Source: Candidatus Wallbacteria bacterium
GTDB lineage: Bacteria; Muiribacteriota; UBA6191; JACPRK01
Reading direction: 5' to 3'
DNA: 45,709 nt
NCBI GenBank assembly: GCA_016213845.1
Contig: JACQZN010000062.1
Span: forward strand, 1 to 45,709
Positions within the stretch are counted from its first letter, which is position 1. Each line of letters opens with the position of its first letter. Below, one piece after another: positions 1 through 45,709 of this stretch. The notes beneath the pieces are model-generated. The model was not told the origin of the DNA. It ran no database searches and worked only from the letters and a program-made list of their open reading frames with translations. The position numbers and the translations under genes were made by a program.

Positions 1-2828
1 CGGCTCTTCACGTCCAGAACGGCCAGCTCCGAGCTGGACGCCGCGATGGCGGCAATTGTAGAGCCGTCGGCGCTCACGGCGAAGCTCGAGACGCCGCGCC
101 GAGCGAAGAGACGCTGCGACACGCCGGTGCGGAGATCGAGCAAGATGAGATGGTCCCCCTGCGTCTCACTGAGCACGGCCTCTTGTCCGCCAGGAAGCAC
201 CTCGGCAAATGAGGCCGCGGCCGGAAGCGGCAGAGATGTCTGGCTTCCAGAATCCAGGTCGATCACCACGGCCCGGTTGGCCGTCGACTGGCTGGCAACG
301 AGCACTCGCCGGGAGTCGGGGAACACTGCCAGCGACCGGCCCTGGCCGATCGCGCCGAGCGGCACGACGCGCGTCGTGCCCGAGGACAGATCAACGCTCG
401 TGACCTGCTGCGACGACCGCGCCACGGCCCTTCGTCCATCGGGCGTGAAGGCGACCGCCTCGGTGCGCGGCCCGGTCGTCACGGTACGGACGACCACGAG
501 CTGCGCCAGGTCCACGATCAGCATGCGCCCCAGTCGGGTGGAGCGGATTGCGATGGCCGCCGTTCGGCTGTCCGGCGAGATCGCCAGCGTGAACGGGAAG
601 ACACCCGCTGCCCTGGGACCCGGCAGTGTCAGCGCGCGCGTCTTTCCGGACTCGATGTCCAGCACGGTCAGCACGTCGGCGGCGATCCCGCTGATCGCCA
701 CGACGGACTTGCCGTCCGGCGTCACGGCCAGTTGCAGCGCCAACGCAGGCACGGTGGTCTCCGTCACTGGCGGCGCCGAGCCGCTCGCGGACTGGCCCTC
801 TTCGGGCCCCCCCTGCATTGGACTATCGAAACCGGTCTCCCGGGCCGCTTGCGCCGCTTCCTCGCCCGGCGCGGCAACTGGCAAGGTCGAAGAGCTCGCG
901 ACCGTCTCGTAAGGCGCCGGGCCCGACGTCGGCGTCTTTGCCGCGACATCGGCAGGGGCCACGAAGAGGTAGAAAAAGGCTGCCTGGCTACGGCCCCGGG
1001 CGTCCCGGGCTCGCAGCGCCACGGTGTAGGGAGCAGCCCCGGACTCCTGGCTGGGTGTGCCCCTGATCGCGCCGTCGGGCGAAAGCGAAAGACCGGGGAC
1101 GAATCCATCGACCGTTGCCAGTCGGCCCTGCTCGGTGGTCCGCCGGACCAGCAACGACTCGTAGGTGAAGGGACCTTCGCCCTCGGCCTCCAACTGAGTG
1201 GAGTAACTGGAGCCGATGACTCCATCGGCGAGCCGGGGAAGGGTCCTGATCCGGAACGGGGCCGAGGTGAGGACGAACGGCCGCGAATCGCTATCGCCCG
1301 CGCCGTCGCGGACCTTCAATCGCAAGACGGCTCGCGCAGGCCCGGCCGGTGTGCCCGCGAGCAGCCCGCCGCCGGACAACGTGAGTCCCTCGGGCAGTGT
1401 CGAACCCGGCTCCAGAGACCACGTCAGCGGCGGTGTCCCGCCAAAGGCCGCCAGCTGCTGCCGCGCGGGGACGCCCACAACCACGGGCGCAAGCCCGGCC
1501 GGCATTGCGATGGTGAGCGGCAGCGGAATGCCCTCGGCATCCAGATTCCCGAGAACGTTCAGCGCCAGGGAGCGCGCCTCACGCGCCGGCTCGGGACTGT
1601 CGCCGACGGCGCGCCGCAGCATTGTCGTCAGCAGCCGCAGGAGCCGGCCGTCCGCGCGCGAGGCCGTTCGCGTCTCCGATGAAAAGAGCTCGGTGAGCAG
1701 GGCCCCCAGCCGCTCCTCTGCCAACCGGGCGAACGAGGACGCCGGAAACTCCGAGAGCAGGGCCCCGTACTCTTTCACTGCGCCGCCACGATCGCCATCC
1801 TTTCGGCGCAGCTCTGCGAGCTGAAAGCGGGCCAGGTCGCCCACGGGCGCCGCGAAGCTGTGAGCGGCGAGCGACTCGAGGCGAGCGATGGCAGCTGCGC
1901 TGTCGTTGTCGACATAGGCTTTGGTCAACGCCAGTCCCAGCTCGGCGCGGGCGTTGAGCTCGGCCGCGGTGATGGCCGAACGTGCGGAGCGCTGGACGAC
2001 GATCACGATGTCGGCCAGGTCGAGGAAGCCCCCGCTCGGTACGAAGAACTCTCCGAGAACGCGGTGGCGGGACGCCGAGACTTCCGGCCCTGCCGGCGAG
2101 CTCGTGCTGGCTCCTGCGGCGGCGAACTCTATGCTGGCTCCGGAGGAGTTTCCTTCTTCGACGAACGCGAGTCCCATCTGGATGTGGGCGCGTTGCGCGT
2201 CCATCGACGCCGGCGATCCGGACAGGTACTCGGTGTATGCGGCGCGAGCCTGCGGGAACTGCCGTGCTCTGAAGAAGGCATCTGCTAGCTTGAATCGGGC
2301 CTGCTGGCGAGTATCCCGCGAGAGACCGGTGTCCTCTGCGAGGGCGCGGAACGCCTCGATTGCTTCTGCGTTGGCGAGAAACTCGCCCGCGGCAGCCTCG
2401 TCCACGAATCCCTCTCGACCGCCATCGAGGCTTTCGAATTCAGACACGAAGGAGTTTCCGACTGCTAATCGGGCCTCGGCTGCCCGCTCCGGGTTAGCAG
2501 CGGCCGTCGCTGCCCTGTAAGCGGCGCGGGCGCCTTCGAAGTCTTCACGCGCCATACGAACGTCGCCGATGCCCAGCTGGGCCGAGAACGCCTCCGTGGA
2601 GGCCGGAAACTCTGCCAGCAACCGGGAATAGTTCTGCTCGGCCGCGTCCAGGTCGCCGCCGTCCCGGGCAACCTGGGCAAGCTGCAGGAGATCGCTAGCT
2701 GCCAGCACCGGCCGTGAAACCGTGCTCCCGCCGCCCCCGCCGCCCCCGCATCCGGAAATCGTCAAGGCACCGACAAGCAGGGCCACTACAACCACTGCGC
2801 CTCTGCCGGCACACCACAGGCCTCTCAA
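1..2828 (-). CDS. Partial lipoprotein with TPR-like repeats, two He_PIG (putative Ig) domains and YVTN-type beta-propeller repeats; the C-terminus lies beyond the window start
   Basis: Reverse-strand translation from a TTG at 2828..2826 (in-frame TGA two codons upstream, GGGAG SD about 7 nt upstream) gives (M)RGLWCAGRGAVVVVALLVGALTISGC GGGGGGG..., a signal peptide with lipobox ISG|C. TPR-like helical repeats follow. Two segments PPLTWSLEPGSTLPEGLTLSGGGLLAGTPAG and FTYESLL..GLSLSPDGAIRGTPSQ are He_PIG-like. Repeated LAVTPDGKSVVAI..LTVLDIESGK / AVAFTPDGRRAV / LAVFPDSRRVLVA units are YVTN beta-propeller-like. It is absent from the ORF track because it has no stop inside the window. Confidence 0.7.
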   Translation of the reverse strand, partial: MRGLWCAGRGAVVVVALLVGALTISGCGGGGGGGSTVSRPVLAASDLLQLAQVARDGGDLDAAEQNYSRLLAEFPASTEAFSAQLGIGDVRMAREDFEGARAAYRAATAAANPERAAEARLAVGNSFVSEFESLDGGREGFVDEAAAGEFLANAEAIEAFRALAEDTGLSRDTRQQARFKLADAFFRARQFPQARAAYTEYLSGSPASMDAQRAHIQMGLAFVEEGNSSGASIEFAAAGASTSSPAGPEVSASRHRVLGEFFVPSGGFLDLADIVIVVQRSARSAITAAELNARAELGLALTKAYVDNDSAAAIARLESLAAHSFAAPVGDLARFQLAELRRKDGDRGGAVKEYGALLSEFPASSFARLAEERLGALLTELFSSETRTASRADGRLLRLLTTMLRRAVGDSPEPAREARSLALNVLGNLDAEGIPLPLTIAMPAGLAPVVVGVPARQQLAAFGGTPPLTWSLEPGSTLPEGLTLSGGGLLAGTPAGPARAVLRLKVRDGAGDSDSRPFVLTSAPFRIRTLPRLADGVIGSSYSTQLEAEGEGPFTYESLLVRRTTEQGRLATVDGFVPGLSLSPDGAIRGTPSQESGAAPYTVALRARDARGRSQAAFFYLFVAPADVAAKTPTSGPAPYETVASSSTLPVAAPGEEAAQAARETGFDSPMQGGPEEGQSASGSAPPVTETTVPALALQLAVTPDGKSVVAISGIAADVLTVLDIESGKTRALTLPGPRAAGVFPFTLAISPDSRTAAIAIRSTRLGRMLIVDLAQLVVVRTVTTGPRTEAVAFTPDGRRAVARSSQQVTSVDLSSGTTRVVPLGAIGQGRSLAVFPDSRRVLVASQSTANRAVVIDLDSGSQTSLPLPAAASFAEVLPGGQEAVLSETQGDHLILLDLRTGVSQRLFARRGVSSFAVSADGSTIAAIAASSSELAVLDVKS

Positions 2829-3133
2829 TTCTCACTCCCTCCCGGGCTGCTACTCGACGGGTATCGACCCGGCACCCCGCGAGGGTCCGGCACTCGAACA
2901 GCGGCTCCCGGTGCGCGTGACAGTCTATCCCGGTCCTCCGAGCCTGGGCAAGCCCGGGATGGGTTGCGACCATGTCCCCGTCAAAGTCGGAGCCGCGGAG
3001 GCGGAAATCGGGGGCTGGCTCCGAAACCCCGCATGAAATCTGCCCCATGCCGAACCGGTTGCTTGGGGTTTCGGTGCAGGTACTTGATTTCCGCCGACTT
3101 TGCCGGAGCCCTCGGGTTGCGACTTCTACCCGC

Positions 3134-4303
3134 TCAGTTGCTGGCGCCGGGACCGGCTCGCGGCAGCAGGAAGGAGAACCGGCATCCCAGGCCTGGCTCG
3201 CTGTCGACCGAGATTCGACCGCCGTGAGCCTCGACCAGGTCCTTGCAGATGGCGAGCCCCAGCCCTACGCCGTTGGTGTGGCCCTCGGCGCGAGCTCCGC
3301 GGCGGAAGCGCTCGAAGAGCTGCTCTCTTTCTTCGTTGCAAAGTCCCGGACCGTGGTCGACGACTTCGAAACGGACCCAGTCTGCCCCGTCGGCGGTGAC
3401 GCGGATCTCGATGGTATCGTCGGGCGCGGAGTACTTGGTCGCGTTGACGAGAAGGTTGTCCAGGACGCGGTAGATCTTGCCCTCGTCGCACCAGATCATG
3501 GGGTCGCCTTCGATGGGCGTCGCCAGGAAGATCTGGCGTCGAGCCTCGGCCTGGCGCTCCAGCTCGGCGATGCACTGGCTGGTGAGCTGGTTGATGTTGA
3601 CCCACTGGCCTCTCAGCTCGAACTGGCCGGACTGTAGCGTGTAGAGATCGAGTACCGACTCGATCAAGCGGAGCTGCCGGCGGACGGCGCTCTGGATCAT
3701 CGCCGCCCAACGCTTGCGATCCGGTACCTCGACGGCTTTCCCCAGGCTCTCGGCTGCCAGCAGAATGGTTCCGAGCGGACTGCGCATATCGTGCGCGGCC
3801 ATCGAGTGGAAGCAGGTGTTCAGCTCGATACGCTCCTCGAGCATGCTGGCGACGTCGTCGAAGAGGCGAAGGGTCGAGGCGCCCTCTGCCGGCCTGGCCC
3901 CGGGTGCGGGATGAGCCCTTAGCCGCACGCTGAAGTCCCCGGCAGCGAAAGCCTCGAGACCCTGGTTCAACTCCTGGAGGAGTGCCCGGCTCTGGTCCCT
4001 CTCGGCCTGCGCCCTGCGGAGCTCGGCGCGCAGCTCCGCCAGCCTGCCATGGCGCTCCCGGCCCTCCGGGTGTTCATCGGCGTGGCCGGCCGGTTCGGAA
4101 AGCGAGCCACGGCGGATCCCCTCCACCATCTGCTCCAGGGAGTGGCGAATCCGCGAAGGGTGCCCTGCGTCAGGCTCACCCGAGCTCAAGAAGGCTTCCA
4201 CGGGCAGGTGGCCTAGCTCGGAGGACTCTCCTGTCTCACCGGACTCTGACGGATCTGCACACTGCAGCGGCGGTTGCAATTCTGGGCTCTCCTGCTCTTC
4301 CAT
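3134..4303 (-). CDS. Soluble sensor histidine kinase (HisKA + HATPase_c), no TM segment or recognisable sensor domain
   Basis: H-box FHSMAAHDMRSPLGTIL and the N/G1/G2 boxes (LDNLLVNATKY, DHGPGL, GVGLGLAICKDLVEAHGGRI) are present. I place the start at M46 (ATG 4303) because a GGAGGG SD lies 7 nt upstream, whereas the TTG at 4438 is preceded by an anti-SD CCTCC. The N-terminus is acidic and disordered, followed by a coiled coil. Confidence 0.8.
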   Translation of the reverse strand: MEEQESPELQPPLQCADPSESGETGESSELGHLPVEAFLSSGEPDAGHPSRIRHSLEQMVEGIRRGSLSEPAGHADEHPEGRERHGRLAELRAELRRAQAERDQSRALLQELNQGLEAFAAGDFSVRLRAHPAPGARPAEGASTLRLFDDVASMLEERIELNTCFHSMAAHDMRSPLGTILLAAESLGKAVEVPDRKRWAAMIQSAVRRQLRLIESVLDLYTLQSGQFELRGQWVNINQLTSQCIAELERQAEARRQIFLATPIEGDPMIWCDEGKIYRVLDNLLVNATKYSAPDDTIEIRVTADGADWVRFEVVDHGPGLCNEEREQLFERFRRGARAEGHTNGVGLGLAICKDLVEAHGGRISVDSEPGLGCRFSFLLPRAGPGASN

Positions 4304-4495
4304 CCTGCTTCCCTCCCTATCGGCGCGGTCGCGCACCCTCTCGTGTGGGCGCCGATCCGCTACGAACTCCGGGAACTGGCCTGAGAGTGTGAAGTTCGGC
4401 ACGTTCGATCTACCCATGAGACGGACGAGGCCAGACAACTTGCGGGAGGTTGCGAGATTCGCCCGTTCGGACGATCCGGGTCCGCCGCAGGAGGC

Positions 4496-5458
4496 CTAGC
4501 TGCCCGGATCGCGATGAACCGTGGGCGGGATGCTGGCCAGCAACTCCGAGAGGTCGGCGCCGATGTCGGCCTCGCTGACGGCCCGCACCAGGCTTGCGGC
4601 CTCCTGGATGCCGAGCTTGAAGTCGCGGGTCAGCCGCAGCGTCGCGTTTCGGACCATCTCGCGGCGGACGCGATCGATCCAGCGGCTGATGCGGCTCTCG
4701 TGCACGCGGTAGAGGGCGGCGATGTCTCGCTGCTTGGCGCAGTCGACGTAGACCAGCTTCAGCAGGAGCCGGTCGGACTCGTCCAGGTCTGCCAGGGCGG
4801 CCGGAATGGCAATGGAGAGCATCCTGCGGCGTTCATCGATCAGGTAAAGCTGCTCGGCGCTGGGGGCCACTCGAGGCGAGGGCTGCTCCGGCCGGTGCAC
4901 CTCCGATTCCTGAACGCTCTCCAGGGGCACCTCACGTCCCCGCCGGCGGGCCAGGTCGATGATGCGGTGGCGCAGCACCAGCCAGAGCCACCGGGAGAGC
5001 GTGCTCGCTCCCGTGTAGCTCATGATGCGGCTGCGACCGTCGGCCCGGTCGGTGAAGAAAAGGTCGGCCATCACTTCGGAGGCGACTTCGTCGGCCAGCG
5101 AGCGGTCCCGGGTCAGGCGTCTGGCCGCCTGCAGGAGAAAGTCCCCGAAACGGGCCGAGAAGATCTCCCACGACGCCGGCTGGCCACCGGCCATGGCGCA
5201 GGCCAGCAGCAGGTCCGGGTAGTGCAGCGCTTGCAAGACCTCCTCGAGCGATCCCGCGGGGCCTGTCCCACCGACGACGCGCTCGCAGGCGCTGCGCAGG
5301 ACGCGTTCGAAAAACACCTCCGGGTCGACCCGGATGGTTCCGAGCTCGGCCTGGGCCTGCGCGTGGGTGGCGGTCAGGCGTTCGCGATGGACCTCGAGCA
5401 GCGCGCGACGAGCGTCGGGCGAGCCCGCCAGATACTCGCGGCAGAGGGTGACGTCCAT
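4496..5458 (-). CDS. ECF-type sigma-70 family factor (regions 2 and 4 only) with an N-terminal extension of about 110 aa
   Basis: Region 2 (ADLFFTDRADG...SRWLWLVLRHRIIDLARRR) and the region 4 HTH (LLLKLVYVDCAKQRDIAALYRVHESRISRWIDRVRR) are present with no region 3. The ATG at 5458 (residue 244 of the 563-aa track ORF) has GAGGTG 5 nt upstream. The rest of the track ORF upstream is Arg/Gly-rich junk. Confidence 0.8.
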   Translation of the reverse strand: MDVTLCREYLAGSPDARRALLEVHRERLTATHAQAQAELGTIRVDPEVFFERVLRSACERVVGGTGPAGSLEEVLQALHYPDLLLACAMAGGQPASWEIFSARFGDFLLQAARRLTRDRSLADEVASEVMADLFFTDRADGRSRIMSYTGASTLSRWLWLVLRHRIIDLARRRGREVPLESVQESEVHRPEQPSPRVAPSAEQLYLIDERRRMLSIAIPAALADLDESDRLLLKLVYVDCAKQRDIAALYRVHESRISRWIDRVRREMVRNATLRLTRDFKLGIQEAASLVRAVSEADIGADLSELLASIPPTVHRDPGS

Positions 5459-5610
5459 GGGGCGCACCTCGAACGGTAGCATCCCAGGAGTCGCCGGGCA
5501 AGCTGGGAGTTGCGGCCGGGCGAACGCGCACCGGGATTCGAGCCCCCGAGCACCAAACTGAAGCCTCACCCCCGTGCCGCTGGCAATGGCTCGGGAGGGG
5601 CGGTAGGCCA

Positions 5611-6246
5611 TCAGGCTCCTGCGGTTATCCAGATGGAGGCCACGCGCTCCATGGCCAGCTCCGCGATGTGAACCCAGCCGAGCTGATCGGTCTTGCCGGC
5701 GACCTGGCGTCCCGTGTCGAGCTCCAGCTCCGTGACGGCACCGGCAATCGGCATGCCCGAGGTCTTGGTGATGCGGACATACAGACCCGCTCCGGGGCCG
5801 GCCTCCACTCGCTTCAGACTGAGCCGGTAGGGCCCCAGGACTATGGAGTTGGCACCCTCGATCTCGGGCGCCCGGTCGCGGAAGGCGGGTGCTGGCTGCT
5901 GCAGGTTGCCCAGGTCGAAGGCGCCCTCCAGCAGGGATTCCGCGGCGCCGACGGCATTCGAGAGGGCGATCTTCAATCCTATCCATCGGCTTCCCGGCGT
6001 CTGCTGCGTTGGCTGAACCAAAGCGGCCGGGACGGCCTCCACCAGGTCGTCCAGCTCCAGCGAGGACGCGAAGAGCGCGGCGTGCCTGCAGGGAGAGCAT
6101 CCGGTCAGATGGGTCTCCACCTTGAGCCGCTCCTCCCGGGTGAGCGTGCGCTCCACATAACCGGCAAGCAGGTTCGCGTCGACGCAACCGCCGGTGTCGT
6201 CCGACGAGTCAGCCAGCAGTTGCCCTAGTGGAGTCTTCATCGTCAA
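5611..6246 (-). CDS. zf-HC2 (ZAS-type) putative anti-sigma factor
   Basis: The N-terminus CVDANLLAGYVERTLTREERLKVETHLTGCSPCRH matches the zinc anti-sigma Hx3Cx2C pattern. It lies immediately upstream of, and on the same strand as, the ECF sigma gene, which is the reverse of the usual sigma-then-anti-sigma order. There is a TTG at 6246, and ATG at 6240 is an alternative start. Confidence 0.6.
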   Translation of the reverse strand: MTMKTPLGQLLADSSDDTGGCVDANLLAGYVERTLTREERLKVETHLTGCSPCRHAALFASSLELDDLVEAVPAALVQPTQQTPGSRWIGLKIALSNAVGAAESLLEGAFDLGNLQQPAPAFRDRAPEIEGANSIVLGPYRLSLKRVEAGPGAGLYVRITKTSGMPIAGAVTELELDTGRQVAGKTDQLGWVHIAELAMERVASIWITAGA

Positions 6247-6287
6247 GGCCCCCTCGTGTGGTCGCCAGTGGCGGCCGGCGTCAGCCG

Positions 6288-6303
6288 CGGAACGGAGGTT
6301 CCG
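6288..6303. promoter_or_regulatory. Palindrome CGGAAC-GGAG-GTTCCG in the divergent region between the anti-sigma/sigma operon and the OMP genes
   Basis: Perfect 6-bp inverted arms seen in the sequence. GGAAC is the canonical ECF -35 core and is presented on both strands here. On the + strand GTCTA follows only about 13 nt downstream, which is shorter than the usual 16-17 nt spacer, so a promoter call is weak. Confidence 0.25.
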
Positions 6304-6491
6304 CCAGTCTACCCAACTCTAGGACGGGCTGGGGTTGGAAACTTGCGCCTCCGCGGATGAAGGGCTTCCCTCACCGGCCAGGCGCTGACCCGCGGTGCCC
6401 CGTTCGAATGACCTTATCGGAACGAGCGAATCGGACGAAAAGAGGTGTGGAGCCTCGCGCCGAGAGTCCGCGTGCCTCCGCCTACCGGAAC

Positions 6492-7529
6492 ATGCCAGAT
6501 CGCAAGCTCGCAGCCAAGGGGATCTCGACAGGGGGGCTGTGGCGCTACGTCCGGACCTTGCTCATGTGTGTGTTGACCACGGGCCTGGCGGCTGGCCAGG
6601 AGGCGCCGGGCCCCAGACCGTACGCCGAGGTGCTGGCCGAGATCGCAGGCATGGCTCGTCCCGCGGCGGTGACGCGGCGTCCCCTGCTGGTCGACCGGCC
6701 CATCGTCCTCGACTTCCCGGAGCAGTCGATCGTGCTCGGCCATCGCACGCGGGTAGATGAGCGGCCCGAGCCGGTGTCCGCCGCCGGCTTTCCCGGCCTG
6801 ACGTTCCAGACCCGCGCCTCGACTCGAGAGGCCTTCGTCGAGGCCCGCCGCCGGCTGGGGGACCGTACCGAGCTCGGAATCCGTGTGCCGTTCGTCGATG
6901 CCAAGGAGACTCGCCCTACTCGGATCCAGCCACTGGCCACCGCTCCTTTCTTCACGACGCTGGAAGACGTAAGGACCGAAAGCGGCATCGGCGACGTCAC
7001 CCTCACCGTGGCCCGCGCCGCGAACCGACCTGGCCTGAGCCGAAGGGTCGCGCTCGACCTCAAGCTAGCGAACGCGACCGCCTCGGTTCCCGATGTGCGG
7101 AGCCTGCCGCTCGGCAGCGGGCAGATGGACATGGCGCTCTCCTATGGCGTCAAGCGCACCCGCGGCCGCTTCGCCGCCACCGCTGTCGCGGGCGCCACGC
7201 TCCGGATGGAGGGAACGGCCAGTGACCTTTCGGGGCGTGCGCTCGAGCTAGACCCGGGCGATCAGCTCCAGCTCACCCTTCGGGCCGATCGAGCCGTGCG
7301 GGACTGGCTGACGGCCTCCCTTGTCCTCGAGGGCCAAGCTGCCGGACGCGAGTCGATCGGCGGCGTGGAGGTGGTCGGCACGTCGCGCCAGGTCGTGACC
7401 GCCTCGCCCGTTCTGACCTACCAGGCCTCCGAGGTGCTCGAGGTCATCGCCTCGGCGCGTTACTCGATGCTGGCCCACGGCGTCGCCGACGCGCCGCTCT
7501 TCGAGGCCGCCCTGAGGTGGCGCTACTGA
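6492..7529 (+). CDS. Putative outer-membrane beta-barrel protein (paralogue of the next gene)
   Basis: Signal-peptide-like N-terminus MPDRKLAAKGISTGGLWRYVRTLLMCVLTTGLAAGQEAPG, alternating amphipathic beta-strand pattern, a GIGDVTLTV motif and a C-terminal ...ALRWRY. Start candidates in the same frame are 6357, 6408 and 6492. I chose the last because it is closest to the hydrophobic core. Confidence 0.5.
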   Translation: MPDRKLAAKGISTGGLWRYVRTLLMCVLTTGLAAGQEAPGPRPYAEVLAEIAGMARPAAVTRRPLLVDRPIVLDFPEQSIVLGHRTRVDERPEPVSAAGFPGLTFQTRASTREAFVEARRRLGDRTELGIRVPFVDAKETRPTRIQPLATAPFFTTLEDVRTESGIGDVTLTVARAANRPGLSRRVALDLKLANATASVPDVRSLPLGSGQMDMALSYGVKRTRGRFAATAVAGATLRMEGTASDLSGRALELDPGDQLQLTLRADRAVRDWLTASLVLEGQAAGRESIGGVEVVGTSRQVVTASPVLTYQASEVLEVIASARYSMLAHGVADAPLFEAALRWRY

Positions 7530-8548
7530 TGGACCCGCGCGTGGCCACCAACGCCCATCTCCTCCCGACGCCCGCACGACTGGTGCTGCTGGCGGGGGCG
7601 GCGCTGCTGGCGTCCTGCGGGCACCTGGCCGCCCAGGCCATTCCGAGCGCCCTGCCGGCCATCGGTAAGCCGCTCGATATCCGCGATACTCGCAACATCA
7701 CGGCCCCGGATGGGCAAGTGGTGGTGACTGCAAGTCACATCTACCAGGTGGCCACGAAGGCCTTCGACTCCGACGGCCGCCGCCGGGACCTGCCGCTGGA
7801 TCAGACGGTGCGCCTGCAATCTCTGCCGGTCCTGGCCACCTACGGCCTCACGAGCCGCTGGAACGTCGGCGCCGGTGCCAGTCTCGTCAACTCGATCGAG
7901 CGCAAGCAGTCCGTCCTCAATTTCGTCCCGGGGGCCACCCTCCTGGAGCAGGCCCTGCCCGTGGGCAGCGTCAGCACGATCGAATCGTCGGGCGACGGGG
8001 TCGGCGACTTGAACCTGGTCGCACAGTACCGGCCGGGCTGGTTCTCCGGCGACCGCGTGGAGTCCCTGCTGGCGGTGGACGTGGTCGCGCCGACGGCCGG
8101 CAGCACGCCGGGGGGGCCGCTGGACCTGGCCTTGGGGCAGGGGTACTGGACCTACCGGCTCTCGTACTCGGCCGTCAAGGAGATCTTCCCGATAACCTAC
8201 TTCGCCCGCGCCGGCTACGAGTGGAACCGGCCGGACACGCTCTCGACGGCGACCGGCGGCACCTTTCGGCTCGACGCGGGTGATGGAGTGAATTACGCCG
8301 CTGGAGCCAGTTACTCCATTGGGGCGCGCTTCTCGCTTCAGGCGCTGGCGGTCGGCAGTTGGCACGAGGAGACCGTCCGCAGCAATGTCCCGGCGCGCGG
8401 TCCGGCCACTCGCAGCCTCGACTTTCGCCCCGGATACACTTTCCGGCTGGGAAGTCTGCAGCTCACGCAGCAGCTGGCGATCCCTCTGGCCGGCGCCAAC
8501 ACTCTGGCGCCCGAGGGAATCCTGACGACCGTGGAGTACAGGTTCTGA
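7529..8548 (+). CDS. Putative outer-membrane beta-barrel protein
   Basis: Signal peptide (LLPTPARLVLLAGAALLASCGHLAAQA), a beta-strand-rich body with a GDGVGDLNLVAQY motif, and the classic C-terminal ...TTVEYRF OMP signature. ATG 7529 overlaps the upstream TGA (TGATG), and GTG 7517 is an alternative start. LLAS|C also fits a lipobox loosely. Confidence 0.6.
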   Translation: MDPRVATNAHLLPTPARLVLLAGAALLASCGHLAAQAIPSALPAIGKPLDIRDTRNITAPDGQVVVTASHIYQVATKAFDSDGRRRDLPLDQTVRLQSLPVLATYGLTSRWNVGAGASLVNSIERKQSVLNFVPGATLLEQALPVGSVSTIESSGDGVGDLNLVAQYRPGWFSGDRVESLLAVDVVAPTAGSTPGGPLDLALGQGYWTYRLSYSAVKEIFPITYFARAGYEWNRPDTLSTATGGTFRLDAGDGVNYAAGASYSIGARFSLQALAVGSWHEETVRSNVPARGPATRSLDFRPGYTFRLGSLQLTQQLAIPLAGANTLAPEGILTTVEYRF

Positions 8549-8552
8549 ACGC

Positions 8553-11363
8553 ATGACGCACCGACAGAGCGCCCGGATCGCGCCAACGCTGATCGTCCTC
8601 ATCGGACTGTTTTCCGCTCTGACGGCGCACGCCTGGGACCGGGGCGTGAAGGCTCGGGGCGCGCTTCGGGCGGCGGACCGGCTATTCAACAAGCGCGCCT
8701 ATAGGGAGGCGCTGGAGCGCTACCGGAGGGCGGCCCAGCAGGCGGAAACTTCGGACGGCGAGGAGCTCTCGAGGGTCCAGACGCAGCTGGGGGAGTGTGC
8801 CGAGAAAGCGGGCCTCTACCGCGAGGCTCTGGAGGCCTGGAGCCGGGCGCTCGGAACCCAGCTCGCGCGCGATGACCGAACCGGCATGGCAGAGACCCTG
8901 CGCCGCATGGGCGAGGCTCATGCGTTCCTCGGCGAGTATGAGAAGGGGCTGCGGTGTCTGGCGCTCGGGCGCGAGCTGCCGGGCGAGTCGGAGGATGTGG
9001 GCCGGAAAGCGCGCGCGCTGAAGAGCCTGGCGGTCGTGCGGGGGGCCCTGGGTGATTTCCCCGCCCAAGGGAAGGCGGCCCAGGAGGCCCTGGAGTTGTT
9101 TCGCAAGGCGGACGACGCCGATGGCGAGGCCGGCTGCTGGGTGCAGCTCGCGGCGGTGAGCCAGGCGGGCGGCAAGTTCGACGAGGCGCTGCGGGCCATC
9201 GCCGGCGCCCAGACGGCTGCGAAGCGTTCGCCCAATCCCGACCTGGCTCCGATCTACTTGACGAAGGCCGGGATTCACCGCGCCTGGGGCGACATGCGCC
9301 AGGCACTCGCGACCGATCAGGAAGCGCTCGAGGCCGCGCGCAAGGGAGGGGTTGTCGAGGCCGCGGCGGTGGCTCAGGCGAACCTGGGGCTGGACGCCAT
9401 GGCGTTCGGAGAGTACGGGCGAGCCCGAGAGGCGCTAGAGGCCGCCCGCAAGACGTTCCGCGAGTGCGGCGCGGCGGACGATGTCGCGCGCATGTGTCTG
9501 GAGCTCGGGCGGCTGCACTACTTCCAGAAGGGCATGACGCTAGCGCAGGCGGAGCTGGAAGAGGCCCGGCGTCTCTTCGAGGCCTCTGCGCAGCCCGTGG
9601 CCGTGGCGGTCGTACGAGCAGCTACGGGGCGGGTGCACGAGGCGCAGGGCCGGTTCGTGGAGGCACTGACGGAGCACGAGCACGCGCTGGCGGCTTTCCG
9701 CGCCGCGGGCGAGCGGTCCGGCGTCGCTGCCGAAGCGGTGGAGCGGGGGATGGTGCTGGCCGCGATGGGGCGCGGGGCGGAGGCGCTGGCGGCGCTCTCC
9801 TCTGCCGATGCGGCCGGGGGCGAGGCCGATGTCGGTTGGCGAAGGTGGCAAGGCAAGGCGCGAGTGGCCGCCCTTCACGGCGACTCGAACGCGGCCGCGG
9901 CACACTACCGCAAGGCCGCTGACGAGATCGAGAAACTCCTGGTGAATGCGCGTGTACCCCAGTTCCGTTCGTCGTTCCTGGGGGGCGGCGATCGGCTGGC
10001 CCTCTACGACGAGGCGATCGAGCTGGCCGTGCAGAGCGGTCGCGCGGGCGAGGCACTGGAGCTGGCAGAGCGCTCAAGGGCACGCGCGTTCCTGGACCTG
10101 CTCGGGGCGGGAAGCGTGAACGTCCGGCAGGGGGCCGGGGCGACGCTGCTTGCGCGCGAGAAGGAGCTCAAGGAGCACATCCTGGCGCTCTCCCGCCGGG
10201 TCGCCCGAACGCCGGAGGCTCCGCCCGCCGGGCAACTGCGGGGCCTGGTCGCCGAGCCGGCCGAATCCGAGCTGCTGGCGGCTCGAGCGGAGCACCACGC
10301 GTTACTGGAACGTATCGCCACGGAGAGCCCGGCGCTGGCGGGGCTGGTCGCAGCCCAGCCGGCGAGCGCCGAGCGGCTGCGGTCGGCTCTTGCCGCCGAC
10401 GAGCAGGCGCTGGTGTACCACATCGGAGACTCCGCGGCGCGCCTCTTCCTGGTCGAGCGCCGGGGCGTCACGGTGGCGAAGCTCTCGGCTACCCCGAAGG
10501 AGCTGCGGTCGCTGGCGGCCGTCTTCCGCATTCAGCTCGAGCAGCGCATCCCGAGCGAGGCGATGGCGCGGCGGCTCTACGGGTTGCTCATCGCTCCCGT
10601 CGAGGGGCGGCTCCGACCGGGCTGTCTGGTGCTTGCGCCCCACGACATGCTCCACTATGTGCCGTTCGCGGCCTTGATAGGACCCGGCGGCAGGCCCCTG
10701 GGTTTCGAGCGCGAGCTGCGCATGGTTCCCAGTCTCACGGCCTCGGCTTTCACCCCGGCTCGGCCGGCAGTCGCGGCCCCGATGGCGCTGGTCGCGGGTG
10801 CGCCGGCGTCGGGAGCGCCCGAGCTTCCCAAAGCGACTGAAGAGGTCCGGCGGGTCGCGTCGCTCTACCCGGGCGCGACAGTGCTGACCGGTGAGGCCGC
10901 CACCGAAGAGGCTGTGAGGCGCCACATGGAGACGGCCGGAGTCATCCATCTGGCCTGTCATGGAGTCCTGGAGGGCGAGCTCCCGCTCTACAGCGGCCTG
11001 CTGCTGACACCGGGCGGCGGCGAGGACGGGCGGCTCGAGTTGCACGAAATCTTCGGCCTGCGGTTGAGCGCTAGGCTGGCGGTCCTCAGCGCCTGCCAGA
11101 CGGCGCTCGGGTCGCTCTCGCGAGGCGACGAGCTGGTCTGCCTCTCGCGGTCCTTCCTGCAGTCGGGGTGCCAGGGCGTCCTCGCCTCTCTGTGGAGCGT
11201 GCCCGACGAGTCGACAGCGCAGCTGATGACCGAGCTGCACCGCCGGATCGCCGCGGGCGATCGCCCCTCGACTGCCTTGCGTGTGTCAGCGCAGAAGCTG
11301 GCCGCTGACCCGAAGTTCGCCGAGCCGTACTTCTGGGCCGCCTTCGCTCTGTTCGGCCGCTAG
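8553..11363 (+). CDS. Secreted TPR-repeat protein with a C-terminal CHAT (caspase-like) peptidase domain
   Basis: N-terminal signal peptide MTHRQSARIAPTLIVLIGLFSALTAHA and a long TPR-like helical region. The C-terminal CHAT domain has the catalytic dyad context VIHLACHG (His at 10959) and LAVLSACQTA (Cys at 11094). The start is 4 nt after the OMP stop. Confidence 0.85.
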   Translation: MTHRQSARIAPTLIVLIGLFSALTAHAWDRGVKARGALRAADRLFNKRAYREALERYRRAAQQAETSDGEELSRVQTQLGECAEKAGLYREALEAWSRALGTQLARDDRTGMAETLRRMGEAHAFLGEYEKGLRCLALGRELPGESEDVGRKARALKSLAVVRGALGDFPAQGKAAQEALELFRKADDADGEAGCWVQLAAVSQAGGKFDEALRAIAGAQTAAKRSPNPDLAPIYLTKAGIHRAWGDMRQALATDQEALEAARKGGVVEAAAVAQANLGLDAMAFGEYGRAREALEAARKTFRECGAADDVARMCLELGRLHYFQKGMTLAQAELEEARRLFEASAQPVAVAVVRAATGRVHEAQGRFVEALTEHEHALAAFRAAGERSGVAAEAVERGMVLAAMGRGAEALAALSSADAAGGEADVGWRRWQGKARVAALHGDSNAAAAHYRKAADEIEKLLVNARVPQFRSSFLGGGDRLALYDEAIELAVQSGRAGEALELAERSRARAFLDLLGAGSVNVRQGAGATLLAREKELKEHILALSRRVARTPEAPPAGQLRGLVAEPAESELLAARAEHHALLERIATESPALAGLVAAQPASAERLRSALAADEQALVYHIGDSAARLFLVERRGVTVAKLSATPKELRSLAAVFRIQLEQRIPSEAMARRLYGLLIAPVEGRLRPGCLVLAPHDMLHYVPFAALIGPGGRPLGFERELRMVPSLTASAFTPARPAVAAPMALVAGAPASGAPELPKATEEVRRVASLYPGATVLTGEAATEEAVRRHMETAGVIHLACHGVLEGELPLYSGLLLTPGGGEDGRLELHEIFGLRLSARLAVLSACQTALGSLSRGDELVCLSRSFLQSGCQGVLASLWSVPDESTAQLMTELHRRIAAGDRPSTALRVSAQKLAADPKFAEPYFWAAFALFGR

Positions 11364-11397
11364 CCTTCACGCTGGCGCGCACCGGTGGGGCGGGGTT

Positions 11398-13773
11398 ATG
11401 ACTCCTGGCATGGAGGAGGCCAGAGAGTCGGTTCGGACACCGACGCGCTCGTGGAGATCGACCGCCGCGATCGCCGTCGCGGCGTGCGTCGCGGCCCTGG
11501 CTGCGGATTCCCTCGTGCCAGAGCTGCACCTGTGGTTCGGCGACCTCGGCGTGAAGGCCCGCGAACGCCGGCCGCTCGATCCGCGCGTCGTGCTGGTAGA
11601 CCTGGAGTCCTGGCCCAGGCCCAGGGGAGTCCTGGCTGCGGCCCTGCGGACCATCGCCGCGATGAAGCCCCGCGTCATCGCGCTGGACGTCTTGCTCGAC
11701 GTCACCCGCGACGATCCCCGGCAAGATCGCGAGCTGGCAGACGCCATCGCCTTGTGCGGCCGGGTCGTGTTGCCGACTGCCGTGGAGCAGCCGGGCGCCG
11801 CGGGGACGCCGACGCCGCCAGAACCTGCACGGGCGAGCGCGCCGGCCCCGACCCCGCTGGTTTCGATGTTCGCCAGCGCGGCCCGTGCGACAGGGTTTGC
11901 CAACTTCGAAGTCGATCTGGACGGAGTCGTGCGCCGGTTGCCCCTCACGTACTGGCCGGCGGGAAGCTCTCCCGAGGGCGGTCTCCCGGCCTTCGCCGTA
12001 TCCGCAGTCTGCGCGTACGCCGCACAGACCGCCGGCAGCCAGTTCGCCTGGCCCCGCGAAGACAGCTGGCAGATCGACTGGTGTGAGACCGCACGAGAGC
12101 GGCTGCCCGTCGCCTCGATGAGCCGCTTGCTGGCCGACCCCGAGTATCGCCGGGCAATGGAGGAGCTGGGGTTCTTCCGGGACCGGATCGTGCTCATCGG
12201 GTACCTGGGCATCCGCTACGTCGGCGACGGTTTTCTGACGCCGCTCTCGACAACGGCCATGGACCGCACACCGGGCGCCGTCGTGCACGCCAACGTCCTG
12301 TCCAATCTGCTGACCGGCAATCGGCTAGTCGAGGCCGGGCCCGTGCACGTCGGGGCGCTGGCGCTCCTGGCAGCGCTGGCGGGCGCGTTGATGGGCCGAG
12401 TGCGCGTGAGCGCGCGGATGGTGCTCTTTCAGCTGCTGCTCCTGGGCGGCGTTCTGGGACTGGGCGTGCTCTCGACGGCCCAGCGCGGCGTTCTGCTGGA
12501 CGTGCTGCCAGTGACGGCGAGCGCAGCGCTGGCGCTGGGGATGGCCAGCCTGCTCTCGGCTCAGGCGCTCATGCGGCTCACCCTGGTGCGGCGCGTCATG
12601 GCGCTCTTCGGACTGGCGCCGAGCGCGGATGTGGCGGTTCTGAACGTGGCATCCGACGGCCCCTCCGAGGGCGGCTTCATCCGGTACTCCATCCAGCTGC
12701 GTGAGGGCGTCGGTCTGGGCGCCCCGGTTACGCTGTTCAGAACGGCCGTGTCTGCCGACAGCCACCGCAGGCTGCTCCACCGGCTCGACGAGCTGCTCTC
12801 CCCGGTCAGCCCCACGGCGCCAGAGGAGGAGCTGATCGATCTCGGACTCGAGATCCGCAGCGAGCTGCTTGGCCGGGGCGTCGAGCGAGCGCTGGCGGAC
12901 CTGACCGTGCAGAACGTCCACCTGGAGCTGGGCCTGGCGGACCTGGGCATCCCCTGGGAGCTGGCGAACATCGCAGGGCGACCGCTGCTGGAGCGGTTCG
13001 GGGTGAGCCGCAGCGTTGTGACGGAGCGCGACGGCGCCGATTGGCCCGCGACACCGAAGGGCCGGCACGCACGTGAAGACCGCGAGGAGGGTTTCCTGGC
13101 GCTGATCGTCGCCAATCCTCGACCGCTCGGGCCGGAGTGGGACGCATTACCCGGGGCCCAGGACGAGGCGGTGGCGCTGGCGGAGTCACTGGCGCCGCTT
13201 TCGAGCGAGCCGTCCGGTCTGCGGGTGGAGCTCCTGATGGGCGAGGAAGCGACCCGTGCCGCGGTGGTCGAGCGCCTGCGGTCGCGGACGGTGGATGTCC
13301 TTCACTTCAGCGGCCACGCAACCTTCGATCCGCAGGCTGGCGACTCCACCGGATTCCTGTTCCCCGAGGGGACTCTGGGGGCACCGGCGCTGGCGGAGCT
13401 GGCCCGGGAGGGCTCTCTTCCGCCGGTAGTCTTCGCCAATGCCTGCCACACGGCCCGCGGCTACGAGCACGCGGCGGGCGGCGACGTGTCGCTCCTGACG
13501 TCGCGGCTGTCGTTGCCGGCAATCTTCACGGCGGCAGGCGCGCGCTTGTTCGTGGGATGTCTCTGGAGGGTAGAGACGCAGGCCGCCGCGCGATTCTCGC
13601 TCGAGTTCTACGGCGGGCTGATGGCCGGGGCAACCGCTGGGGAAGCGATGCAGCGCGCGCGCCGGGCGGCTGCGAACTACTGGATGACGCACGCAGCCTA
13701 TATAATGTATGGCGATCCCAGGTTGAGGTTGCTGGCGGGCGCGCTGGGTGCTCGCGAAAGGGGGACACGGTGA
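11398..13773 (+). CDS. CHASE2 extracytoplasmic sensor domain, 3-4 TM segments, and a C-terminal cytoplasmic CHAT peptidase domain
   Basis: CHASE2-like N-terminus after TM1 (VVLVDLES...KPRVIALDVLLD...DRIVLIGY), followed by a hydrophobic block (GALALLAALAGALMG / MVLFQLLLLGGVLGLGVL / VLPVTASAALALGMASLL). The C-terminal CHAT has VLHFSGHA (His 13315) and VVFANACHTA (Cys 13444). ATG 11398 is residue 40 of the track ORF. Confidence 0.85.
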   Translation: MTPGMEEARESVRTPTRSWRSTAAIAVAACVAALAADSLVPELHLWFGDLGVKARERRPLDPRVVLVDLESWPRPRGVLAAALRTIAAMKPRVIALDVLLDVTRDDPRQDRELADAIALCGRVVLPTAVEQPGAAGTPTPPEPARASAPAPTPLVSMFASAARATGFANFEVDLDGVVRRLPLTYWPAGSSPEGGLPAFAVSAVCAYAAQTAGSQFAWPREDSWQIDWCETARERLPVASMSRLLADPEYRRAMEELGFFRDRIVLIGYLGIRYVGDGFLTPLSTTAMDRTPGAVVHANVLSNLLTGNRLVEAGPVHVGALALLAALAGALMGRVRVSARMVLFQLLLLGGVLGLGVLSTAQRGVLLDVLPVTASAALALGMASLLSAQALMRLTLVRRVMALFGLAPSADVAVLNVASDGPSEGGFIRYSIQLREGVGLGAPVTLFRTAVSADSHRRLLHRLDELLSPVSPTAPEEELIDLGLEIRSELLGRGVERALADLTVQNVHLELGLADLGIPWELANIAGRPLLERFGVSRSVVTERDGADWPATPKGRHAREDREEGFLALIVANPRPLGPEWDALPGAQDEAVALAESLAPLSSEPSGLRVELLMGEEATRAAVVERLRSRTVDVLHFSGHATFDPQAGDSTGFLFPEGTLGAPALAELAREGSLPPVVFANACHTARGYEHAAGGDVSLLTSRLSLPAIFTAAGARLFVGCLWRVETQAAARFSLEFYGGLMAGATAGEAMQRARRAAANYWMTHAAYIMYGDPRLRLLAGALGARERGTR

Positions 13774-14669
13774 GAGTCCTGACGCTGGTTCTGCTTCTAG
13801 GGTGGTTGCATTTCGACGCGGCGGTTGCGGCTGGCCGTCCGGCAGTGGCCGTGCTCATGAGCGCCTCGGGGCGCTGCGAGGTGGCCCCGGTCGGAGCGGG
13901 CAACTTCGAGGCCGCGCGGGTCGGCATGACGCTCACGGCGGGAGACGTGGTGGCCGTGCGCGAGGGAAGCGCGACGCTGCTGCGGGCCGATGGGCGGGTC
14001 GAGACCGTAGAGGCCGGCAAGAGCGTGCGGCTGGAGCCTCGAGTGGGCGGCGACGCGCCGTCGGGGGCGCTGGGACGGCTCTGGCAGGCGCTACTCAACC
14101 GTGCAACCACCGTGATGTCGGGAACTCGCATCTTGAGCGAGGCCGGCGCCGTGCGCGGGCTGCCTGCAGGACGGATCGATCTGTTGAGCCCGCGCAACAC
14201 CGCACTGCTGGCGCCGCCCGCGCGCGTGGCGTGGGAGCCGCATCCGGCCGTCGGGACCTACCGCGTCCGGATCTCCGACGGCAACGGGAGCGTGGTCTGG
14301 TCCGCGTACACGAGCGGGACGCAAGCTGCCGTTTCGGCGTCGCCGGGTCTGTTCGAAGCGGGCGCGTGGTACTTCGTGCGCGTCACTGACGGCCGCCGCG
14401 GGGGCGTGGCGAGCGACGAGGCATACTTCCGCGTGATGACGGACACCGAGAAGCGCCAGGCTCTCTCCGATGTCGAGACCGTCAAGGGCGCGTTTTCCCG
14501 CGCCGTGGGCGGGGAGGCCGTGGCGCTGGCCGTGGGCGGGATCTTCGAGCATCATGAGCTCCTCGACGACGCCCTGGCGACCTACCGGGGGGCCGGGGCC
14601 GGCGCCGATCTGGCGCGCGCGATCGACTTCGTGCACCTGAAGAACGGCCGGCGGTGGGCGATGCGCTGA
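13770..14669 (+). CDS. Secreted FecR-domain protein
   Basis: The GTG start at 13770 overlaps the CHASE2-CHAT stop (GTGA) and has AAAGGGGGA 6 nt upstream. Signal peptide VRVLTLVLLLGWLHFDAAVAAG, then the FecR-like core ARVGMTLTAGDVVAVREGSATLLRADGRVETVEAGKSVRL. FecR-domain proteins are a known genomic partner of CHASE2 proteins. Confidence 0.65.
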   Translation: MRVLTLVLLLGWLHFDAAVAAGRPAVAVLMSASGRCEVAPVGAGNFEAARVGMTLTAGDVVAVREGSATLLRADGRVETVEAGKSVRLEPRVGGDAPSGALGRLWQALLNRATTVMSGTRILSEAGAVRGLPAGRIDLLSPRNTALLAPPARVAWEPHPAVGTYRVRISDGNGSVVWSAYTSGTQAAVSASPGLFEAGAWYFVRVTDGRRGGVASDEAYFRVMTDTEKRQALSDVETVKGAFSRAVGGEAVALAVGGIFEHHELLDDALATYRGAGAGADLARAIDFVHLKNGRRWAMR

Positions 14670-14699
14670 GGGAGCCCCGGCGGGCGGCTTGTGCCCGGG

Positions 14700-14721
14700 A
14701 TCAGGATACTCAGTTCCTGAT
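14700..14721. promoter_or_regulatory. Inverted repeat ATCAGGA-N8-TCCTGAT, with a second small hairpin GCGAAA-ATCAG-TTTCGC at about 14751..14767, in the 130-nt gap upstream of the efflux operon
   Basis: Seen directly. This is the only relatively AT-richer stretch between the FecR stop and the TolC ATG. It is a candidate operator or promoter element. Confidence 0.3.
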
Positions 14722-14799
14722 TTGGTTCCGAATCGGCCGCGCGCGGTCCGGCGAAAATCAGTTTCGCGTCCCGCCGGTACGCGGTATCCTGTGCGCGCG

Positions 14800-16392
14800 A
14801 TGAAGGTCCAGATTTGTTTGATCCTGGTGGCCTCGCTGGCCGCTCCGACTTCGGGGGGGGAGCCGCTGCCCGTGACGGCCACCGCGCCTCTGGCGCCGAC
14901 GGCGGTCGAGAGCGTGGCGCTCGACACACTGGTGGCCCGCGCGATCGAGCCGGCCACGTCTCCTGCGGTCAAGCTCACGCTGCCCGAGGCGCTGGCCCGG
15001 GCGCTCGAGAACAACCGGACGCTGGCCGTCAGGCGGCTGGACCCCGCCATCGCCCGCGCCCGGCTGATGCAGGAGGAAGGAGCCTTCGACGACGCGCTCA
15101 CCCTCCAGGTCCAGCGCCAGCACGCGAAGAATCCGACAGCAAGTTCACTGGCCGGAGCCAACGTGTCCGAATCCGACACCCGCACCGGCAACCTGGGCTT
15201 TCGCACCCGCCTCCGGGACGGAAGCGCCCTCACCTTCAATGCCAACAACCAGAGAAACGAGTCCAACTCGCGCTTCCAGACTCTCAATCCCAGCTTCGTG
15301 TCGAACCTATCCGTGAGCCTCACGAAGCCGCTGCTCAGAGACTCGGGTGACGCGGCGACGGCGGGCGTCTCGGTGGCCGCCAACGCCGTCGAGCAAGCCA
15401 GGCTGCGCCTGCGCAAGCAGCTCATCGACACGTTGGCCGCCGTGGAGCGGCAGTACTGGGATCTCGTCTTCGCCCGCCAGGACCGGGAAGTGAAACGGTT
15501 CAGCCTGGAGGCCGCCAAGTCGCTCTTGGACCTGAACCTGGCGCGCCGGCAGTCCGGCCTGGGCAGCGACGTGCAGGTCGTCGAGGCTGAAACCACGCGC
15601 GCCACGCGGACCGACGATCTCGAGGTGACCGGCCGGATCGTGGCCGACGCCCAGGAGATCCTGCGCCGCCAGCTCTCGCTCGCCGACGTTCCGCCCGGCG
15701 CCGAGCTGGTGCCCGTGCAGGTGCCGGCTCAGCTTCCCTCGGAGGCTCCGCTCGACGCGTCGCTCGTTGACGCGTTCCAGCGCAGGCCCGACCGCCTCGA
15801 CGCCGTCGTGGAGCTCGCGAATCGAGATATCCGGCTCGAGTTCCTCCGAAACCAGAAGTTGCCGCGCGTCGATCTCGTGGCCAGCTATGCCCAGAACGGG
15901 CTGGCCGGGGGATTCGGTAGCGCCCTCGACACGGCGGCGGGAGGCGATTTTCCCGGCTACACCGTCGGCCTGCAAGTGGAGATTCCGCTCGAGGGACGGT
16001 CCGCCCGAGGAAACTACCAGGCGGGTGTCCTCGAGAAGAAGCAGGCGCTGTTGAACCTCAAGGCGATCGAGGACCAGATCCAGGAGGAGGTCACGCGGGC
16101 AGTCCGCACGCTCGGCACGGACTTGAGACGGGTGGAGGTCTCGCGGCGAGGCGCGGAGCTGGCCCAGCGCCAGCTGGCGGCCGCCGAGGAACGATACCGC
16201 CAGGGGCTGATCGCCAACTTCGACCTGCTCCGCTTCCAGCAGGATCTGGCCGATGCCCGCTCCCGGGCCTTGCGCTCTGTGGTCGACGCCAAGAAGAGCG
16301 CGGTGGCTCTCGACGCGGCCACGGGGCGGTTGCTGGAAGCTCGCGGCGTGCTGGTGGAGGAGCCTTCGGAGTCGAAGGCTCCGGCGAGGTGA
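14800..16392 (+). CDS. TolC-family outer membrane efflux channel
   Basis: Signal peptide MKVQICLILVASLAAPTSG. Two repeated outer-membrane-efflux-protein halves with long coiled-coil segments (RLDPAIARARLMQEEGAFDD...; ...RYRQGLIANFDLLRFQQDLADARSRAL). Confidence 0.85.
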   Translation: MKVQICLILVASLAAPTSGGEPLPVTATAPLAPTAVESVALDTLVARAIEPATSPAVKLTLPEALARALENNRTLAVRRLDPAIARARLMQEEGAFDDALTLQVQRQHAKNPTASSLAGANVSESDTRTGNLGFRTRLRDGSALTFNANNQRNESNSRFQTLNPSFVSNLSVSLTKPLLRDSGDAATAGVSVAANAVEQARLRLRKQLIDTLAAVERQYWDLVFARQDREVKRFSLEAAKSLLDLNLARRQSGLGSDVQVVEAETTRATRTDDLEVTGRIVADAQEILRRQLSLADVPPGAELVPVQVPAQLPSEAPLDASLVDAFQRRPDRLDAVVELANRDIRLEFLRNQKLPRVDLVASYAQNGLAGGFGSALDTAAGGDFPGYTVGLQVEIPLEGRSARGNYQAGVLEKKQALLNLKAIEDQIQEEVTRAVRTLGTDLRRVEVSRRGAELAQRQLAAAEERYRQGLIANFDLLRFQQDLADARSRALRSVVDAKKSAVALDAATGRLLEARGVLVEEPSESKAPAR

Positions 16393-16393
16393 T

Positions 16394-17758
16394 ATGAGCC
16401 GGGGGAAGCTCATCGCTGCGCTGGTCGCCGTCCTTCTCACCGGCTGGCTGGGATACTCCAAGTTCGTCAAGAAGAGCGAGCAGAAGGTCGTCTACCGCAC
16501 GGCAAAGGTGGAGCGGGGCGACCTCGTCGCGACCGTGTCCGCGACCGGCACGCTCAACGCCGTCACCACCGTGCAGGTCGGCAGCCAGCTCTCCGGCATC
16601 ATCATGCGGCTTCACGCCGACTTCAACAGCCAGGTGAAGAGCGGCCAGCTCCTGGCCGAGCTGGACCCGGCGACCTTCGCGGCCTCGGTGGCGCAGGGGA
16701 AGGCAGATGTCGACGCTGCCCAGACGGCGATCCAGGCGGCCACCACTGATCTGAAGATCCTGGACGCCGAGGTCGGCGCGGCCCGGGCCGGGATCGCCAC
16801 GGCGCGGGCCAACCTGGCCAAGGCCGAAGTGGCGCTGGTGGACCGGGAACTGATCCTCAAGCGCACACGCGCACTGCGCTCCAAGGCCTTCGCGGCAGAG
16901 CAGGACCTCGACACCGCGCAGGCCAACCGCAACACGGCGGCCGCAGAGGTCGAGGCCGCCAAGGCGGGACTGGAGAACGCGAAGGCCAAGCTCGAGACCG
17001 CCCAGGCGCAACGCATCAACGGCGACAGCAAGGTGGCCTCCTCCCGGGCGCAGCTGGCGCAGAAGCAGGCGTCGCTGGAGCTGGCGCGCGTCAACCTGGG
17101 GCGCACGCGCATCCTCTCGCCGATCGACGGCGTGGTGGTTAGCCGCAATGTGGACGTCGGTCAGACGGTCGCCGCGAGCCTGCAGGCGCCTGTCCTCTTC
17201 ACGATCGCCAACGACCTGAGACGCATGCAGATCGACGCCAACGTCGACGAGGCCGACATCGGCCGCGTGAAACTCGGGCAAACCGTCGAGTTCACGGTCG
17301 ACGCCTACCCGGACGATCGCTTCGACGGAAAGGTCGTCCAGATGCGCCTGCAGCCTATCGTGAGCCAGAACGTCGTCACCTACGACACGGTCATCGAGGT
17401 GGCCAACGAGGCGATGCTCCTGCGGCCCGGAATGACGGCCAGCGTCCGCATCCAGATCGCCAGCGTCAAGGGCGCGCTCAAGGTGGCCAGCGGCGCGTTC
17501 GGCTACCGCCCGGCGCCGCCACCGGGCAAGCCGCCGGCGGCGCCTGCGCCCCTGGCGAAGGGAAAGCGGCGGTTGCACGTTCCTCGGGACGGAAAAGCCG
17601 AGCCCCTGGAAGTGGCGATTGGAATCGCCGACGGCACCTCTACCGAGCTGCTGGACAAGCAGCTCTCCGAGGGGGACGCGGTCATCGTCGGAGACGACGG
17701 CGAGAGCGAGGCCGGCCCGTCGGGCCCGACGAATCCGTTTGCTCCGCGCCGGAGGTGA
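16394..17758 (+). CDS. HlyD/MacA-type periplasmic membrane-fusion adaptor
   Basis: N-terminal TM anchor (LIAALVAVLLTGWLGY), biotinyl-lipoyl-like hairpin (GDLVATVSATGTLNAVTTVQVGSQLSGII...SGQLLAELD), long alpha-helical hairpin, and RILSPIDGVVVSRNVDVGQTV. The ATG is 1 nt after the TolC stop with GAGGTG upstream. Confidence 0.85.
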   Translation: MSRGKLIAALVAVLLTGWLGYSKFVKKSEQKVVYRTAKVERGDLVATVSATGTLNAVTTVQVGSQLSGIIMRLHADFNSQVKSGQLLAELDPATFAASVAQGKADVDAAQTAIQAATTDLKILDAEVGAARAGIATARANLAKAEVALVDRELILKRTRALRSKAFAAEQDLDTAQANRNTAAAEVEAAKAGLENAKAKLETAQAQRINGDSKVASSRAQLAQKQASLELARVNLGRTRILSPIDGVVVSRNVDVGQTVAASLQAPVLFTIANDLRRMQIDANVDEADIGRVKLGQTVEFTVDAYPDDRFDGKVVQMRLQPIVSQNVVTYDTVIEVANEAMLLRPGMTASVRIQIASVKGALKVASGAFGYRPAPPPGKPPAAPAPLAKGKRRLHVPRDGKAEPLEVAIGIADGTSTELLDKQLSEGDAVIVGDDGESEAGPSGPTNPFAPRRR

Positions 17759-17764
17759 GGCGGC

Positions 17765-18511
17765 GTGACGAACGACGTCGTTCGGGTGGAGGAGCTGCGC
17801 AAGGTTTACGACCTGGGCGAAGTGCAGGTCGAGGCGCTCTGCGGCGTGACGCTCTCCATCCGGCGCGGCGAGTTCGTGGCGGTGATGGGCGCCTCGGGAT
17901 CCGGCAAGTCGACCTTCATGAACATCCTGGGTTGTCTCGACCGCCCGACCAGCGGCCGGTACTTGCTCGAGGCCAAGGACGTGTCGACGATGGCGCGCGA
18001 CGAGCTGGCCAGCATCCGCAACACGCGTATCGGTTTCGTCTTCCAGGGCTTCAACTTGCTCCACCGGATGAGCGCGGTGCAGAACGTGGAGCTGCCGATG
18101 CTCTACGGCGACGTACCGAAGACCGAGCGACGCAAACGAGCCGTCGAGTCGTTGACGGCCGTGGGGTTGGGCGAGCGCCAGGGCCATCACCCCAACCAGC
18201 TCTCCGGCGGCCAGCAGCAGCGCGTGGCGATCGCGCGGGCGCTGGTCAATCGCCCTGCCATCTTGTTGGCCGACGAGCCGACCGGCAACCTCGACAGCCG
18301 CACCTCGGTAGAGATTCTGGAGCTCTTCCAGCGGCTCCATCGCGACGGCGCCACCATCGTGATGGTGACGCACGAGCCCGACATCGCCGAGTACTGCAGC
18401 CGCCAGATCCACTTCAGGGACGGCGAGCTCGTCGACGATCGGTCGAACCCCCGCGTGCGCGACGCCGCGGCCGATCTGGCGGCGATGCCGCCGCCGCACC
18501 GGCGAGCCTGA
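17765..18511 (+). CDS. MacB/LolD-type ABC transporter ATP-binding protein
   Basis: Walker A GASGSGKST, Q-loop, signature LSGGQQQRVAIARAL, Walker B ILLADEPTGNLD and H-loop VTHE. GTG start with GGAGGTGAGG upstream. Confidence 0.9.
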   Translation: MTNDVVRVEELRKVYDLGEVQVEALCGVTLSIRRGEFVAVMGASGSGKSTFMNILGCLDRPTSGRYLLEAKDVSTMARDELASIRNTRIGFVFQGFNLLHRMSAVQNVELPMLYGDVPKTERRKRAVESLTAVGLGERQGHHPNQLSGGQQQRVAIARALVNRPAILLADEPTGNLDSRTSVEILELFQRLHRDGATIVMVTHEPDIAEYCSRQIHFRDGELVDDRSNPRVRDAAADLAAMPPPHRRA

Positions 18512-18521
18512 GGCCCCGCAG

Positions 18522-19733
18522 ATGACGCTGGCCGACGTCCTGGGAACGGCGCTCTGGAGCCTCTCCCGCAGCCGCACGCGCACGGGGCTGACGATGCTCG
18601 GGATCATCATCGGCGTCGCCGCGGTCGTCAGCGTCGTCAGCCTGGGGCAGGGCGCCATCGCCAACACTGAAGCCGATATCTCCGCGATGGGCATCAACCT
18701 CATCACGGTCTCTCCGGGCGCCAAGATGTCCGGCGGGTTCCGCACCACCGGCGTGACCACGCTCGTCCCCGACGACGCCCTTGCGATACGCTCGGAGTGC
18801 CCGGCCGTGGCGAACGTTTCCGAGGGCGTCAAGACCACGGCGCAGGCCATCTATCAGCAGAAGAACGCCTCCACCACCGTCGAGGGCGGCTCCGACGAAT
18901 ACCCGCTGGTGCGCGGGTGGCGGCTGTCGTCCGGCGGGTTCTTCGGGCCGGAGCAGGTCCGCCAGGCCGCGAAGGTCTGCGTCATCGGTGAGCTCATCCG
19001 GGAGAAGCTCTTCGGCTCCGACGAGCCGATCGGCAGGATCCTGCGTGTCAACCGCGTGCCGCTGGAGGTGATCGGCGTCTTCGCGCCCAAGGGGCAGACC
19101 AGCTCCGGCCAGGACCAGGACGACGTCGTCGTCGTGCCCTGGACCACGGGGCTGCGCCGCATCATCGGCGCCAAGCACCTCAATTCCGTGCTCCTCTCGG
19201 CGCGGTCGGCAGAGCAAGTGCCGAAGGCTGTGGAACAGGTCACGTCGTTACTCGAGAGGCGCCACCGCATTCCGCCGGGCGGTGAGAACGACTTCAGCTG
19301 CCAGACGCAGCGCGAGGTAGCCGAGGCGCAGGAGGCCGCGACGCTCCTGATGATGACGCTGGTGTCCGTCGTGGCGTTGATCGCACTCTTCGTGGGGGGC
19401 GTGGGCGTGATGAACATCATGCTGGTGAGCGTGCTCGAGCGGACCCGGGAGATCGGCATCCGGATGGCGATCGGGGCCCGCTCGCGCGCCGTGATGTGGC
19501 AGTTTCTGGGGGAGACGGTCGTGCTGACCAGCCTGGGCGGGTTGATCGGTGCGGCCCTGGGGATCGGCGTCGCGCACCTGATCCCGGTGGCGATCGGGTG
19601 GCCGACGCGGGTGACCGCGGCCCCGGTGGTCGTGTCGTTTCTCTTCAGCGCGGCAGTGGGGCTCTTCTTCGGGCTCTACCCGGCCTACCAGGCCAGCAAG
19701 ATGGACCCGATCGAAGCCTTGAGGTACGAGTGA
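18522..19733 (+). CDS. MacB-like ABC permease (MacB periplasmic domain + FtsX 4-TM domain)
   Basis: N-terminal TM (LTMLGIIIGVAAVVSVVSLG), large periplasmic domain, and a C-terminal FtsX-like module (GGVGVMNIMLVSVLERTREIGIRMAIGA...). Confidence 0.85.
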   Translation: MTLADVLGTALWSLSRSRTRTGLTMLGIIIGVAAVVSVVSLGQGAIANTEADISAMGINLITVSPGAKMSGGFRTTGVTTLVPDDALAIRSECPAVANVSEGVKTTAQAIYQQKNASTTVEGGSDEYPLVRGWRLSSGGFFGPEQVRQAAKVCVIGELIREKLFGSDEPIGRILRVNRVPLEVIGVFAPKGQTSSGQDQDDVVVVPWTTGLRRIIGAKHLNSVLLSARSAEQVPKAVEQVTSLLERRHRIPPGGENDFSCQTQREVAEAQEAATLLMMTLVSVVALIALFVGGVGVMNIMLVSVLERTREIGIRMAIGARSRAVMWQFLGETVVLTSLGGLIGAALGIGVAHLIPVAIGWPTRVTAAPVVVSFLFSAAVGLFFGLYPAYQASKMDPIEALRYE

Positions 19734-19734
19734 A

Positions 19735-20952
19735 ATGAGACTGGCCGAGTCGCTCGAGATCGCGCTGGAGGCCGTGGCGCGCCACAGGCTCCGCAGCTTC
19801 CTGACGGCGCTCGGCATCATCATCGGCGTCTTCTCCGTCATCACGATCGTCGCGGTCGGCGCGGGCGCCCAGCACATGATGCAGGAGAGCTTCAAGAGCT
19901 TCGGGACCAACGTGCTCTGGCTCTTGCCCGGTTCGCACGTCCTGGGAGGCGCGCGCATCTCGATCACGATGAGCAACAGCCTCACGCCCGAGGACGCCGA
20001 GGCGATCGCCAAGGAATGCCCGGACGTGATCTACGTCTCGCCCGCGGCGTTCACCGGCTCGCCGGTCGTGCACGGCAACCAGAACTGGTCGACCGTGGTG
20101 AACGGCGTAGGGCAGACCTTTCCTGTCGTTCGGAGCTGGTATCCCGCCCAGGGCGCCTTCTTCACGGAGGCCGAGGTGACGATGGCCGCAAAGGTCTGCG
20201 TGCTGGGGCGTACGGTGGCGACCAAGCTCTTCGGACGCGACGACCCGGTGGGCCGAACGGTGCGGTTGAAGAAAGTTCCCTTCCGGGTCATCGGCGTGAT
20301 GGCGGCGAAGGGACAGACCGGCTGGGGGCAGGATCAGGACGACATCGTGCTGGCGCCCTACACGACCGTGATGAAGAAGCTCTCCGGGCAGACGCACCTG
20401 GCTGCGGTGTCGTGCACGGCTGTCAGCGCGTCCCGGATGAAGCAGGCCTCGGAGCAGATCACGGCGCTGTTGCGAAGGCGCCACCGGATCCAGCCCGGGG
20501 CCGAGCAGGACTTCTCGATTCTCTCGGCCAAGGACGTGCTGGCGATGGTCGACAAGATCTACGACACGCTCATCCTCTTCCTGGGTTCCGTGGCGTCGAT
20601 CGCGCTGCTGGTGGGTGGGATCGGGATCATGAACATCATGCTCGTCTCGGTGACGGAGCGCATCCGGGAGATCGGGATCCGCCTGGCGGTCGGCGCGCGC
20701 GGCCGGGACATCCTGCTGCAATTCCTGCTCGAGGCGTTGCTGCTATCGGTGTCGGGAGGTCTTCTGGGTCTTCTTGCGGGTGTCGGGATCGCGCAGGCGA
20801 TAGCCAGCACGCTCAACTGGCCCATCCTGATCGACCCCGGCAGCTCCGCCATCGCCGTGCTTTTCGCGGCGGGCGTGGGGCTGGCCTTCGGTTTCCTGCC
20901 GGCGTGGCGGGCCAGCCGACTCGATCCGATCCAGGCGCTGCGAAGCGAGTAG
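19735..20952 (+). CDS. Second MacB-like ABC permease (paralogue)
   Basis: Same architecture as the previous gene (GGIGIMNIMLVSVTERIREIGIRLAVGA...). It starts 1 nt after the previous stop. Confidence 0.85.
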   Translation: MRLAESLEIALEAVARHRLRSFLTALGIIIGVFSVITIVAVGAGAQHMMQESFKSFGTNVLWLLPGSHVLGGARISITMSNSLTPEDAEAIAKECPDVIYVSPAAFTGSPVVHGNQNWSTVVNGVGQTFPVVRSWYPAQGAFFTEAEVTMAAKVCVLGRTVATKLFGRDDPVGRTVRLKKVPFRVIGVMAAKGQTGWGQDQDDIVLAPYTTVMKKLSGQTHLAAVSCTAVSASRMKQASEQITALLRRRHRIQPGAEQDFSILSAKDVLAMVDKIYDTLILFLGSVASIALLVGGIGIMNIMLVSVTERIREIGIRLAVGARGRDILLQFLLEALLLSVSGGLLGLLAGVGIAQAIASTLNWPILIDPGSSAIAVLFAAGVGLAFGFLPAWRASRLDPIQALRSE

Positions 20953-20969
20953 CGGGGCTCGCAGGGAGG

Positions 20970-21770
20970 CTAGAGCTCCCGCGACGGTTCGTTGCGGGAG
21001 GAGCCGCCTTCGGGGAGGAACAGGCCCAGCCTGTGGTTGGTGTAGATGGCCGCGAGGCCACGCAGGCTTCCTAGCACGTCCTGCAGCAGGCGCACGCGCG
21101 TCGCCGGGTCGTTGGACCACTCGACGGGCACTTCGGCGATCTTGTAGCCCGAGGCGTGCGCCAGGTAGACCAGCTCCGGGTCGTAGGTCCAGCGATCCTG
21201 GATGGCCCTGGGGATGATGTCCTGGCAGACGTGGCGCTTGAAGAGTTTGAAGCCGCACGTGAAGTCCTGGACGTGGGGCACGAGGAACTGGTGGCAGAGC
21301 CAGCTATGGATGCGCCCGAGGAAGACGCGGTAGAAAGGCTGAGGGACCTTTACGTGGTGGCCGGCGGCCCTGCGTGAGCCGATCGCGACGTCGAAGCCCT
21401 CGTCGATCCGGGCCATCAGCCGGTCGAGCTCACCGATGGGGGTGGAGAGGTCGGCGTCGCAGAGCAGGAGGAGCTCTCCCGAGCCGGTGAGCATTCCGGT
21501 GCGCACGGCGTGACCCTTGCCGCGGTTGGTGCCGTAGGAGAAGATTCTGACTGGTGCGCCCGCGGCGCGGCGCGCCTGCGCCACGGCGATCGTGGCGTCG
21601 GCGCTGCCGTCGTCCACGACGACCAGCTCCCAGGAGTAGGGTTTGCTTCGCAGGAACTCCGCGATGGTGTCGAGGGTCGGTCCCAGCCGCCTTTCCTCGT
21701 TGTAGCAGGGAATGACGACCGACAGGCGCGGTCTCTGCGTCGTGCTCTCGGGCGTCGCTGGGCTCGAAAT
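20970..21770 (-). CDS. GT2 family glycosyltransferase (polyprenol-phosphate sugar synthase, DPM1/ArnC-like); start codon uncertain
   Basis: PRLSVVIPCYNEE...VVVDDGS...LLLCDADLS...GSRR...FTCGFKLFKR are the GT2/DPM1-type motifs. There is no in-frame ATG upstream of the VVIP motif. Candidates are an ATT at 21770 with GGAGGA 5 nt upstream, TTGs at 21818 and 21836, and a GTG at 21860. The remainder of the 621-aa track ORF is antisense junk. Confidence 0.8.
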   Translation of the reverse strand: MSSPATPESTTQRPRLSVVIPCYNEERRLGPTLDTIAEFLRSKPYSWELVVVDDGSADATIAVAQARRAAGAPVRIFSYGTNRGKGHAVRTGMLTGSGELLLLCDADLSTPIGELDRLMARIDEGFDVAIGSRRAAGHHVKVPQPFYRVFLGRIHSWLCHQFLVPHVQDFTCGFKLFKRHVCQDIIPRAIQDRWTYDPELVYLAHASGYKIAEVPVEWSNDPATRVRLLQDVLGSLRGLAAIYTNHRLGLFLPEGGSSRNEPSREL

Positions 21771-21878
21771 GAAGGTCCTCCGTCGGCACCGGCCGGTGCC
21801 GGCTTTGGTATAGGGCAAGCGCCTCGAGCCGGTCAAGCCCTCGTCACGCCAGGGGAGCACGCGGTAGACTGGCGCGCG

Positions 21879-23366
21879 ATGAGAGCCGACGAGAGGCCTG
21901 CGAGGCTGGTGGGTGTGCTGGCGCTGCTGGTGGCAGCCTGGTACCTCTACACCTTCAACCTGACGCCGGGCGTTCTGGTCGGGGACGACGAGGGGGAGTT
22001 CACGTATGCGGCGTGGCGACAGTCGCTGGGGGAGCGGGTCTACCGGGACGTCGCCTTCGACGCGGCGCCGGTGCCGATCTACCTGGGAGCGATGGCCTAC
22101 AAGTGGGCTGGGGCGACGCACCTGACGACCAAGCGGCTGACCATCGCCTTTTCGCTGCTGGCCGGGATGTTCACGTACCTGCTCGGGGAGCGGCTGTTCG
22201 GGCGGCCGACCGGACTGCTGGCGGCGGCGCTCACGCTCTCGAATGCGTACTGGCACTTTTTCTCGTGGTTCTTCACGGCCGACGCGTTCTACATCTGCTT
22301 TTACGTTGCCAGCGTCTACTTCTTCGCGTGTGCCTGGCAGAATCCCGAGCGCCGCGGCGCGTGGCTGATGGCCGGGGCGCTGGGCGCGATCAGCTTCTTC
22401 AGCAAGTTCTTCGGGCTCTTCGCGTTCGGCGGCGCCTTTCTTTTTGCGGCACACCAGCTGTTGGCCGACGAGCGCCACGAGCTGGATCGGCGGGCGATCC
22501 TGGCGGGGCTGGCCTGGATGGCGGCTGCCGGCGTGGTATCGGGGCTCTTCTTTTTGGCGCCGATGTCGGACTACCTTGACCGCTTCCTGGCGCTCACGGT
22601 GGAGCACCACAGCAAGGCGGTGCCGACGCTCAGCCCGTTCTTCGTCTTTTACGCCTTCTTCGCGGTGCTCTGGTTCGAGCCGACGCCGCTGGCCCACCGG
22701 CTGTTGGTGTTCATGGGTGTGCTGGGTCTCACGGGGCGCGGCCGGCAGGCGCTGCCGCTCAGGGCCCTTCTGGTCTGGCACTCGGTGCAGGCGCTGGTGT
22801 TCCTGGTGGTGAAGATGGAGCTCTACGCGCGCCATCTGCTGTACCTTGTGCCGTTTCTCTCGATCCTGGCAGCCGACCAGCTGGCGACGATGGCGTCAGA
22901 GCGCGGGGAAGCCCGGCGCGCCTCGGTGTGGCTCGGGTCCTGGATCTTGCTGACCGCGCTCGTGGGCTTCTCGAGCGAGCTGCCGACCTACAAGCACCAG
23001 AAGCTGGTGGAGCTGGTGCAACGGCTGGTACCGCCAGGAGGGACGGTGCTGGCGGAGCACGGCGAGATTGCGTTCCTGGCCCAGCGCCGCAACGTCCCGC
23101 TGCGTGACGTGCCGGCCAGCGGTACCAATCCGGCGGCGCCTCGAATCGACGCGCGCGAGATCGTGGAGGCGATCCGGATGGAGCAGCCGGAAGTGGCGCT
23201 CGTGATGAAGCGGACCCGCGATCGCTCCGAGGACAACCATTTCCTCGGGCAGATCAAGGACGAGCACCTGCTGATGGAGCACCTGCAGTCGACGTACGCG
23301 ACGTACCGGACGACCGACCCCGAGCTGGGCGACTACCACATCTTCACCCGGCGGGATGTCGAGTGA
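21879..23366 (+). CDS. GT-C fold membrane glycosyltransferase (ArnT / PMT_2 family-like)
   Basis: Multi-TM protein whose first periplasmic loop carries the diagnostic acidic motif VLVGDDEGEFTYAAW. ATG 21879 is residue 124 of the track ORF. It is divergent from the GT2 gene, the classic lipid-linked-sugar synthase plus GT-C transferase pairing. Confidence 0.8.
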   Translation: MRADERPARLVGVLALLVAAWYLYTFNLTPGVLVGDDEGEFTYAAWRQSLGERVYRDVAFDAAPVPIYLGAMAYKWAGATHLTTKRLTIAFSLLAGMFTYLLGERLFGRPTGLLAAALTLSNAYWHFFSWFFTADAFYICFYVASVYFFACAWQNPERRGAWLMAGALGAISFFSKFFGLFAFGGAFLFAAHQLLADERHELDRRAILAGLAWMAAAGVVSGLFFLAPMSDYLDRFLALTVEHHSKAVPTLSPFFVFYAFFAVLWFEPTPLAHRLLVFMGVLGLTGRGRQALPLRALLVWHSVQALVFLVVKMELYARHLLYLVPFLSILAADQLATMASERGEARRASVWLGSWILLTALVGFSSELPTYKHQKLVELVQRLVPPGGTVLAEHGEIAFLAQRRNVPLRDVPASGTNPAAPRIDAREIVEAIRMEQPEVALVMKRTRDRSEDNHFLGQIKDEHLLMEHLQSTYATYRTTDPELGDYHIFTRRDVE

Positions 23367-23384
23367 GCCGCGAGGCGAGGCCGG

Positions 23385-24860
23385 CTAGCGCGGGCCCAGG
23401 TTGATCCAGACCGACTTGACGGCCGTGTACTGCTCGAGGGCGTGGACGCCCATCTCGCGGCCGAAGCCCGACTGCTTCACGCCGCCGAATGGGGAAGCGC
23501 TGTCGAAGCAGTTGTAGTCGTTGATCCAGACCGAGCCCGCCCGGATGCGGCGGGCCAGCCTGAGGGCGCGCGTGACGTCGGCCGTCCAGATGGCGCTGAC
23601 GAGGCCGTAGACGGTGCCGTTGGCCATACGGATGAGCTCGTCCTCGTCCTCGAAGGTGAGCACCGAGAGGACCGGGCCGAAGATCTCTTCCCGGGCGATG
23701 GTCATCTCCGAGCGGACGCCATCGAAGATGGTCGGCTCCACGAAGTAGCCGCGGTCGAAGGTTGGTCCCGAGAGCCGGCCCCCGCCGCAAACCAGTCGGG
23801 CCTGCTCGGACTTACCGGACTCGATGTATCCGAGCACTCTTTCGAGCTGGCGCTGGCTGATGAGGCTGCCGACGTCGGACGCCGGGTCGAGCGGGTCGCC
23901 CACGCGTAGCGCTCGCGTGGCGTCCGAGAGTCGCTCGAGGAACTCGGAATGAATTGCCTTGTGGAGGAAGAGCCTACTGCCCGCGCTGCAGACCTCGCCC
24001 TTGTTGGCGAAGACGCCCCAGAGGGCGGCGCGCACGGCTGCGTTGATGTCGCAGTCCGGGAAGACGATGTTGGGCGACTTGCCGCCCAGCTCGAGCGACA
24101 GGCGCTTGAGATTGGAATCGGCGCTGGCGTGGAGCAGCTTGCGGGCCGTATCGACGGAACCCGTGAAGGCGACCTTGTCGACTCCCGGGTGGGCGGCGAT
24201 ATGGCCGCCCGTATCGCCGAAGCCGGTGACGACGTTGACGACGCCGGGGGGGAGGCCGGCCTCGGCCAGGATGCCGGCCAGTGCCAGCGCCGTGAGCGGA
24301 GTCTGCTCGGACGGCTTGAGGACCACGGTGTTGCCGGTGGCCAGCGCAGGCGCCAGCTTCCAGGAGGCGAGCAAGAGGGGGTAGTTCCAGGCGACGATGG
24401 CGCCTACCACGCCGACAGGCTCCCGTACTGCGAAGTTGAGGTAGTGACCGTCGACCGGGATGACCTCGCCGTGGAGCTTGTTGGCCCAGCCGGAGTAGTA
24501 GTGGAAGACGTCCCAGGAGGGCGGCAAGTCGCCTCGACCGGCCTCCTTGACGGTCTTGCCGTTGTTGGCCGATTCCAGGCGAGCCAGTTCATCTTTTCTG
24601 GACTGGATCAGGTCGCCCGCGCGGCGCAGGATGCGTCCCCGCTCGGAGGCGTCCATCTTCGGCCAGGGCCCTGATTCCAGGGCGGCGCGTGCGGCGGCCA
24701 CGGCGCGATCGACGTCCTGGGCCGAGCCGTGCACCACGTCGGTGAGCTTCTCGCCCGTCGCCGGGTTGACCACGTCGTAACGGTTCGAGGGCCTGCCCTC
24801 CTCCCAGCGGCCGCCGATCCAGAGCTGGCCGGGCTGGAGGGGATTCGTCGATGCCGTCAT
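23385..24860 (-). CDS. NAD(P)+ aldehyde dehydrogenase
   Basis: ALDH motifs: VVLKPSEQTP, the catalytic Glu context LELGGKSP, the catalytic Cys FANKGEVCSAGSR, and EEIFGPV. ATG 24860 overlaps the alcohol dehydrogenase stop (ATGA). Confidence 0.9.
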   Translation of the reverse strand: MTASTNPLQPGQLWIGGRWEEGRPSNRYDVVNPATGEKLTDVVHGSAQDVDRAVAAARAALESGPWPKMDASERGRILRRAGDLIQSRKDELARLESANNGKTVKEAGRGDLPPSWDVFHYYSGWANKLHGEVIPVDGHYLNFAVREPVGVVGAIVAWNYPLLLASWKLAPALATGNTVVLKPSEQTPLTALALAGILAEAGLPPGVVNVVTGFGDTGGHIAAHPGVDKVAFTGSVDTARKLLHASADSNLKRLSLELGGKSPNIVFPDCDINAAVRAALWGVFANKGEVCSAGSRLFLHKAIHSEFLERLSDATRALRVGDPLDPASDVGSLISQRQLERVLGYIESGKSEQARLVCGGGRLSGPTFDRGYFVEPTIFDGVRSEMTIAREEIFGPVLSVLTFEDEDELIRMANGTVYGLVSAIWTADVTRALRLARRIRAGSVWINDYNCFDSASPFGGVKQSGFGREMGVHALEQYTAVKSVWINLGPR

Positions 24861-26017
24861 GAGGTCTGCATGGCCTCCTCGTAGAGCTGGCGGAGCTCCG
24901 CGGCGCTGCACGTCCGCGGGTTGAGCTGGTGGCAGCCGTCGGCTGCAGCCTGCTCGGTCATTGGCTCAATCATCTCACCCGTGACTCCGGCGGCCGAGAG
25001 CGATGGCGGGATGCCGATCTCCGCGGCCAGCGCCCGCACGCGTTCGATCACGGCGCGGGCCTGCTCTTCGGCCGTGCCGCCCGGGGCCAGCCTCAACGCC
25101 TGGGCGATATCGGACAGGCGCTGCGCGGCGACGGGGAGGTTGAACTCCAGGGCCCGGGCCAGCATGATGCCGTTGGCCAGGCCGTGGTGCAGTCCGGCCA
25201 CCGTCGTTAGCGGATGCGCCAGCGAATGCGTCACCCCCAGGCCCTTCTGGAAGGCGACCGCGCCCATCATCGCGGCCATTAGCATGTGGCCGCGCGCTTC
25301 CAGGTCCGAGCCGTCCCGCACCGCTCGCGGGAGGTGCTCGTCAATCAACCGGATGCCGCCGAGCGCGATCGAATCGCACAAGGGGTGATAGCCGCGGGCC
25401 AGGTAAGCTTCGATGCAGTGCGTGAAAGCGTCCATGCCGGTCGCCGCGGTCAGGTGGGGAGGAAGACCCAGGGTCAGCTCCGGGTCGGCGATGACGGTTG
25501 TGGCCAGCAGGTGCGGGGAGAAGATCACCTTCTTGACGCGGTGCGTCGGGTCGGTGATGACGGTGGAACGGCCCACTTCGCTGCCGGTGCCGGCGGTCGT
25601 CGGGATGGCGATGAAGATCGGCATGTCGGGCCGGATCAGGCCGCCAGCGTTCTCCTCGTAGGAGAGTACGTCGCCGTCGTGCGTCGCCAGCAGCCGGACG
25701 GCCTTGGCGGCGTCCAGGGCGCTGCCCCCGCCGAAGCCGACGATGGCGTCTGCGCTGGAGTCCCGGCACGCACGGCCGCCCGCGTGGACCTCGGGGACGG
25801 TCGGATTGGGGGAGATGTCGCTGAACGCGAAGGCCGAAAAGCCCGCGTCGGAGAGCGTCGAGATCAGCCGGTAGCAGATCTGGGAAGAGACCAGCCCGCG
25901 GTCGGTGATGATCAGCGGACGGCGGACCCGGGCAGCCTTCAGCAGCGCCGGCAACTGGGCGAGGGACCCCGGGCCGAAGAGGATTCGCGTCGGGAATGAG
26001 AACTCGTGAATGGTCAT
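24857..26017 (-). CDS. Iron-containing (group III) alcohol dehydrogenase
   Basis: Fe-ADH signatures: GGGSALDAAKAV, AIPTTAGTGSEV, and His-rich metal-site motifs (THCIEAY, HSLAHPL, LHHGLANG). It lies 17 nt downstream of the GS-like gene. Confidence 0.9.
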   Translation of the reverse strand: MTIHEFSFPTRILFGPGSLAQLPALLKAARVRRPLIITDRGLVSSQICYRLISTLSDAGFSAFAFSDISPNPTVPEVHAGGRACRDSSADAIVGFGGGSALDAAKAVRLLATHDGDVLSYEENAGGLIRPDMPIFIAIPTTAGTGSEVGRSTVITDPTHRVKKVIFSPHLLATTVIADPELTLGLPPHLTAATGMDAFTHCIEAYLARGYHPLCDSIALGGIRLIDEHLPRAVRDGSDLEARGHMLMAAMMGAVAFQKGLGVTHSLAHPLTTVAGLHHGLANGIMLARALEFNLPVAAQRLSDIAQALRLAPGGTAEEQARAVIERVRALAAEIGIPPSLSAAGVTGEMIEPMTEQAAADGCHQLNPRTCSAAELRQLYEEAMQTS

Positions 26018-26034
26018 CGGCGCGCTTCCTTCCC

Positions 26035-27399
26035 TCAGATGATTTCCATGTACCGGGAGAGCTCCCAGCCCGTGACGGCCCGCTGGAACTGGGCGACTTC
26101 CCAGCGGCGCGTCATGACGTAGTGATCGATGAACTCGGCGCCGAGAATCTCGCGGGCGGCCTCGCTCCGGTCGAGAAGCCCGGCGGCCTCGTCCAGGCTC
26201 CTGGGAAGGGGCGTGGCGTCGTCGGCGGTCTGGGTGTAGGCGTTGCCGCTCACGGGCGGCGGCGGTTCCAGCGCCTTCTCGATCCCCCAGAGCCCCGCGC
26301 CGAAGGAGGCCGCCAGCGCGATGTAGGGGTTGATGTCAGCCGCGGCCAGGCGATACTCCACCCGCGTGGCCTTCGCGGACGGCCCCGTGATGACGCGCAG
26401 CGCCGTCGTGCGGTTCTCCACGCCCCAGGCGACGTGCGTGGGGGCCCACGTGCCCGGCACCATCCGCTTGTAGGAGTTGATCGTCGGGGCGATGAGCGCC
26501 GTGGTCTCCCGCATCAGAGCGCACTGGCCGGCGATGTAGCTCTCCAGCGTCTTCGAGAGCCCCGAGCGTCCCCGAGGGCCGTCGGCGAACGCGGGAGCGC
26601 GGGTCTTCCTGTCCCACAGACTCTGGTGCAGATGCCCCGAGCAGCCGGGCAGGTCCTTGTTCCACTTCGCCATGAAGCAGGCCGTGAGCCCGTGGCGCGA
26701 AGCGATCTCCTTGATGCCGGTCTTGAAGAGCGCGGCGCGATCCGCGGCCCGCAGCAACTCGTCATAGTGCAGCGCCGCTTCGAAGACACCAGGGCCGGTC
26801 TCAGTGTGGATGCCCTCGACTTCGCAGTCGTAGGCCTTCATCTGACAGACGATCTCGTCGATCAGGTCAGTTTGCGCGCTGGCTCTGAGCACCGAGTAGC
26901 CGAACATACCCGGCGTCAAGGTCTCCAGGTTGTTGAAGCCCTTCTGGTGAAGGCTCTGCGGCGTCTCCTTGAAGAAAAAGAATTCATACTCGCAGGAGGC
27001 TTTGGGTACAAAACCCATCGCTCCTGCCCGCTCGATGACCCGTTGCAGAACCTGCCGCGGCGACACCGAAAGCGGCGTCTGCGCGTCCTTCATGAAGTCC
27101 ACCAGGAAGAGCGCCGTCCGCTTCTCCCACGGCACCAGCCGGAAACTTCCGAGATCGATCCGGGCCAGCGTGTCGGGGTAACCCGTGTGCCAGCCCGTCA
27201 CGCGGCTCTGGTCGTAGAGCGCGTCGGCGCAATCCCAGCCGAAGATGACGTCGCAGAAGCCGAACCCGTCGGCAGCGGCCGAGGAGAACTTGGCCGGCGA
27301 GATGTACTTCCCTCGCAACACTCCGTCGACGTCGAATCCGGCCACCTTGATCCGCTGGATATCGTTCTCTTCCAGCTTCCGTAGGATCTCATCGAGCAC
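26035..27399 (-). CDS. Glutamine-synthetase-family gamma-glutamyl ligase (GlnA3/GlnA4/PuuA-like)
   Basis: GTG start at 27399 (GGGAGGG 6 nt upstream) gives VLDEILRKLEENDIQRIKVAGFDVDGVLRGKYIS, the GS N-terminal beta-grasp. The catalytic domain carries a conserved C-terminal region (NPYIALAASFGAGLWGI...). It is the first gene of the three-gene operon. Confidence 0.85.
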   Translation of the reverse strand: MLDEILRKLEENDIQRIKVAGFDVDGVLRGKYISPAKFSSAAADGFGFCDVIFGWDCADALYDQSRVTGWHTGYPDTLARIDLGSFRLVPWEKRTALFLVDFMKDAQTPLSVSPRQVLQRVIERAGAMGFVPKASCEYEFFFFKETPQSLHQKGFNNLETLTPGMFGYSVLRASAQTDLIDEIVCQMKAYDCEVEGIHTETGPGVFEAALHYDELLRAADRAALFKTGIKEIASRHGLTACFMAKWNKDLPGCSGHLHQSLWDRKTRAPAFADGPRGRSGLSKTLESYIAGQCALMRETTALIAPTINSYKRMVPGTWAPTHVAWGVENRTTALRVITGPSAKATRVEYRLAAADINPYIALAASFGAGLWGIEKALEPPPPVSGNAYTQTADDATPLPRSLDEAAGLLDRSEAAREILGAEFIDHYVMTRRWEVAQFQRAVTGWELSRYMEII

Positions 27400-27473
27400 G
27401 GCAGCCCTCCCTGTTCGGCCAAAGTGTAACACAGCATACGGTTGTGACCGGGGGGCGGCGGGCCCCAAGTGCG

Positions 27474-27590
27474 GGCCCCTCGAAGGGCATCCTTCGACAA
27501 GCTCAGGATGAGCGGTTCCCGAATGGGCGCGGGACTCCCCCTCCAGCTCCGCTCAGGCTGAGCCTGTCGAGGCCCGCCCTCGAAGGGCCA
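27474..27590. repeat. Small palindromic repeat element (REP/MITE-like) in a divergent intergenic region
   Basis: CCTTCGACAAGCTCAGGATGAGCGG (27491..27515) and its imperfect inverse CCGCTCAGGCTGAGCCTGTCGAGG (27549..27572) match 21/25 and are separated by 33 nt. They are flanked by CCCTCGAAGGGC at both ends. In three frames it translates to ...GILRQAQDERF... / ...PFDKLRMSG... / ...LRLSLSRPALEG..., peptides that resemble ones common in mis-called hypothetical proteins. There is a single copy in this window. Confidence 0.45.
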
Positions 27591-27626
27591 GAACCCTACG
27601 GCATTGCTATACTCGACGCGAGCGAA

Positions 27627-29168
27627 GTGACGCAGACGACGACCGACACCGATGCGGAGCTGCTCCACCGGCTTGGCTATGCGCAAGAGCTCTGGCGCCG
27701 GATGGGAGGCTTCGCCAACTTCGCCGTCTCCTTCTCGATCATCTCCATCCTCTCGGGCGCCATCACCTCGTTCGACCTGGGGCTGGCTTCCGTCGGACCG
27801 GCCCAGATGGGAATCGGCTGGCCGGTGGTCTGCCTCTTCTCCCTGGCGACTGCGATGGCAATGGCCGAGATCGCCAGCGCCTTCCCGACGGCGGGCGGGC
27901 TCTACCACTGGGCCGCCATCCTGGGCGGCAACGGCTGGGGCTGGTGGACGGCCTGGTTCAATCTGATCGGTCTGGTCACCGTGCTGGCCGCCATCGACTT
28001 CGGCGCGGCGGCCTTCCTGCTCGGGTGGGCAGGGCCGCTCGTCGGGCTCGACCTTGCTGCCAGCTCGCCCGCGGCAGCCCAGGCATGGAAGGTGGCCCTG
28101 ACGGCGGCCTTCCTCCTCTCACAGGGCTGGATCAACCACCGGGGGATTCGACTGACGGCACTGGTGACCGACCTGTCCGCCTGGGTCCACATGGCGGGCG
28201 CCGCCCTTCTGACCGCCTCCCTGCTTGGGCTGGCGCGCGCCCAACCGGTCGGCTACCTCTTCGAGTGGATCAACTTGACTGGCTCTCTCGGGGAGGCCGG
28301 ATTTCCGAGGACCGAATCGATGCCGTGGGCGTTCGTGCTGGGGATGCTCATGGCGGCCTACACCTTCACGGGTTACGACGCTTCGGCGCATACGGCCGAG
28401 GAGACCGTCGACGCGGCCAACAAGGTGCCCTGGGGAATGGTGATGGCTGTGGTCGTCTCGGGTGTGTTCGGGTACCTGATGCTTGTGGCGGTGACGCTCT
28501 CCGTTCGGGACCCGCGTCAGGCGCTGGCCTCGGGCGGGGCCGTCATCCACGTGATGCGCCAGGGGTTGCCAGAGTGGCTCTCGCTCGTGCTCCTCGGCAT
28601 CATCTCGCTGGCGCAGTACTCGTGCGGGCTGGCCACGGTGACGAGCCTCTCGCGGATGATCTACGCCTTTGCTCGCGACGGCGGTCTTCCCGGCTCGCAC
28701 CTCTTCAGCCGAGTGAGCCCTGCGACCCGGACTCCAGCGCACGCCATCTGGCTGGGGTCTGGACTGGCCCTGGCCTTCACTCTCTACACGCCGGTCTACG
28801 CGACGATCACCTGCGTGGCCACCATCTCGCTCTACATCTCCTACGCCATCCCGCTCGCCCTGGGGTTGCGTGCGCGCGGCGTCGAGTGGAAGCAGATGGG
28901 GCCCTGGACTCTCGGCAGGATCGGTCCGCCCGTGGCCGCCACGGCCGTCGCCTGGGTCGCCTTCGTCTGTGTCATCCTCGTGCAGCCGCCCAATCGGCTG
29001 GCACTCTGGACGATGCTGGCGTGCGCGGGCTTGCTCGCTCTCTACTGGTTCGCGTACGCCCGGCGCACCTTCCAGGGTCCGCCTCGCGGGCTTCTCAGCC
29101 GCCAAAGGCAGGCCGAGTTGCAGGCAGTGGAAGACCGGCTTTCCGGGCAGACTCCGCAGGCGAAGTAG
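27627..29168 (+). CDS. APC-superfamily amino acid / amine permease
   Basis: 12-TM APC pattern (GGFANFAVSFSIISILSGAITSF... ; ...GYDASAHTAEE...). Start placed at GTG 27627, just upstream of ELLHRLGYAQELW. The 61 codons of the track ORF upstream of it are the translated repeat element, not protein. Confidence 0.75.
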   Translation: MTQTTTDTDAELLHRLGYAQELWRRMGGFANFAVSFSIISILSGAITSFDLGLASVGPAQMGIGWPVVCLFSLATAMAMAEIASAFPTAGGLYHWAAILGGNGWGWWTAWFNLIGLVTVLAAIDFGAAAFLLGWAGPLVGLDLAASSPAAAQAWKVALTAAFLLSQGWINHRGIRLTALVTDLSAWVHMAGAALLTASLLGLARAQPVGYLFEWINLTGSLGEAGFPRTESMPWAFVLGMLMAAYTFTGYDASAHTAEETVDAANKVPWGMVMAVVVSGVFGYLMLVAVTLSVRDPRQALASGGAVIHVMRQGLPEWLSLVLLGIISLAQYSCGLATVTSLSRMIYAFARDGGLPGSHLFSRVSPATRTPAHAIWLGSGLALAFTLYTPVYATITCVATISLYISYAIPLALGLRARGVEWKQMGPWTLGRIGPPVAATAVAWVAFVCVILVQPPNRLALWTMLACAGLLALYWFAYARRTFQGPPRGLLSRQRQAELQAVEDRLSGQTPQAK

Positions 29169-29304
29169 GACTCGGGCGCCCGTTGCCGGAAGCGAGTCAG
29201 CGTTTACTCGTATCCCGGGTCACGATTGTGTCGCCTGGCAGGGCTCTTGCGGTTCGAGTTCGGACGCGATCCCGCGTTGCACGGCGCCCGAAAAGGGGGG
29301 CCGA

Positions 29305-30453
29305 ATGATCGTCACCCACGATTCCGCTACGGACTTTGCCCCGCCGATGCGGGCATCCGAGGAAGACCTCGAGCGTCAGCAGCGCCAGCTGCTCGAGACG
29401 CAGTATCTGCCGATGCTCTTCGACGCGGTCGACGAGATGATCCTCGTCCTGAACCGCGAGCGCCAGATCGTCTTCGCCAACAACGCGTTCAAGCGTGTGG
29501 TCGATGCCCGGGATGTAGAGACGGTCTGCGGGCTCCGGGTGGGCGAGGCGCTCGACTGCATCCATTCCGCCGAGCGCGAATCCGGTTGCGGGACCACGAA
29601 GTTCTGCGCCGAATGCGGCGCGGCGCGCGCCATCCTGCAGAGCGCCGAGGGCGGCTCCCGGGTCGAGGAGTGCCGCATCACCCGCAAGGGAACCGGGGAG
29701 GCCCTGGACCTGCGCGTCCACGCGGCGCCGTTGACGCTCGGCGGCTACTCCTACACCGTCTTCTCGCTTCGAGACATCAGCAGCGAGAAGCGGCGCCAGG
29801 TGCTGGAACAGATGTTCTTCCACGATCTTCTCAACACCGCCACCCTGGTGCGGGGACTGGCCGAGGTCTTCGGTCTCAGCGGGGCCGCCCGTCAGGAGGA
29901 GTTCCGTAACAAGATCGTGACGGGGGCGCAGCGGCTGGTGGAGGAGATTGCCAGCCAGAAGATGTTGCTGGCGGCCGAGCAAGGGGAGCTGGTCTGCTCG
30001 ACGGCGCTGATAGATACTCTCGAGTTCGTGAAGCGGAGCGTCTCCGGCCTCAAGGAGCTCGACCTCGCCCGGGGCCGGGAGCTGGTCCTCGCCCCGGAGT
30101 CGGTAGCGGCTGCGATGTCGACCGATCAGGGGCTTCTGTCGCGGGTGCTCGGAAACATGATCAAGAACGCGCTCGAGGCTTCACAGCCCGGGGAGCGCAT
30201 CGTCGTGGGTTGCGCCCCCCAAGACGGCGGCGCCCGGTTCTGGGTCACCAACGCCGCCGTCATGCCTCGCAGCGTGCAGCTCCAGGTGTTCCAGCGCTCT
30301 TTCACCACGAAGGGCACCGGTCGCGGCGTTGGCACCTACAGCATGAAGATGCTGGCGGAGCGTTACCTCAAGGGCCGCGTTGGCTTCGTGTCCGCCCAGG
30401 GTTCTGGCACGACCTTCGAAGTCTGGCTTCCGTCGATGCTTCCGAGCCCGTAG
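29305..30453 (+). CDS. Soluble PAS-domain sensor histidine kinase with a Cys cluster in the PAS domain
   Basis: ATG 29305 with AAAAGGGGGG upstream. PAS region (MILVLNRERQIVFANNAFKRVV...) containing C75, C85, C95, C101 and C104. H-box FFHDLLNTATLV, followed by HATPase_c (LGNMIKNALEAS, TKGTGRGVGTYSMK). No TM segments. Confidence 0.8.
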   Translation: MIVTHDSATDFAPPMRASEEDLERQQRQLLETQYLPMLFDAVDEMILVLNRERQIVFANNAFKRVVDARDVETVCGLRVGEALDCIHSAERESGCGTTKFCAECGAARAILQSAEGGSRVEECRITRKGTGEALDLRVHAAPLTLGGYSYTVFSLRDISSEKRRQVLEQMFFHDLLNTATLVRGLAEVFGLSGAARQEEFRNKIVTGAQRLVEEIASQKMLLAAEQGELVCSTALIDTLEFVKRSVSGLKELDLARGRELVLAPESVAAAMSTDQGLLSRVLGNMIKNALEASQPGERIVVGCAPQDGGARFWVTNAAVMPRSVQLQVFQRSFTTKGTGRGVGTYSMKMLAERYLKGRVGFVSAQGSGTTFEVWLPSMLPSP

Positions 30454-30466
30454 CGGGTGGGCGGGG

Positions 30467-32155
30467 TCATCCCGAGTAGGCTTCGTCCTGTTCGATGGCG
30501 GACAGCACCCAGCCGAAACGGCCGGAGGTGATCTTGGAGCCGCAATGCCCGCAGACTCCGGCCTGATCGACCTTCATCGGCGCACCGCAGCCCGGGCAGC
30601 TGGTAAAGTCGGAATCCGATGTGGCTGGAGGCGACGCGGGCTGAAAGTCCCCGGTGCCCGAACGGCGAATCCAGGTCCAGTACTCGCTGAACTCCCGGGG
30701 GTGCTCCTTGGAGCCGGCCACGAGGCCGCTGCCGGACTCGAGCGTGTAGTCGAGCATCGAGGCGAAGATGCGCACGGTCAGCGAGTCGTAGTAGGCGTCG
30801 GAAGAGACCTTCGCCAGTTCGATCTTCCCGACCTTCACGTCCTCGCAGCGATTGGTGAGCGCCGACGAGATGTAGCGTTCGATCCAGAATCGGTGCGTCT
30901 GGAAGAGGTGGTCTGTCTCGAAGGGGCGAATCGCCTCCCAGTTTCTTTCACTCCAGGCCTTTTGCAGGGTCAGGAAAGCCGTCTGCACGTGCTTCTGGAA
31001 CTCGGGCCAGGAGAATCCGGGGTGCCTGGCCTGGAAGTCTCGGCGACGCGCCGCCAGATCGGGCGCCAGAACGGTCGGCGCTCGCGTGCCTGCCTCGGCG
31101 CCTCCCAGGCTTTGAGGATCGATCAACTCTCGCCGCTGGCGCCGCCAGCTCCTGACGGCGCTGACGGTCCAGCCGAGCTTGCCGTCGAGTACGGGCTGGT
31201 CGCAGAAGGTGCACGTACCGTTGGGTCTCACTTCCACGGGAGAGCCGCAGCTGGGGCAGGTGAGTGAGGTCGCCTCTTCGGGTGCGCGGGAAAGTACACC
31301 GGACGCTCGGCGAAAGGTCCACGACTCCTCCACGAAGAGCGACTCGACATAGCTGGTGCAGCCTGCGGGCGCGTGGCGCTCATCGAGGTTGGCCTCGAAG
31401 AGGACGTCGATCTCGGCGTGGTGGCCGAACGGGCGGATGTCCCTGAGGTGGGCGCTGCCGATGACGACGGCTTCGACGGCGGACAGGGCCTGGATCCCCT
31501 GGGGGCGGGCTGCCGCATGCCACGCCTCGATGACGCGCCGGGAGACGTACGGCGCCAGCGGCGCCCACTCCCGGGTGCCGCGCGCCGCCTGGGCACGGGC
31601 GAAGACCAGGTGGACGAAGTCGAGGAAGACGGGCTCCGAGAAGTTCGGGTCCATCTTGCGAAGCCGCTCGAGCTTGAAGGCGAGGTCGGGTCTCGGACGC
31701 GAAAGAGCGGCCGAGTCGTTCAGCAGAGCCTCCGGCGGCGTCGGCAGGCGCGCAAGGACCCACCGTCTGACGTCAGCCACGGTGTCGTCGATCTCCGTCT
31801 GGAACCTCAGGTAGATGCCGCCGCCGACAGCCAGCGGCAGCCACAGAGGCCAGCCGTAGCGGAAGATCCACCAGACGATTCGGAAGAGCGCCAGGGGATC
31901 GAGCGGTTCTCCTGAACCGCCGCTCGAGTATCGGTATCCGGAGCCGCCGTAGGAGCCGCTGCCGTACGAGCGCGAGGAGCCGGACCATCCGCCGCCCGAA
32001 CGCGAGGAGCTGCTGGAGCTGTAAGAGCGACTGGGGGAGCTGGAAGGACGCGAGTAGCTCTGGCCGCCTCCCAGGCGCGCTTGAAGATTGCCTGCCGAGA
32101 GGGTGAGGTAGAGGGCTGCGGCGAGCGCTGCTGCGGTTATGACGCGGCGTGTCAC
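30467..32155 (-). CDS. Membrane protein with an N-terminal signal-anchor, a G/S/Y-rich low-complexity segment, a second TM, then two Tim44-like domains each followed by a CxxC...CxxC zinc ribbon
   Basis: GTG start at 32155 overlaps the upstream stop (GTGA). TM1 VITAAALAAALYLTLSAG. Low-complexity QSYSRPSSSPSRSYSSSSSSRSGGGWSGSSRSYGSGSYGGSGYRYSSGGSG (31912..32074). TM2 LALFRIVWWIFRYGWPLWLPLAVGGGIYL. Tim44-like (NTF2-fold) blocks: FLDFVHLVFARAQAARGTREWAPLAPYVSRRV... and FQKHVQTAFLTLQKAWSERNWEAIRPFETDHLFQTHRFWIERY...EYWTWIRR. Ribbons CPSCGSPVEVRPNGTCTFC (31202..31258) and CPGCGAPMKVDQAGVCGHCG (30542..30598). The 225 N-terminal codons of the track ORF are artefact. Confidence 0.7.
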   Translation of the reverse strand: MTRRVITAAALAAALYLTLSAGNLQARLGGGQSYSRPSSSPSRSYSSSSSSRSGGGWSGSSRSYGSGSYGGSGYRYSSGGSGEPLDPLALFRIVWWIFRYGWPLWLPLAVGGGIYLRFQTEIDDTVADVRRWVLARLPTPPEALLNDSAALSRPRPDLAFKLERLRKMDPNFSEPVFLDFVHLVFARAQAARGTREWAPLAPYVSRRVIEAWHAAARPQGIQALSAVEAVVIGSAHLRDIRPFGHHAEIDVLFEANLDERHAPAGCTSYVESLFVEESWTFRRASGVLSRAPEEATSLTCPSCGSPVEVRPNGTCTFCDQPVLDGKLGWTVSAVRSWRRQRRELIDPQSLGGAEAGTRAPTVLAPDLAARRRDFQARHPGFSWPEFQKHVQTAFLTLQKAWSERNWEAIRPFETDHLFQTHRFWIERYISSALTNRCEDVKVGKIELAKVSSDAYYDSLTVRIFASMLDYTLESGSGLVAGSKEHPREFSEYWTWIRRSGTGDFQPASPPATSDSDFTSCPGCGAPMKVDQAGVCGHCGSKITSGRFGWVLSAIEQDEAYSG

Positions 32156-32778
32156 TTGTCGTAGAATCGGGGGCGGTTGGGGAGCTCGTCCGGGTTGGCG
32201 GCCGAAGGGGGGAGGGGGCCCGACACCACGGTTCCGATGGCGTCCAGGGCAGCGAGCGCGCGAAGGGTCGCGGGGACGCCAGCTTCTCTGGCCGCCCTGA
32301 ACTGGTGGACGATGCGGTGTAAGTGGGAAGACTCGATCGCGCTGGCGACTCCAACATCCGGAAGCAGCACGAGCTCGTCCTCGAAGCTCGACTGGAACAC
32401 GAGAAGCCCTGTCCTGCCACGGGTTGCGGCCACGCTCTCGTCGACGAAGTGGATTCGCGCCTCCCGCTCCGCCTGCCGCCGCATCCTGCCCGTCGAGCAG
32501 AACGGCCGGCGCACGGCCGGCACCCGCGCCACCGCCAGCGTCGCCAGCGCGAAGGTCACCGCCAACACGGGCAGCAAGAGCTCCTGGTGCAGCTCCACGG
32601 GGCAGTAGACCAGCACGGCCAGGACCACGGCCGTCAGCGCGATCCCCACCGAAAGCTCCACGTCCCGGTAACTGCCGCATTGCCGGCGCCCCACGAAGAC
32701 CAGCTCCACGCACGTGAGCGCCTCGATCCGCTCGATCGCGGCCTCCACATCTTTCGCGAACTGCGCGTCGTCTCTCAT
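32152..32778 (-). CDS. Hypothetical 208-aa membrane protein (two TM helices) of unknown function, translationally coupled to the Tim44-like gene
   Basis: ATG 32778 (residue 92 of the track ORF). MRDDAQFAKDVEAAIERIEAL..., then two hydrophobic helices (VGIALTAVVLAVLVYCP / LLLPVLAVTFALATLAVARV) and a C-terminal soluble part. No family recognised. Confidence 0.5.
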   Translation of the reverse strand: MRDDAQFAKDVEAAIERIEALTCVELVFVGRRQCGSYRDVELSVGIALTAVVLAVLVYCPVELHQELLLPVLAVTFALATLAVARVPAVRRPFCSTGRMRRQAEREARIHFVDESVAATRGRTGLLVFQSSFEDELVLLPDVGVASAIESSHLHRIVHQFRAAREAGVPATLRALAALDAIGTVVSGPLPPSAANPDELPNRPRFYDK

Positions 32779-32787
32779 CCCGGGCTC

Positions 32788-32817
32788 GCTTCCGGAGAAC
32801 CATACCACTCCGGAAGC
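32788..32817. promoter_or_regulatory. Perfect 10-bp inverted repeat GCTTCCGGAG-N10-CTCCGGAAGC, 10-40 nt upstream of the 208-aa gene start, in the divergent region shared with zwf
   Basis: Seen directly. On the minus-strand mRNA the 3' arm contains the only purine-rich SD-like element (GGAAG) before the ATG, so the hairpin would sequester it. Alternatively it is a dimeric TF operator. Confidence 0.35.
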
Positions 32818-32932
32818 CCCAACGAGGCACGGGCGCGCTTCGTGACTGGTGTTACAATTGGCTGGTCCCGCTCCGGCCCCTCCGCGGCCGGCACGCCGAC
32901 TGCCAGGCCGGGCCCCGCCCCAAGGAGAGCCG

Positions 32933-34480
32933 ATGACCGCAGATGGAATGGAGATCACGACCAGCGTCGTCGGCGCCTCTTCCGGCAGCCGCGAGCTGGC
33001 GCCCGATACCTGCCTGGTCGTTCTGTTCGGAATCACCGGCGACCTGGCCAAGCGAAAGCTCGTCCCCGCCTTCTACAACCTCGCACGCGACCGCAAGCTC
33101 CCCGAGGGGCTCCACATCATCGGCGTCGGCCGCGAGGAGATCCCCGCCGAGGACGTCATCGCCATGCACCGGAAGACGACGGAGAAGTTCTCGCGCAGCC
33201 AGCCGATCGAGGACGAGGTCTGGAACGACCTGGCCCGCCGCATCGACTACGTCGGCGGCGACTTCAACGAGGACAGCCTCTACGCCGCCCTTTACCAGAA
33301 GGTCCTGACGCTCGAGTCGTCGGGCGTCACCCGAAACAACCAGCTCTACTACCTATCCGTGCCGGCCCAGCTTTTCCCGAACATCCTGACGAAGCTGCGC
33401 AGGAGCCGACTGATGCCCGCCGTTGCCGCGTCACGCCTGCCGGCCTGGACCCGCGTCATGGTCGAGAAGCCTTTCGGACACGACCTCGACAGCGCCACCG
33501 AGCTCAACCGCCTGATGGCCGGCTTCCTGGACGAGAAGCAGATCTACCGGCTCGATCACTACCTGGGCAAGGAGACCGTCCAGAACATCCTGGTGTTCCG
33601 CTTCGGCAACTCCATCTTCGAACCGATCTGGAACCGCAACTTCGTTGACCACGTCCAGATCACGGCTGCCGAGAACATCGGCATCGAGGGGCGCGGCAAC
33701 TTCTACGAGCGCACCGGCGCCCTCCGGGACATCGTGCAGAACCACCTGCTGCAGGTGATGTCGCTCTGCGCCATGGAGCCGCCCATCTCGTTTCGCGCCG
33801 AGGATGTGCGCGACGAGAAGACCCAGGTGCTGCGGGCCATCCGGCCGATGTCGCCCGCGCAGGTTCGGCAGAACGTCGTCCGCGGCCAGTACGCGGGGTA
33901 CACCTCCGAGAAGGATGTCGCGCCCGATTCGACTCAGCCCACCTACGTGGCGCTCAAGCTCGAGATCGACAACTGGCGCTGGAAGGGCGTGCCGTTCTAC
34001 TTGCGCGCCGGCAAGTCGCTCTCCAGGCGGCTCACGGAGATCCGCGTGCAGTTCCAGGCCGTGCCGCTCTCGCTCTTCGATTTCGACCAGAGCCACTGCC
34101 ACCTGCTGCGCCCCAACGTGCTCACGATCCGCATCCAGCCCGACGAAGGGCTGGTCCAGCAGTTCATGTGCAAGGTGCCGGGCGAGGAGCTGACCGCCGC
34201 CGCCGTGACGATGGACTTCAGCTACGACCGCGCCTTCGGGAAGTCGGTGCCGGAGGCCTACGAGCGGCTGCTGCTGGACGCGATGCGCGGGGACGCCACG
34301 CTCTTTGCCCGTCGCGACGCCGTCGAGCGCTCCTGGGAGCTCTGCATGCCGATCCTCGACGCCTGGGCCTCCGACCCCGAGATCCCGCTCCATTCCTACG
34401 CGCCCAGCAGCGCGGGCCCGGCCGCGGACGACGAGCTGCTGGCACGCGAGGGCCGCTGCTGGGAGCCGCTCAAGCCCTGA
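32933..34480 (+). CDS. zwf: Glucose-6-phosphate 1-dehydrogenase
   Basis: NADP-binding site FGITGDLAKRKL, active-site signature DHYLGKE, and the EKP / RIDHY context. ATG 32933 with AAGGAGAG 6 nt upstream. Confidence 0.9.
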   Translation: MTADGMEITTSVVGASSGSRELAPDTCLVVLFGITGDLAKRKLVPAFYNLARDRKLPEGLHIIGVGREEIPAEDVIAMHRKTTEKFSRSQPIEDEVWNDLARRIDYVGGDFNEDSLYAALYQKVLTLESSGVTRNNQLYYLSVPAQLFPNILTKLRRSRLMPAVAASRLPAWTRVMVEKPFGHDLDSATELNRLMAGFLDEKQIYRLDHYLGKETVQNILVFRFGNSIFEPIWNRNFVDHVQITAAENIGIEGRGNFYERTGALRDIVQNHLLQVMSLCAMEPPISFRAEDVRDEKTQVLRAIRPMSPAQVRQNVVRGQYAGYTSEKDVAPDSTQPTYVALKLEIDNWRWKGVPFYLRAGKSLSRRLTEIRVQFQAVPLSLFDFDQSHCHLLRPNVLTIRIQPDEGLVQQFMCKVPGEELTAAAVTMDFSYDRAFGKSVPEAYERLLLDAMRGDATLFARRDAVERSWELCMPILDAWASDPEIPLHSYAPSSAGPAADDELLAREGRCWEPLKP

Positions 34481-34489
34481 GCGCCGCAC

Positions 34490-43400: not shown

Positions 43401-43470
43401 GAAAAAAGGAAAACCGGGGACACACGACCTATTTTTTAAAAATAGGTCGTGTGTCCCCAGTTTTTTTTCC
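43401..43470. terminator. Bidirectional intrinsic terminator: 21-bp perfect palindrome GGGGACACACGACCTATTTTT-T-AAAAATAGGTCGTGTGTCCCC (43416..43458) flanked by an A-tract upstream and a T8 tract downstream
   Basis: Seen directly between the convergent MVP (stop 43394..43396) and HExxH gene (stop 43477..43479). It gives a U-tract on both transcripts. It is the only strongly AT-rich stretch in the window. Confidence 0.7.
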
Positions 43471-43476
43471 CTTCGA

Positions 43477-44178
43477 CTAGCGGCGCGCGGCCGAGTGGCC
43501 GACGATGGCGGCGCCGTACTTCGTGCAGGCGTCGAGCAGGCCGGAGGGGATCATGCGTTCGGCGGGGAGCTGCGAGTCCTTGTGAAAGTCGAAGCTCTTC
43601 ACGCAATCGTTGGGCGTGGCGTGGGCGGGGCAGGCGACGGGCGGGACCTGGCCGGGACCTGCCATGTAGCGGTGTTCGCGGCGACGGGCGCGCGCCTCGT
43701 TGGCGTCGTTGTCGTGGACGATCTCGGTCAGCGGGTCCTTCATGCGGCGCTTGCGCACCTTCAGGTCGGTGATCGGATCGGTCTTGCGCCGGATCTCGCG
43801 CAGCTGCTCGACCAGCGTGTAGTCGTACAGGTGGCTGAACTCGTGCATCAGCTTCTGCCGGAAGTCCTGCATGTTCTTCAGCAGGCTGACGTGGCAGAAG
43901 ATCTCCCCGAAGAAGTAGTAGATCGGGGTGTCCGGCTCCTCGCGCCAGATGTGGATTTTCACCGAGGGCGCCCCGTGCAGGAGATCGATCGGGCCGAGCT
44001 CGGTGTTCTCGTTCTTGGTCGAGTACTGCTCGGCGACGTCTTTCACCATCAGCCCGACCTGGTCGCGCGTGTGCGCGGACACCTTGGTGCCTGCCCAGTA
44101 GAGGACGGCAACTTCGGCTTCCGCGGCGCTCCAGGGGAGGGCCATGGCCACCAGCATCGTGCACGCGGCGAATCTCAT
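43477..44178 (-). CDS. Small secreted HExxH zinc-metalloprotease-like protein
   Basis: Signal peptide MRFAACTMLVAMALPWSAAEA. Single zinc motif LMHEFSHLYDY. Cys-containing C-terminus (CPAHATPNDC...DAC). ATG overlaps the upstream stop (ATGA). Confidence 0.55.
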   Translation of the reverse strand: MRFAACTMLVAMALPWSAAEAEVAVLYWAGTKVSAHTRDQVGLMVKDVAEQYSTKNENTELGPIDLLHGAPSVKIHIWREEPDTPIYYFFGEIFCHVSLLKNMQDFRQKLMHEFSHLYDYTLVEQLREIRRKTDPITDLKVRKRRMKDPLTEIVHDNDANEARARRREHRYMAGPGQVPPVACPAHATPNDCVKSFDFHKDSQLPAERMIPSGLLDACTKYGAAIVGHSAARR

Positions 44179-44735
44179 TCGTGAACCTCGGGGACCTTCA
44201 GTCCCTGGTCGTGGGCATAACGGGTCATCCGTTCGTGGGCCCTCTTCTCGGCTGCGTCCTTGATCCGCCCCATTGCGCGCATCGGCTCGTCGAGGCGCTT
44301 CTCGGCCACTCGCCCGTCGCCGGATTCCGGTGAGAGCAGGTAGTCCATCATCATTTCGGAGAGCGCCAGGAAGTCGTATACATGGCTGAGCTCATGCACC
44401 AGCGTCAGGCGCGCCGCGTCCAGGTCGTCGAGCCGGTCCTGGTTCAGAAAGACGGCGCCCGACAGGTGCAGCCCGCGCTCGCGATTGGTTCCGAAGTCCC
44501 GGATCTGCACCAGCACCGTCCGGGCGTGGGCGCGGATGTCGAGCTTGCCCAGGTCCGCGTAGCTCTCATCCAGGAACAGGAGTGCCGCCTCGTCGATACG
44601 CTTCTCGATGGCCGCCTTCTGGGCAGGCGTGAACCTGCGGGTGGCGCGGCTCCAGTCGACGTCGATGCCGGCCTGCGCCTGCGCCGTGCAGCAGAGCGCG
44701 AGCAGGGCTATCCATGCGAAGCGATGTGGCGACAT
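44175..44735 (-). CDS. Small secreted HExxH zinc-metalloprotease-like protein (paralogue of the previous gene)
   Basis: Signal peptide MSPHRFAWIALLALCCTAQAQA. Zinc motif LVHELSHVYDF in the same position and with the same flanks (H-E-x-S-H-x-Y-D-[FY]) as its neighbour. Confidence 0.55.
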   Translation of the reverse strand: MSPHRFAWIALLALCCTAQAQAGIDVDWSRATRRFTPAQKAAIEKRIDEAALLFLDESYADLGKLDIRAHARTVLVQIRDFGTNRERGLHLSGAVFLNQDRLDDLDAARLTLVHELSHVYDFLALSEMMMDYLLSPESGDGRVAEKRLDEPMRAMGRIKDAAEKRAHERMTRYAHDQGLKVPEVHE

Positions 44736-44875
44736 CCGTGGCCCCTTTCCGTGCTTTCCCCCGTCCAGAAGCGGTCCGTCGCGTCATGAGTTAAAGCGTG
44801 CCCTGCATCACGGCAACTCGCGCGGCCCGGGCAGCTTGCCAATTCCCCGCCGGGCGCTTAAATTCCCGGGGTGCC

Positions 44876-45709
44876 ATGACACCTCGTCTCGCGGCCTGGC
44901 TGCTGCTACTGGCTTGGGTCGTTTCGGCCGGCACCGCGCCCGCGGGGACTCCCGAGACCTTCACCGACAAGTACCCGGACGGCACGGTGCGCCGGACCGT
45001 CACGGGCGGCCGGTCGCTCAACGGCGAGCCGGTCTACGATGGCCCCTGCGTCGAGTGGCACCCCGGCGGCGCAAAGGCCCGCGAGGGCGCCCACAAGGCC
45101 GGCAAGATGGAGGGCCTCTGGCGAGCCTCAGACGAGCTGGGCCGACTGCTCGAGGAGGGAAACTGGAAGGCCGGCCTGCGCGACGGCCCGTGGCGCACCT
45201 GGCATCCGGACGGCTCGCTCCGTGAAACCGGCGCCTTCGACGCGGGCCGCCGCCACGGACCCTGGAAGACCTACCGGGCCGGCGGCAAGCCGATCGATGA
45301 AGGCGACTGGAAGGAGGGTTCGAGGACAGGACCTTGGATCTTCTGGGACTCCTGCGGACTGGCGATCGCGGAGCGCGGTGAGTACCACGAGGGCCGGAGG
45401 CAGGGGAAATGGCTTGCCTGGTCGGAGGATCGTCTGCAGCTCACGGAGGCCGAGTACTCCGGTGGCGAGCTCGACGGAGCCTGGACGACCTGGCTGCTGC
45501 GGGGCGATTCGCGGGTCCGGAAGCTGGAGGAAGGCCGATACCTGGCCGGGCGCCGCGAAGGCACCTGGTCGGGCTGGTATCCGAACGGCTTGAAGCGGGA
45601 GCGTGGCCTCTACTCCGCCGGGGAGCGCAACGGGCATTGGAGCTCGTGGAAACCTGACGGGTTGCCTGCCTGGGAGGGCGCATACGAGGGCGGGGTCCGC
45701 CACGGCACC
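44876..45709 (+). CDS. Secreted MORN_2 (YwqK-type) repeat protein, partial; continues beyond the window end
   Basis: ATG 44876 gives the signal peptide MTPRLAAWLLLLAWVVSAGTAPAG. Then at least 6 tandem units of the G-x-W-x-x-W-x-P-(D/N)-G-x-(L/K)-x-x-x-G-x-(Y/F)-x-x-G-x-(R/K)-x-G motif (DGPWRTWHPDGSLRETGAFDAGRRHGPWKTY..., EGTWSGWYPNGLKRERGLYSAGERNGHWSSWKPDG...). It is not in the ORF track because it has no stop in the window. Confidence 0.65.
   Translation, partial: MTPRLAAWLLLLAWVVSAGTAPAGTPETFTDKYPDGTVRRTVTGGRSLNGEPVYDGPCVEWHPGGAKAREGAHKAGKMEGLWRASDELGRLLEEGNWKAGLRDGPWRTWHPDGSLRETGAFDAGRRHGPWKTYRAGGKPIDEGDWKEGSRTGPWIFWDSCGLAIAERGEYHEGRRQGKWLAWSEDRLQLTEAEYSGGELDGAWTTWLLRGDSRVRKLEEGRYLAGRREGTWSGWYPNGLKRERGLYSAGERNGHWSSWKPDGLPAWEGAYEGGVRHGT

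Follow-up and report, generated by a model that had tools for sequence, protein, structure and literature searches.

A rare, conserved gene block encoding a CHASE2-CHAT receptor-protease, a secreted TPR-CHAT protease and a likely sigma/anti-sigma output

Introduction

In the DdvA-DdvS system of Myxococcus xanthus, an ECF sigma factor is paired with a transmembrane anti-sigma factor of the ZAS type that carries a TPR-CHAT region in the periplasm (PMC11506125). In the type III-E Craspase, the TPR-CHAT protein Csx29 cleaves Csx30 and thereby relieves CASP-sigma inhibition (PMC10028731). The catalytic residues of the solved Craspase TPR-CHAT (7zoq) are H585 and C627 (PMC9729208).

CHASE2 receptors are described with other outputs. 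The Sinorhizobium meliloti CHASE2 cyclases CyaD1, CyaD2 and CyaK sense a protein signal via the outer-membrane barrel NsrA (PMC13001267). In Burkholderiales, a CHASE2 histidine kinase is accompanied by a LysM-FecR protein (PMC5192318); in Campylobacterota, FecR and TPR genes accompany a CHASE2 cyclase (PMC9239204). Comparative genomics has also revealed caspase-CHASE2 fusions, namely a Trichodesmium metacaspase (PMC3501461) and an EACC2-caspase-CHASE2 protein (PMC8195603).

Here we analyzed a 45,709-nt stretch of DNA from Candidatus Wallbacteria bacterium (contig JACQZN010000062.1; hereafter, the window). An initial annotation had proposed that a co-directional module in it couples extracytoplasmic CHASE2 sensing to caspase-like (CHAT) proteases, and that such a system had not been characterized. 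Our analyses support the coupling. The novelty stands for this architecture but not for its parts, for which published precedents exist.

Results

Positions 6492-14669 contain five ORFs (g1 to g5), all on one strand and with coding-type GC3 (0.84-0.87). The genes are tightly spaced, with a 1-nt overlap of g1 and g2 (TGATG), gaps of 4 nt between g2 and g3 and 34 nt between g3 and g4, and a 4-nt overlap (GTGA) by which g5 is translationally coupled to g4. The initial annotation had listed these five co-directional genes with the 4-, 34- and -4-nt junctions, to which the -1 junction of g1 and g2 is added. The conserved block is larger than these five, as a divergent anti-sigma factor and a sigma factor bring it to seven genes. 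The window was checked for CRISPR arrays, cas genes, cyclases, nucleases and toxins, and contained none; a search for promoter and terminator signals detected none.

The third gene (g3; 8553-11363, plus strand, 936 aa) encodes a secreted TPR-CHAT caspase-like protease. Pfam profiles identified CHAT (4.2e-65) and TPR_12, and the signal peptide is kept in four orthologues, where it is followed by the conserved mature start WDRGVKAR; the domain assignment is thus confirmed and the predicted export supported. The dyad codons are CAT at 10959 (H803) and TGC at 11094 (C848). These residues line up with the CHG and GACETD motifs of 7zoq and match H585/C627 residue for residue. A comparison of g3 with PDB sequences did not match a DdvA chain.

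The fourth gene (g4; 11398-13773, plus strand, 791 aa) encodes an inner-membrane CHASE2-CHAT receptor-protease, with Pfam matches to CHASE2 (1.7e-33) and CHAT (1e-30). Hydropathy and the positive-inside rule predict 1+3 transmembrane helices, with TM1 at residues 23-43, a CHASE2 ectodomain at ~44-310 and TM2-4 at ~315-388, followed by the CHAT domain. We count region 400-418 as part of the soluble CHAT fold, since numerous proteins that lack transmembrane segments match the profile from positions 387-450 onward. The relative P0018 carries a cytoplasmic Ser/Thr kinase N-terminal to the same architecture. Hydropathy, charge and the P0018 architecture together support an extracytoplasmic CHASE2 and a cytoplasmic CHAT domain, in agreement with the orientation suggested earlier.

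The g4 dyad is encoded by CAC at 13315 (H640) and TGC at 13444 (C683), and both residues are invariant in seven homologues. Each of the 13 CHASE2-CHAT sequences compared (the window g4 and 12 clusters) has the motifs H[FY][SA]GH and N[ASG]C. The g4 CHAT domain matches that of g3 (hhalign 96.8%) and aligns with two solved structures, the CHAT protein 8tl0 (1.1e-6) and separase 5mz6. The residue after its His is Ala or Ser, whereas CHAT domains and caspases usually have Gly there. The His and Cys are invariant in all g3-type and g4-type sequences examined, down to ~30% identity. The four dyad codons had been placed correctly at the outset; CHAT is detected by HMM in both proteins, and both dyads align with those of solved CHAT structures. 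Between near-identical loci, the CHASE2 ectodomain evolves fast, with 37 nonsynonymous and 40 synonymous codon differences versus 17 and 59 elsewhere.

The last gene of the block (g5; 13770-14669, plus strand, 299 aa) had been read as a secreted FecR-domain protein. This assignment is not supported, as the FecR profile had zero matches in g5 and six homologues even at E<=10. Residues 25-90, an N-terminal beta region, are the only part that resembles the surroundings of a FecR domain start (hhalign 75%). By contrast, residues 125-285 matched bona fide DUF928 proteins (Pfam scores of 50.2 and 37.1 bits) with an hhalign probability of 97.4% (E 1.1e-11). The C-terminal 55% of g5 is, by this profile comparison, a divergent DUF928 domain, with a predicted DUF928/FN3-like region at ~125-225 (an FN3-like PDB match at 148-210, 0.0027) and helical TPR-like repeats at 225-290. 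Together with its gene neighborhood, this identifies g5 as a secreted CHASE2 partner of the DUF928 family. A g5 HMM retrieved a gene 3' or 5' of CHASE2 genes in at least 15 loci. In L014, L016 and L018, a DUF928 gene and the stop codon of a CHASE2-cyclase gene overlap, the same arrangement as for g5 and g4, and distant CHASE2-CHAT genes are flanked by g5-like genes in L109, L111, L112 and L113. DUF928 genes therefore follow CHASE2 genes, with a 4-nt overlap, regardless of the output type, and the pairing is general.

The first two genes are candidates for outer-membrane beta-barrels. The g1 protein (6492-7529, plus strand, 345 aa) has an N-terminal signal-like segment, a C-terminal RWRY motif and orthologues of 49-54% identity in L001, L037 and L039. 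The g2 protein (7529-8548, plus strand, 339 aa) combines a signal peptide with an EYRF motif at the C-terminus. Pfam gave zero matches for g1 and g2 themselves; in a joint scan of nine proteins from the g1 and g2 families, one (of either family) matched Phenol_MetA_deg (PF13557) at 1.6e-4. The g2 family profile matched the FapF barrel 5o67 with co-linear positions (E 0.005), and an AlphaFold model of g2 was mostly beta but unusable (pLDDT 32). FapF/MetA-like barrels are thus plausible for both, on weak evidence. The two families matched each other (hhalign 88%, E 3e-6; cross-family phmmer E 5e-7), which points to a modest, distant paralogy.

Divergent from g1, the minus-strand gene at 5611-6240 encodes a predicted soluble zf-HC2/ZAS-type anti-sigma factor (Pfam zf-HC2, 1e-07; 32.3 bits, cut-off 22.2) with a conserved HxxxCxxC motif. 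A scan of four homologues revealed no hydrophobic segment (maximum KD19 <=1.29). The gene lies upstream of g1 in all four loci that have this flank (the window, L001, L037 and L039), and in each of them its product lacks a transmembrane segment. Downstream of it, on the same strand, lies a putative ECF-like sigma-70 family factor (4496-5482, with an uncertain start between 5458 and 5560), present in 3/3 loci whose contigs extend far enough (the window, L037 and L039). Pfam gave no significant sigma match for the window protein, just HTH_23 at 8.6e-4. However, regions 2 and 4 are recognizable by eye, and the protein is homologous (E 2.4e-48) to the L037 protein, which matches Sigma70_r4_2 (28.4 bits, cut-off 25.7) and Sigma70_r4. 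The pair was seen only in the window's own subfamily, and none was found near CHASE2-CHAT within the DNA available for L108-L112. The initial annotation had missed this pair, which provides a likely output for the module.

The divergent intergenic (promoter) region between the anti-sigma gene and g1 (6247-6491) contains AACTTGCG at 6340-6347. The window and L001, L037 and L039 all have the 7-mer ACTTGCG in this intergenic region or its equivalent; with two copies in the window versus 0.8 expected, the match is no more than suggestive.

CHASE2-CHAT fusions are rare, with 13 clusters among 1.84 billion representatives. The gene order is nevertheless kept, far above chance, in at least five independent lineages at 35-60% protein identity: g1-g5 in L001, g2-g5 in L008, g3-g5 in L002, L005 and L113, and g1-g3 in L039 and in L037, where the next gene is cut by the contig end. 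The CHASE2-CHAT gene block is thus genuine, conserved yet rare. The pairing of a secreted TPR-CHAT protein with a CHASE2 receptor also recurs. The two adjoin in L108, a distant lineage of 42% GC where the receptor is again a CHASE2-CHAT fusion, and the alphaproteobacterial L032 and L034 have TpsA, ShlB-type TpsB, secreted TPR-CHAT and CHASE2 cyclase genes in succession.

Downstream of g5, plus-strand genes at 14689-20952 encode a TolC-like OEP, a MacA-like adaptor, an ABC ATPase and two MacB-type permeases (Pfam and NCBIfam). L004 and L005, contigs of closely related MAGs, are the only loci where they adjoin g5; downstream of the module in L001, L008 and L113 they are missing. These exporter genes are adjacent to, and outside, the conserved core.

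Discussion

The locus shares with DdvA-DdvS a periplasmic TPR-CHAT that keeps its His-Cys dyad, an HxxxCxxC anti-sigma factor and an ECF-type sigma factor. In DdvA, the ZAS, the transmembrane helix and the TPR-CHAT are on one polypeptide, whereas here the TPR-CHAT is secreted and the anti-sigma factor soluble, each as a separate protein. There is also a third protein, the membrane-spanning CHASE2-CHAT with its second, cytoplasmic CHAT, and the barrels and the DUF928 partner are also extra. In Craspase, an allosterically switched CHAT cleaves a sigma-factor inhibitor (PMC10028731, PMC9729208), as we propose here. Its activator is cytoplasmic, gRAMP-bound target RNA, whereas in our case a CHASE2 sensor outside the cytoplasm is presumed to act as the activator. 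In addition, Csx30 has no relationship to zf-HC2 anti-sigma factors, and the window lacks cas genes and a CRISPR array.

As in CHASE2 kinase and cyclase receptors, g4 has one transmembrane helix, CHASE2 and three further helices, adjoins a gene for a secreted beta-rich partner and has TPR proteins and outer-membrane barrels in its surroundings. Its output differs, being a CHAT protease; its TPR partner has its own protease domain, and g5 is of the DUF928 rather than the LysM-FecR type. Caspase-CHASE2 fusions also place CHASE2 and a predicted cytoplasmic caspase-fold protease on a single membrane protein. They have an N-terminal Peptidase_C14-type domain and a C-terminal CHASE2, whereas in g4 CHASE2 is N-terminal and the protease belongs to the CHAT clade, and the gene contexts differ. 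The logic of FecA-FecR-FecI, from outer-membrane barrel to periplasmic sensor, anti-sigma inactivation and ECF sigma factor, is similar. Here, however, there is no TonB-dependent receptor and no detectable FecR domain in g5, the anti-sigma factor does not span the membrane, and the barrels are small (~340 aa) and FapF/MetA-like.

We tentatively interpret the seven genes as an envelope-spanning signalling module, a reading that we favor at somewhat under even confidence. A cue from outside the cytoplasm, which is probably a protein or peptide, would enter the periplasm, admitted or presented by the g1/g2 barrels, and may be trimmed or bound by the g3 TPR-CHAT. The CHASE2 ectodomain would perceive it jointly with the DUF928 co-receptor g5, and TM2-4 would relay a conformational change that activates the cytoplasmic CHAT. 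This protease would then cut the soluble anti-sigma factor, and the freed sigma factor would transcribe the module and other targets. We infer the cleavage purely from the gene neighborhood. The anti-sigma factor would be unable to sense the envelope itself because it lacks a membrane segment, and the adjoining pair suggests that the module probably activates genes by cutting a protein rather than through a chemical signal. DdvA-DdvS, for which an envelope signal leading to sigma release via proteolysis is likewise proposed, and Craspase-Csx30-CASP-sigma are precedents. A g3-type gene is missing beside the CHASE2-CHAT genes of L109, L111 and L112, which counts against this explanation. So do the occurrence of the sigma/anti-sigma pair in the window's own subfamily only, the lack of a significant Pfam match in the window's sigma gene, the weak barrel assignment, the Ala or Ser after the g4 His and the absence of detected promoter and terminator signals.

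An envelope protein-processing or secretion system that lacks a transcriptional output is a less likely alternative. Here, the barrels would handle a secreted or surface protein that g3 processes, CHASE2-CHAT would watch over this process or feed back on it, and the sigma/anti-sigma pair would serve only to regulate operon expression. LapG/LapD control of an adhesin is a possible parallel, as are the TpsA-TpsB-TPR-CHAT-CHASE2 cassettes of L032 and L034, and the likeness of the g2 family to FapF, a secretion barrel, fits as well. The TolC/MacAB-type exporter genes that follow g5 in the closest relatives would also suit it, but they are not conserved further, and the conserved block lacks a gene for a cargo (adhesin, TpsA or amyloid subunit). 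This explanation also leaves a cytoplasmic protease with an invariant dyad, and an anti-sigma factor with no membrane segment, without a role.

The same proteases could instead serve anti-phage defence or programmed cell death, with the CHATs killing or arresting the cell upon an attack sensed at the envelope, or the sigma factor inducing defence genes; we consider this improbable. In its favor, type III-E and III-B CRISPR and CBASS-type defence systems use CHAT proteases, a defence island is under the control of DdvA, and defence-gene induction has been proposed for DdvA-DdvS (PMC11506125). The g4 CHAT domain has its closest relatives among multidomain CHAT proteins, and the fast evolution of the ectodomain would fit a role in defence. 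PADLOC, however, returned weak domain-level matches (BovA, 1.9e-6; TPR, 4.9e-6) and zero system-level matches, the window lacks the defence genes searched for, the neighboring genes are for efflux and housekeeping, and the general CHASE2/DUF928 partners are ordinary signalling outputs (cyclases and kinases). There is also a slim chance that one or both CHAT domains are pseudo-proteases, scaffolds that signal by protein-protein interaction alone: a description of DdvA calls its CHAT site incomplete, and the g4 His lacks the usual Gly. Against this, the dyads of g3 and g4 align with proven catalytic residues and do not vary across the sequences examined.

The signalling module that we favor resembles a 'split' version of DdvA-DdvS. 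If it operates as proposed, its CHASE2 receptor would rely on regulated proteolysis instead of phosphorylation or cNMP synthesis.

A five-gene block with a divergent anti-sigma and sigma pair

The contig belongs to a MAG from groundwater that bears the label Candidatus Wallbacteria (locus tags HY816_, GC ~69%). Five plus-strand ORFs with coding-type GC3 (0.84-0.87) fill positions 6492-14669. They encode two putative barrels (g1, 6492-7529; g2, 7529-8548), a predicted secreted TPR-CHAT protein (g3, 8553-11363), a CHASE2-CHAT receptor (g4, 11398-13773) and its putative DUF928-family partner (g5, 13770-14669). The junctions are tight, as the initial annotation had described. The g1 stop and g2 start share a 1-base overlap (TGATG), gaps of 4 nt and 34 nt separate g2 from g3 and g3 from g4, and a 4-nt overlap (GTGA), with AAAGGGGGA just before, joins g4 to g5. 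A promoter and terminator scan gave no signal above chance, and no tRNA gene was found in the 45,709-bp window.

The block extends beyond the five genes first reported, with divergent genes for an anti-sigma factor (5611-6240, minus strand) and a sigma factor (4496-5482, minus strand, start uncertain) upstream. Genes for TolC, MacA and MacB, identified downstream of g5 by Pfam and NCBIfam, were rejected as core members because they are conserved in the closest relatives only. Elsewhere in the window, an 889-aa protein (40727-43396, plus strand) is bacterial MVP-like, with the shoulder domain of Major Vault Protein (8.8e-26) and one Vault_3 repeat, and is unrelated to the module. Two large overlapping ORFs of 1204 and 771 aa (34490-39513, minus strand) have coding-like GC3 and no Pfam match.

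A CHASE2 receptor with a predicted caspase-like output

Pfam searches of g4 recovered both CHASE2 (PF05226, residues 30-328; 116.7 bits, E 1.7e-33, cut-off 26.3) and CHAT (PF12770, caspase-haemoglobinase fold; 107.7 bits, E 1e-30, cut-off 24), in agreement with the fusion initially annotated. Hydropathy indicated four hydrophobic helices (23-43, about 315-333, 341-360 and 365-388), and K/R clusters mark the N-terminus, the TM2-3 loop (RVRVSAR) and the segment that follows TM4. From the helix positions and charge placement, g4 is therefore predicted to have its N-terminus inside, CHASE2 outside and CHAT inside. This predicted topology matches the CHASE2 receptor plan of one N-terminal TM, an extracytoplasmic domain, three TM and a cytoplasmic output. 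A relative with a Ser/Thr kinase domain ahead of the same architecture (P0018) is consistent with it. A borderline hydrophobic stretch at residues 400-418 was considered as a fifth TM helix, which would make CHAT periplasmic, and was rejected. It contains D, N and P, its N-terminal edge is flanked by Arg 394, 399 and 400, and it is part of the CHAT fold, since the profile is matched from 387-450 onward by many proteins that lack TM helices.

The predicted catalytic dyad of g4, H640/C683, sits in HFSGHA/ANACHT. It aligns with that of g3: in an hhalign comparison (96.8%) between the g4 family and the CHAT domain of g3, HLACHG falls over HFSGHA and SACQ over NACH. The g4-family profile also matched the solved CHAT protein 8tl0 (1.1e-6), placing HFsGH on HFIGH (of HFIGHG) and lnaC on LNAC (of LNACC), and it matched separase 5mz6. 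Both residues are invariant in 7/7 close homologues, and H[FY][SA]GH and N[ASG]C are retained in all 13 CHASE2-CHAT sequences (g4 and 12 clusters). The g4 His and Cys occupy the positions of characterised CHAT members and peptidase activity is predicted, with the caveat that the residue after the catalytic-position His is Ala or Ser, not Gly.

We compared g4 with a near-identical relative (L005 1095-3470), in which g3 and g5 are 98% and 97.7% identical. The CHASE2 ectodomain (window 11527-12327, residues 44-310, mainly 139-216) holds 39 of the 54 amino-acid differences in g4; its identity is 85.4%, against ~97% for the rest of the protein. Differing codons in the ectodomain are 37 nonsynonymous and 40 synonymous, compared with 17 and 59 elsewhere. 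Such fast evolution of the sensor loop would fit shifting ligand specificity or an arms race.

A second CHAT protease predicted in the periplasm

CHAT and TPR were both recovered in g3 as first proposed (CHAT 220.5 bits, E 4e-65, cut-off 24; TPR_12 also matched). The g3 dyad, H803/C848, sits in HLACHG/LSACQT. In a phmmer alignment, 'ihlaCHG' and 'lsaCqt' of g3 lie on 'tiyCHG' and 'lgaCETD' of the solved Craspase TPR-CHAT protein 7zoq, whose published dyad is H585/C627, with T629 and D630 named right after the Cys (PMC9729208). The alignment therefore puts H803/C848 on catalytic residues, and g3 is predicted to be an active cysteine peptidase. The codons initially assigned to the two dyads encode exactly these g3 and g4 residues, and the comparison with characterised CHAT proteins proposed at that stage bore the assignment out, on 7zoq for g3 and on 8tl0 for g4.

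In all g3 orthologues, a variable hydrophobic signal precedes the conserved mature N-terminus WDRGVKAR, as expected for a signal peptide that is cleaved off. Together with the helices and charges of g4, this supports, as a prediction, the earlier picture of paired periplasmic and cytoplasmic proteases. g3 could generate a signal, act in co-sensing, or process the barrels or g5.

Putative barrels and a DUF928-type partner of CHASE2

Neither g1 nor g2 had a direct Pfam or NCBIfam family match. Their paralogy, claimed from the outset, is modest and reproducible (BLASTP 0.001; hhalign 88%, E 3e-6; cross-family phmmer 5e-7), and they share the motifs G[IV]GD and LGxGQ. Both begin with hydrophobic, signal-like segments. 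Their C-termini, RWRY/RWRH in the g1 family and EYRF in the g2 family, are kept in orthologues and resemble an aromatic beta-signal. The g2 profile matched FapF co-linearly (E 0.005), the g1 profile gave no match, and one of nine g1/g2-family members matched Phenol_MetA_deg (PF13557) at 1.6e-4. An AlphaFold2 model of g2 from a 6-sequence alignment was unusable (pLDDT 32). These features suggest, short of proof, that g1 and g2 are small outer-membrane barrels of the FapF/MetA type.

The FecR domain assigned to g5 in the initial annotation was not recovered: neither g5 nor any of six homologues matched FecR (PF04773), even at E<=10. Residues 25-90 align weakly (hhalign 75%, E 2.5e-5) with residues 96-165 of a Cupriavidus LysM-FecR family, the partner of a CHASE2 histidine kinase. 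Pfam FecR spans 125-225 there; the alignment covers a pre-domain stretch and the first third of the domain. Residues 125-285 instead aligned with eight DUF928-type proteins (hhalign 97.4%, E 1.1e-11). Two of these, from L014 and L018, pass the DUF928 (PF06051) cut-off of 26 (50.2 and 37.1 bits), and the L016 protein falls just below it at 25.6 bits. g5 itself had no direct Pfam or NCBIfam match, and one homologue scored 0.033 against DUF928. By profile alignment, we assign g5 as a homologue of the DUF928 domain. It carries a signal peptide, and a PDB profile search placed an FN3-like core at 148-210; the AlphaFold2 model, from two sequences, was unusable (pLDDT 42).

In Acidobacteriota, Rhodanobacteraceae and others, a g5-family HMM matched the small secreted gene (E 1e-10 to 4e-6) that immediately follows the gene for a CHASE2 adenylate cyclase. 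A DUF928-family gene overlaps the cyclase gene by 4 nt at its stop codon in several phyla, for example at L014 9953-12648, L016 9935-12609, L018 8759-11454 and L015 9938-12768. The same 4-nt overlap joins the CHASE2 and DUF928-type genes in the window and L001, irrespective of the output domain. This recurrence points to the DUF928-type protein as a stoichiometric periplasmic partner of CHASE2. A general CHASE2-DUF928 pairing has been mentioned in passing (PMC5587647) and, within the literature searched, nowhere more fully.

A soluble anti-sigma factor and an ECF-like sigma factor

The 209-aa anti-sigma protein matches zf-HC2 (PF13490, 32.3 bits, cut-off 22.2), and the N-terminal HxxxCxxC motif is kept in four homologues. 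No membrane segment was found in any of four anti-sigma proteins (maximum KD <=1.29). An ECF-like sigma gene follows on the same strand. Its product has an N-terminal extension of ~100 aa and is homologous (E 2.4e-48) to the L037 orthologue, which passes Pfam Sigma70_r4_2 for region 4; the window protein itself matched HTH_23 only, at 8.6e-4, and region 2 was recognised by eye only. The anti-sigma gene holds the matching divergent position in L001, L037 and L039 and the sigma gene in L037 and L039, which are all the loci with contigs reaching far enough. After the sigma gene, with a 58-nt gap, the window has a histidine kinase gene (HisKA and HATPase_c; 3134-4438, minus strand). This gene is not conserved in L037, whose sigma gene is followed instead by one for a 1666-aa TPR/FG-GAP protein.

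The AACTTGCG motif, (A)ACTTGCG(C), lies at 6340-6347 on the plus strand, about 150 nt upstream of g1, and is common to the anti-sigma/g1 intergenic regions of the window, L001, L037 and L039. Possibly it is a -35 element of the ECF type. The window has another copy at 4437-4444; two in the window against 0.8 expected is not significant by count.

The CHASE2-CHAT module is rare

An HMM search run exhaustively over 1.84 billion representatives returned only 13 clusters of full-length CHASE2-CHAT among the top matches. With one genome per species (185,579 species), the fusion occurred in four MAGs, one of them with two copies. Word-indexed homologue searches were shallow (six matches for g4, two for g5, six for g2). 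Scanning metagenome contigs with the g4 CHAT profile gave 68 CHAT loci, none with CHASE2, DUF928, barrels or the sigma pair.

We also examined the neighbourhoods of more distant members. The MAG that holds L001 has a second full module (L113), and at L108 (42% GC) a signal-peptide TPR-CHAT gene is immediately ahead of CHASE2-CHAT. L109, L111 and L112 have an adjoining g5-like gene and no TPR-CHAT, and L110 has neither. A small soluble Guanylate_cyc protein and the g5-like gene precede CHASE2-CHAT at L109 236-5192 and L111 1280-5380, and the L109 receptor carries an N-terminal Ser/Thr kinase (Pkinase-CHASE2-CHAT, 1112 aa). Alphaproteobacterial MAGs (L034 2097-12257 and L032) have consecutive genes for the exoprotein TpsA, a TpsB of the ShlB type, a TPR-CHAT with a signal peptide and a CHASE2 adenylate cyclase, a related cassette with another barrel and another output. 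The constant pair is CHASE2 and DUF928, the secreted TPR-CHAT is a frequent third partner, and the CHAT output is the rare variant.

A possible protease relay across the inner membrane

The block has established domain content, intact dyads and a conserved gene order, and for its mechanism we tentatively propose the following. A periplasmic cue would be perceived by CHASE2 jointly with the DUF928 protein. The cytoplasmic CHAT of g4 would then be activated and cut the soluble zinc-finger anti-sigma factor, freeing the ECF sigma factor. We infer this cleavage because the anti-sigma factor cannot itself sense the envelope and the g4 protease is the sole cytoplasmic enzyme in the conserved block. 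On a bolder and less probable reading, this would be a previously undescribed mode of transmembrane signalling, in which g4 and g3, the tandem periplasmic protease, form a relay over the inner membrane that dedicated outer-membrane barrels feed and in which the DUF928 protein is a co-receptor. Published precedents make the cleavage mechanism plausible. Csx29 cleaves Csx30 and relieves CASP-sigma inhibition (PMC10028731), DdvA, a ZAS anti-sigma factor, has its TPR-CHAT in the periplasm (PMC11506125), CalpL/CalpT/CalpS and SAVED-CHAT cascades adjoin sigma factors, and CHASE2 cyclases sense protein via the outer-membrane barrel NsrA (PMC13001267).

A role in envelope processing or secretion, with no sigma output, is a somewhat less probable account of the same genes. 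We consider a defence or cell-death system unlikely: PADLOC matches were weak and domain-level only, so the module was not classed among known defence systems, and the neighbouring genes surveyed in the window include none for defence. It is more improbable still that the CHAT domains are pseudo-protease scaffolds, as their His/Cys dyads are invariant.

The proposed receptor-gated protease differs from known CHAT systems. DdvA carries ZAS, a TM helix and a periplasmic TPR-CHAT on one polypeptide, whereas here these functions are split over separate proteins and the anti-sigma factor has no TM. Type III-E Craspase combines TPR-CHAT with gRAMP/Cas7-11, a CRISPR array and Csx30/Csx31, whereas no CRISPR-like array was found in the 45,709-bp window and no cas genes among the window genes surveyed. 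The NCBIfam Csx29 match is domain-level only (26.8 bits, cut-off 300).

The module had been called uncharacterised, and no paper in the full text of the searchable literature combined 'CHASE2' with 'CHAT domain'. Its elements are less new: caspase-CHASE2 fusions in the opposite domain order (PMC3501461, PMC8195603) and FecR/TPR/CHASE2 gene clusters are already known. The module is therefore a variant among CHASE2 receptors and CHAT/anti-sigma switches; it is real, rare and conserved, and as yet uncharacterised.

To our knowledge, little is understood of how CHASE2, a sensor domain widespread in bacteria, works; only for the S. meliloti cyclases has a signal been proposed, and the described outputs have until now been kinases and nucleotide cyclases. 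With a receptor that drives a caspase-like protease and a likely substrate encoded by a neighbouring gene, cleavage would offer a simple read-out of CHASE2 signal transmission. If the proposed mechanism is true, the growing set of CHAT-protease/sigma-factor switches (so far DdvA, Craspase and SAVED-CHAT) would gain a member gated by a receptor, and caspase-like signalling in prokaryotes would reach further than CRISPR and CBASS defence. The mechanism would also give DUF928 a first function, as a general periplasmic partner of CHASE2 sensors, and the CHASE2-DUF928 coupling provides a testable lead on a large family without known function.

What the first reader, a model, noticed from the sequence alone, without database searches (positions are those of the whole stretch)
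23385..29168. A GS-like ligase / Fe-ADH / ALDH operon plus a divergent APC permease: a candidate gamma-glutamylation pathway for amino-alcohol or polyamine catabolism
A glutamine-synthetase-family protein with no nitrogen-regulation context is tightly coupled to an iron alcohol dehydrogenase and an aldehyde dehydrogenase (17-nt gap, then ATGA overlap). This is the enzyme set needed to gamma-glutamylate an amine and then oxidise an alcohol group to the acid, as in ethanolamine, aminopropanol or alkylamine utilisation via GlnA4/IpuC/PuuA-type ligases. The divergently transcribed APC permease would import the amine. No gamma-glutamyl hydrolase is in the window.
Basis: inference. Interest (0 to 1): 0.55.

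Follow-up and report, generated by a model that had tools for sequence, protein, structure and literature searches.

The report
Gamma-glutamyl amino-alcohol (ethanolamine) catabolic operon
This is a three-gene operon plus a transporter that most likely lets the bacterium eat ethanolamine (or a similar amino alcohol) by first tagging it with glutamate; the chemistry is already known from other bacteria, but this version uses a different, uncharacterised branch of the tagging enzyme that is common in soil bacteria.

Summary
The minus strand carries a GS-like ligase (26035-27399), a 17-nt gap, an Fe-ADH (24857-26017), an ATGA overlap and an ALDH (23385-24860). A divergent APC permease lies at 27627-29168. 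No hydrolase is in the 45.7-kb contig.

The ligase is not a true glutamine synthetase. It scores below the GlnA, GlnT and PuuA cut-offs. It keeps all metal, ATP and glutamate residues but has E327->W, N264->P and S53->R.

Its nearest solved relatives are 5dm3 and 11zs. Both belong to the proteobacterial GS-like/ALDH/Fe-ADH ethanolamine cluster, which has the same Pfam triad as here. Identity is only about 32%.

The ligase defines its own clade: at least 579 species genomes carry a relative, mostly Myxococcota and Acidobacteriota among the best 80. Across 82 loci, Fe-ADH lies beside it in 67, an ALDH in 34, the permease in 25 and a GATase/C26 hydrolase in 22.

More distant relatives of the permease sit beside a third GS-like lineage, probably GlnA4-like.

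The best reading is ethanolamine -> gamma-glutamylethanolamide -> aldehyde -> gamma-glutamylglycine, with the hydrolase encoded elsewhere. The substrate is inferred, not shown.

This is a new variant of a known pathway, of modest interest.

The parts
26035..27399 (-). GS-like ATP-dependent gamma-glutamyl-amine ligase, 454 aa. An alternative annotated start gives 465 aa (27432 by my arithmetic).
   Evidence: Pfam Gln-synt_C 1.4e-99, with no Gln-synt_N hit. Below the cut-offs of GlnA, GlnT and PuuA. Metal, ATP and glutamate residues are kept; E327->W, N264->P, S53->R. Best PDB matches are 11zs and 5dm3. GGGAGGG Shine-Dalgarno before the GTG.
24857..26017 (-). Iron-type (group III) alcohol dehydrogenase, 386 aa. 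Proposed gamma-glutamyl-amino-alcohol dehydrogenase.
   Evidence: Pfam Fe-ADH plus ADH_Fe_C. No NCBIfam equivalog is reached. GGGS motif and the four metal ligands are kept. It is 41-45% identical to the Fe-ADH of the proteobacterial ethanolamine clusters, against 34% to FucO. It lies 17 nt after the GS stop.
23385..24860 (-). NAD(P)-dependent aldehyde dehydrogenase, 491 aa. Proposed gamma-glutamyl-aminoaldehyde dehydrogenase.
   Evidence: Pfam Aldedh 5e-183. It is 44% identical to E. coli PuuC. Catalytic ELGGK and GEVCSA motifs are present. ATGA overlap with the Fe-ADH.
27400..27626 (.). Divergent intergenic region. It holds an imperfect palindrome with 39-nt arms at 27477-27587.
   Evidence: Inverted repeat I1. 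It folds with z = -4.2 on the minus strand and -2.6 on the plus strand. No sigma-70 consensus promoter or terminator was found. No Rfam match.
27627..29168 (+). APC-superfamily permease, about 513 aa, nearest the amino acid/choline (ACT) subfamily. Proposed amine importer.
   Evidence: Pfam AA_permease_2 9e-54. Best NCBIfam match is TIGR00907 at 252 bits; the Eat ethanolamine permease model scores only 44 bits. Orthologues lie next to the GS-like gene in 25 of 82 loci. More distant relatives lie next to a second GS-like lineage in 49 of 80 metagenome loci.

Best explanation
This is a catabolic module that uses gamma-glutamylation to oxidise a primary amino alcohol, most probably ethanolamine, to the matching amino acid.

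Proposed steps:
1. The APC/ACT permease imports the amine (inferred).
2. The GS-like ligase uses ATP to form gamma-glutamyl phosphate from L-glutamate and transfers it to the amine, giving gamma-glutamylethanolamide. This is inferred from the conserved catalytic residues and the loss of ammonium-specific ones.
3. The Fe-ADH oxidises the free hydroxyl to the aldehyde (inferred).
4. The PuuC-like ALDH oxidises that to gamma-glutamylglycine (inferred).
5. A gamma-glutamyl amidohydrolase encoded outside this contig releases glycine and regenerates glutamate. In relatives this is a class-I GATase / peptidase C26 enzyme.

Shown here: gene order and coupling, family assignments, residue pattern, conserved linkage of all five functions across phyla, and relatedness to the known ethanolamine cluster. 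Not shown: substrate identity, any enzyme activity, and the hydrolase in this organism.
For: - Tight operon structure.
- Intact ligase chemistry with E327->W, N264->P and S53->R across the whole family.
- Below the GlnA, GlnT and PuuA cut-offs.
- Top PDB hits are 11zs and 5dm3 at 264 and 245 bits, against 176 bits or less for true GS.
- Both of those belong to RpiR | FGase-DctQMP-GS-ALDH-FeADH clusters. That is the published gamma-glutamylation ethanolamine pathway (PMC9397018; PMC10132767; PMC6529630).
- The NJ tree joins the window family and these ligases 100/100.
- Synteny in 82 loci: Fe-ADH 67, ALDH 34, permease 25, GATase/C26 22, all three enzymes 8. L015 has GS-FeADH-ALDH-C26 in the window's gene order.
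- The Fe-ADH is closer to the ethanolamine-cluster Fe-ADH than to FucO.
- Eight family loci carry an ALDH 42-53% identical to the ethanolamine-cluster ALDH.
- Permease relatives pair with another GS-like lineage that is 42% identical to the 5dm3 type.
- No PuuB, EutBC or FGase in the 82 loci.
Against: - The ligase is only about 32% identical to the ethanolamine gamma-glutamylase orthogroup. Substrate specificity cannot be transferred at that distance.
- No hydrolase and no regulator are on the contig.
- The ALDH is closer to PuuC (44%) than to the ethanolamine-cluster ALDH (32%).
- The Fe-ADH's best NCBIfam match is 4-hydroxybutyrate dehydrogenase, and it is below cut-off.
- The permease is not of the Eat or EutH type.
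- The Asp at the D50 position is retained, so activity with ammonium is not formally excluded.
- Support for monophyly of the window family in the simple NJ tree is only 42/100.
Confidence: 0.75

Rival explanations
1. The pathway logic is the same but the substrate differs. The ligase clade would be specific for another primary amino alcohol: 3-aminopropanol, 4-aminobutanol, alaninol, serinol, or a lipid-derived amino alcohol such as a sphingoid base. The product would be the corresponding amino acid.
For: - About 32% identity to the ethanolamine ligases.
- A PuuC-like ALDH.
- The Fe-ADH's best match is 4-hydroxybutyrate dehydrogenase.
- Two ceramidase genes lie directly upstream of the cluster in L006/L012.
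- A fatty-acid-hydroxylase gene lies downstream in five of the six Polyangia-type loci where its family occurs.
Against: - Ethanolamine is by far the commonest natural primary amino alcohol (general knowledge).
- The nearest characterised relatives of the ligase, of the Fe-ADH and, in 8 loci, of the ALDH are all from ethanolamine clusters.
- The lipid-gene neighbours occur in only a few loci.
Confidence: 0.2
2. This is a PuuA-like polyamine (putrescine) gamma-glutamylation pathway. The Fe-ADH would be incidental.
For: - The ALDH is 44% identical to PuuC.
- PuuD-like C26 hydrolases occur in 5 related loci.
- The ligase scores 227 bits against the PuuA model.
Against: - The PuuA score is far below its cut-off of 650.
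- No PuuB-type oxidase occurs in any of the 82 loci.
- The Fe-ADH is the most conserved neighbour (67 of 82) and is translationally coupled here.
- PuuA falls outside the window-plus-ethanolamine clade.
Confidence: 0.03
3. This is a genuine ammonium-assimilating glutamine synthetase that happens to lie next to two dehydrogenases.
For: - Gln-synt_C is complete and all metal, ATP and glutamate residues are kept. An Asp is kept at the D50 position.
- Public annotation calls it 'glutamine synthetase'.
Against: - E327->W is invariant in the family; N264->P and S53->R.
- It scores 243 bits against the GlnA cut-off of 429.
- The tree places true GS outside.
- Linkage to ADH, ALDH, permease and hydrolase is conserved.
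- There are no glnB or ntrBC neighbours.
Confidence: 0.02

Closest known systems
Proteobacterial gamma-glutamylation ethanolamine pathway: Chromohalobacter salexigens Csal_0678 region and Phaeobacter MED193_10026-10056. The ligase structures 5dm3 and 11zs belong to this orthogroup.
   Same: - The same three enzyme families: PF00120 ligase, PF00465 Fe-ADH and PF00171 ALDH (contexts verified).
- The ligases group together 100/100 and share an aromatic residue at E327.
- The Fe-ADHs are 41-45% identical.
   Different: - Ligase identity is only about 32%.
- An APC permease replaces the TRAP DctPQM transporter.
- There is no FGase (PF05013) hydrolase; relatives use GATase/C26 instead.
- The ALDH is PuuC-like rather than the cluster's own type.
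- There is no RpiR regulator.
- Gene order differs: GS-ADH-ALDH here, GS-ALDH-ADH there.
Streptomyces coelicolor GlnA4 (SCO1613) ethanolamine utilisation cluster (PMC6529630).
   Same: - A gamma-glutamyl ligase with an ALDH. In other Streptomyces species an amino-acid-type permease and a glutamine amidotransferase-type gene are also present.
- E327 is replaced by an aromatic residue (F331 in GlnA4).
- Relatives of the window's permease lie next to a high-GC GS-like lineage with an SDR in metagenomes. This resembles the Streptomyces layout.
   Different: - The dehydrogenase is a short-chain dehydrogenase there and an Fe-ADH here.
- That cluster has an EpuRI regulator.
- I could not obtain the SCO1613 sequence, so identity was not measured.
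E. coli Puu pathway (PuuP, PuuA, PuuB, PuuC, PuuD).
   Same: - Import, gamma-glutamylation, oxidation to the acid through an aldehyde, then hydrolysis.
- The ALDH is 44% identical to PuuC.
- C26 hydrolases in related loci are 30-33% identical to PuuD.
   Different: - The ligase is 29% identical to PuuA and lies outside its clade.
- An alcohol dehydrogenase replaces the FAD amine oxidase PuuB.
- The permease has only weak, partial similarity to PuuP (27% over 167 aa).
Other glutamyl-organic-amine synthetases: NpaA1 (8WWU), PauA7 (4HPP) and GmaS (7CQL, 9QUR).
   Same: GS-like fold used to glutamylate an organic amine (PMC11335346).
   Different: Much weaker similarity: 158, 73, 118 and 148 bits respectively. 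Their partner enzymes also differ.

Membership tests
Gamma-glutamyl-amine ligases (GS-like / 'GoaS'), as opposed to true GS | GS catalytic domain with intact metal, ATP and glutamate-binding residues | tested here: met
   E129, E131, E212, E220, H269, H271, R321, R339, R344, E357 and R359 are all conserved. Gln-synt_C matches positions 2-344 of 344.
Gamma-glutamyl-amine ligases (GS-like / 'GoaS'), as opposed to true GS | Loss of ammonium-specific residues (E327 flap, S53, Y179, D50) | tested here: inconclusive
   E327->W is invariant in the 13 family members aligned. S53->R or variable, and N264->P. But an Asp is kept at the D50 position in most, and the alignment around Y179 is ambiguous (MFGYS).
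Gamma-glutamyl-amine ligases (GS-like / 'GoaS'), as opposed to true GS | Amine-dependent, not ammonium-dependent, ligase activity | not testable with these tools
   Needs an enzyme assay.
Type I glutamine synthetase GlnA (TIGR00653) | Score at or above the curated equivalog cut-off | tested here: not met
   242.9 bits against a cut-off of 429.15. 122 bits and a partial alignment to E. coli GlnA.
Glutamate-putrescine ligase PuuA (NF045547) | Score at or above the cut-off, with a PuuB oxidase partner | tested here: not met
   226.9 bits against a cut-off of 650. No PuuB homologue in the 82 loci.
GlnT / 'type III' GS, GmaS-like (TIGR03105) | Score at or above the cut-off | tested here: not met
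   234.6 bits against a cut-off of 469.6.
Proteobacterial ethanolamine gamma-glutamylase orthogroup (5dm3 / 11zs type) | Sequence membership. Members listed here are 74-95% identical to their query, and the two structures' families are related. | tested here: not met
   About 32% identity to the Chromohalobacter and Roseovarius proteins. It is a sister or neighbouring clade, not inside the orthogroup.
Proteobacterial ethanolamine gamma-glutamylase orthogroup (5dm3 / 11zs type) | Co-location with Fe-ADH and ALDH | tested here: met
   for the window. for the reference clusters.
Proteobacterial ethanolamine gamma-glutamylase orthogroup (5dm3 / 11zs type) | TRAP ethanolamine-binding transporter and FGase-family amidohydrolase in the cluster | tested here: not met
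   No DctPQM in the window. No FGase in the window or in the 82 loci.
Streptomyces GlnA4 (gamma-glutamylethanolamide synthetase) | Orthology to SCO1613 | not testable with these tools
Only cluster architecture was compared, from PMC6529630.
IpuC (gamma-glutamylisopropylamide synthetase) | Orthology to IpuC, with an Ipu monooxygenase partner | not tested
   No reference sequence was available. No monooxygenase gene was seen next to the window operon.
ACT (amino acid/choline) subfamily of APC permeases (TIGR00907) | Score at or above the subfamily cut-off | tested here: not met
   252 bits against a cut-off of 598.3. It is still the best-matching model. The Eat ethanolamine permease model TIGR00908 scores only 44 bits.

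The most novel reading that the evidence does not exclude
The ligase belongs to a large, uncharacterised clade: at least 579 species-level genomes carry a relative, and the best 80 are mainly Myxococcota and Acidobacteriota. Its physiological substrate might not be ethanolamine but another amino alcohol, possibly lipid-derived such as a sphingoid-base or ether-lipid breakdown product. Ceramidase and fatty-acid-hydroxylase neighbours in a few loci hint at this. If so, it would define a new catabolic route in soil bacteria.
Probability: 0.2. Interest if true: 0.5.

Novelty: new variant of a known kind. Interest (0 to 1): 0.3.

Why it matters
If the assignment holds, many uncultured or little-studied soil and groundwater bacteria (Acidobacteriota, Myxococcota and others) would have a route from ethanolamine to glycine that needs neither B12 nor a microcompartment.

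Ethanolamine is the head group of the most abundant bacterial phospholipid, so this bears on nitrogen and carbon turnover from necromass.

The genes are currently annotated simply as 'glutamine synthetase', which would inflate counts of ammonium-assimilation genes in metagenomes.

The mosaic of transporter, dehydrogenase and hydrolase families around related ligases also shows how such pathways are assembled from interchangeable parts.

Tried and rejected
- Hydrolase in the window. tblastn with an L001-type GATase, E. coli PuuD, an L015 C26 hydrolase and a Roseovarius FGase gave no hits. Pfam on the remaining ORFs found none. The 147-aa ORF after the ALDH was rejected as a shadow ORF: GC3 0.71 against 0.89 for the opposite-strand PMT_2 gene.
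- True glutamine synthetase. Rejected.
- Polyamine pathway. Rejected for lack of any PuuB-type oxidase.
- GbsAB-like choline-to-betaine route. The BADH and GbsB model hits suggested it. I dropped it because a quaternary amine cannot be glutamylated and the ligase is the conserved core of the cluster.
- Regulatory RNA. Rfam gave no match in the window. The intergenic palindrome could not be tested by covariation, because the only relative with that region (L007) is 97% identical.
- Promoter and terminator consensus scans found nothing.
- The look-up of encoding contigs for the window's own annotated protein returned no record.
- Gerlt 2016 (doi 10.1016/j.pisc.2016.07.001) is not held in the library. 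I rebuilt the C. salexigens-type cluster from sequence instead.
- Literature searches for this Fe-ADH variant in other phyla found nothing beyond the three known systems.
- I did not predict a structure. It would not have identified the substrate.

Full report
**1. Observation**

The window is a single 45,709-bp, 66-72% GC contig. A protein 100% identical to the window's GS-like protein is named by NCBI as from a 'Candidatus Wallbacteria bacterium' MAG, on a contig of the same length.

On the minus strand lie three co-directional genes:
- a GS-like gene, 26035-27399. It starts at a GTG preceded by GGGAGGG and gives 454 aa. NCBI annotates a 465-aa form, which by my arithmetic starts at 27432.
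- an iron-type alcohol dehydrogenase, 24857-26017. It begins 17 nt after the GS stop codon.
- an aldehyde dehydrogenase, 23385-24860. Its ATG overlaps the ADH stop as ATGA.

The 491-aa ALDH length matches homologues. A divergent APC permease begins about 227 nt upstream of the GS-like gene, at about 27627, and ends at 29168.

Pfam assignments are unambiguous. The operon ends at the ALDH. The next ORF on that strand is a shadow of a convergent PMT_2 glycosyltransferase gene.

**2. The ligase is not a glutamine synthetase**

It hits only Gln-synt_C. It is far below the curated cut-offs for GlnA (243 vs 429), GlnT (235 vs 470) and PuuA (227 vs 650).

I aligned it with E. coli GlnA, using S. typhimurium numbering. 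All metal ligands (E129, E131, E212, E220, H269, E357) and the ATP, phosphate and glutamate residues (H271, R321, R339, R344, R359) are kept. So ATP-dependent formation of gamma-glutamyl phosphate is expected.

The E327 flap glutamate is Trp in every family member examined. It is Phe in 5dm3 and 11zs and Tyr in PuuA. N264 is Pro, and S53 is Arg or variable. Replacement of E327 by an aromatic residue is what Krysenko et al. reported for GlnA4 (F331) and PauA7 (W296) (PMC6529630).

An Asp persists at the D50 position. The region around Y179 aligns ambiguously. I therefore score 'loss of the ammonium pocket' as only partly shown.

**3. Relatives and context**

The family is large. A scan of one genome per GTDB species found at least 579 relatives. 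The best 80 are 54-63% identical, apart from one at 96%. They come from Myxococcota (Polyangium, Byssovorax, Myxococcaceae), Acidobacteriota (Terriglobia, Bryobacteraceae), Bdellovibrionota, Gemmatimonadota, Armatimonadota and Poribacteria. The 96%-identical sister MAG has the same gene order.

I counted genes within 6 kb of the ligase in 82 loci:

| Neighbour | Loci (of 82) |
|---|---|
| Fe-ADH | 67 |
| Any ALDH | 34 |
| - ALDH of the window's PuuC-like type | 25 |
| APC permease | 25 |
| Class-I GATase / peptidase C26 protein | 22 |
| - L001 type | 17 |
| - PuuD-like | 5 |
| Fe-ADH, ALDH and hydrolase together | 8 |

Pfam confirmed both hydrolase types. L015 carries GS-FeADH-ALDH-C26 in exactly the window's order. 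None of the loci has a PuuB-type oxidase, EutBC or an FGase.

All five functions of a gamma-glutamyl cycle are therefore genetically linked to this ligase family. The hydrolase is simply not on this contig.

**4. Link to the known ethanolamine pathway**

The two best PDB matches are 11zs (264 bits) and 5dm3 (245 bits). True GS structures score 176 bits or less. NpaA1 (8WWU) scores 158, the two GmaS structures 148 and 118, and PauA7 73.

I searched with the 5dm3 and 11zs sequences and read the genomic contexts. Their families are from Chromohalobacter/Halomonas/Roseobacter-group bacteria and from Brucellaceae and other Rhizobiales, respectively. All three contexts read are RpiR | FGase-DctQ-DctM-DctP-GS-ALDH-FeADH.

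This is the published gamma-glutamylation ethanolamine pathway:
- The Pfam set PF00120, PF00465, PF00171 and PF05013 is listed for C. salexigens in PMC9397018.
- The Phaeobacter homologues are induced on phosphatidylethanolamine (PMC10132767).

A bootstrapped NJ tree joins the window family with these ligases 100/100. PuuA falls outside (92) and true GS is the outgroup. Monophyly of the window family itself gets only 42/100 in this simple analysis.

Pairwise identities:

| Window protein | Compared with | Identity |
|---|---|---|
| Ligase | Chromohalobacter GS-like | 32% (249 bits) |
| Ligase | E. coli PuuA | 29% |
| Fe-ADH | Ethanolamine-cluster Fe-ADHs | 41-45% |
| Fe-ADH | E. coli FucO | 34% |
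| ALDH | E. coli PuuC | 44% |
| ALDH | Ethanolamine-cluster ALDH | 32% |

In eight loci of the window's ligase family, the neighbouring ALDH is instead 42-53% identical to the ethanolamine-cluster ALDH. Catalytic motifs of the Fe-ADH (GGGS and four metal ligands) and of the ALDH (ELGGK, GEVCSA) are intact.

**5. The permease**

Its best model is the amino acid/choline (ACT) subfamily TIGR00907, below cut-off. It is not an Eat-type ethanolamine permease.

A metagenome scan for its relatives returned 80 loci at 36-45% identity. In 49 of them the permease sits next to a third GS-like lineage. That lineage is 42% identical to the 5dm3 type and 36-37% identical to the window ligase, with Trp at E327. 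A short-chain dehydrogenase often accompanies it, and the loci are high-GC.

This layout resembles the Streptomyces glnA4 cluster: permease, SDR, ALDH and GATase (PMC6529630). I could not verify orthology to SCO1613.

So the permease type links the window to the probable GlnA4-like lineage, while the Fe-ADH links it to the proteobacterial one. This mosaic is the main reason I favour ethanolamine.

**6. Mechanism and rivals**

The best explanation (confidence 0.75 for the pathway logic, roughly 0.55 for ethanolamine specifically) runs as follows:
1. The permease imports the amine.
2. The ligase glutamylates it using ATP.
3. The Fe-ADH oxidises the hydroxyl to an aldehyde.
4. The ALDH oxidises the aldehyde to an acid, gamma-glutamylglycine.
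5. An unlinked GATase/C26-type amidohydrolase hydrolyses it.

Rivals:
- Another amino alcohol as substrate (0.2). Low identity to characterised ligases supports this, as do occasional lipid-related neighbours. Two ceramidases lie upstream in L006/L012. A fatty-acid hydroxylase lies downstream in five Polyangia-type loci.
- A polyamine pathway (0.03).
- A true GS (0.02).

**7. Novelty and score**

The chemistry and the enzyme triad are already known, so a specialist would not be surprised. What is new:
- a distinct, widespread and uncharacterised ligase clade;
- a third combination of transporter, dehydrogenase and hydrolase families;
- its occurrence in poorly studied soil and groundwater phyla.

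I rate it a new variant of a known kind, with interest 0.3. The substrate remains an inference.

Noticed in passing
window 27477-27587; L007 13649-13663: An imperfect palindrome with 39-nt arms (74% complementary, 33-nt spacer) fills much of the divergent intergenic region. It folds strongly (z = -4.2 on the minus strand). A second copy of its core 15-mer lies at the very end of the sister MAG's contig, which suggests a dispersed repeat that breaks assemblies. It could equally be an operator or a leader structure.
   Followed up: partly
window 40814-43396 (+): An 860-aa protein with Pfam MVP_shoulder (8e-26) and a below-cut-off Vault_3 match. This is a bacterial homologue of the eukaryotic major vault protein.
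   Followed up: no
window 8553-11363 and 11281-13773 (+): Two adjacent large CHAT-domain (caspase-like) proteins. One has TPR repeats and the other an N-terminal CHASE2 sensor domain.
   Followed up: no
window 30467-32830 (-), and the ORF 28870-30453 (+): A 787-aa protein with a Tim44-like domain and weak zinc-ribbon matches. Next to it is a PAS/HATPase histidine kinase lying directly after the permease, with no response regulator nearby and no HisKA hit. This kinase gene was not among the neighbour genes shared across related loci.
   Followed up: partly
window 34490-37939 (-) and 37198-39513 (-): Two very long ORFs (1149 and 771 aa) with no Pfam match at all. As listed they overlap, so the gene boundaries are uncertain.
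   Followed up: no
L006 / L012 (GCA_902812465.1), L006 3695-6342: Two alkaline ceramidase genes lie directly upstream of ALDH-GS-FeADH in an Acidobacteria genome. This may hint that sphingolipid-derived amines feed the pathway. It was seen in a single genome.
   Followed up: no
L025, L042, L047, L068, L070 (about 10.6-11.4 kb in most; 4419-5057 in L068): In five Polyangia-type loci, a 212-aa fatty-acid-hydroxylase-family membrane protein (PF04116, 7e-18) follows the Fe-ADH on the same strand. A sixth locus (L076) has it adjacent on the opposite strand.
   Followed up: partly
L005 7544-7756 and 10624-10989; also L018, L039, L067: Small four-helix-bundle '23S rRNA intervening sequence protein' ORFs (PF05635) are inserted between genes of the cluster in Terriglobia loci.
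   Followed up: no
L001 13408-14619: An IS605 OrfB/TnpB (Cas12f-like) gene sits directly after GS-FeADH, where other loci carry further cluster genes. This locus lacks an ALDH.
   Followed up: no
metagenome loci L094-L173: A different conserved module in 67% GC contigs, probably actinobacterial. It holds an aspartase/fumarase-family lyase (Lyase_1), an ACT-type permease, a GS-like ligase (42% identical to the 5dm3 type) and an SDR. Many loci have a roughly 960-aa repeat-rich protein between the permease and the ligase.
   Followed up: partly
whole window: The MAG is labelled 'Candidatus Wallbacteria'. Apart from a sister MAG with the same label, the nearest relatives of the ligase are from Myxococcota and Acidobacteriota, and the contig is about 69% GC. 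The taxonomic label was not checked.
   Followed up: no

Follow-up and report, generated by a model that had tools for sequence, protein, structure and literature searches.

The window, i.e. the whole stretch of 45,709 nucleotides that was analysed, carries on its minus strand two overlapping genes, hereafter gene A and gene B, which are flanked by zwf and by a histidine kinase gene:

32152..32778, minus strand: gene A, 208 amino acids, with an ATG start at 32778 and a TGA stop at 32154-32152.
30467..32155, minus strand: gene B, 562 amino acids, with a GTG start at 32155-32153.
32152..32155, minus strand: GTGA overlap of the gene A stop and the gene B start, read directly in the sequence.

The GTGA overlap, already claimed in an earlier note on this DNA, was confirmed to the nucleotide. 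Gene A is 100% identical to the 208-residue protein P0046 in the public annotation of the same contig, and the closest homologue of gene B, P0001, is 93% identical and likewise 562 residues long. Among the 26 other large high-GC3 open reading frames (ORFs) scanned in the window, none matched LemA (PF04011) or a further TPM domain, and no PspA or band-7/SPFH gene was found beside the pair among the ORFs scanned. PADLOC defence models matched gene B at chance level only (E of at least 0.076) and gene A not at all, while scans for promoters and terminators around the pair yielded nothing usable in this region of 69% GC. An MVP-shoulder protein is encoded 8 kb from the pair, with no link to it shown.

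Conservation of the pair, proposed as a check in the earlier note, was indeed observed: 72 of 85 loci, from several phyla, have a gene A homologue directly upstream of gene B and in the same orientation. Three of the other 13 loci are truncated contigs, which leaves 72 of 82 informative loci, and the remaining ten, with enough upstream sequence, carry gene B without gene A. Gene B can therefore exist alone, and the initial description of an "obligate pair" was too strong. Of 62 homologous junctions, 52 (84%) retain the 4-nt start/stop overlap, as ATGA in 30, GTGA in 20 and TTGA in two. Clustering of the neighbours over the 85 loci revealed no third conserved gene near the pair; synteny was lineage-specific only (19 loci with a methyltransferase-like ORF downstream, 17 with a different, unidentified ORF upstream), and neither PspA, band-7/SPFH nor LemA consistently accompanied the pair across the other loci. 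One homologue, P0186, is a natural A-B fusion, but this single case carries little weight as Rosetta-stone evidence, since one indel at the 4-nt overlap would yield it. Gene A and gene B are a conserved two-gene operon for two inner-membrane proteins, with adjacency and overlap kept across phyla.

Gene A and its split TPM domain

The product of gene A had previously been described as a small protein with two transmembrane (TM) helices. Both helices were found, but there is more to this protein: family profile and structural model alike identify it as a TPM domain of the BA42 type (BA42 is a stand-alone TPM protein of Bizionia argentinensis; PDB 2LT2, 2MPB, 4OA3), interrupted by a two-helix membrane hairpin. 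Its parts are as follows:

32671..32778, minus strand: residues 1-36, N-terminal helix and first TPM strand, aligned with BA42 residues 8-40.
32524..32667, minus strand: residues 38-85, two-helix transmembrane hairpin within the TPM domain, from hydropathy and model.
32155..32493, minus strand: residues 96-208, C-terminal bulk of the TPM domain, aligned with BA42 residues 42-141.
32167..32214, minus strand: C-terminal motif LPPSAANPDELPNRPR, family consensus LPxxxDNPDE[IL]PNxPR, conserved in 35 homologues.

Used as a single query, the window gene A retrieved only three homologues from a word-indexed database and, on its own, gave no Pfam match above threshold. Homologues were recovered from the loci around gene B and used as a profile, which matched BA42 in the PDB with E=8.5e-18 and covered almost all of it, in two aligned pieces whose break falls exactly at the hairpin. 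The TPM_phosphatase family (Pfam PF04536; TLP18.3/Psb32/MOLO-1) was matched by 22 of 35 close gene A homologues (best 1.7e-9). In line with this, the best Foldseek match of the AF2 model of gene A (pLDDT 94.6) was BA42 (TM-scores of 0.80-0.82, with 0.82 for 4OA3), followed by TLP18.3, AscF, Rhom172_1776, Psb32, PG_0361 and BA41; sequence identity in the structural alignment with BA42 is only about 12%.

Residues 1-36 are modelled as a helix (5-21) and a strand (24-31), and include the invariant E19 and E25. The hairpin, with hydropathy peaks of 2.33 and 2.14 and modelled helices at 38-58 and 65-85, belongs to an insert of about 65 residues that has no counterpart in the soluble BA42, where residues 40 and 42 flank the insertion point. 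A TRxRTGxL motif, E133 and D141 are conserved in the C-terminal bulk, and the four acidic positions E19, E25, E133 and D141 are aligned with acidic residues of BA42. The C-terminal motif, after which the model has a short strand (204-206), is matched by "KKDDIDELPN" in BA42, both proteins having an acidic D-E-L-P-N C-terminal tail. In BA42, this tail was reported to stand in for a missing sheet strand, and two Ca2+ ions are bound (PMC13456599). The roles reported for TPM domains include phosphatase, ATPase/ADPase and pure scaffold, with no agreed biochemical function, and the TPM domain of AscF was reported to bind neither metal nor nucleotide. Gene A has two TM helices and no N-terminal signal. 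BA42 has no signal peptide either, and the lack of one in both suggests that both should be cytoplasmic.

Gene B and its two Tim44-like modules

The features of gene B, from its N-terminus to its C-terminus, are:

32078..32155, minus strand: residues 1-26, N-terminal hydrophobic helix, a Sec-type signal or TM1, from homologue alignment and model.
31907..32077, minus strand: residues 27-83, disordered Gly/Ser/Tyr-rich tract, from composition, homologues and model.
31811..31897, minus strand: residues 87-115, aromatic-rich membrane segment TM2, from model and family motif.
31133..31690, minus strand: residues 156-341, Tim44-like module 1, first Pfam Tim44 stretch and internal repeat.
31202..31258, minus strand: zinc ribbon 1, CPSC-x11-CTFC (C300/C303/C315/C318), all four Cys invariant.
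31070..31105, minus strand: inter-module linker motif GGAEAGTRAPTV, family consensus GGxExGTxLPTV, E354 nearly invariant.
30488..31057, minus strand: residues 367-556, Tim44-like module 2, best Pfam Tim44 stretch, fold matching mL45/Tim44.
30542..30598, minus strand: zinc ribbon 2, CPGC-x11-CGHC (C520/C523/C535/C538), conserved Cys.

The first segment, modelled as a helix at residues 2-25, had been called a signal-anchor. An N-terminal hydrophobic helix is indeed present, but with its positive charge, its hydrophobic core and, in most homologues, small residues at -3/-1 before the invariant R27, it looks like a Sec signal; the mostly A-x-A/G site just before R27 suggests that it may be cleaved instead of serving as an anchor. 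A Tat signal, suggested by the N-terminal "TRR", was discarded, as homologues do not conserve the twin arginine. In two longer variants, P0167 and P0229, the equivalent of helix 1 is internal, and extra N-terminal hydrophobic segments and Tim44-like motifs stand ahead of it. The low-complexity segment, previously counted at 55 residues, was found at residues 28-83 (56 residues, with 24 Ser, 15 Gly, six Tyr and five Arg). The tract opens with the motif R-x-G-G-G-(Q)-S-(Y), in which R27, G29 and G31 are invariant, and homologues have tracts of between about 15 and more than 100 residues; the pLDDT is below 50 across residues 21-85. The second TM segment was also recovered: residues 87-115, rich in Trp and Arg, stay below a simple Kyte-Doolittle threshold, yet they were modelled as helix (helices 87-100 and 102-136, with a kink at G101/P103). 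Across the family, TM2 has the motif LLxxLxFxxPxIGIPL, which in many homologues precedes basic residues.

The assignment of the C-terminal part to the Tim44-like fold, for which the earlier note had suggested a profile search, proved well founded. Gene B matched Pfam Tim44 (PF04280) in two stretches, with E=6.9e-27 and 94.8 bits against a cutoff of 29.6, and this domain is carried by all 45 of 45 gene B homologues, whereas SnoaL and DUF4440, named in the earlier note as families that would refute the assignment, gave no Pfam match to gene B even at E<=1. The claimed tandem duplication was borne out by the two halves (residues 141-345 and 346-562), which are 27% identical (E=1e-17). In the PDB, mL45 and Tim44 account for all of the top 31 Foldseek matches to the gene B model (AF2), the best being mL45 in mitoribosome large subunits (E about 2e-4); the Tim44 C-terminal structures 2CW9, 3QK9 and 2FXT, and also 9J9B_C, are among the best matches, and TcpC, ARC6, CaMKII and VirB8-like folds came later and were weaker. 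Module 1 starts at a DPNFSEP.FLDF motif and continues in the model with helices, then strands at 224-284 and a last strand at 330-341. In module 2, strands were modelled at 433-498 and a last strand at 550-556, and the Pfam stretch (residues 372-501) corresponds to positions 6-135 of the 147 of the Tim44 model.

Regarding the ribbons, one pair of CxxC motifs per domain had been claimed, and two Cys4 ribbons are indeed present, but their spacing is CxxC-x11-CxxC and not x13-15. Across 20 gene B homologues, C538 is conserved to at least 90% and the other seven Cys are invariant. The ribbons, predicted to bind zinc and modelled with a pLDDT of about 81-88, do not cap the Tim44-like domains as initially described; according to the model they are inserted before the last beta-strand, ribbon 1 lying between strands 269-284 and 330-341, and the Pfam match ends at position 135 of 147. 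Zinc-ribbon Pfam models all stayed below cutoff on gene B (DZR on ribbon 2, 20.9 bits vs. 27.3, 4e-4; Zn_ribbon_15 on ribbon 1, 21.5 bits vs. 28.9, 4.3e-4), and several homologues have precomputed matches to PF12773, PF13240 or PF13248. Two modules with ribbons had been regarded as a non-standard arrangement; this is in fact how a large family is normally built: gene B forms about 1,774 clusters (50% identity, E<=1e-30), and the pair occurs in at least 582 species genomes.

Proposed complex, alternatives and known relatives

The interpretation that we favour, and to which we give about an even chance, is a stoichiometric adaptor complex of the gene A and gene B proteins at the cytoplasmic face of the membrane, with a function that we infer. 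Translational coupling would allow synthesis of both proteins in fixed proportion, and these would assemble through their three membrane helices, the hairpin of gene A holding the whole TPM domain against the membrane. In the predicted topology, the TPM domain and both Tim44-like modules would be cytoplasmic and the Gly/Ser/Tyr tract periplasmic; a periplasmic location of the modules was rejected, since basic residues follow TM2, the ribbons are of the Cys4 type and variants with N-terminal extensions exist (P0167 and P0229). By analogy with Tim44 and mL45, the modules may lie on the inner leaflet, and the ribbons and linker motif may offer surfaces that recruit a soluble client. The TPM subunit, whose acidic residues are common with those of the Ca2+-binding BA42, could act as a divalent-cation- or nucleotide-responsive or chaperone-like partner, in a complex devoted to membrane-linked assembly or envelope homeostasis. 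Such a complex would be related to the LemA-TPM-TPM module, though free of LemA, and analogous to the Bacillus subtilis YdjG/YdjH anchor.

A role in lipid handling, where the Tim44-like modules bind, move or sequester lipid and the TPM domain is a membrane-proximal phosphatase or nucleotidase with a lipid or nucleotide substrate, appears unlikely to us. JGI does name several gene B homologues "predicted lipid-binding transport protein (Tim44 family)", the yeast Tim44 C-terminal domain was crystallised with the detergent Cymal-3 (3QK9), phosphatase or ATPase/ADPase activity was reported for TPM proteins, and gene A has its acidic residues at positions also acidic in BA42. However, the "transport" label was assigned automatically and not on experimental grounds, lipid-metabolism genes do not consistently accompany the pair across loci, and certain TPM domains (AscF) bind no metal and no nucleotide. 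Alternatively, the modules could dock ribosomes like mL45/Mba1 for co-translational insertion, with the ribbons touching rRNA. The mL45 structures as best matches, the frequent occurrence of zinc ribbons in ribosomal and nucleic-acid-binding proteins and one gene B homologue auto-named "ribosomal protein L37AE/L43A" would fit this reading. We find this receptor improbable: with almost equal scores, mL45 and Tim44 cannot be told apart by the fold match, neither ribosomal nor YidC or Sec genes accompany the pair (85 loci; window ORFs scanned), and no role is left for the TPM partner.

The similarity of the gene B fold to Tim44 in the TIM23 complexes 9J9B and 8E1M may also evoke an Hsp70 tether, with gene B recruiting DnaK or a J-protein to the membrane as in the TIM23 motor. 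This is very improbable, given that the match is limited to the membrane-binding C-terminal domain of Tim44, the N-terminal region having no counterpart in gene B, that the NCBIfam Tim44/TimA models stay below cutoff and that neither dnaK nor dnaJ is linked to the pair (85 loci; window ORFs scanned). Finally, the two genes might be unrelated neighbours that overlap because the genome is compact and high in GC, their proteins having no joint work. Ten loci with gene B alone, and the relatives of gene A in LemA operons devoid of a Tim44-like gene, would fit this idea. It is hardly credible, given that 72 of the 82 informative loci, which span several phyla, retain adjacency, order and strand where all other neighbours change, and that 84% of junctions retain the 4-nt overlap.

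Beyond the adaptor complex itself, which remains our preferred reading, we tentatively suggest, as a somewhat doubtful extension, that the pair represents a widespread, previously unrecognised inner-membrane complex of the Tim44/mL45 type plus TPM, whose exported R-x-G-G-G tract senses the envelope. Both domains are already known and the gene A and gene B proteins are auto-annotated in databases; we do not regard the system as new in kind. The pair joins in one module two very common domains, TPM and bacterial Tim44-like, neither of which has an agreed function. If true, this proposal would show a bacterial role of the Tim44 fold before its mitochondrial recruitment for protein import and ribosome docking, and would provide the first defined partner logic for TPM and LemA modules; for three families that are poorly understood, a membrane-face adaptor complex is a concrete hypothesis open to testing. 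Literature searches returned no paper linking Tim44-like with TPM domains and nothing relevant for Tim44 with zinc ribbon, PspA or COG4395; for LemA and TPM, they returned only a transcriptome mention.

Compared with the membrane-binding NTF2-like proteins of mitochondria (Tim44 C-terminal domain, mL45 and Mba1), the gene B modules share PF04280 and the fold, but gene B differs by its two tandem copies, inserted Cys4 ribbons, own TM helix and predicted exported Gly/Ser/Tyr tract; in place of the Tim44 N-terminal region it has a signal helix, the low-complexity tract and a TM helix. Bacterial membrane proteins with a Tim44-like domain are already represented by alphaproteobacterial TimA and the Tim44/TimA adaptor family (NF033778 and NF033779), to which gene B has weak similarity (E=1.2e-15 and 3.6e-7). 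Gene B was rejected as a bona fide Tim44/TimA orthologue, its scores being below the NCBIfam cutoffs (58 vs. 80 and 30 vs. 200 bits). By their length (215 and 198 positions), these models fit proteins with a single module, while gene B combines two modules with two ribbons and is paired with a TPM protein.

As a split TPM, gene A ties the pair to LemA-TPM-TPM operons. In Methylobacterium, Microvirga and metagenomes (loci L086-L092), distant homologues of gene A indeed occupy the third place in LemA-TPM-splitTPM operons, e.g. P0077 (Methylobacterium) and P0080 (Microvirga vignae), which the gene A profile matched with E of about 1e-37 to 1e-39. Gene A and these proteins have in common a size of about 200 residues, a TPM N-part, a 2-TM hairpin, a TPM C-part and a DELPN tail, and the split TPM subunit is thus shared by both types of operon. 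In LemA operons, the split TPM gene comes last. It follows LemA (PF04011) and the gene of a periplasmic TPM protein that has a TM helix and, at its C-terminus, a Gly-rich tail, and it is likewise tightly packed against this preceding membrane-protein gene with its Gly-rich segment. By contrast, gene A comes first and is followed by the double Tim44-ribbon gene, with no LemA found among the window ORFs scanned. The Gly-rich tail of the LemA-operon partner should be cytoplasmic while the gene B tract is predicted to be periplasmic, and this low-complexity resemblance may mean nothing, given the opposite membrane sides predicted.

A further parallel in described domains is found in the pspA-ydjGHI operon of B. 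subtilis, where YdjG combines a TM segment and an NTF2-like domain with two zinc ribbons, and YdjH joins a TPM domain to a low-complexity segment (PMC11237479). YdjG and YdjH interact, and the soluble YdjI and PspA depend on them as an anchor to reach the membrane (PMC8581546). They differ from the present pair in several respects: the YdjG ribbons are N-terminal and its NTF2-like domain has been described as related to YpeB, and not to Tim44; no hairpin splits the TPM domain of YdjH, unlike that of gene A; the low-complexity segment is on YdjH, whereas it is on gene B here; and the ydj operon has PspA and a band-7 protein, neither of which was found beside gene A and gene B among the window ORFs scanned. 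Nevertheless, both are adjacent pairs, and the same set of domains, i.e. TPM, zinc ribbon, NTF2-like, TM and low-complexity, recurs in this PspA anchor.

A conserved, overlapping gene pair

The window, a MAG contig publicly available under the label Candidatus Wallbacteria, carries two adjacent genes that combine identifiable domains, an internal duplication, inserted zinc ribbons and an inserted membrane hairpin, and whose adjacency and overlap are conserved. The features concerned are as follows.

Gene A: ATG at 32778 to TGA at 32154-32152, minus strand, 208 aa
Gene B: GTG at 32155-32153 to stop at 30469-30467, minus strand, 562 aa
Gene B residues 1-26: positively charged, hydrophobic N-terminal helix (helix 1)
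Gene B residues 27-83: disordered tract (pLDDT <50), in which 56 residues include 24 Ser, 15 Gly, 6 Tyr and 5 Arg
Gene B residues 87-115: aromatic-rich membrane segment (TM2), a kinked helix in the model

The overlap of a 208-aa upstream protein with gene B, claimed in the earlier note, can indeed be read directly in the sequence, where the stop of gene A and the start of gene B share four nucleotides (GTGA). The same length of 208 aa is found in the deposited annotation of this contig (P0046, 100% identical), and 562 aa is likewise the length of P0001, which at 93% identity is the nearest homologue of gene B.

When one genome per species was scanned by pattern, at least 582 genomes had a gene B relative; the best 80 of these were MAGs, for the most part labelled Myxococcota, Planctomycetota, Acidobacteriota or Vulcanimicrobiota/Xenobia, the remainder bearing other labels. 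HMMER searches of 1.84 billion representative proteins gave 1,774 gene B clusters at E≤1e-30, and the best 150 of these matched over nearly the whole profile, including both Tim44-like modules. Conservation of the pair, which the earlier note had raised as a point to check, was borne out: in 72 of 85 loci, gene B was directly preceded on its own strand by a gene A homologue, and a 4-nt start/stop overlap was present at 52 of the 62 evaluable junctions (30 ATGA, 20 GTGA, 2 TTGA), with a 1-nt overlap at two others. Contrary to what had been proposed, the pair is nevertheless not obligate: three of the 13 loci without an upstream gene A were truncated, and 10 of the 85 genuinely lacked it, including second gene B copies in a genome and one tandem B-B locus. 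It should be noted that this tandem locus (L009, 1099-4358) holds two gene B paralogues on one strand, without gene A upstream, and that the MAGs DAIOEN01, CAYRFU01 and JAEEML01 contain two or three gene B copies, only some of them with gene A alongside.

No third gene was conserved beside the pair among its neighbours across the loci. In the window, a histidine kinase gene is convergent with gene B (13 nt between stop codons) and a glucose-6-phosphate dehydrogenase gene (zwf, 32846-34477) is divergent from gene A; both are unrelated to the pair. Further away, an ORF of about 889 aa (40727-43393, plus strand) matches MVP_shoulder (PF11978, 8.8e-26), an SPFH-like domain, and a Vault_3 repeat (PF17795, 6e-7); this bacterial contig thus holds a major-vault-protein-like gene, at a distance of 8 kb from the pair. 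Two very large ORFs (about 1,200 and 770 aa from stop to stop), then a small neighbour, occupy 34493-39513 (minus) and 39453-39917 (plus); the large ORFs gave no Pfam match, and the small adjoining protein has an N-terminal methylation motif like that of type IV pilins (PF07963). CHAT domains occur in two neighbouring proteins (8526-13770, plus), of which one has TPR repeats and the other a CHASE2 sensor domain; a zf-HC2 anti-sigma-like protein lies upstream of them, as does a histidine kinase. A MacAB-TolC-type efflux operon follows (14641-20949, plus: OEP protein, HlyD-family adaptor, ABC ATPase, two MacB_PCD/FtsX permeases), and then an aldehyde dehydrogenase, an Fe-alcohol dehydrogenase, a glutamine-synthetase-like enzyme and an amino-acid permease (23388-29165), which look like an amine (putrescine-type) utilisation cluster.

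Anatomy and predicted topology of the two proteins

As sole query, gene A gave no Pfam or NCBIfam match and retrieved only three relatives from the database. We therefore relied on 72 homologues gathered from the loci around gene B relatives, 35 of which were aligned for a profile; Pfam TPM_phosphatase was matched by 22 of these 35. The family profile matched BA42, the stand-alone TPM protein of Bizionia argentinensis (PDB 2LT2, 2MPB, 4OA3), at E=8.5e-18 in two pieces (profile 4-36 on BA42 8-40, profile 103-202 on BA42 42-141), the roughly 65 residues between them forming two strongly hydrophobic helices. The AF2 model (pLDDT 94.6, pTM 0.88) superposed on BA42 with a TM-score of 0.80-0.82, all other solved TPM domains ranking next, and the conserved family tail LPxxxDNPDE[IL]PNxPR has its likeness in DDIDELPN of BA42. 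Taken together, these observations identify gene A as a TPM domain of the BA42 type, into which a hairpin is inserted that tethers it to the membrane; the previous description as a small 2-TM protein was correct for the helices and missed the split domain. A short modelled strand (E204-206), after the tail at the C-terminus, fits the report that the BA42 tail completes the sheet of that protein (PMC13456599). Since gene A has two TM helices and no signal peptide, its whole TPM domain should be cytoplasmic.

In gene B, the tandem Tim44-like duplication proposed earlier was recovered, with two Pfam Tim44 matches (E=6.9e-27, 94.8 bits where the cutoff is 29.6) and 27% identity between residues 141-345 and 346-562 (E=1e-17). 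No other NTF2-like family was among its Pfam matches. Among solved structures, the AF2 model (mean pLDDT 74.9, above 80 in most 10-residue blocks of both modules) came closest to mammalian mitoribosomal mL45 and to the C-terminal domains of Tim44 (2CW9, 3QK9, 2FXT and 9J9B_C), and more remote NTF2-like folds ranked below these. Each module holds one CxxC-x11-CxxC ribbon (C300/303/315/318 and C520/523/535/538), seven of the eight cysteines being invariant and C538 at least 90% conserved in 20 homologues. These ribbons are insertions in the final hairpin, because they lie between the penultimate and last strands (E269-284 and E330-341 in module 1, E487-498 and E550-556 in module 2) and the Pfam match ends at model position 135 of 147; one set of CxxC pairs per module had been rightly predicted, but as a cap and with x13-15 spacing. 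Family-wide, R27-x-G29-G-G31 is invariant directly after helix 1, mostly preceded by A-x-A/G, module 1 opens with DPNFSEP.F, the modules are joined by GGxExGTxLPTV, and the C-terminal motif is W-V-L-S-x-I-E-Q-D-E-x-Y.

Longer variants also exist: P0167, P0229 and P0174 have 789-807 aa, P0042 742 aa and P0045 622 aa. P0174 has an additional Tim44-like/ribbon module downstream of its N-terminal signal and Ser-rich tract, P0042 has HEAT-repeat Pfam matches somewhere in the protein, and P0045 has a C-terminal extension of about 130 aa and unassigned type. In P0167 and P0229, extra N-terminal hydrophobic segments and Tim44-like motifs precede an internal copy of helix 1 with ARVGGGQ, so helix 1 can genuinely span the membrane from inside to outside, flanked on either side by cytoplasmic domains. 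With these variants, the several basic residues directly after TM2 in many homologues, and the Cys4 ribbons, which suit a reducing compartment, we infer that the Gly/Ser/Tyr tract is outside and both modules inside. Alternatively, helix 1 of standard gene B may be cleaved, R27 being the mature N-terminus; the hydrophobic segments and tract described previously are thus present, the first possibly as a cleaved signal. The metagenomic P0186 (690 aa) is a single polypeptide whose residues 10-193 form a split TPM domain like that of gene A (E=6e-51) and which continues, at ARPGGGQSF, into a gene B-like part; the fusion is either natural or an artefact of a frameshift at the 4-nt overlap, where one indel could create it.

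Proposed function of the pair

From a mechanistic point of view, the two products would be made in coupled amounts and may associate via three membrane helices into a platform on the cytoplasmic face. The Tim44-like modules would lie on the inner leaflet, as in Tim44 and mL45, and recruit a soluble client, with the TPM subunit as a putative cation- or nucleotide-responsive or chaperone-like partner. We give this mechanism as a whole about an even chance. A lipid-handling or phosphatase machine is clearly less probable, and an mL45-like ribosome receptor is unlikely. An Hsp70 tether is very unlikely, given that only the Tim44 C-terminal domain is present and TimA models scored below cutoff, and the least credible reading, that A and B are unrelated neighbours, is disfavoured by the conservation of the pair. 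PADLOC models gave no support to a defence system. The pair is a solid and widespread conserved-hypothetical one. Both domains were already known, and automatic annotation names the proteins "Tim44-like", "transporter" or "putative membrane protein"; our literature search found no paper on the pair, on a link between split TPM and LemA operons, or on the YdjG/YdjH parallel.

Kinship with LemA operons and YdjG/YdjH

The gene A profile search also reached distant homologues (E ~1e-34 to 1e-39), including proteins of cultured Microvirga vignae and of Methylobacterium. In every case examined, the split TPM gene stood last in an operon, behind LemA (PF04011) and a periplasmic TPM gene and tightly packed against the latter, and the middle protein had a TM helix and a Gly-rich tail. 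Split TPM proteins are thus found in either of two partnerships, with LemA and TPM or with the double Tim44-ribbon protein; no LemA, PspA or band-7 gene was found in the window. At one such locus (L087, 5208-5993, of the L086-L092 group), the middle protein ends in a TM helix and a long Gly-rich tail (...GGGGFSGGGGSSGGGGASGDW). Such tails resemble the GGGxS[YF]xGGG start of the gene B tract, although the two are predicted to lie on opposite faces of the membrane. In the Methylobacterium loci L087-L089, zwf lies about 5 kb from the operon, and in the window (32846-34477) it directly adjoins gene A, which is probably a coincidence.

An independent parallel in composition is offered by Bacillus subtilis, where YdjG has an NTF2-like domain and a TM segment besides two zinc ribbons, and YdjH combines TPM with low complexity (Ravi et al., 2024; PMC11237479), and where YdjG and YdjH interact and are both needed for YdjI and PspA to reach the membrane (Scholz et al., 2021; PMC8581546). 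YdjG/YdjH and the A-B pair are built from one set of five elements (TPM, zinc ribbon, NTF2-like fold, TM helix and low-complexity segment), but distribute them differently over two proteins.
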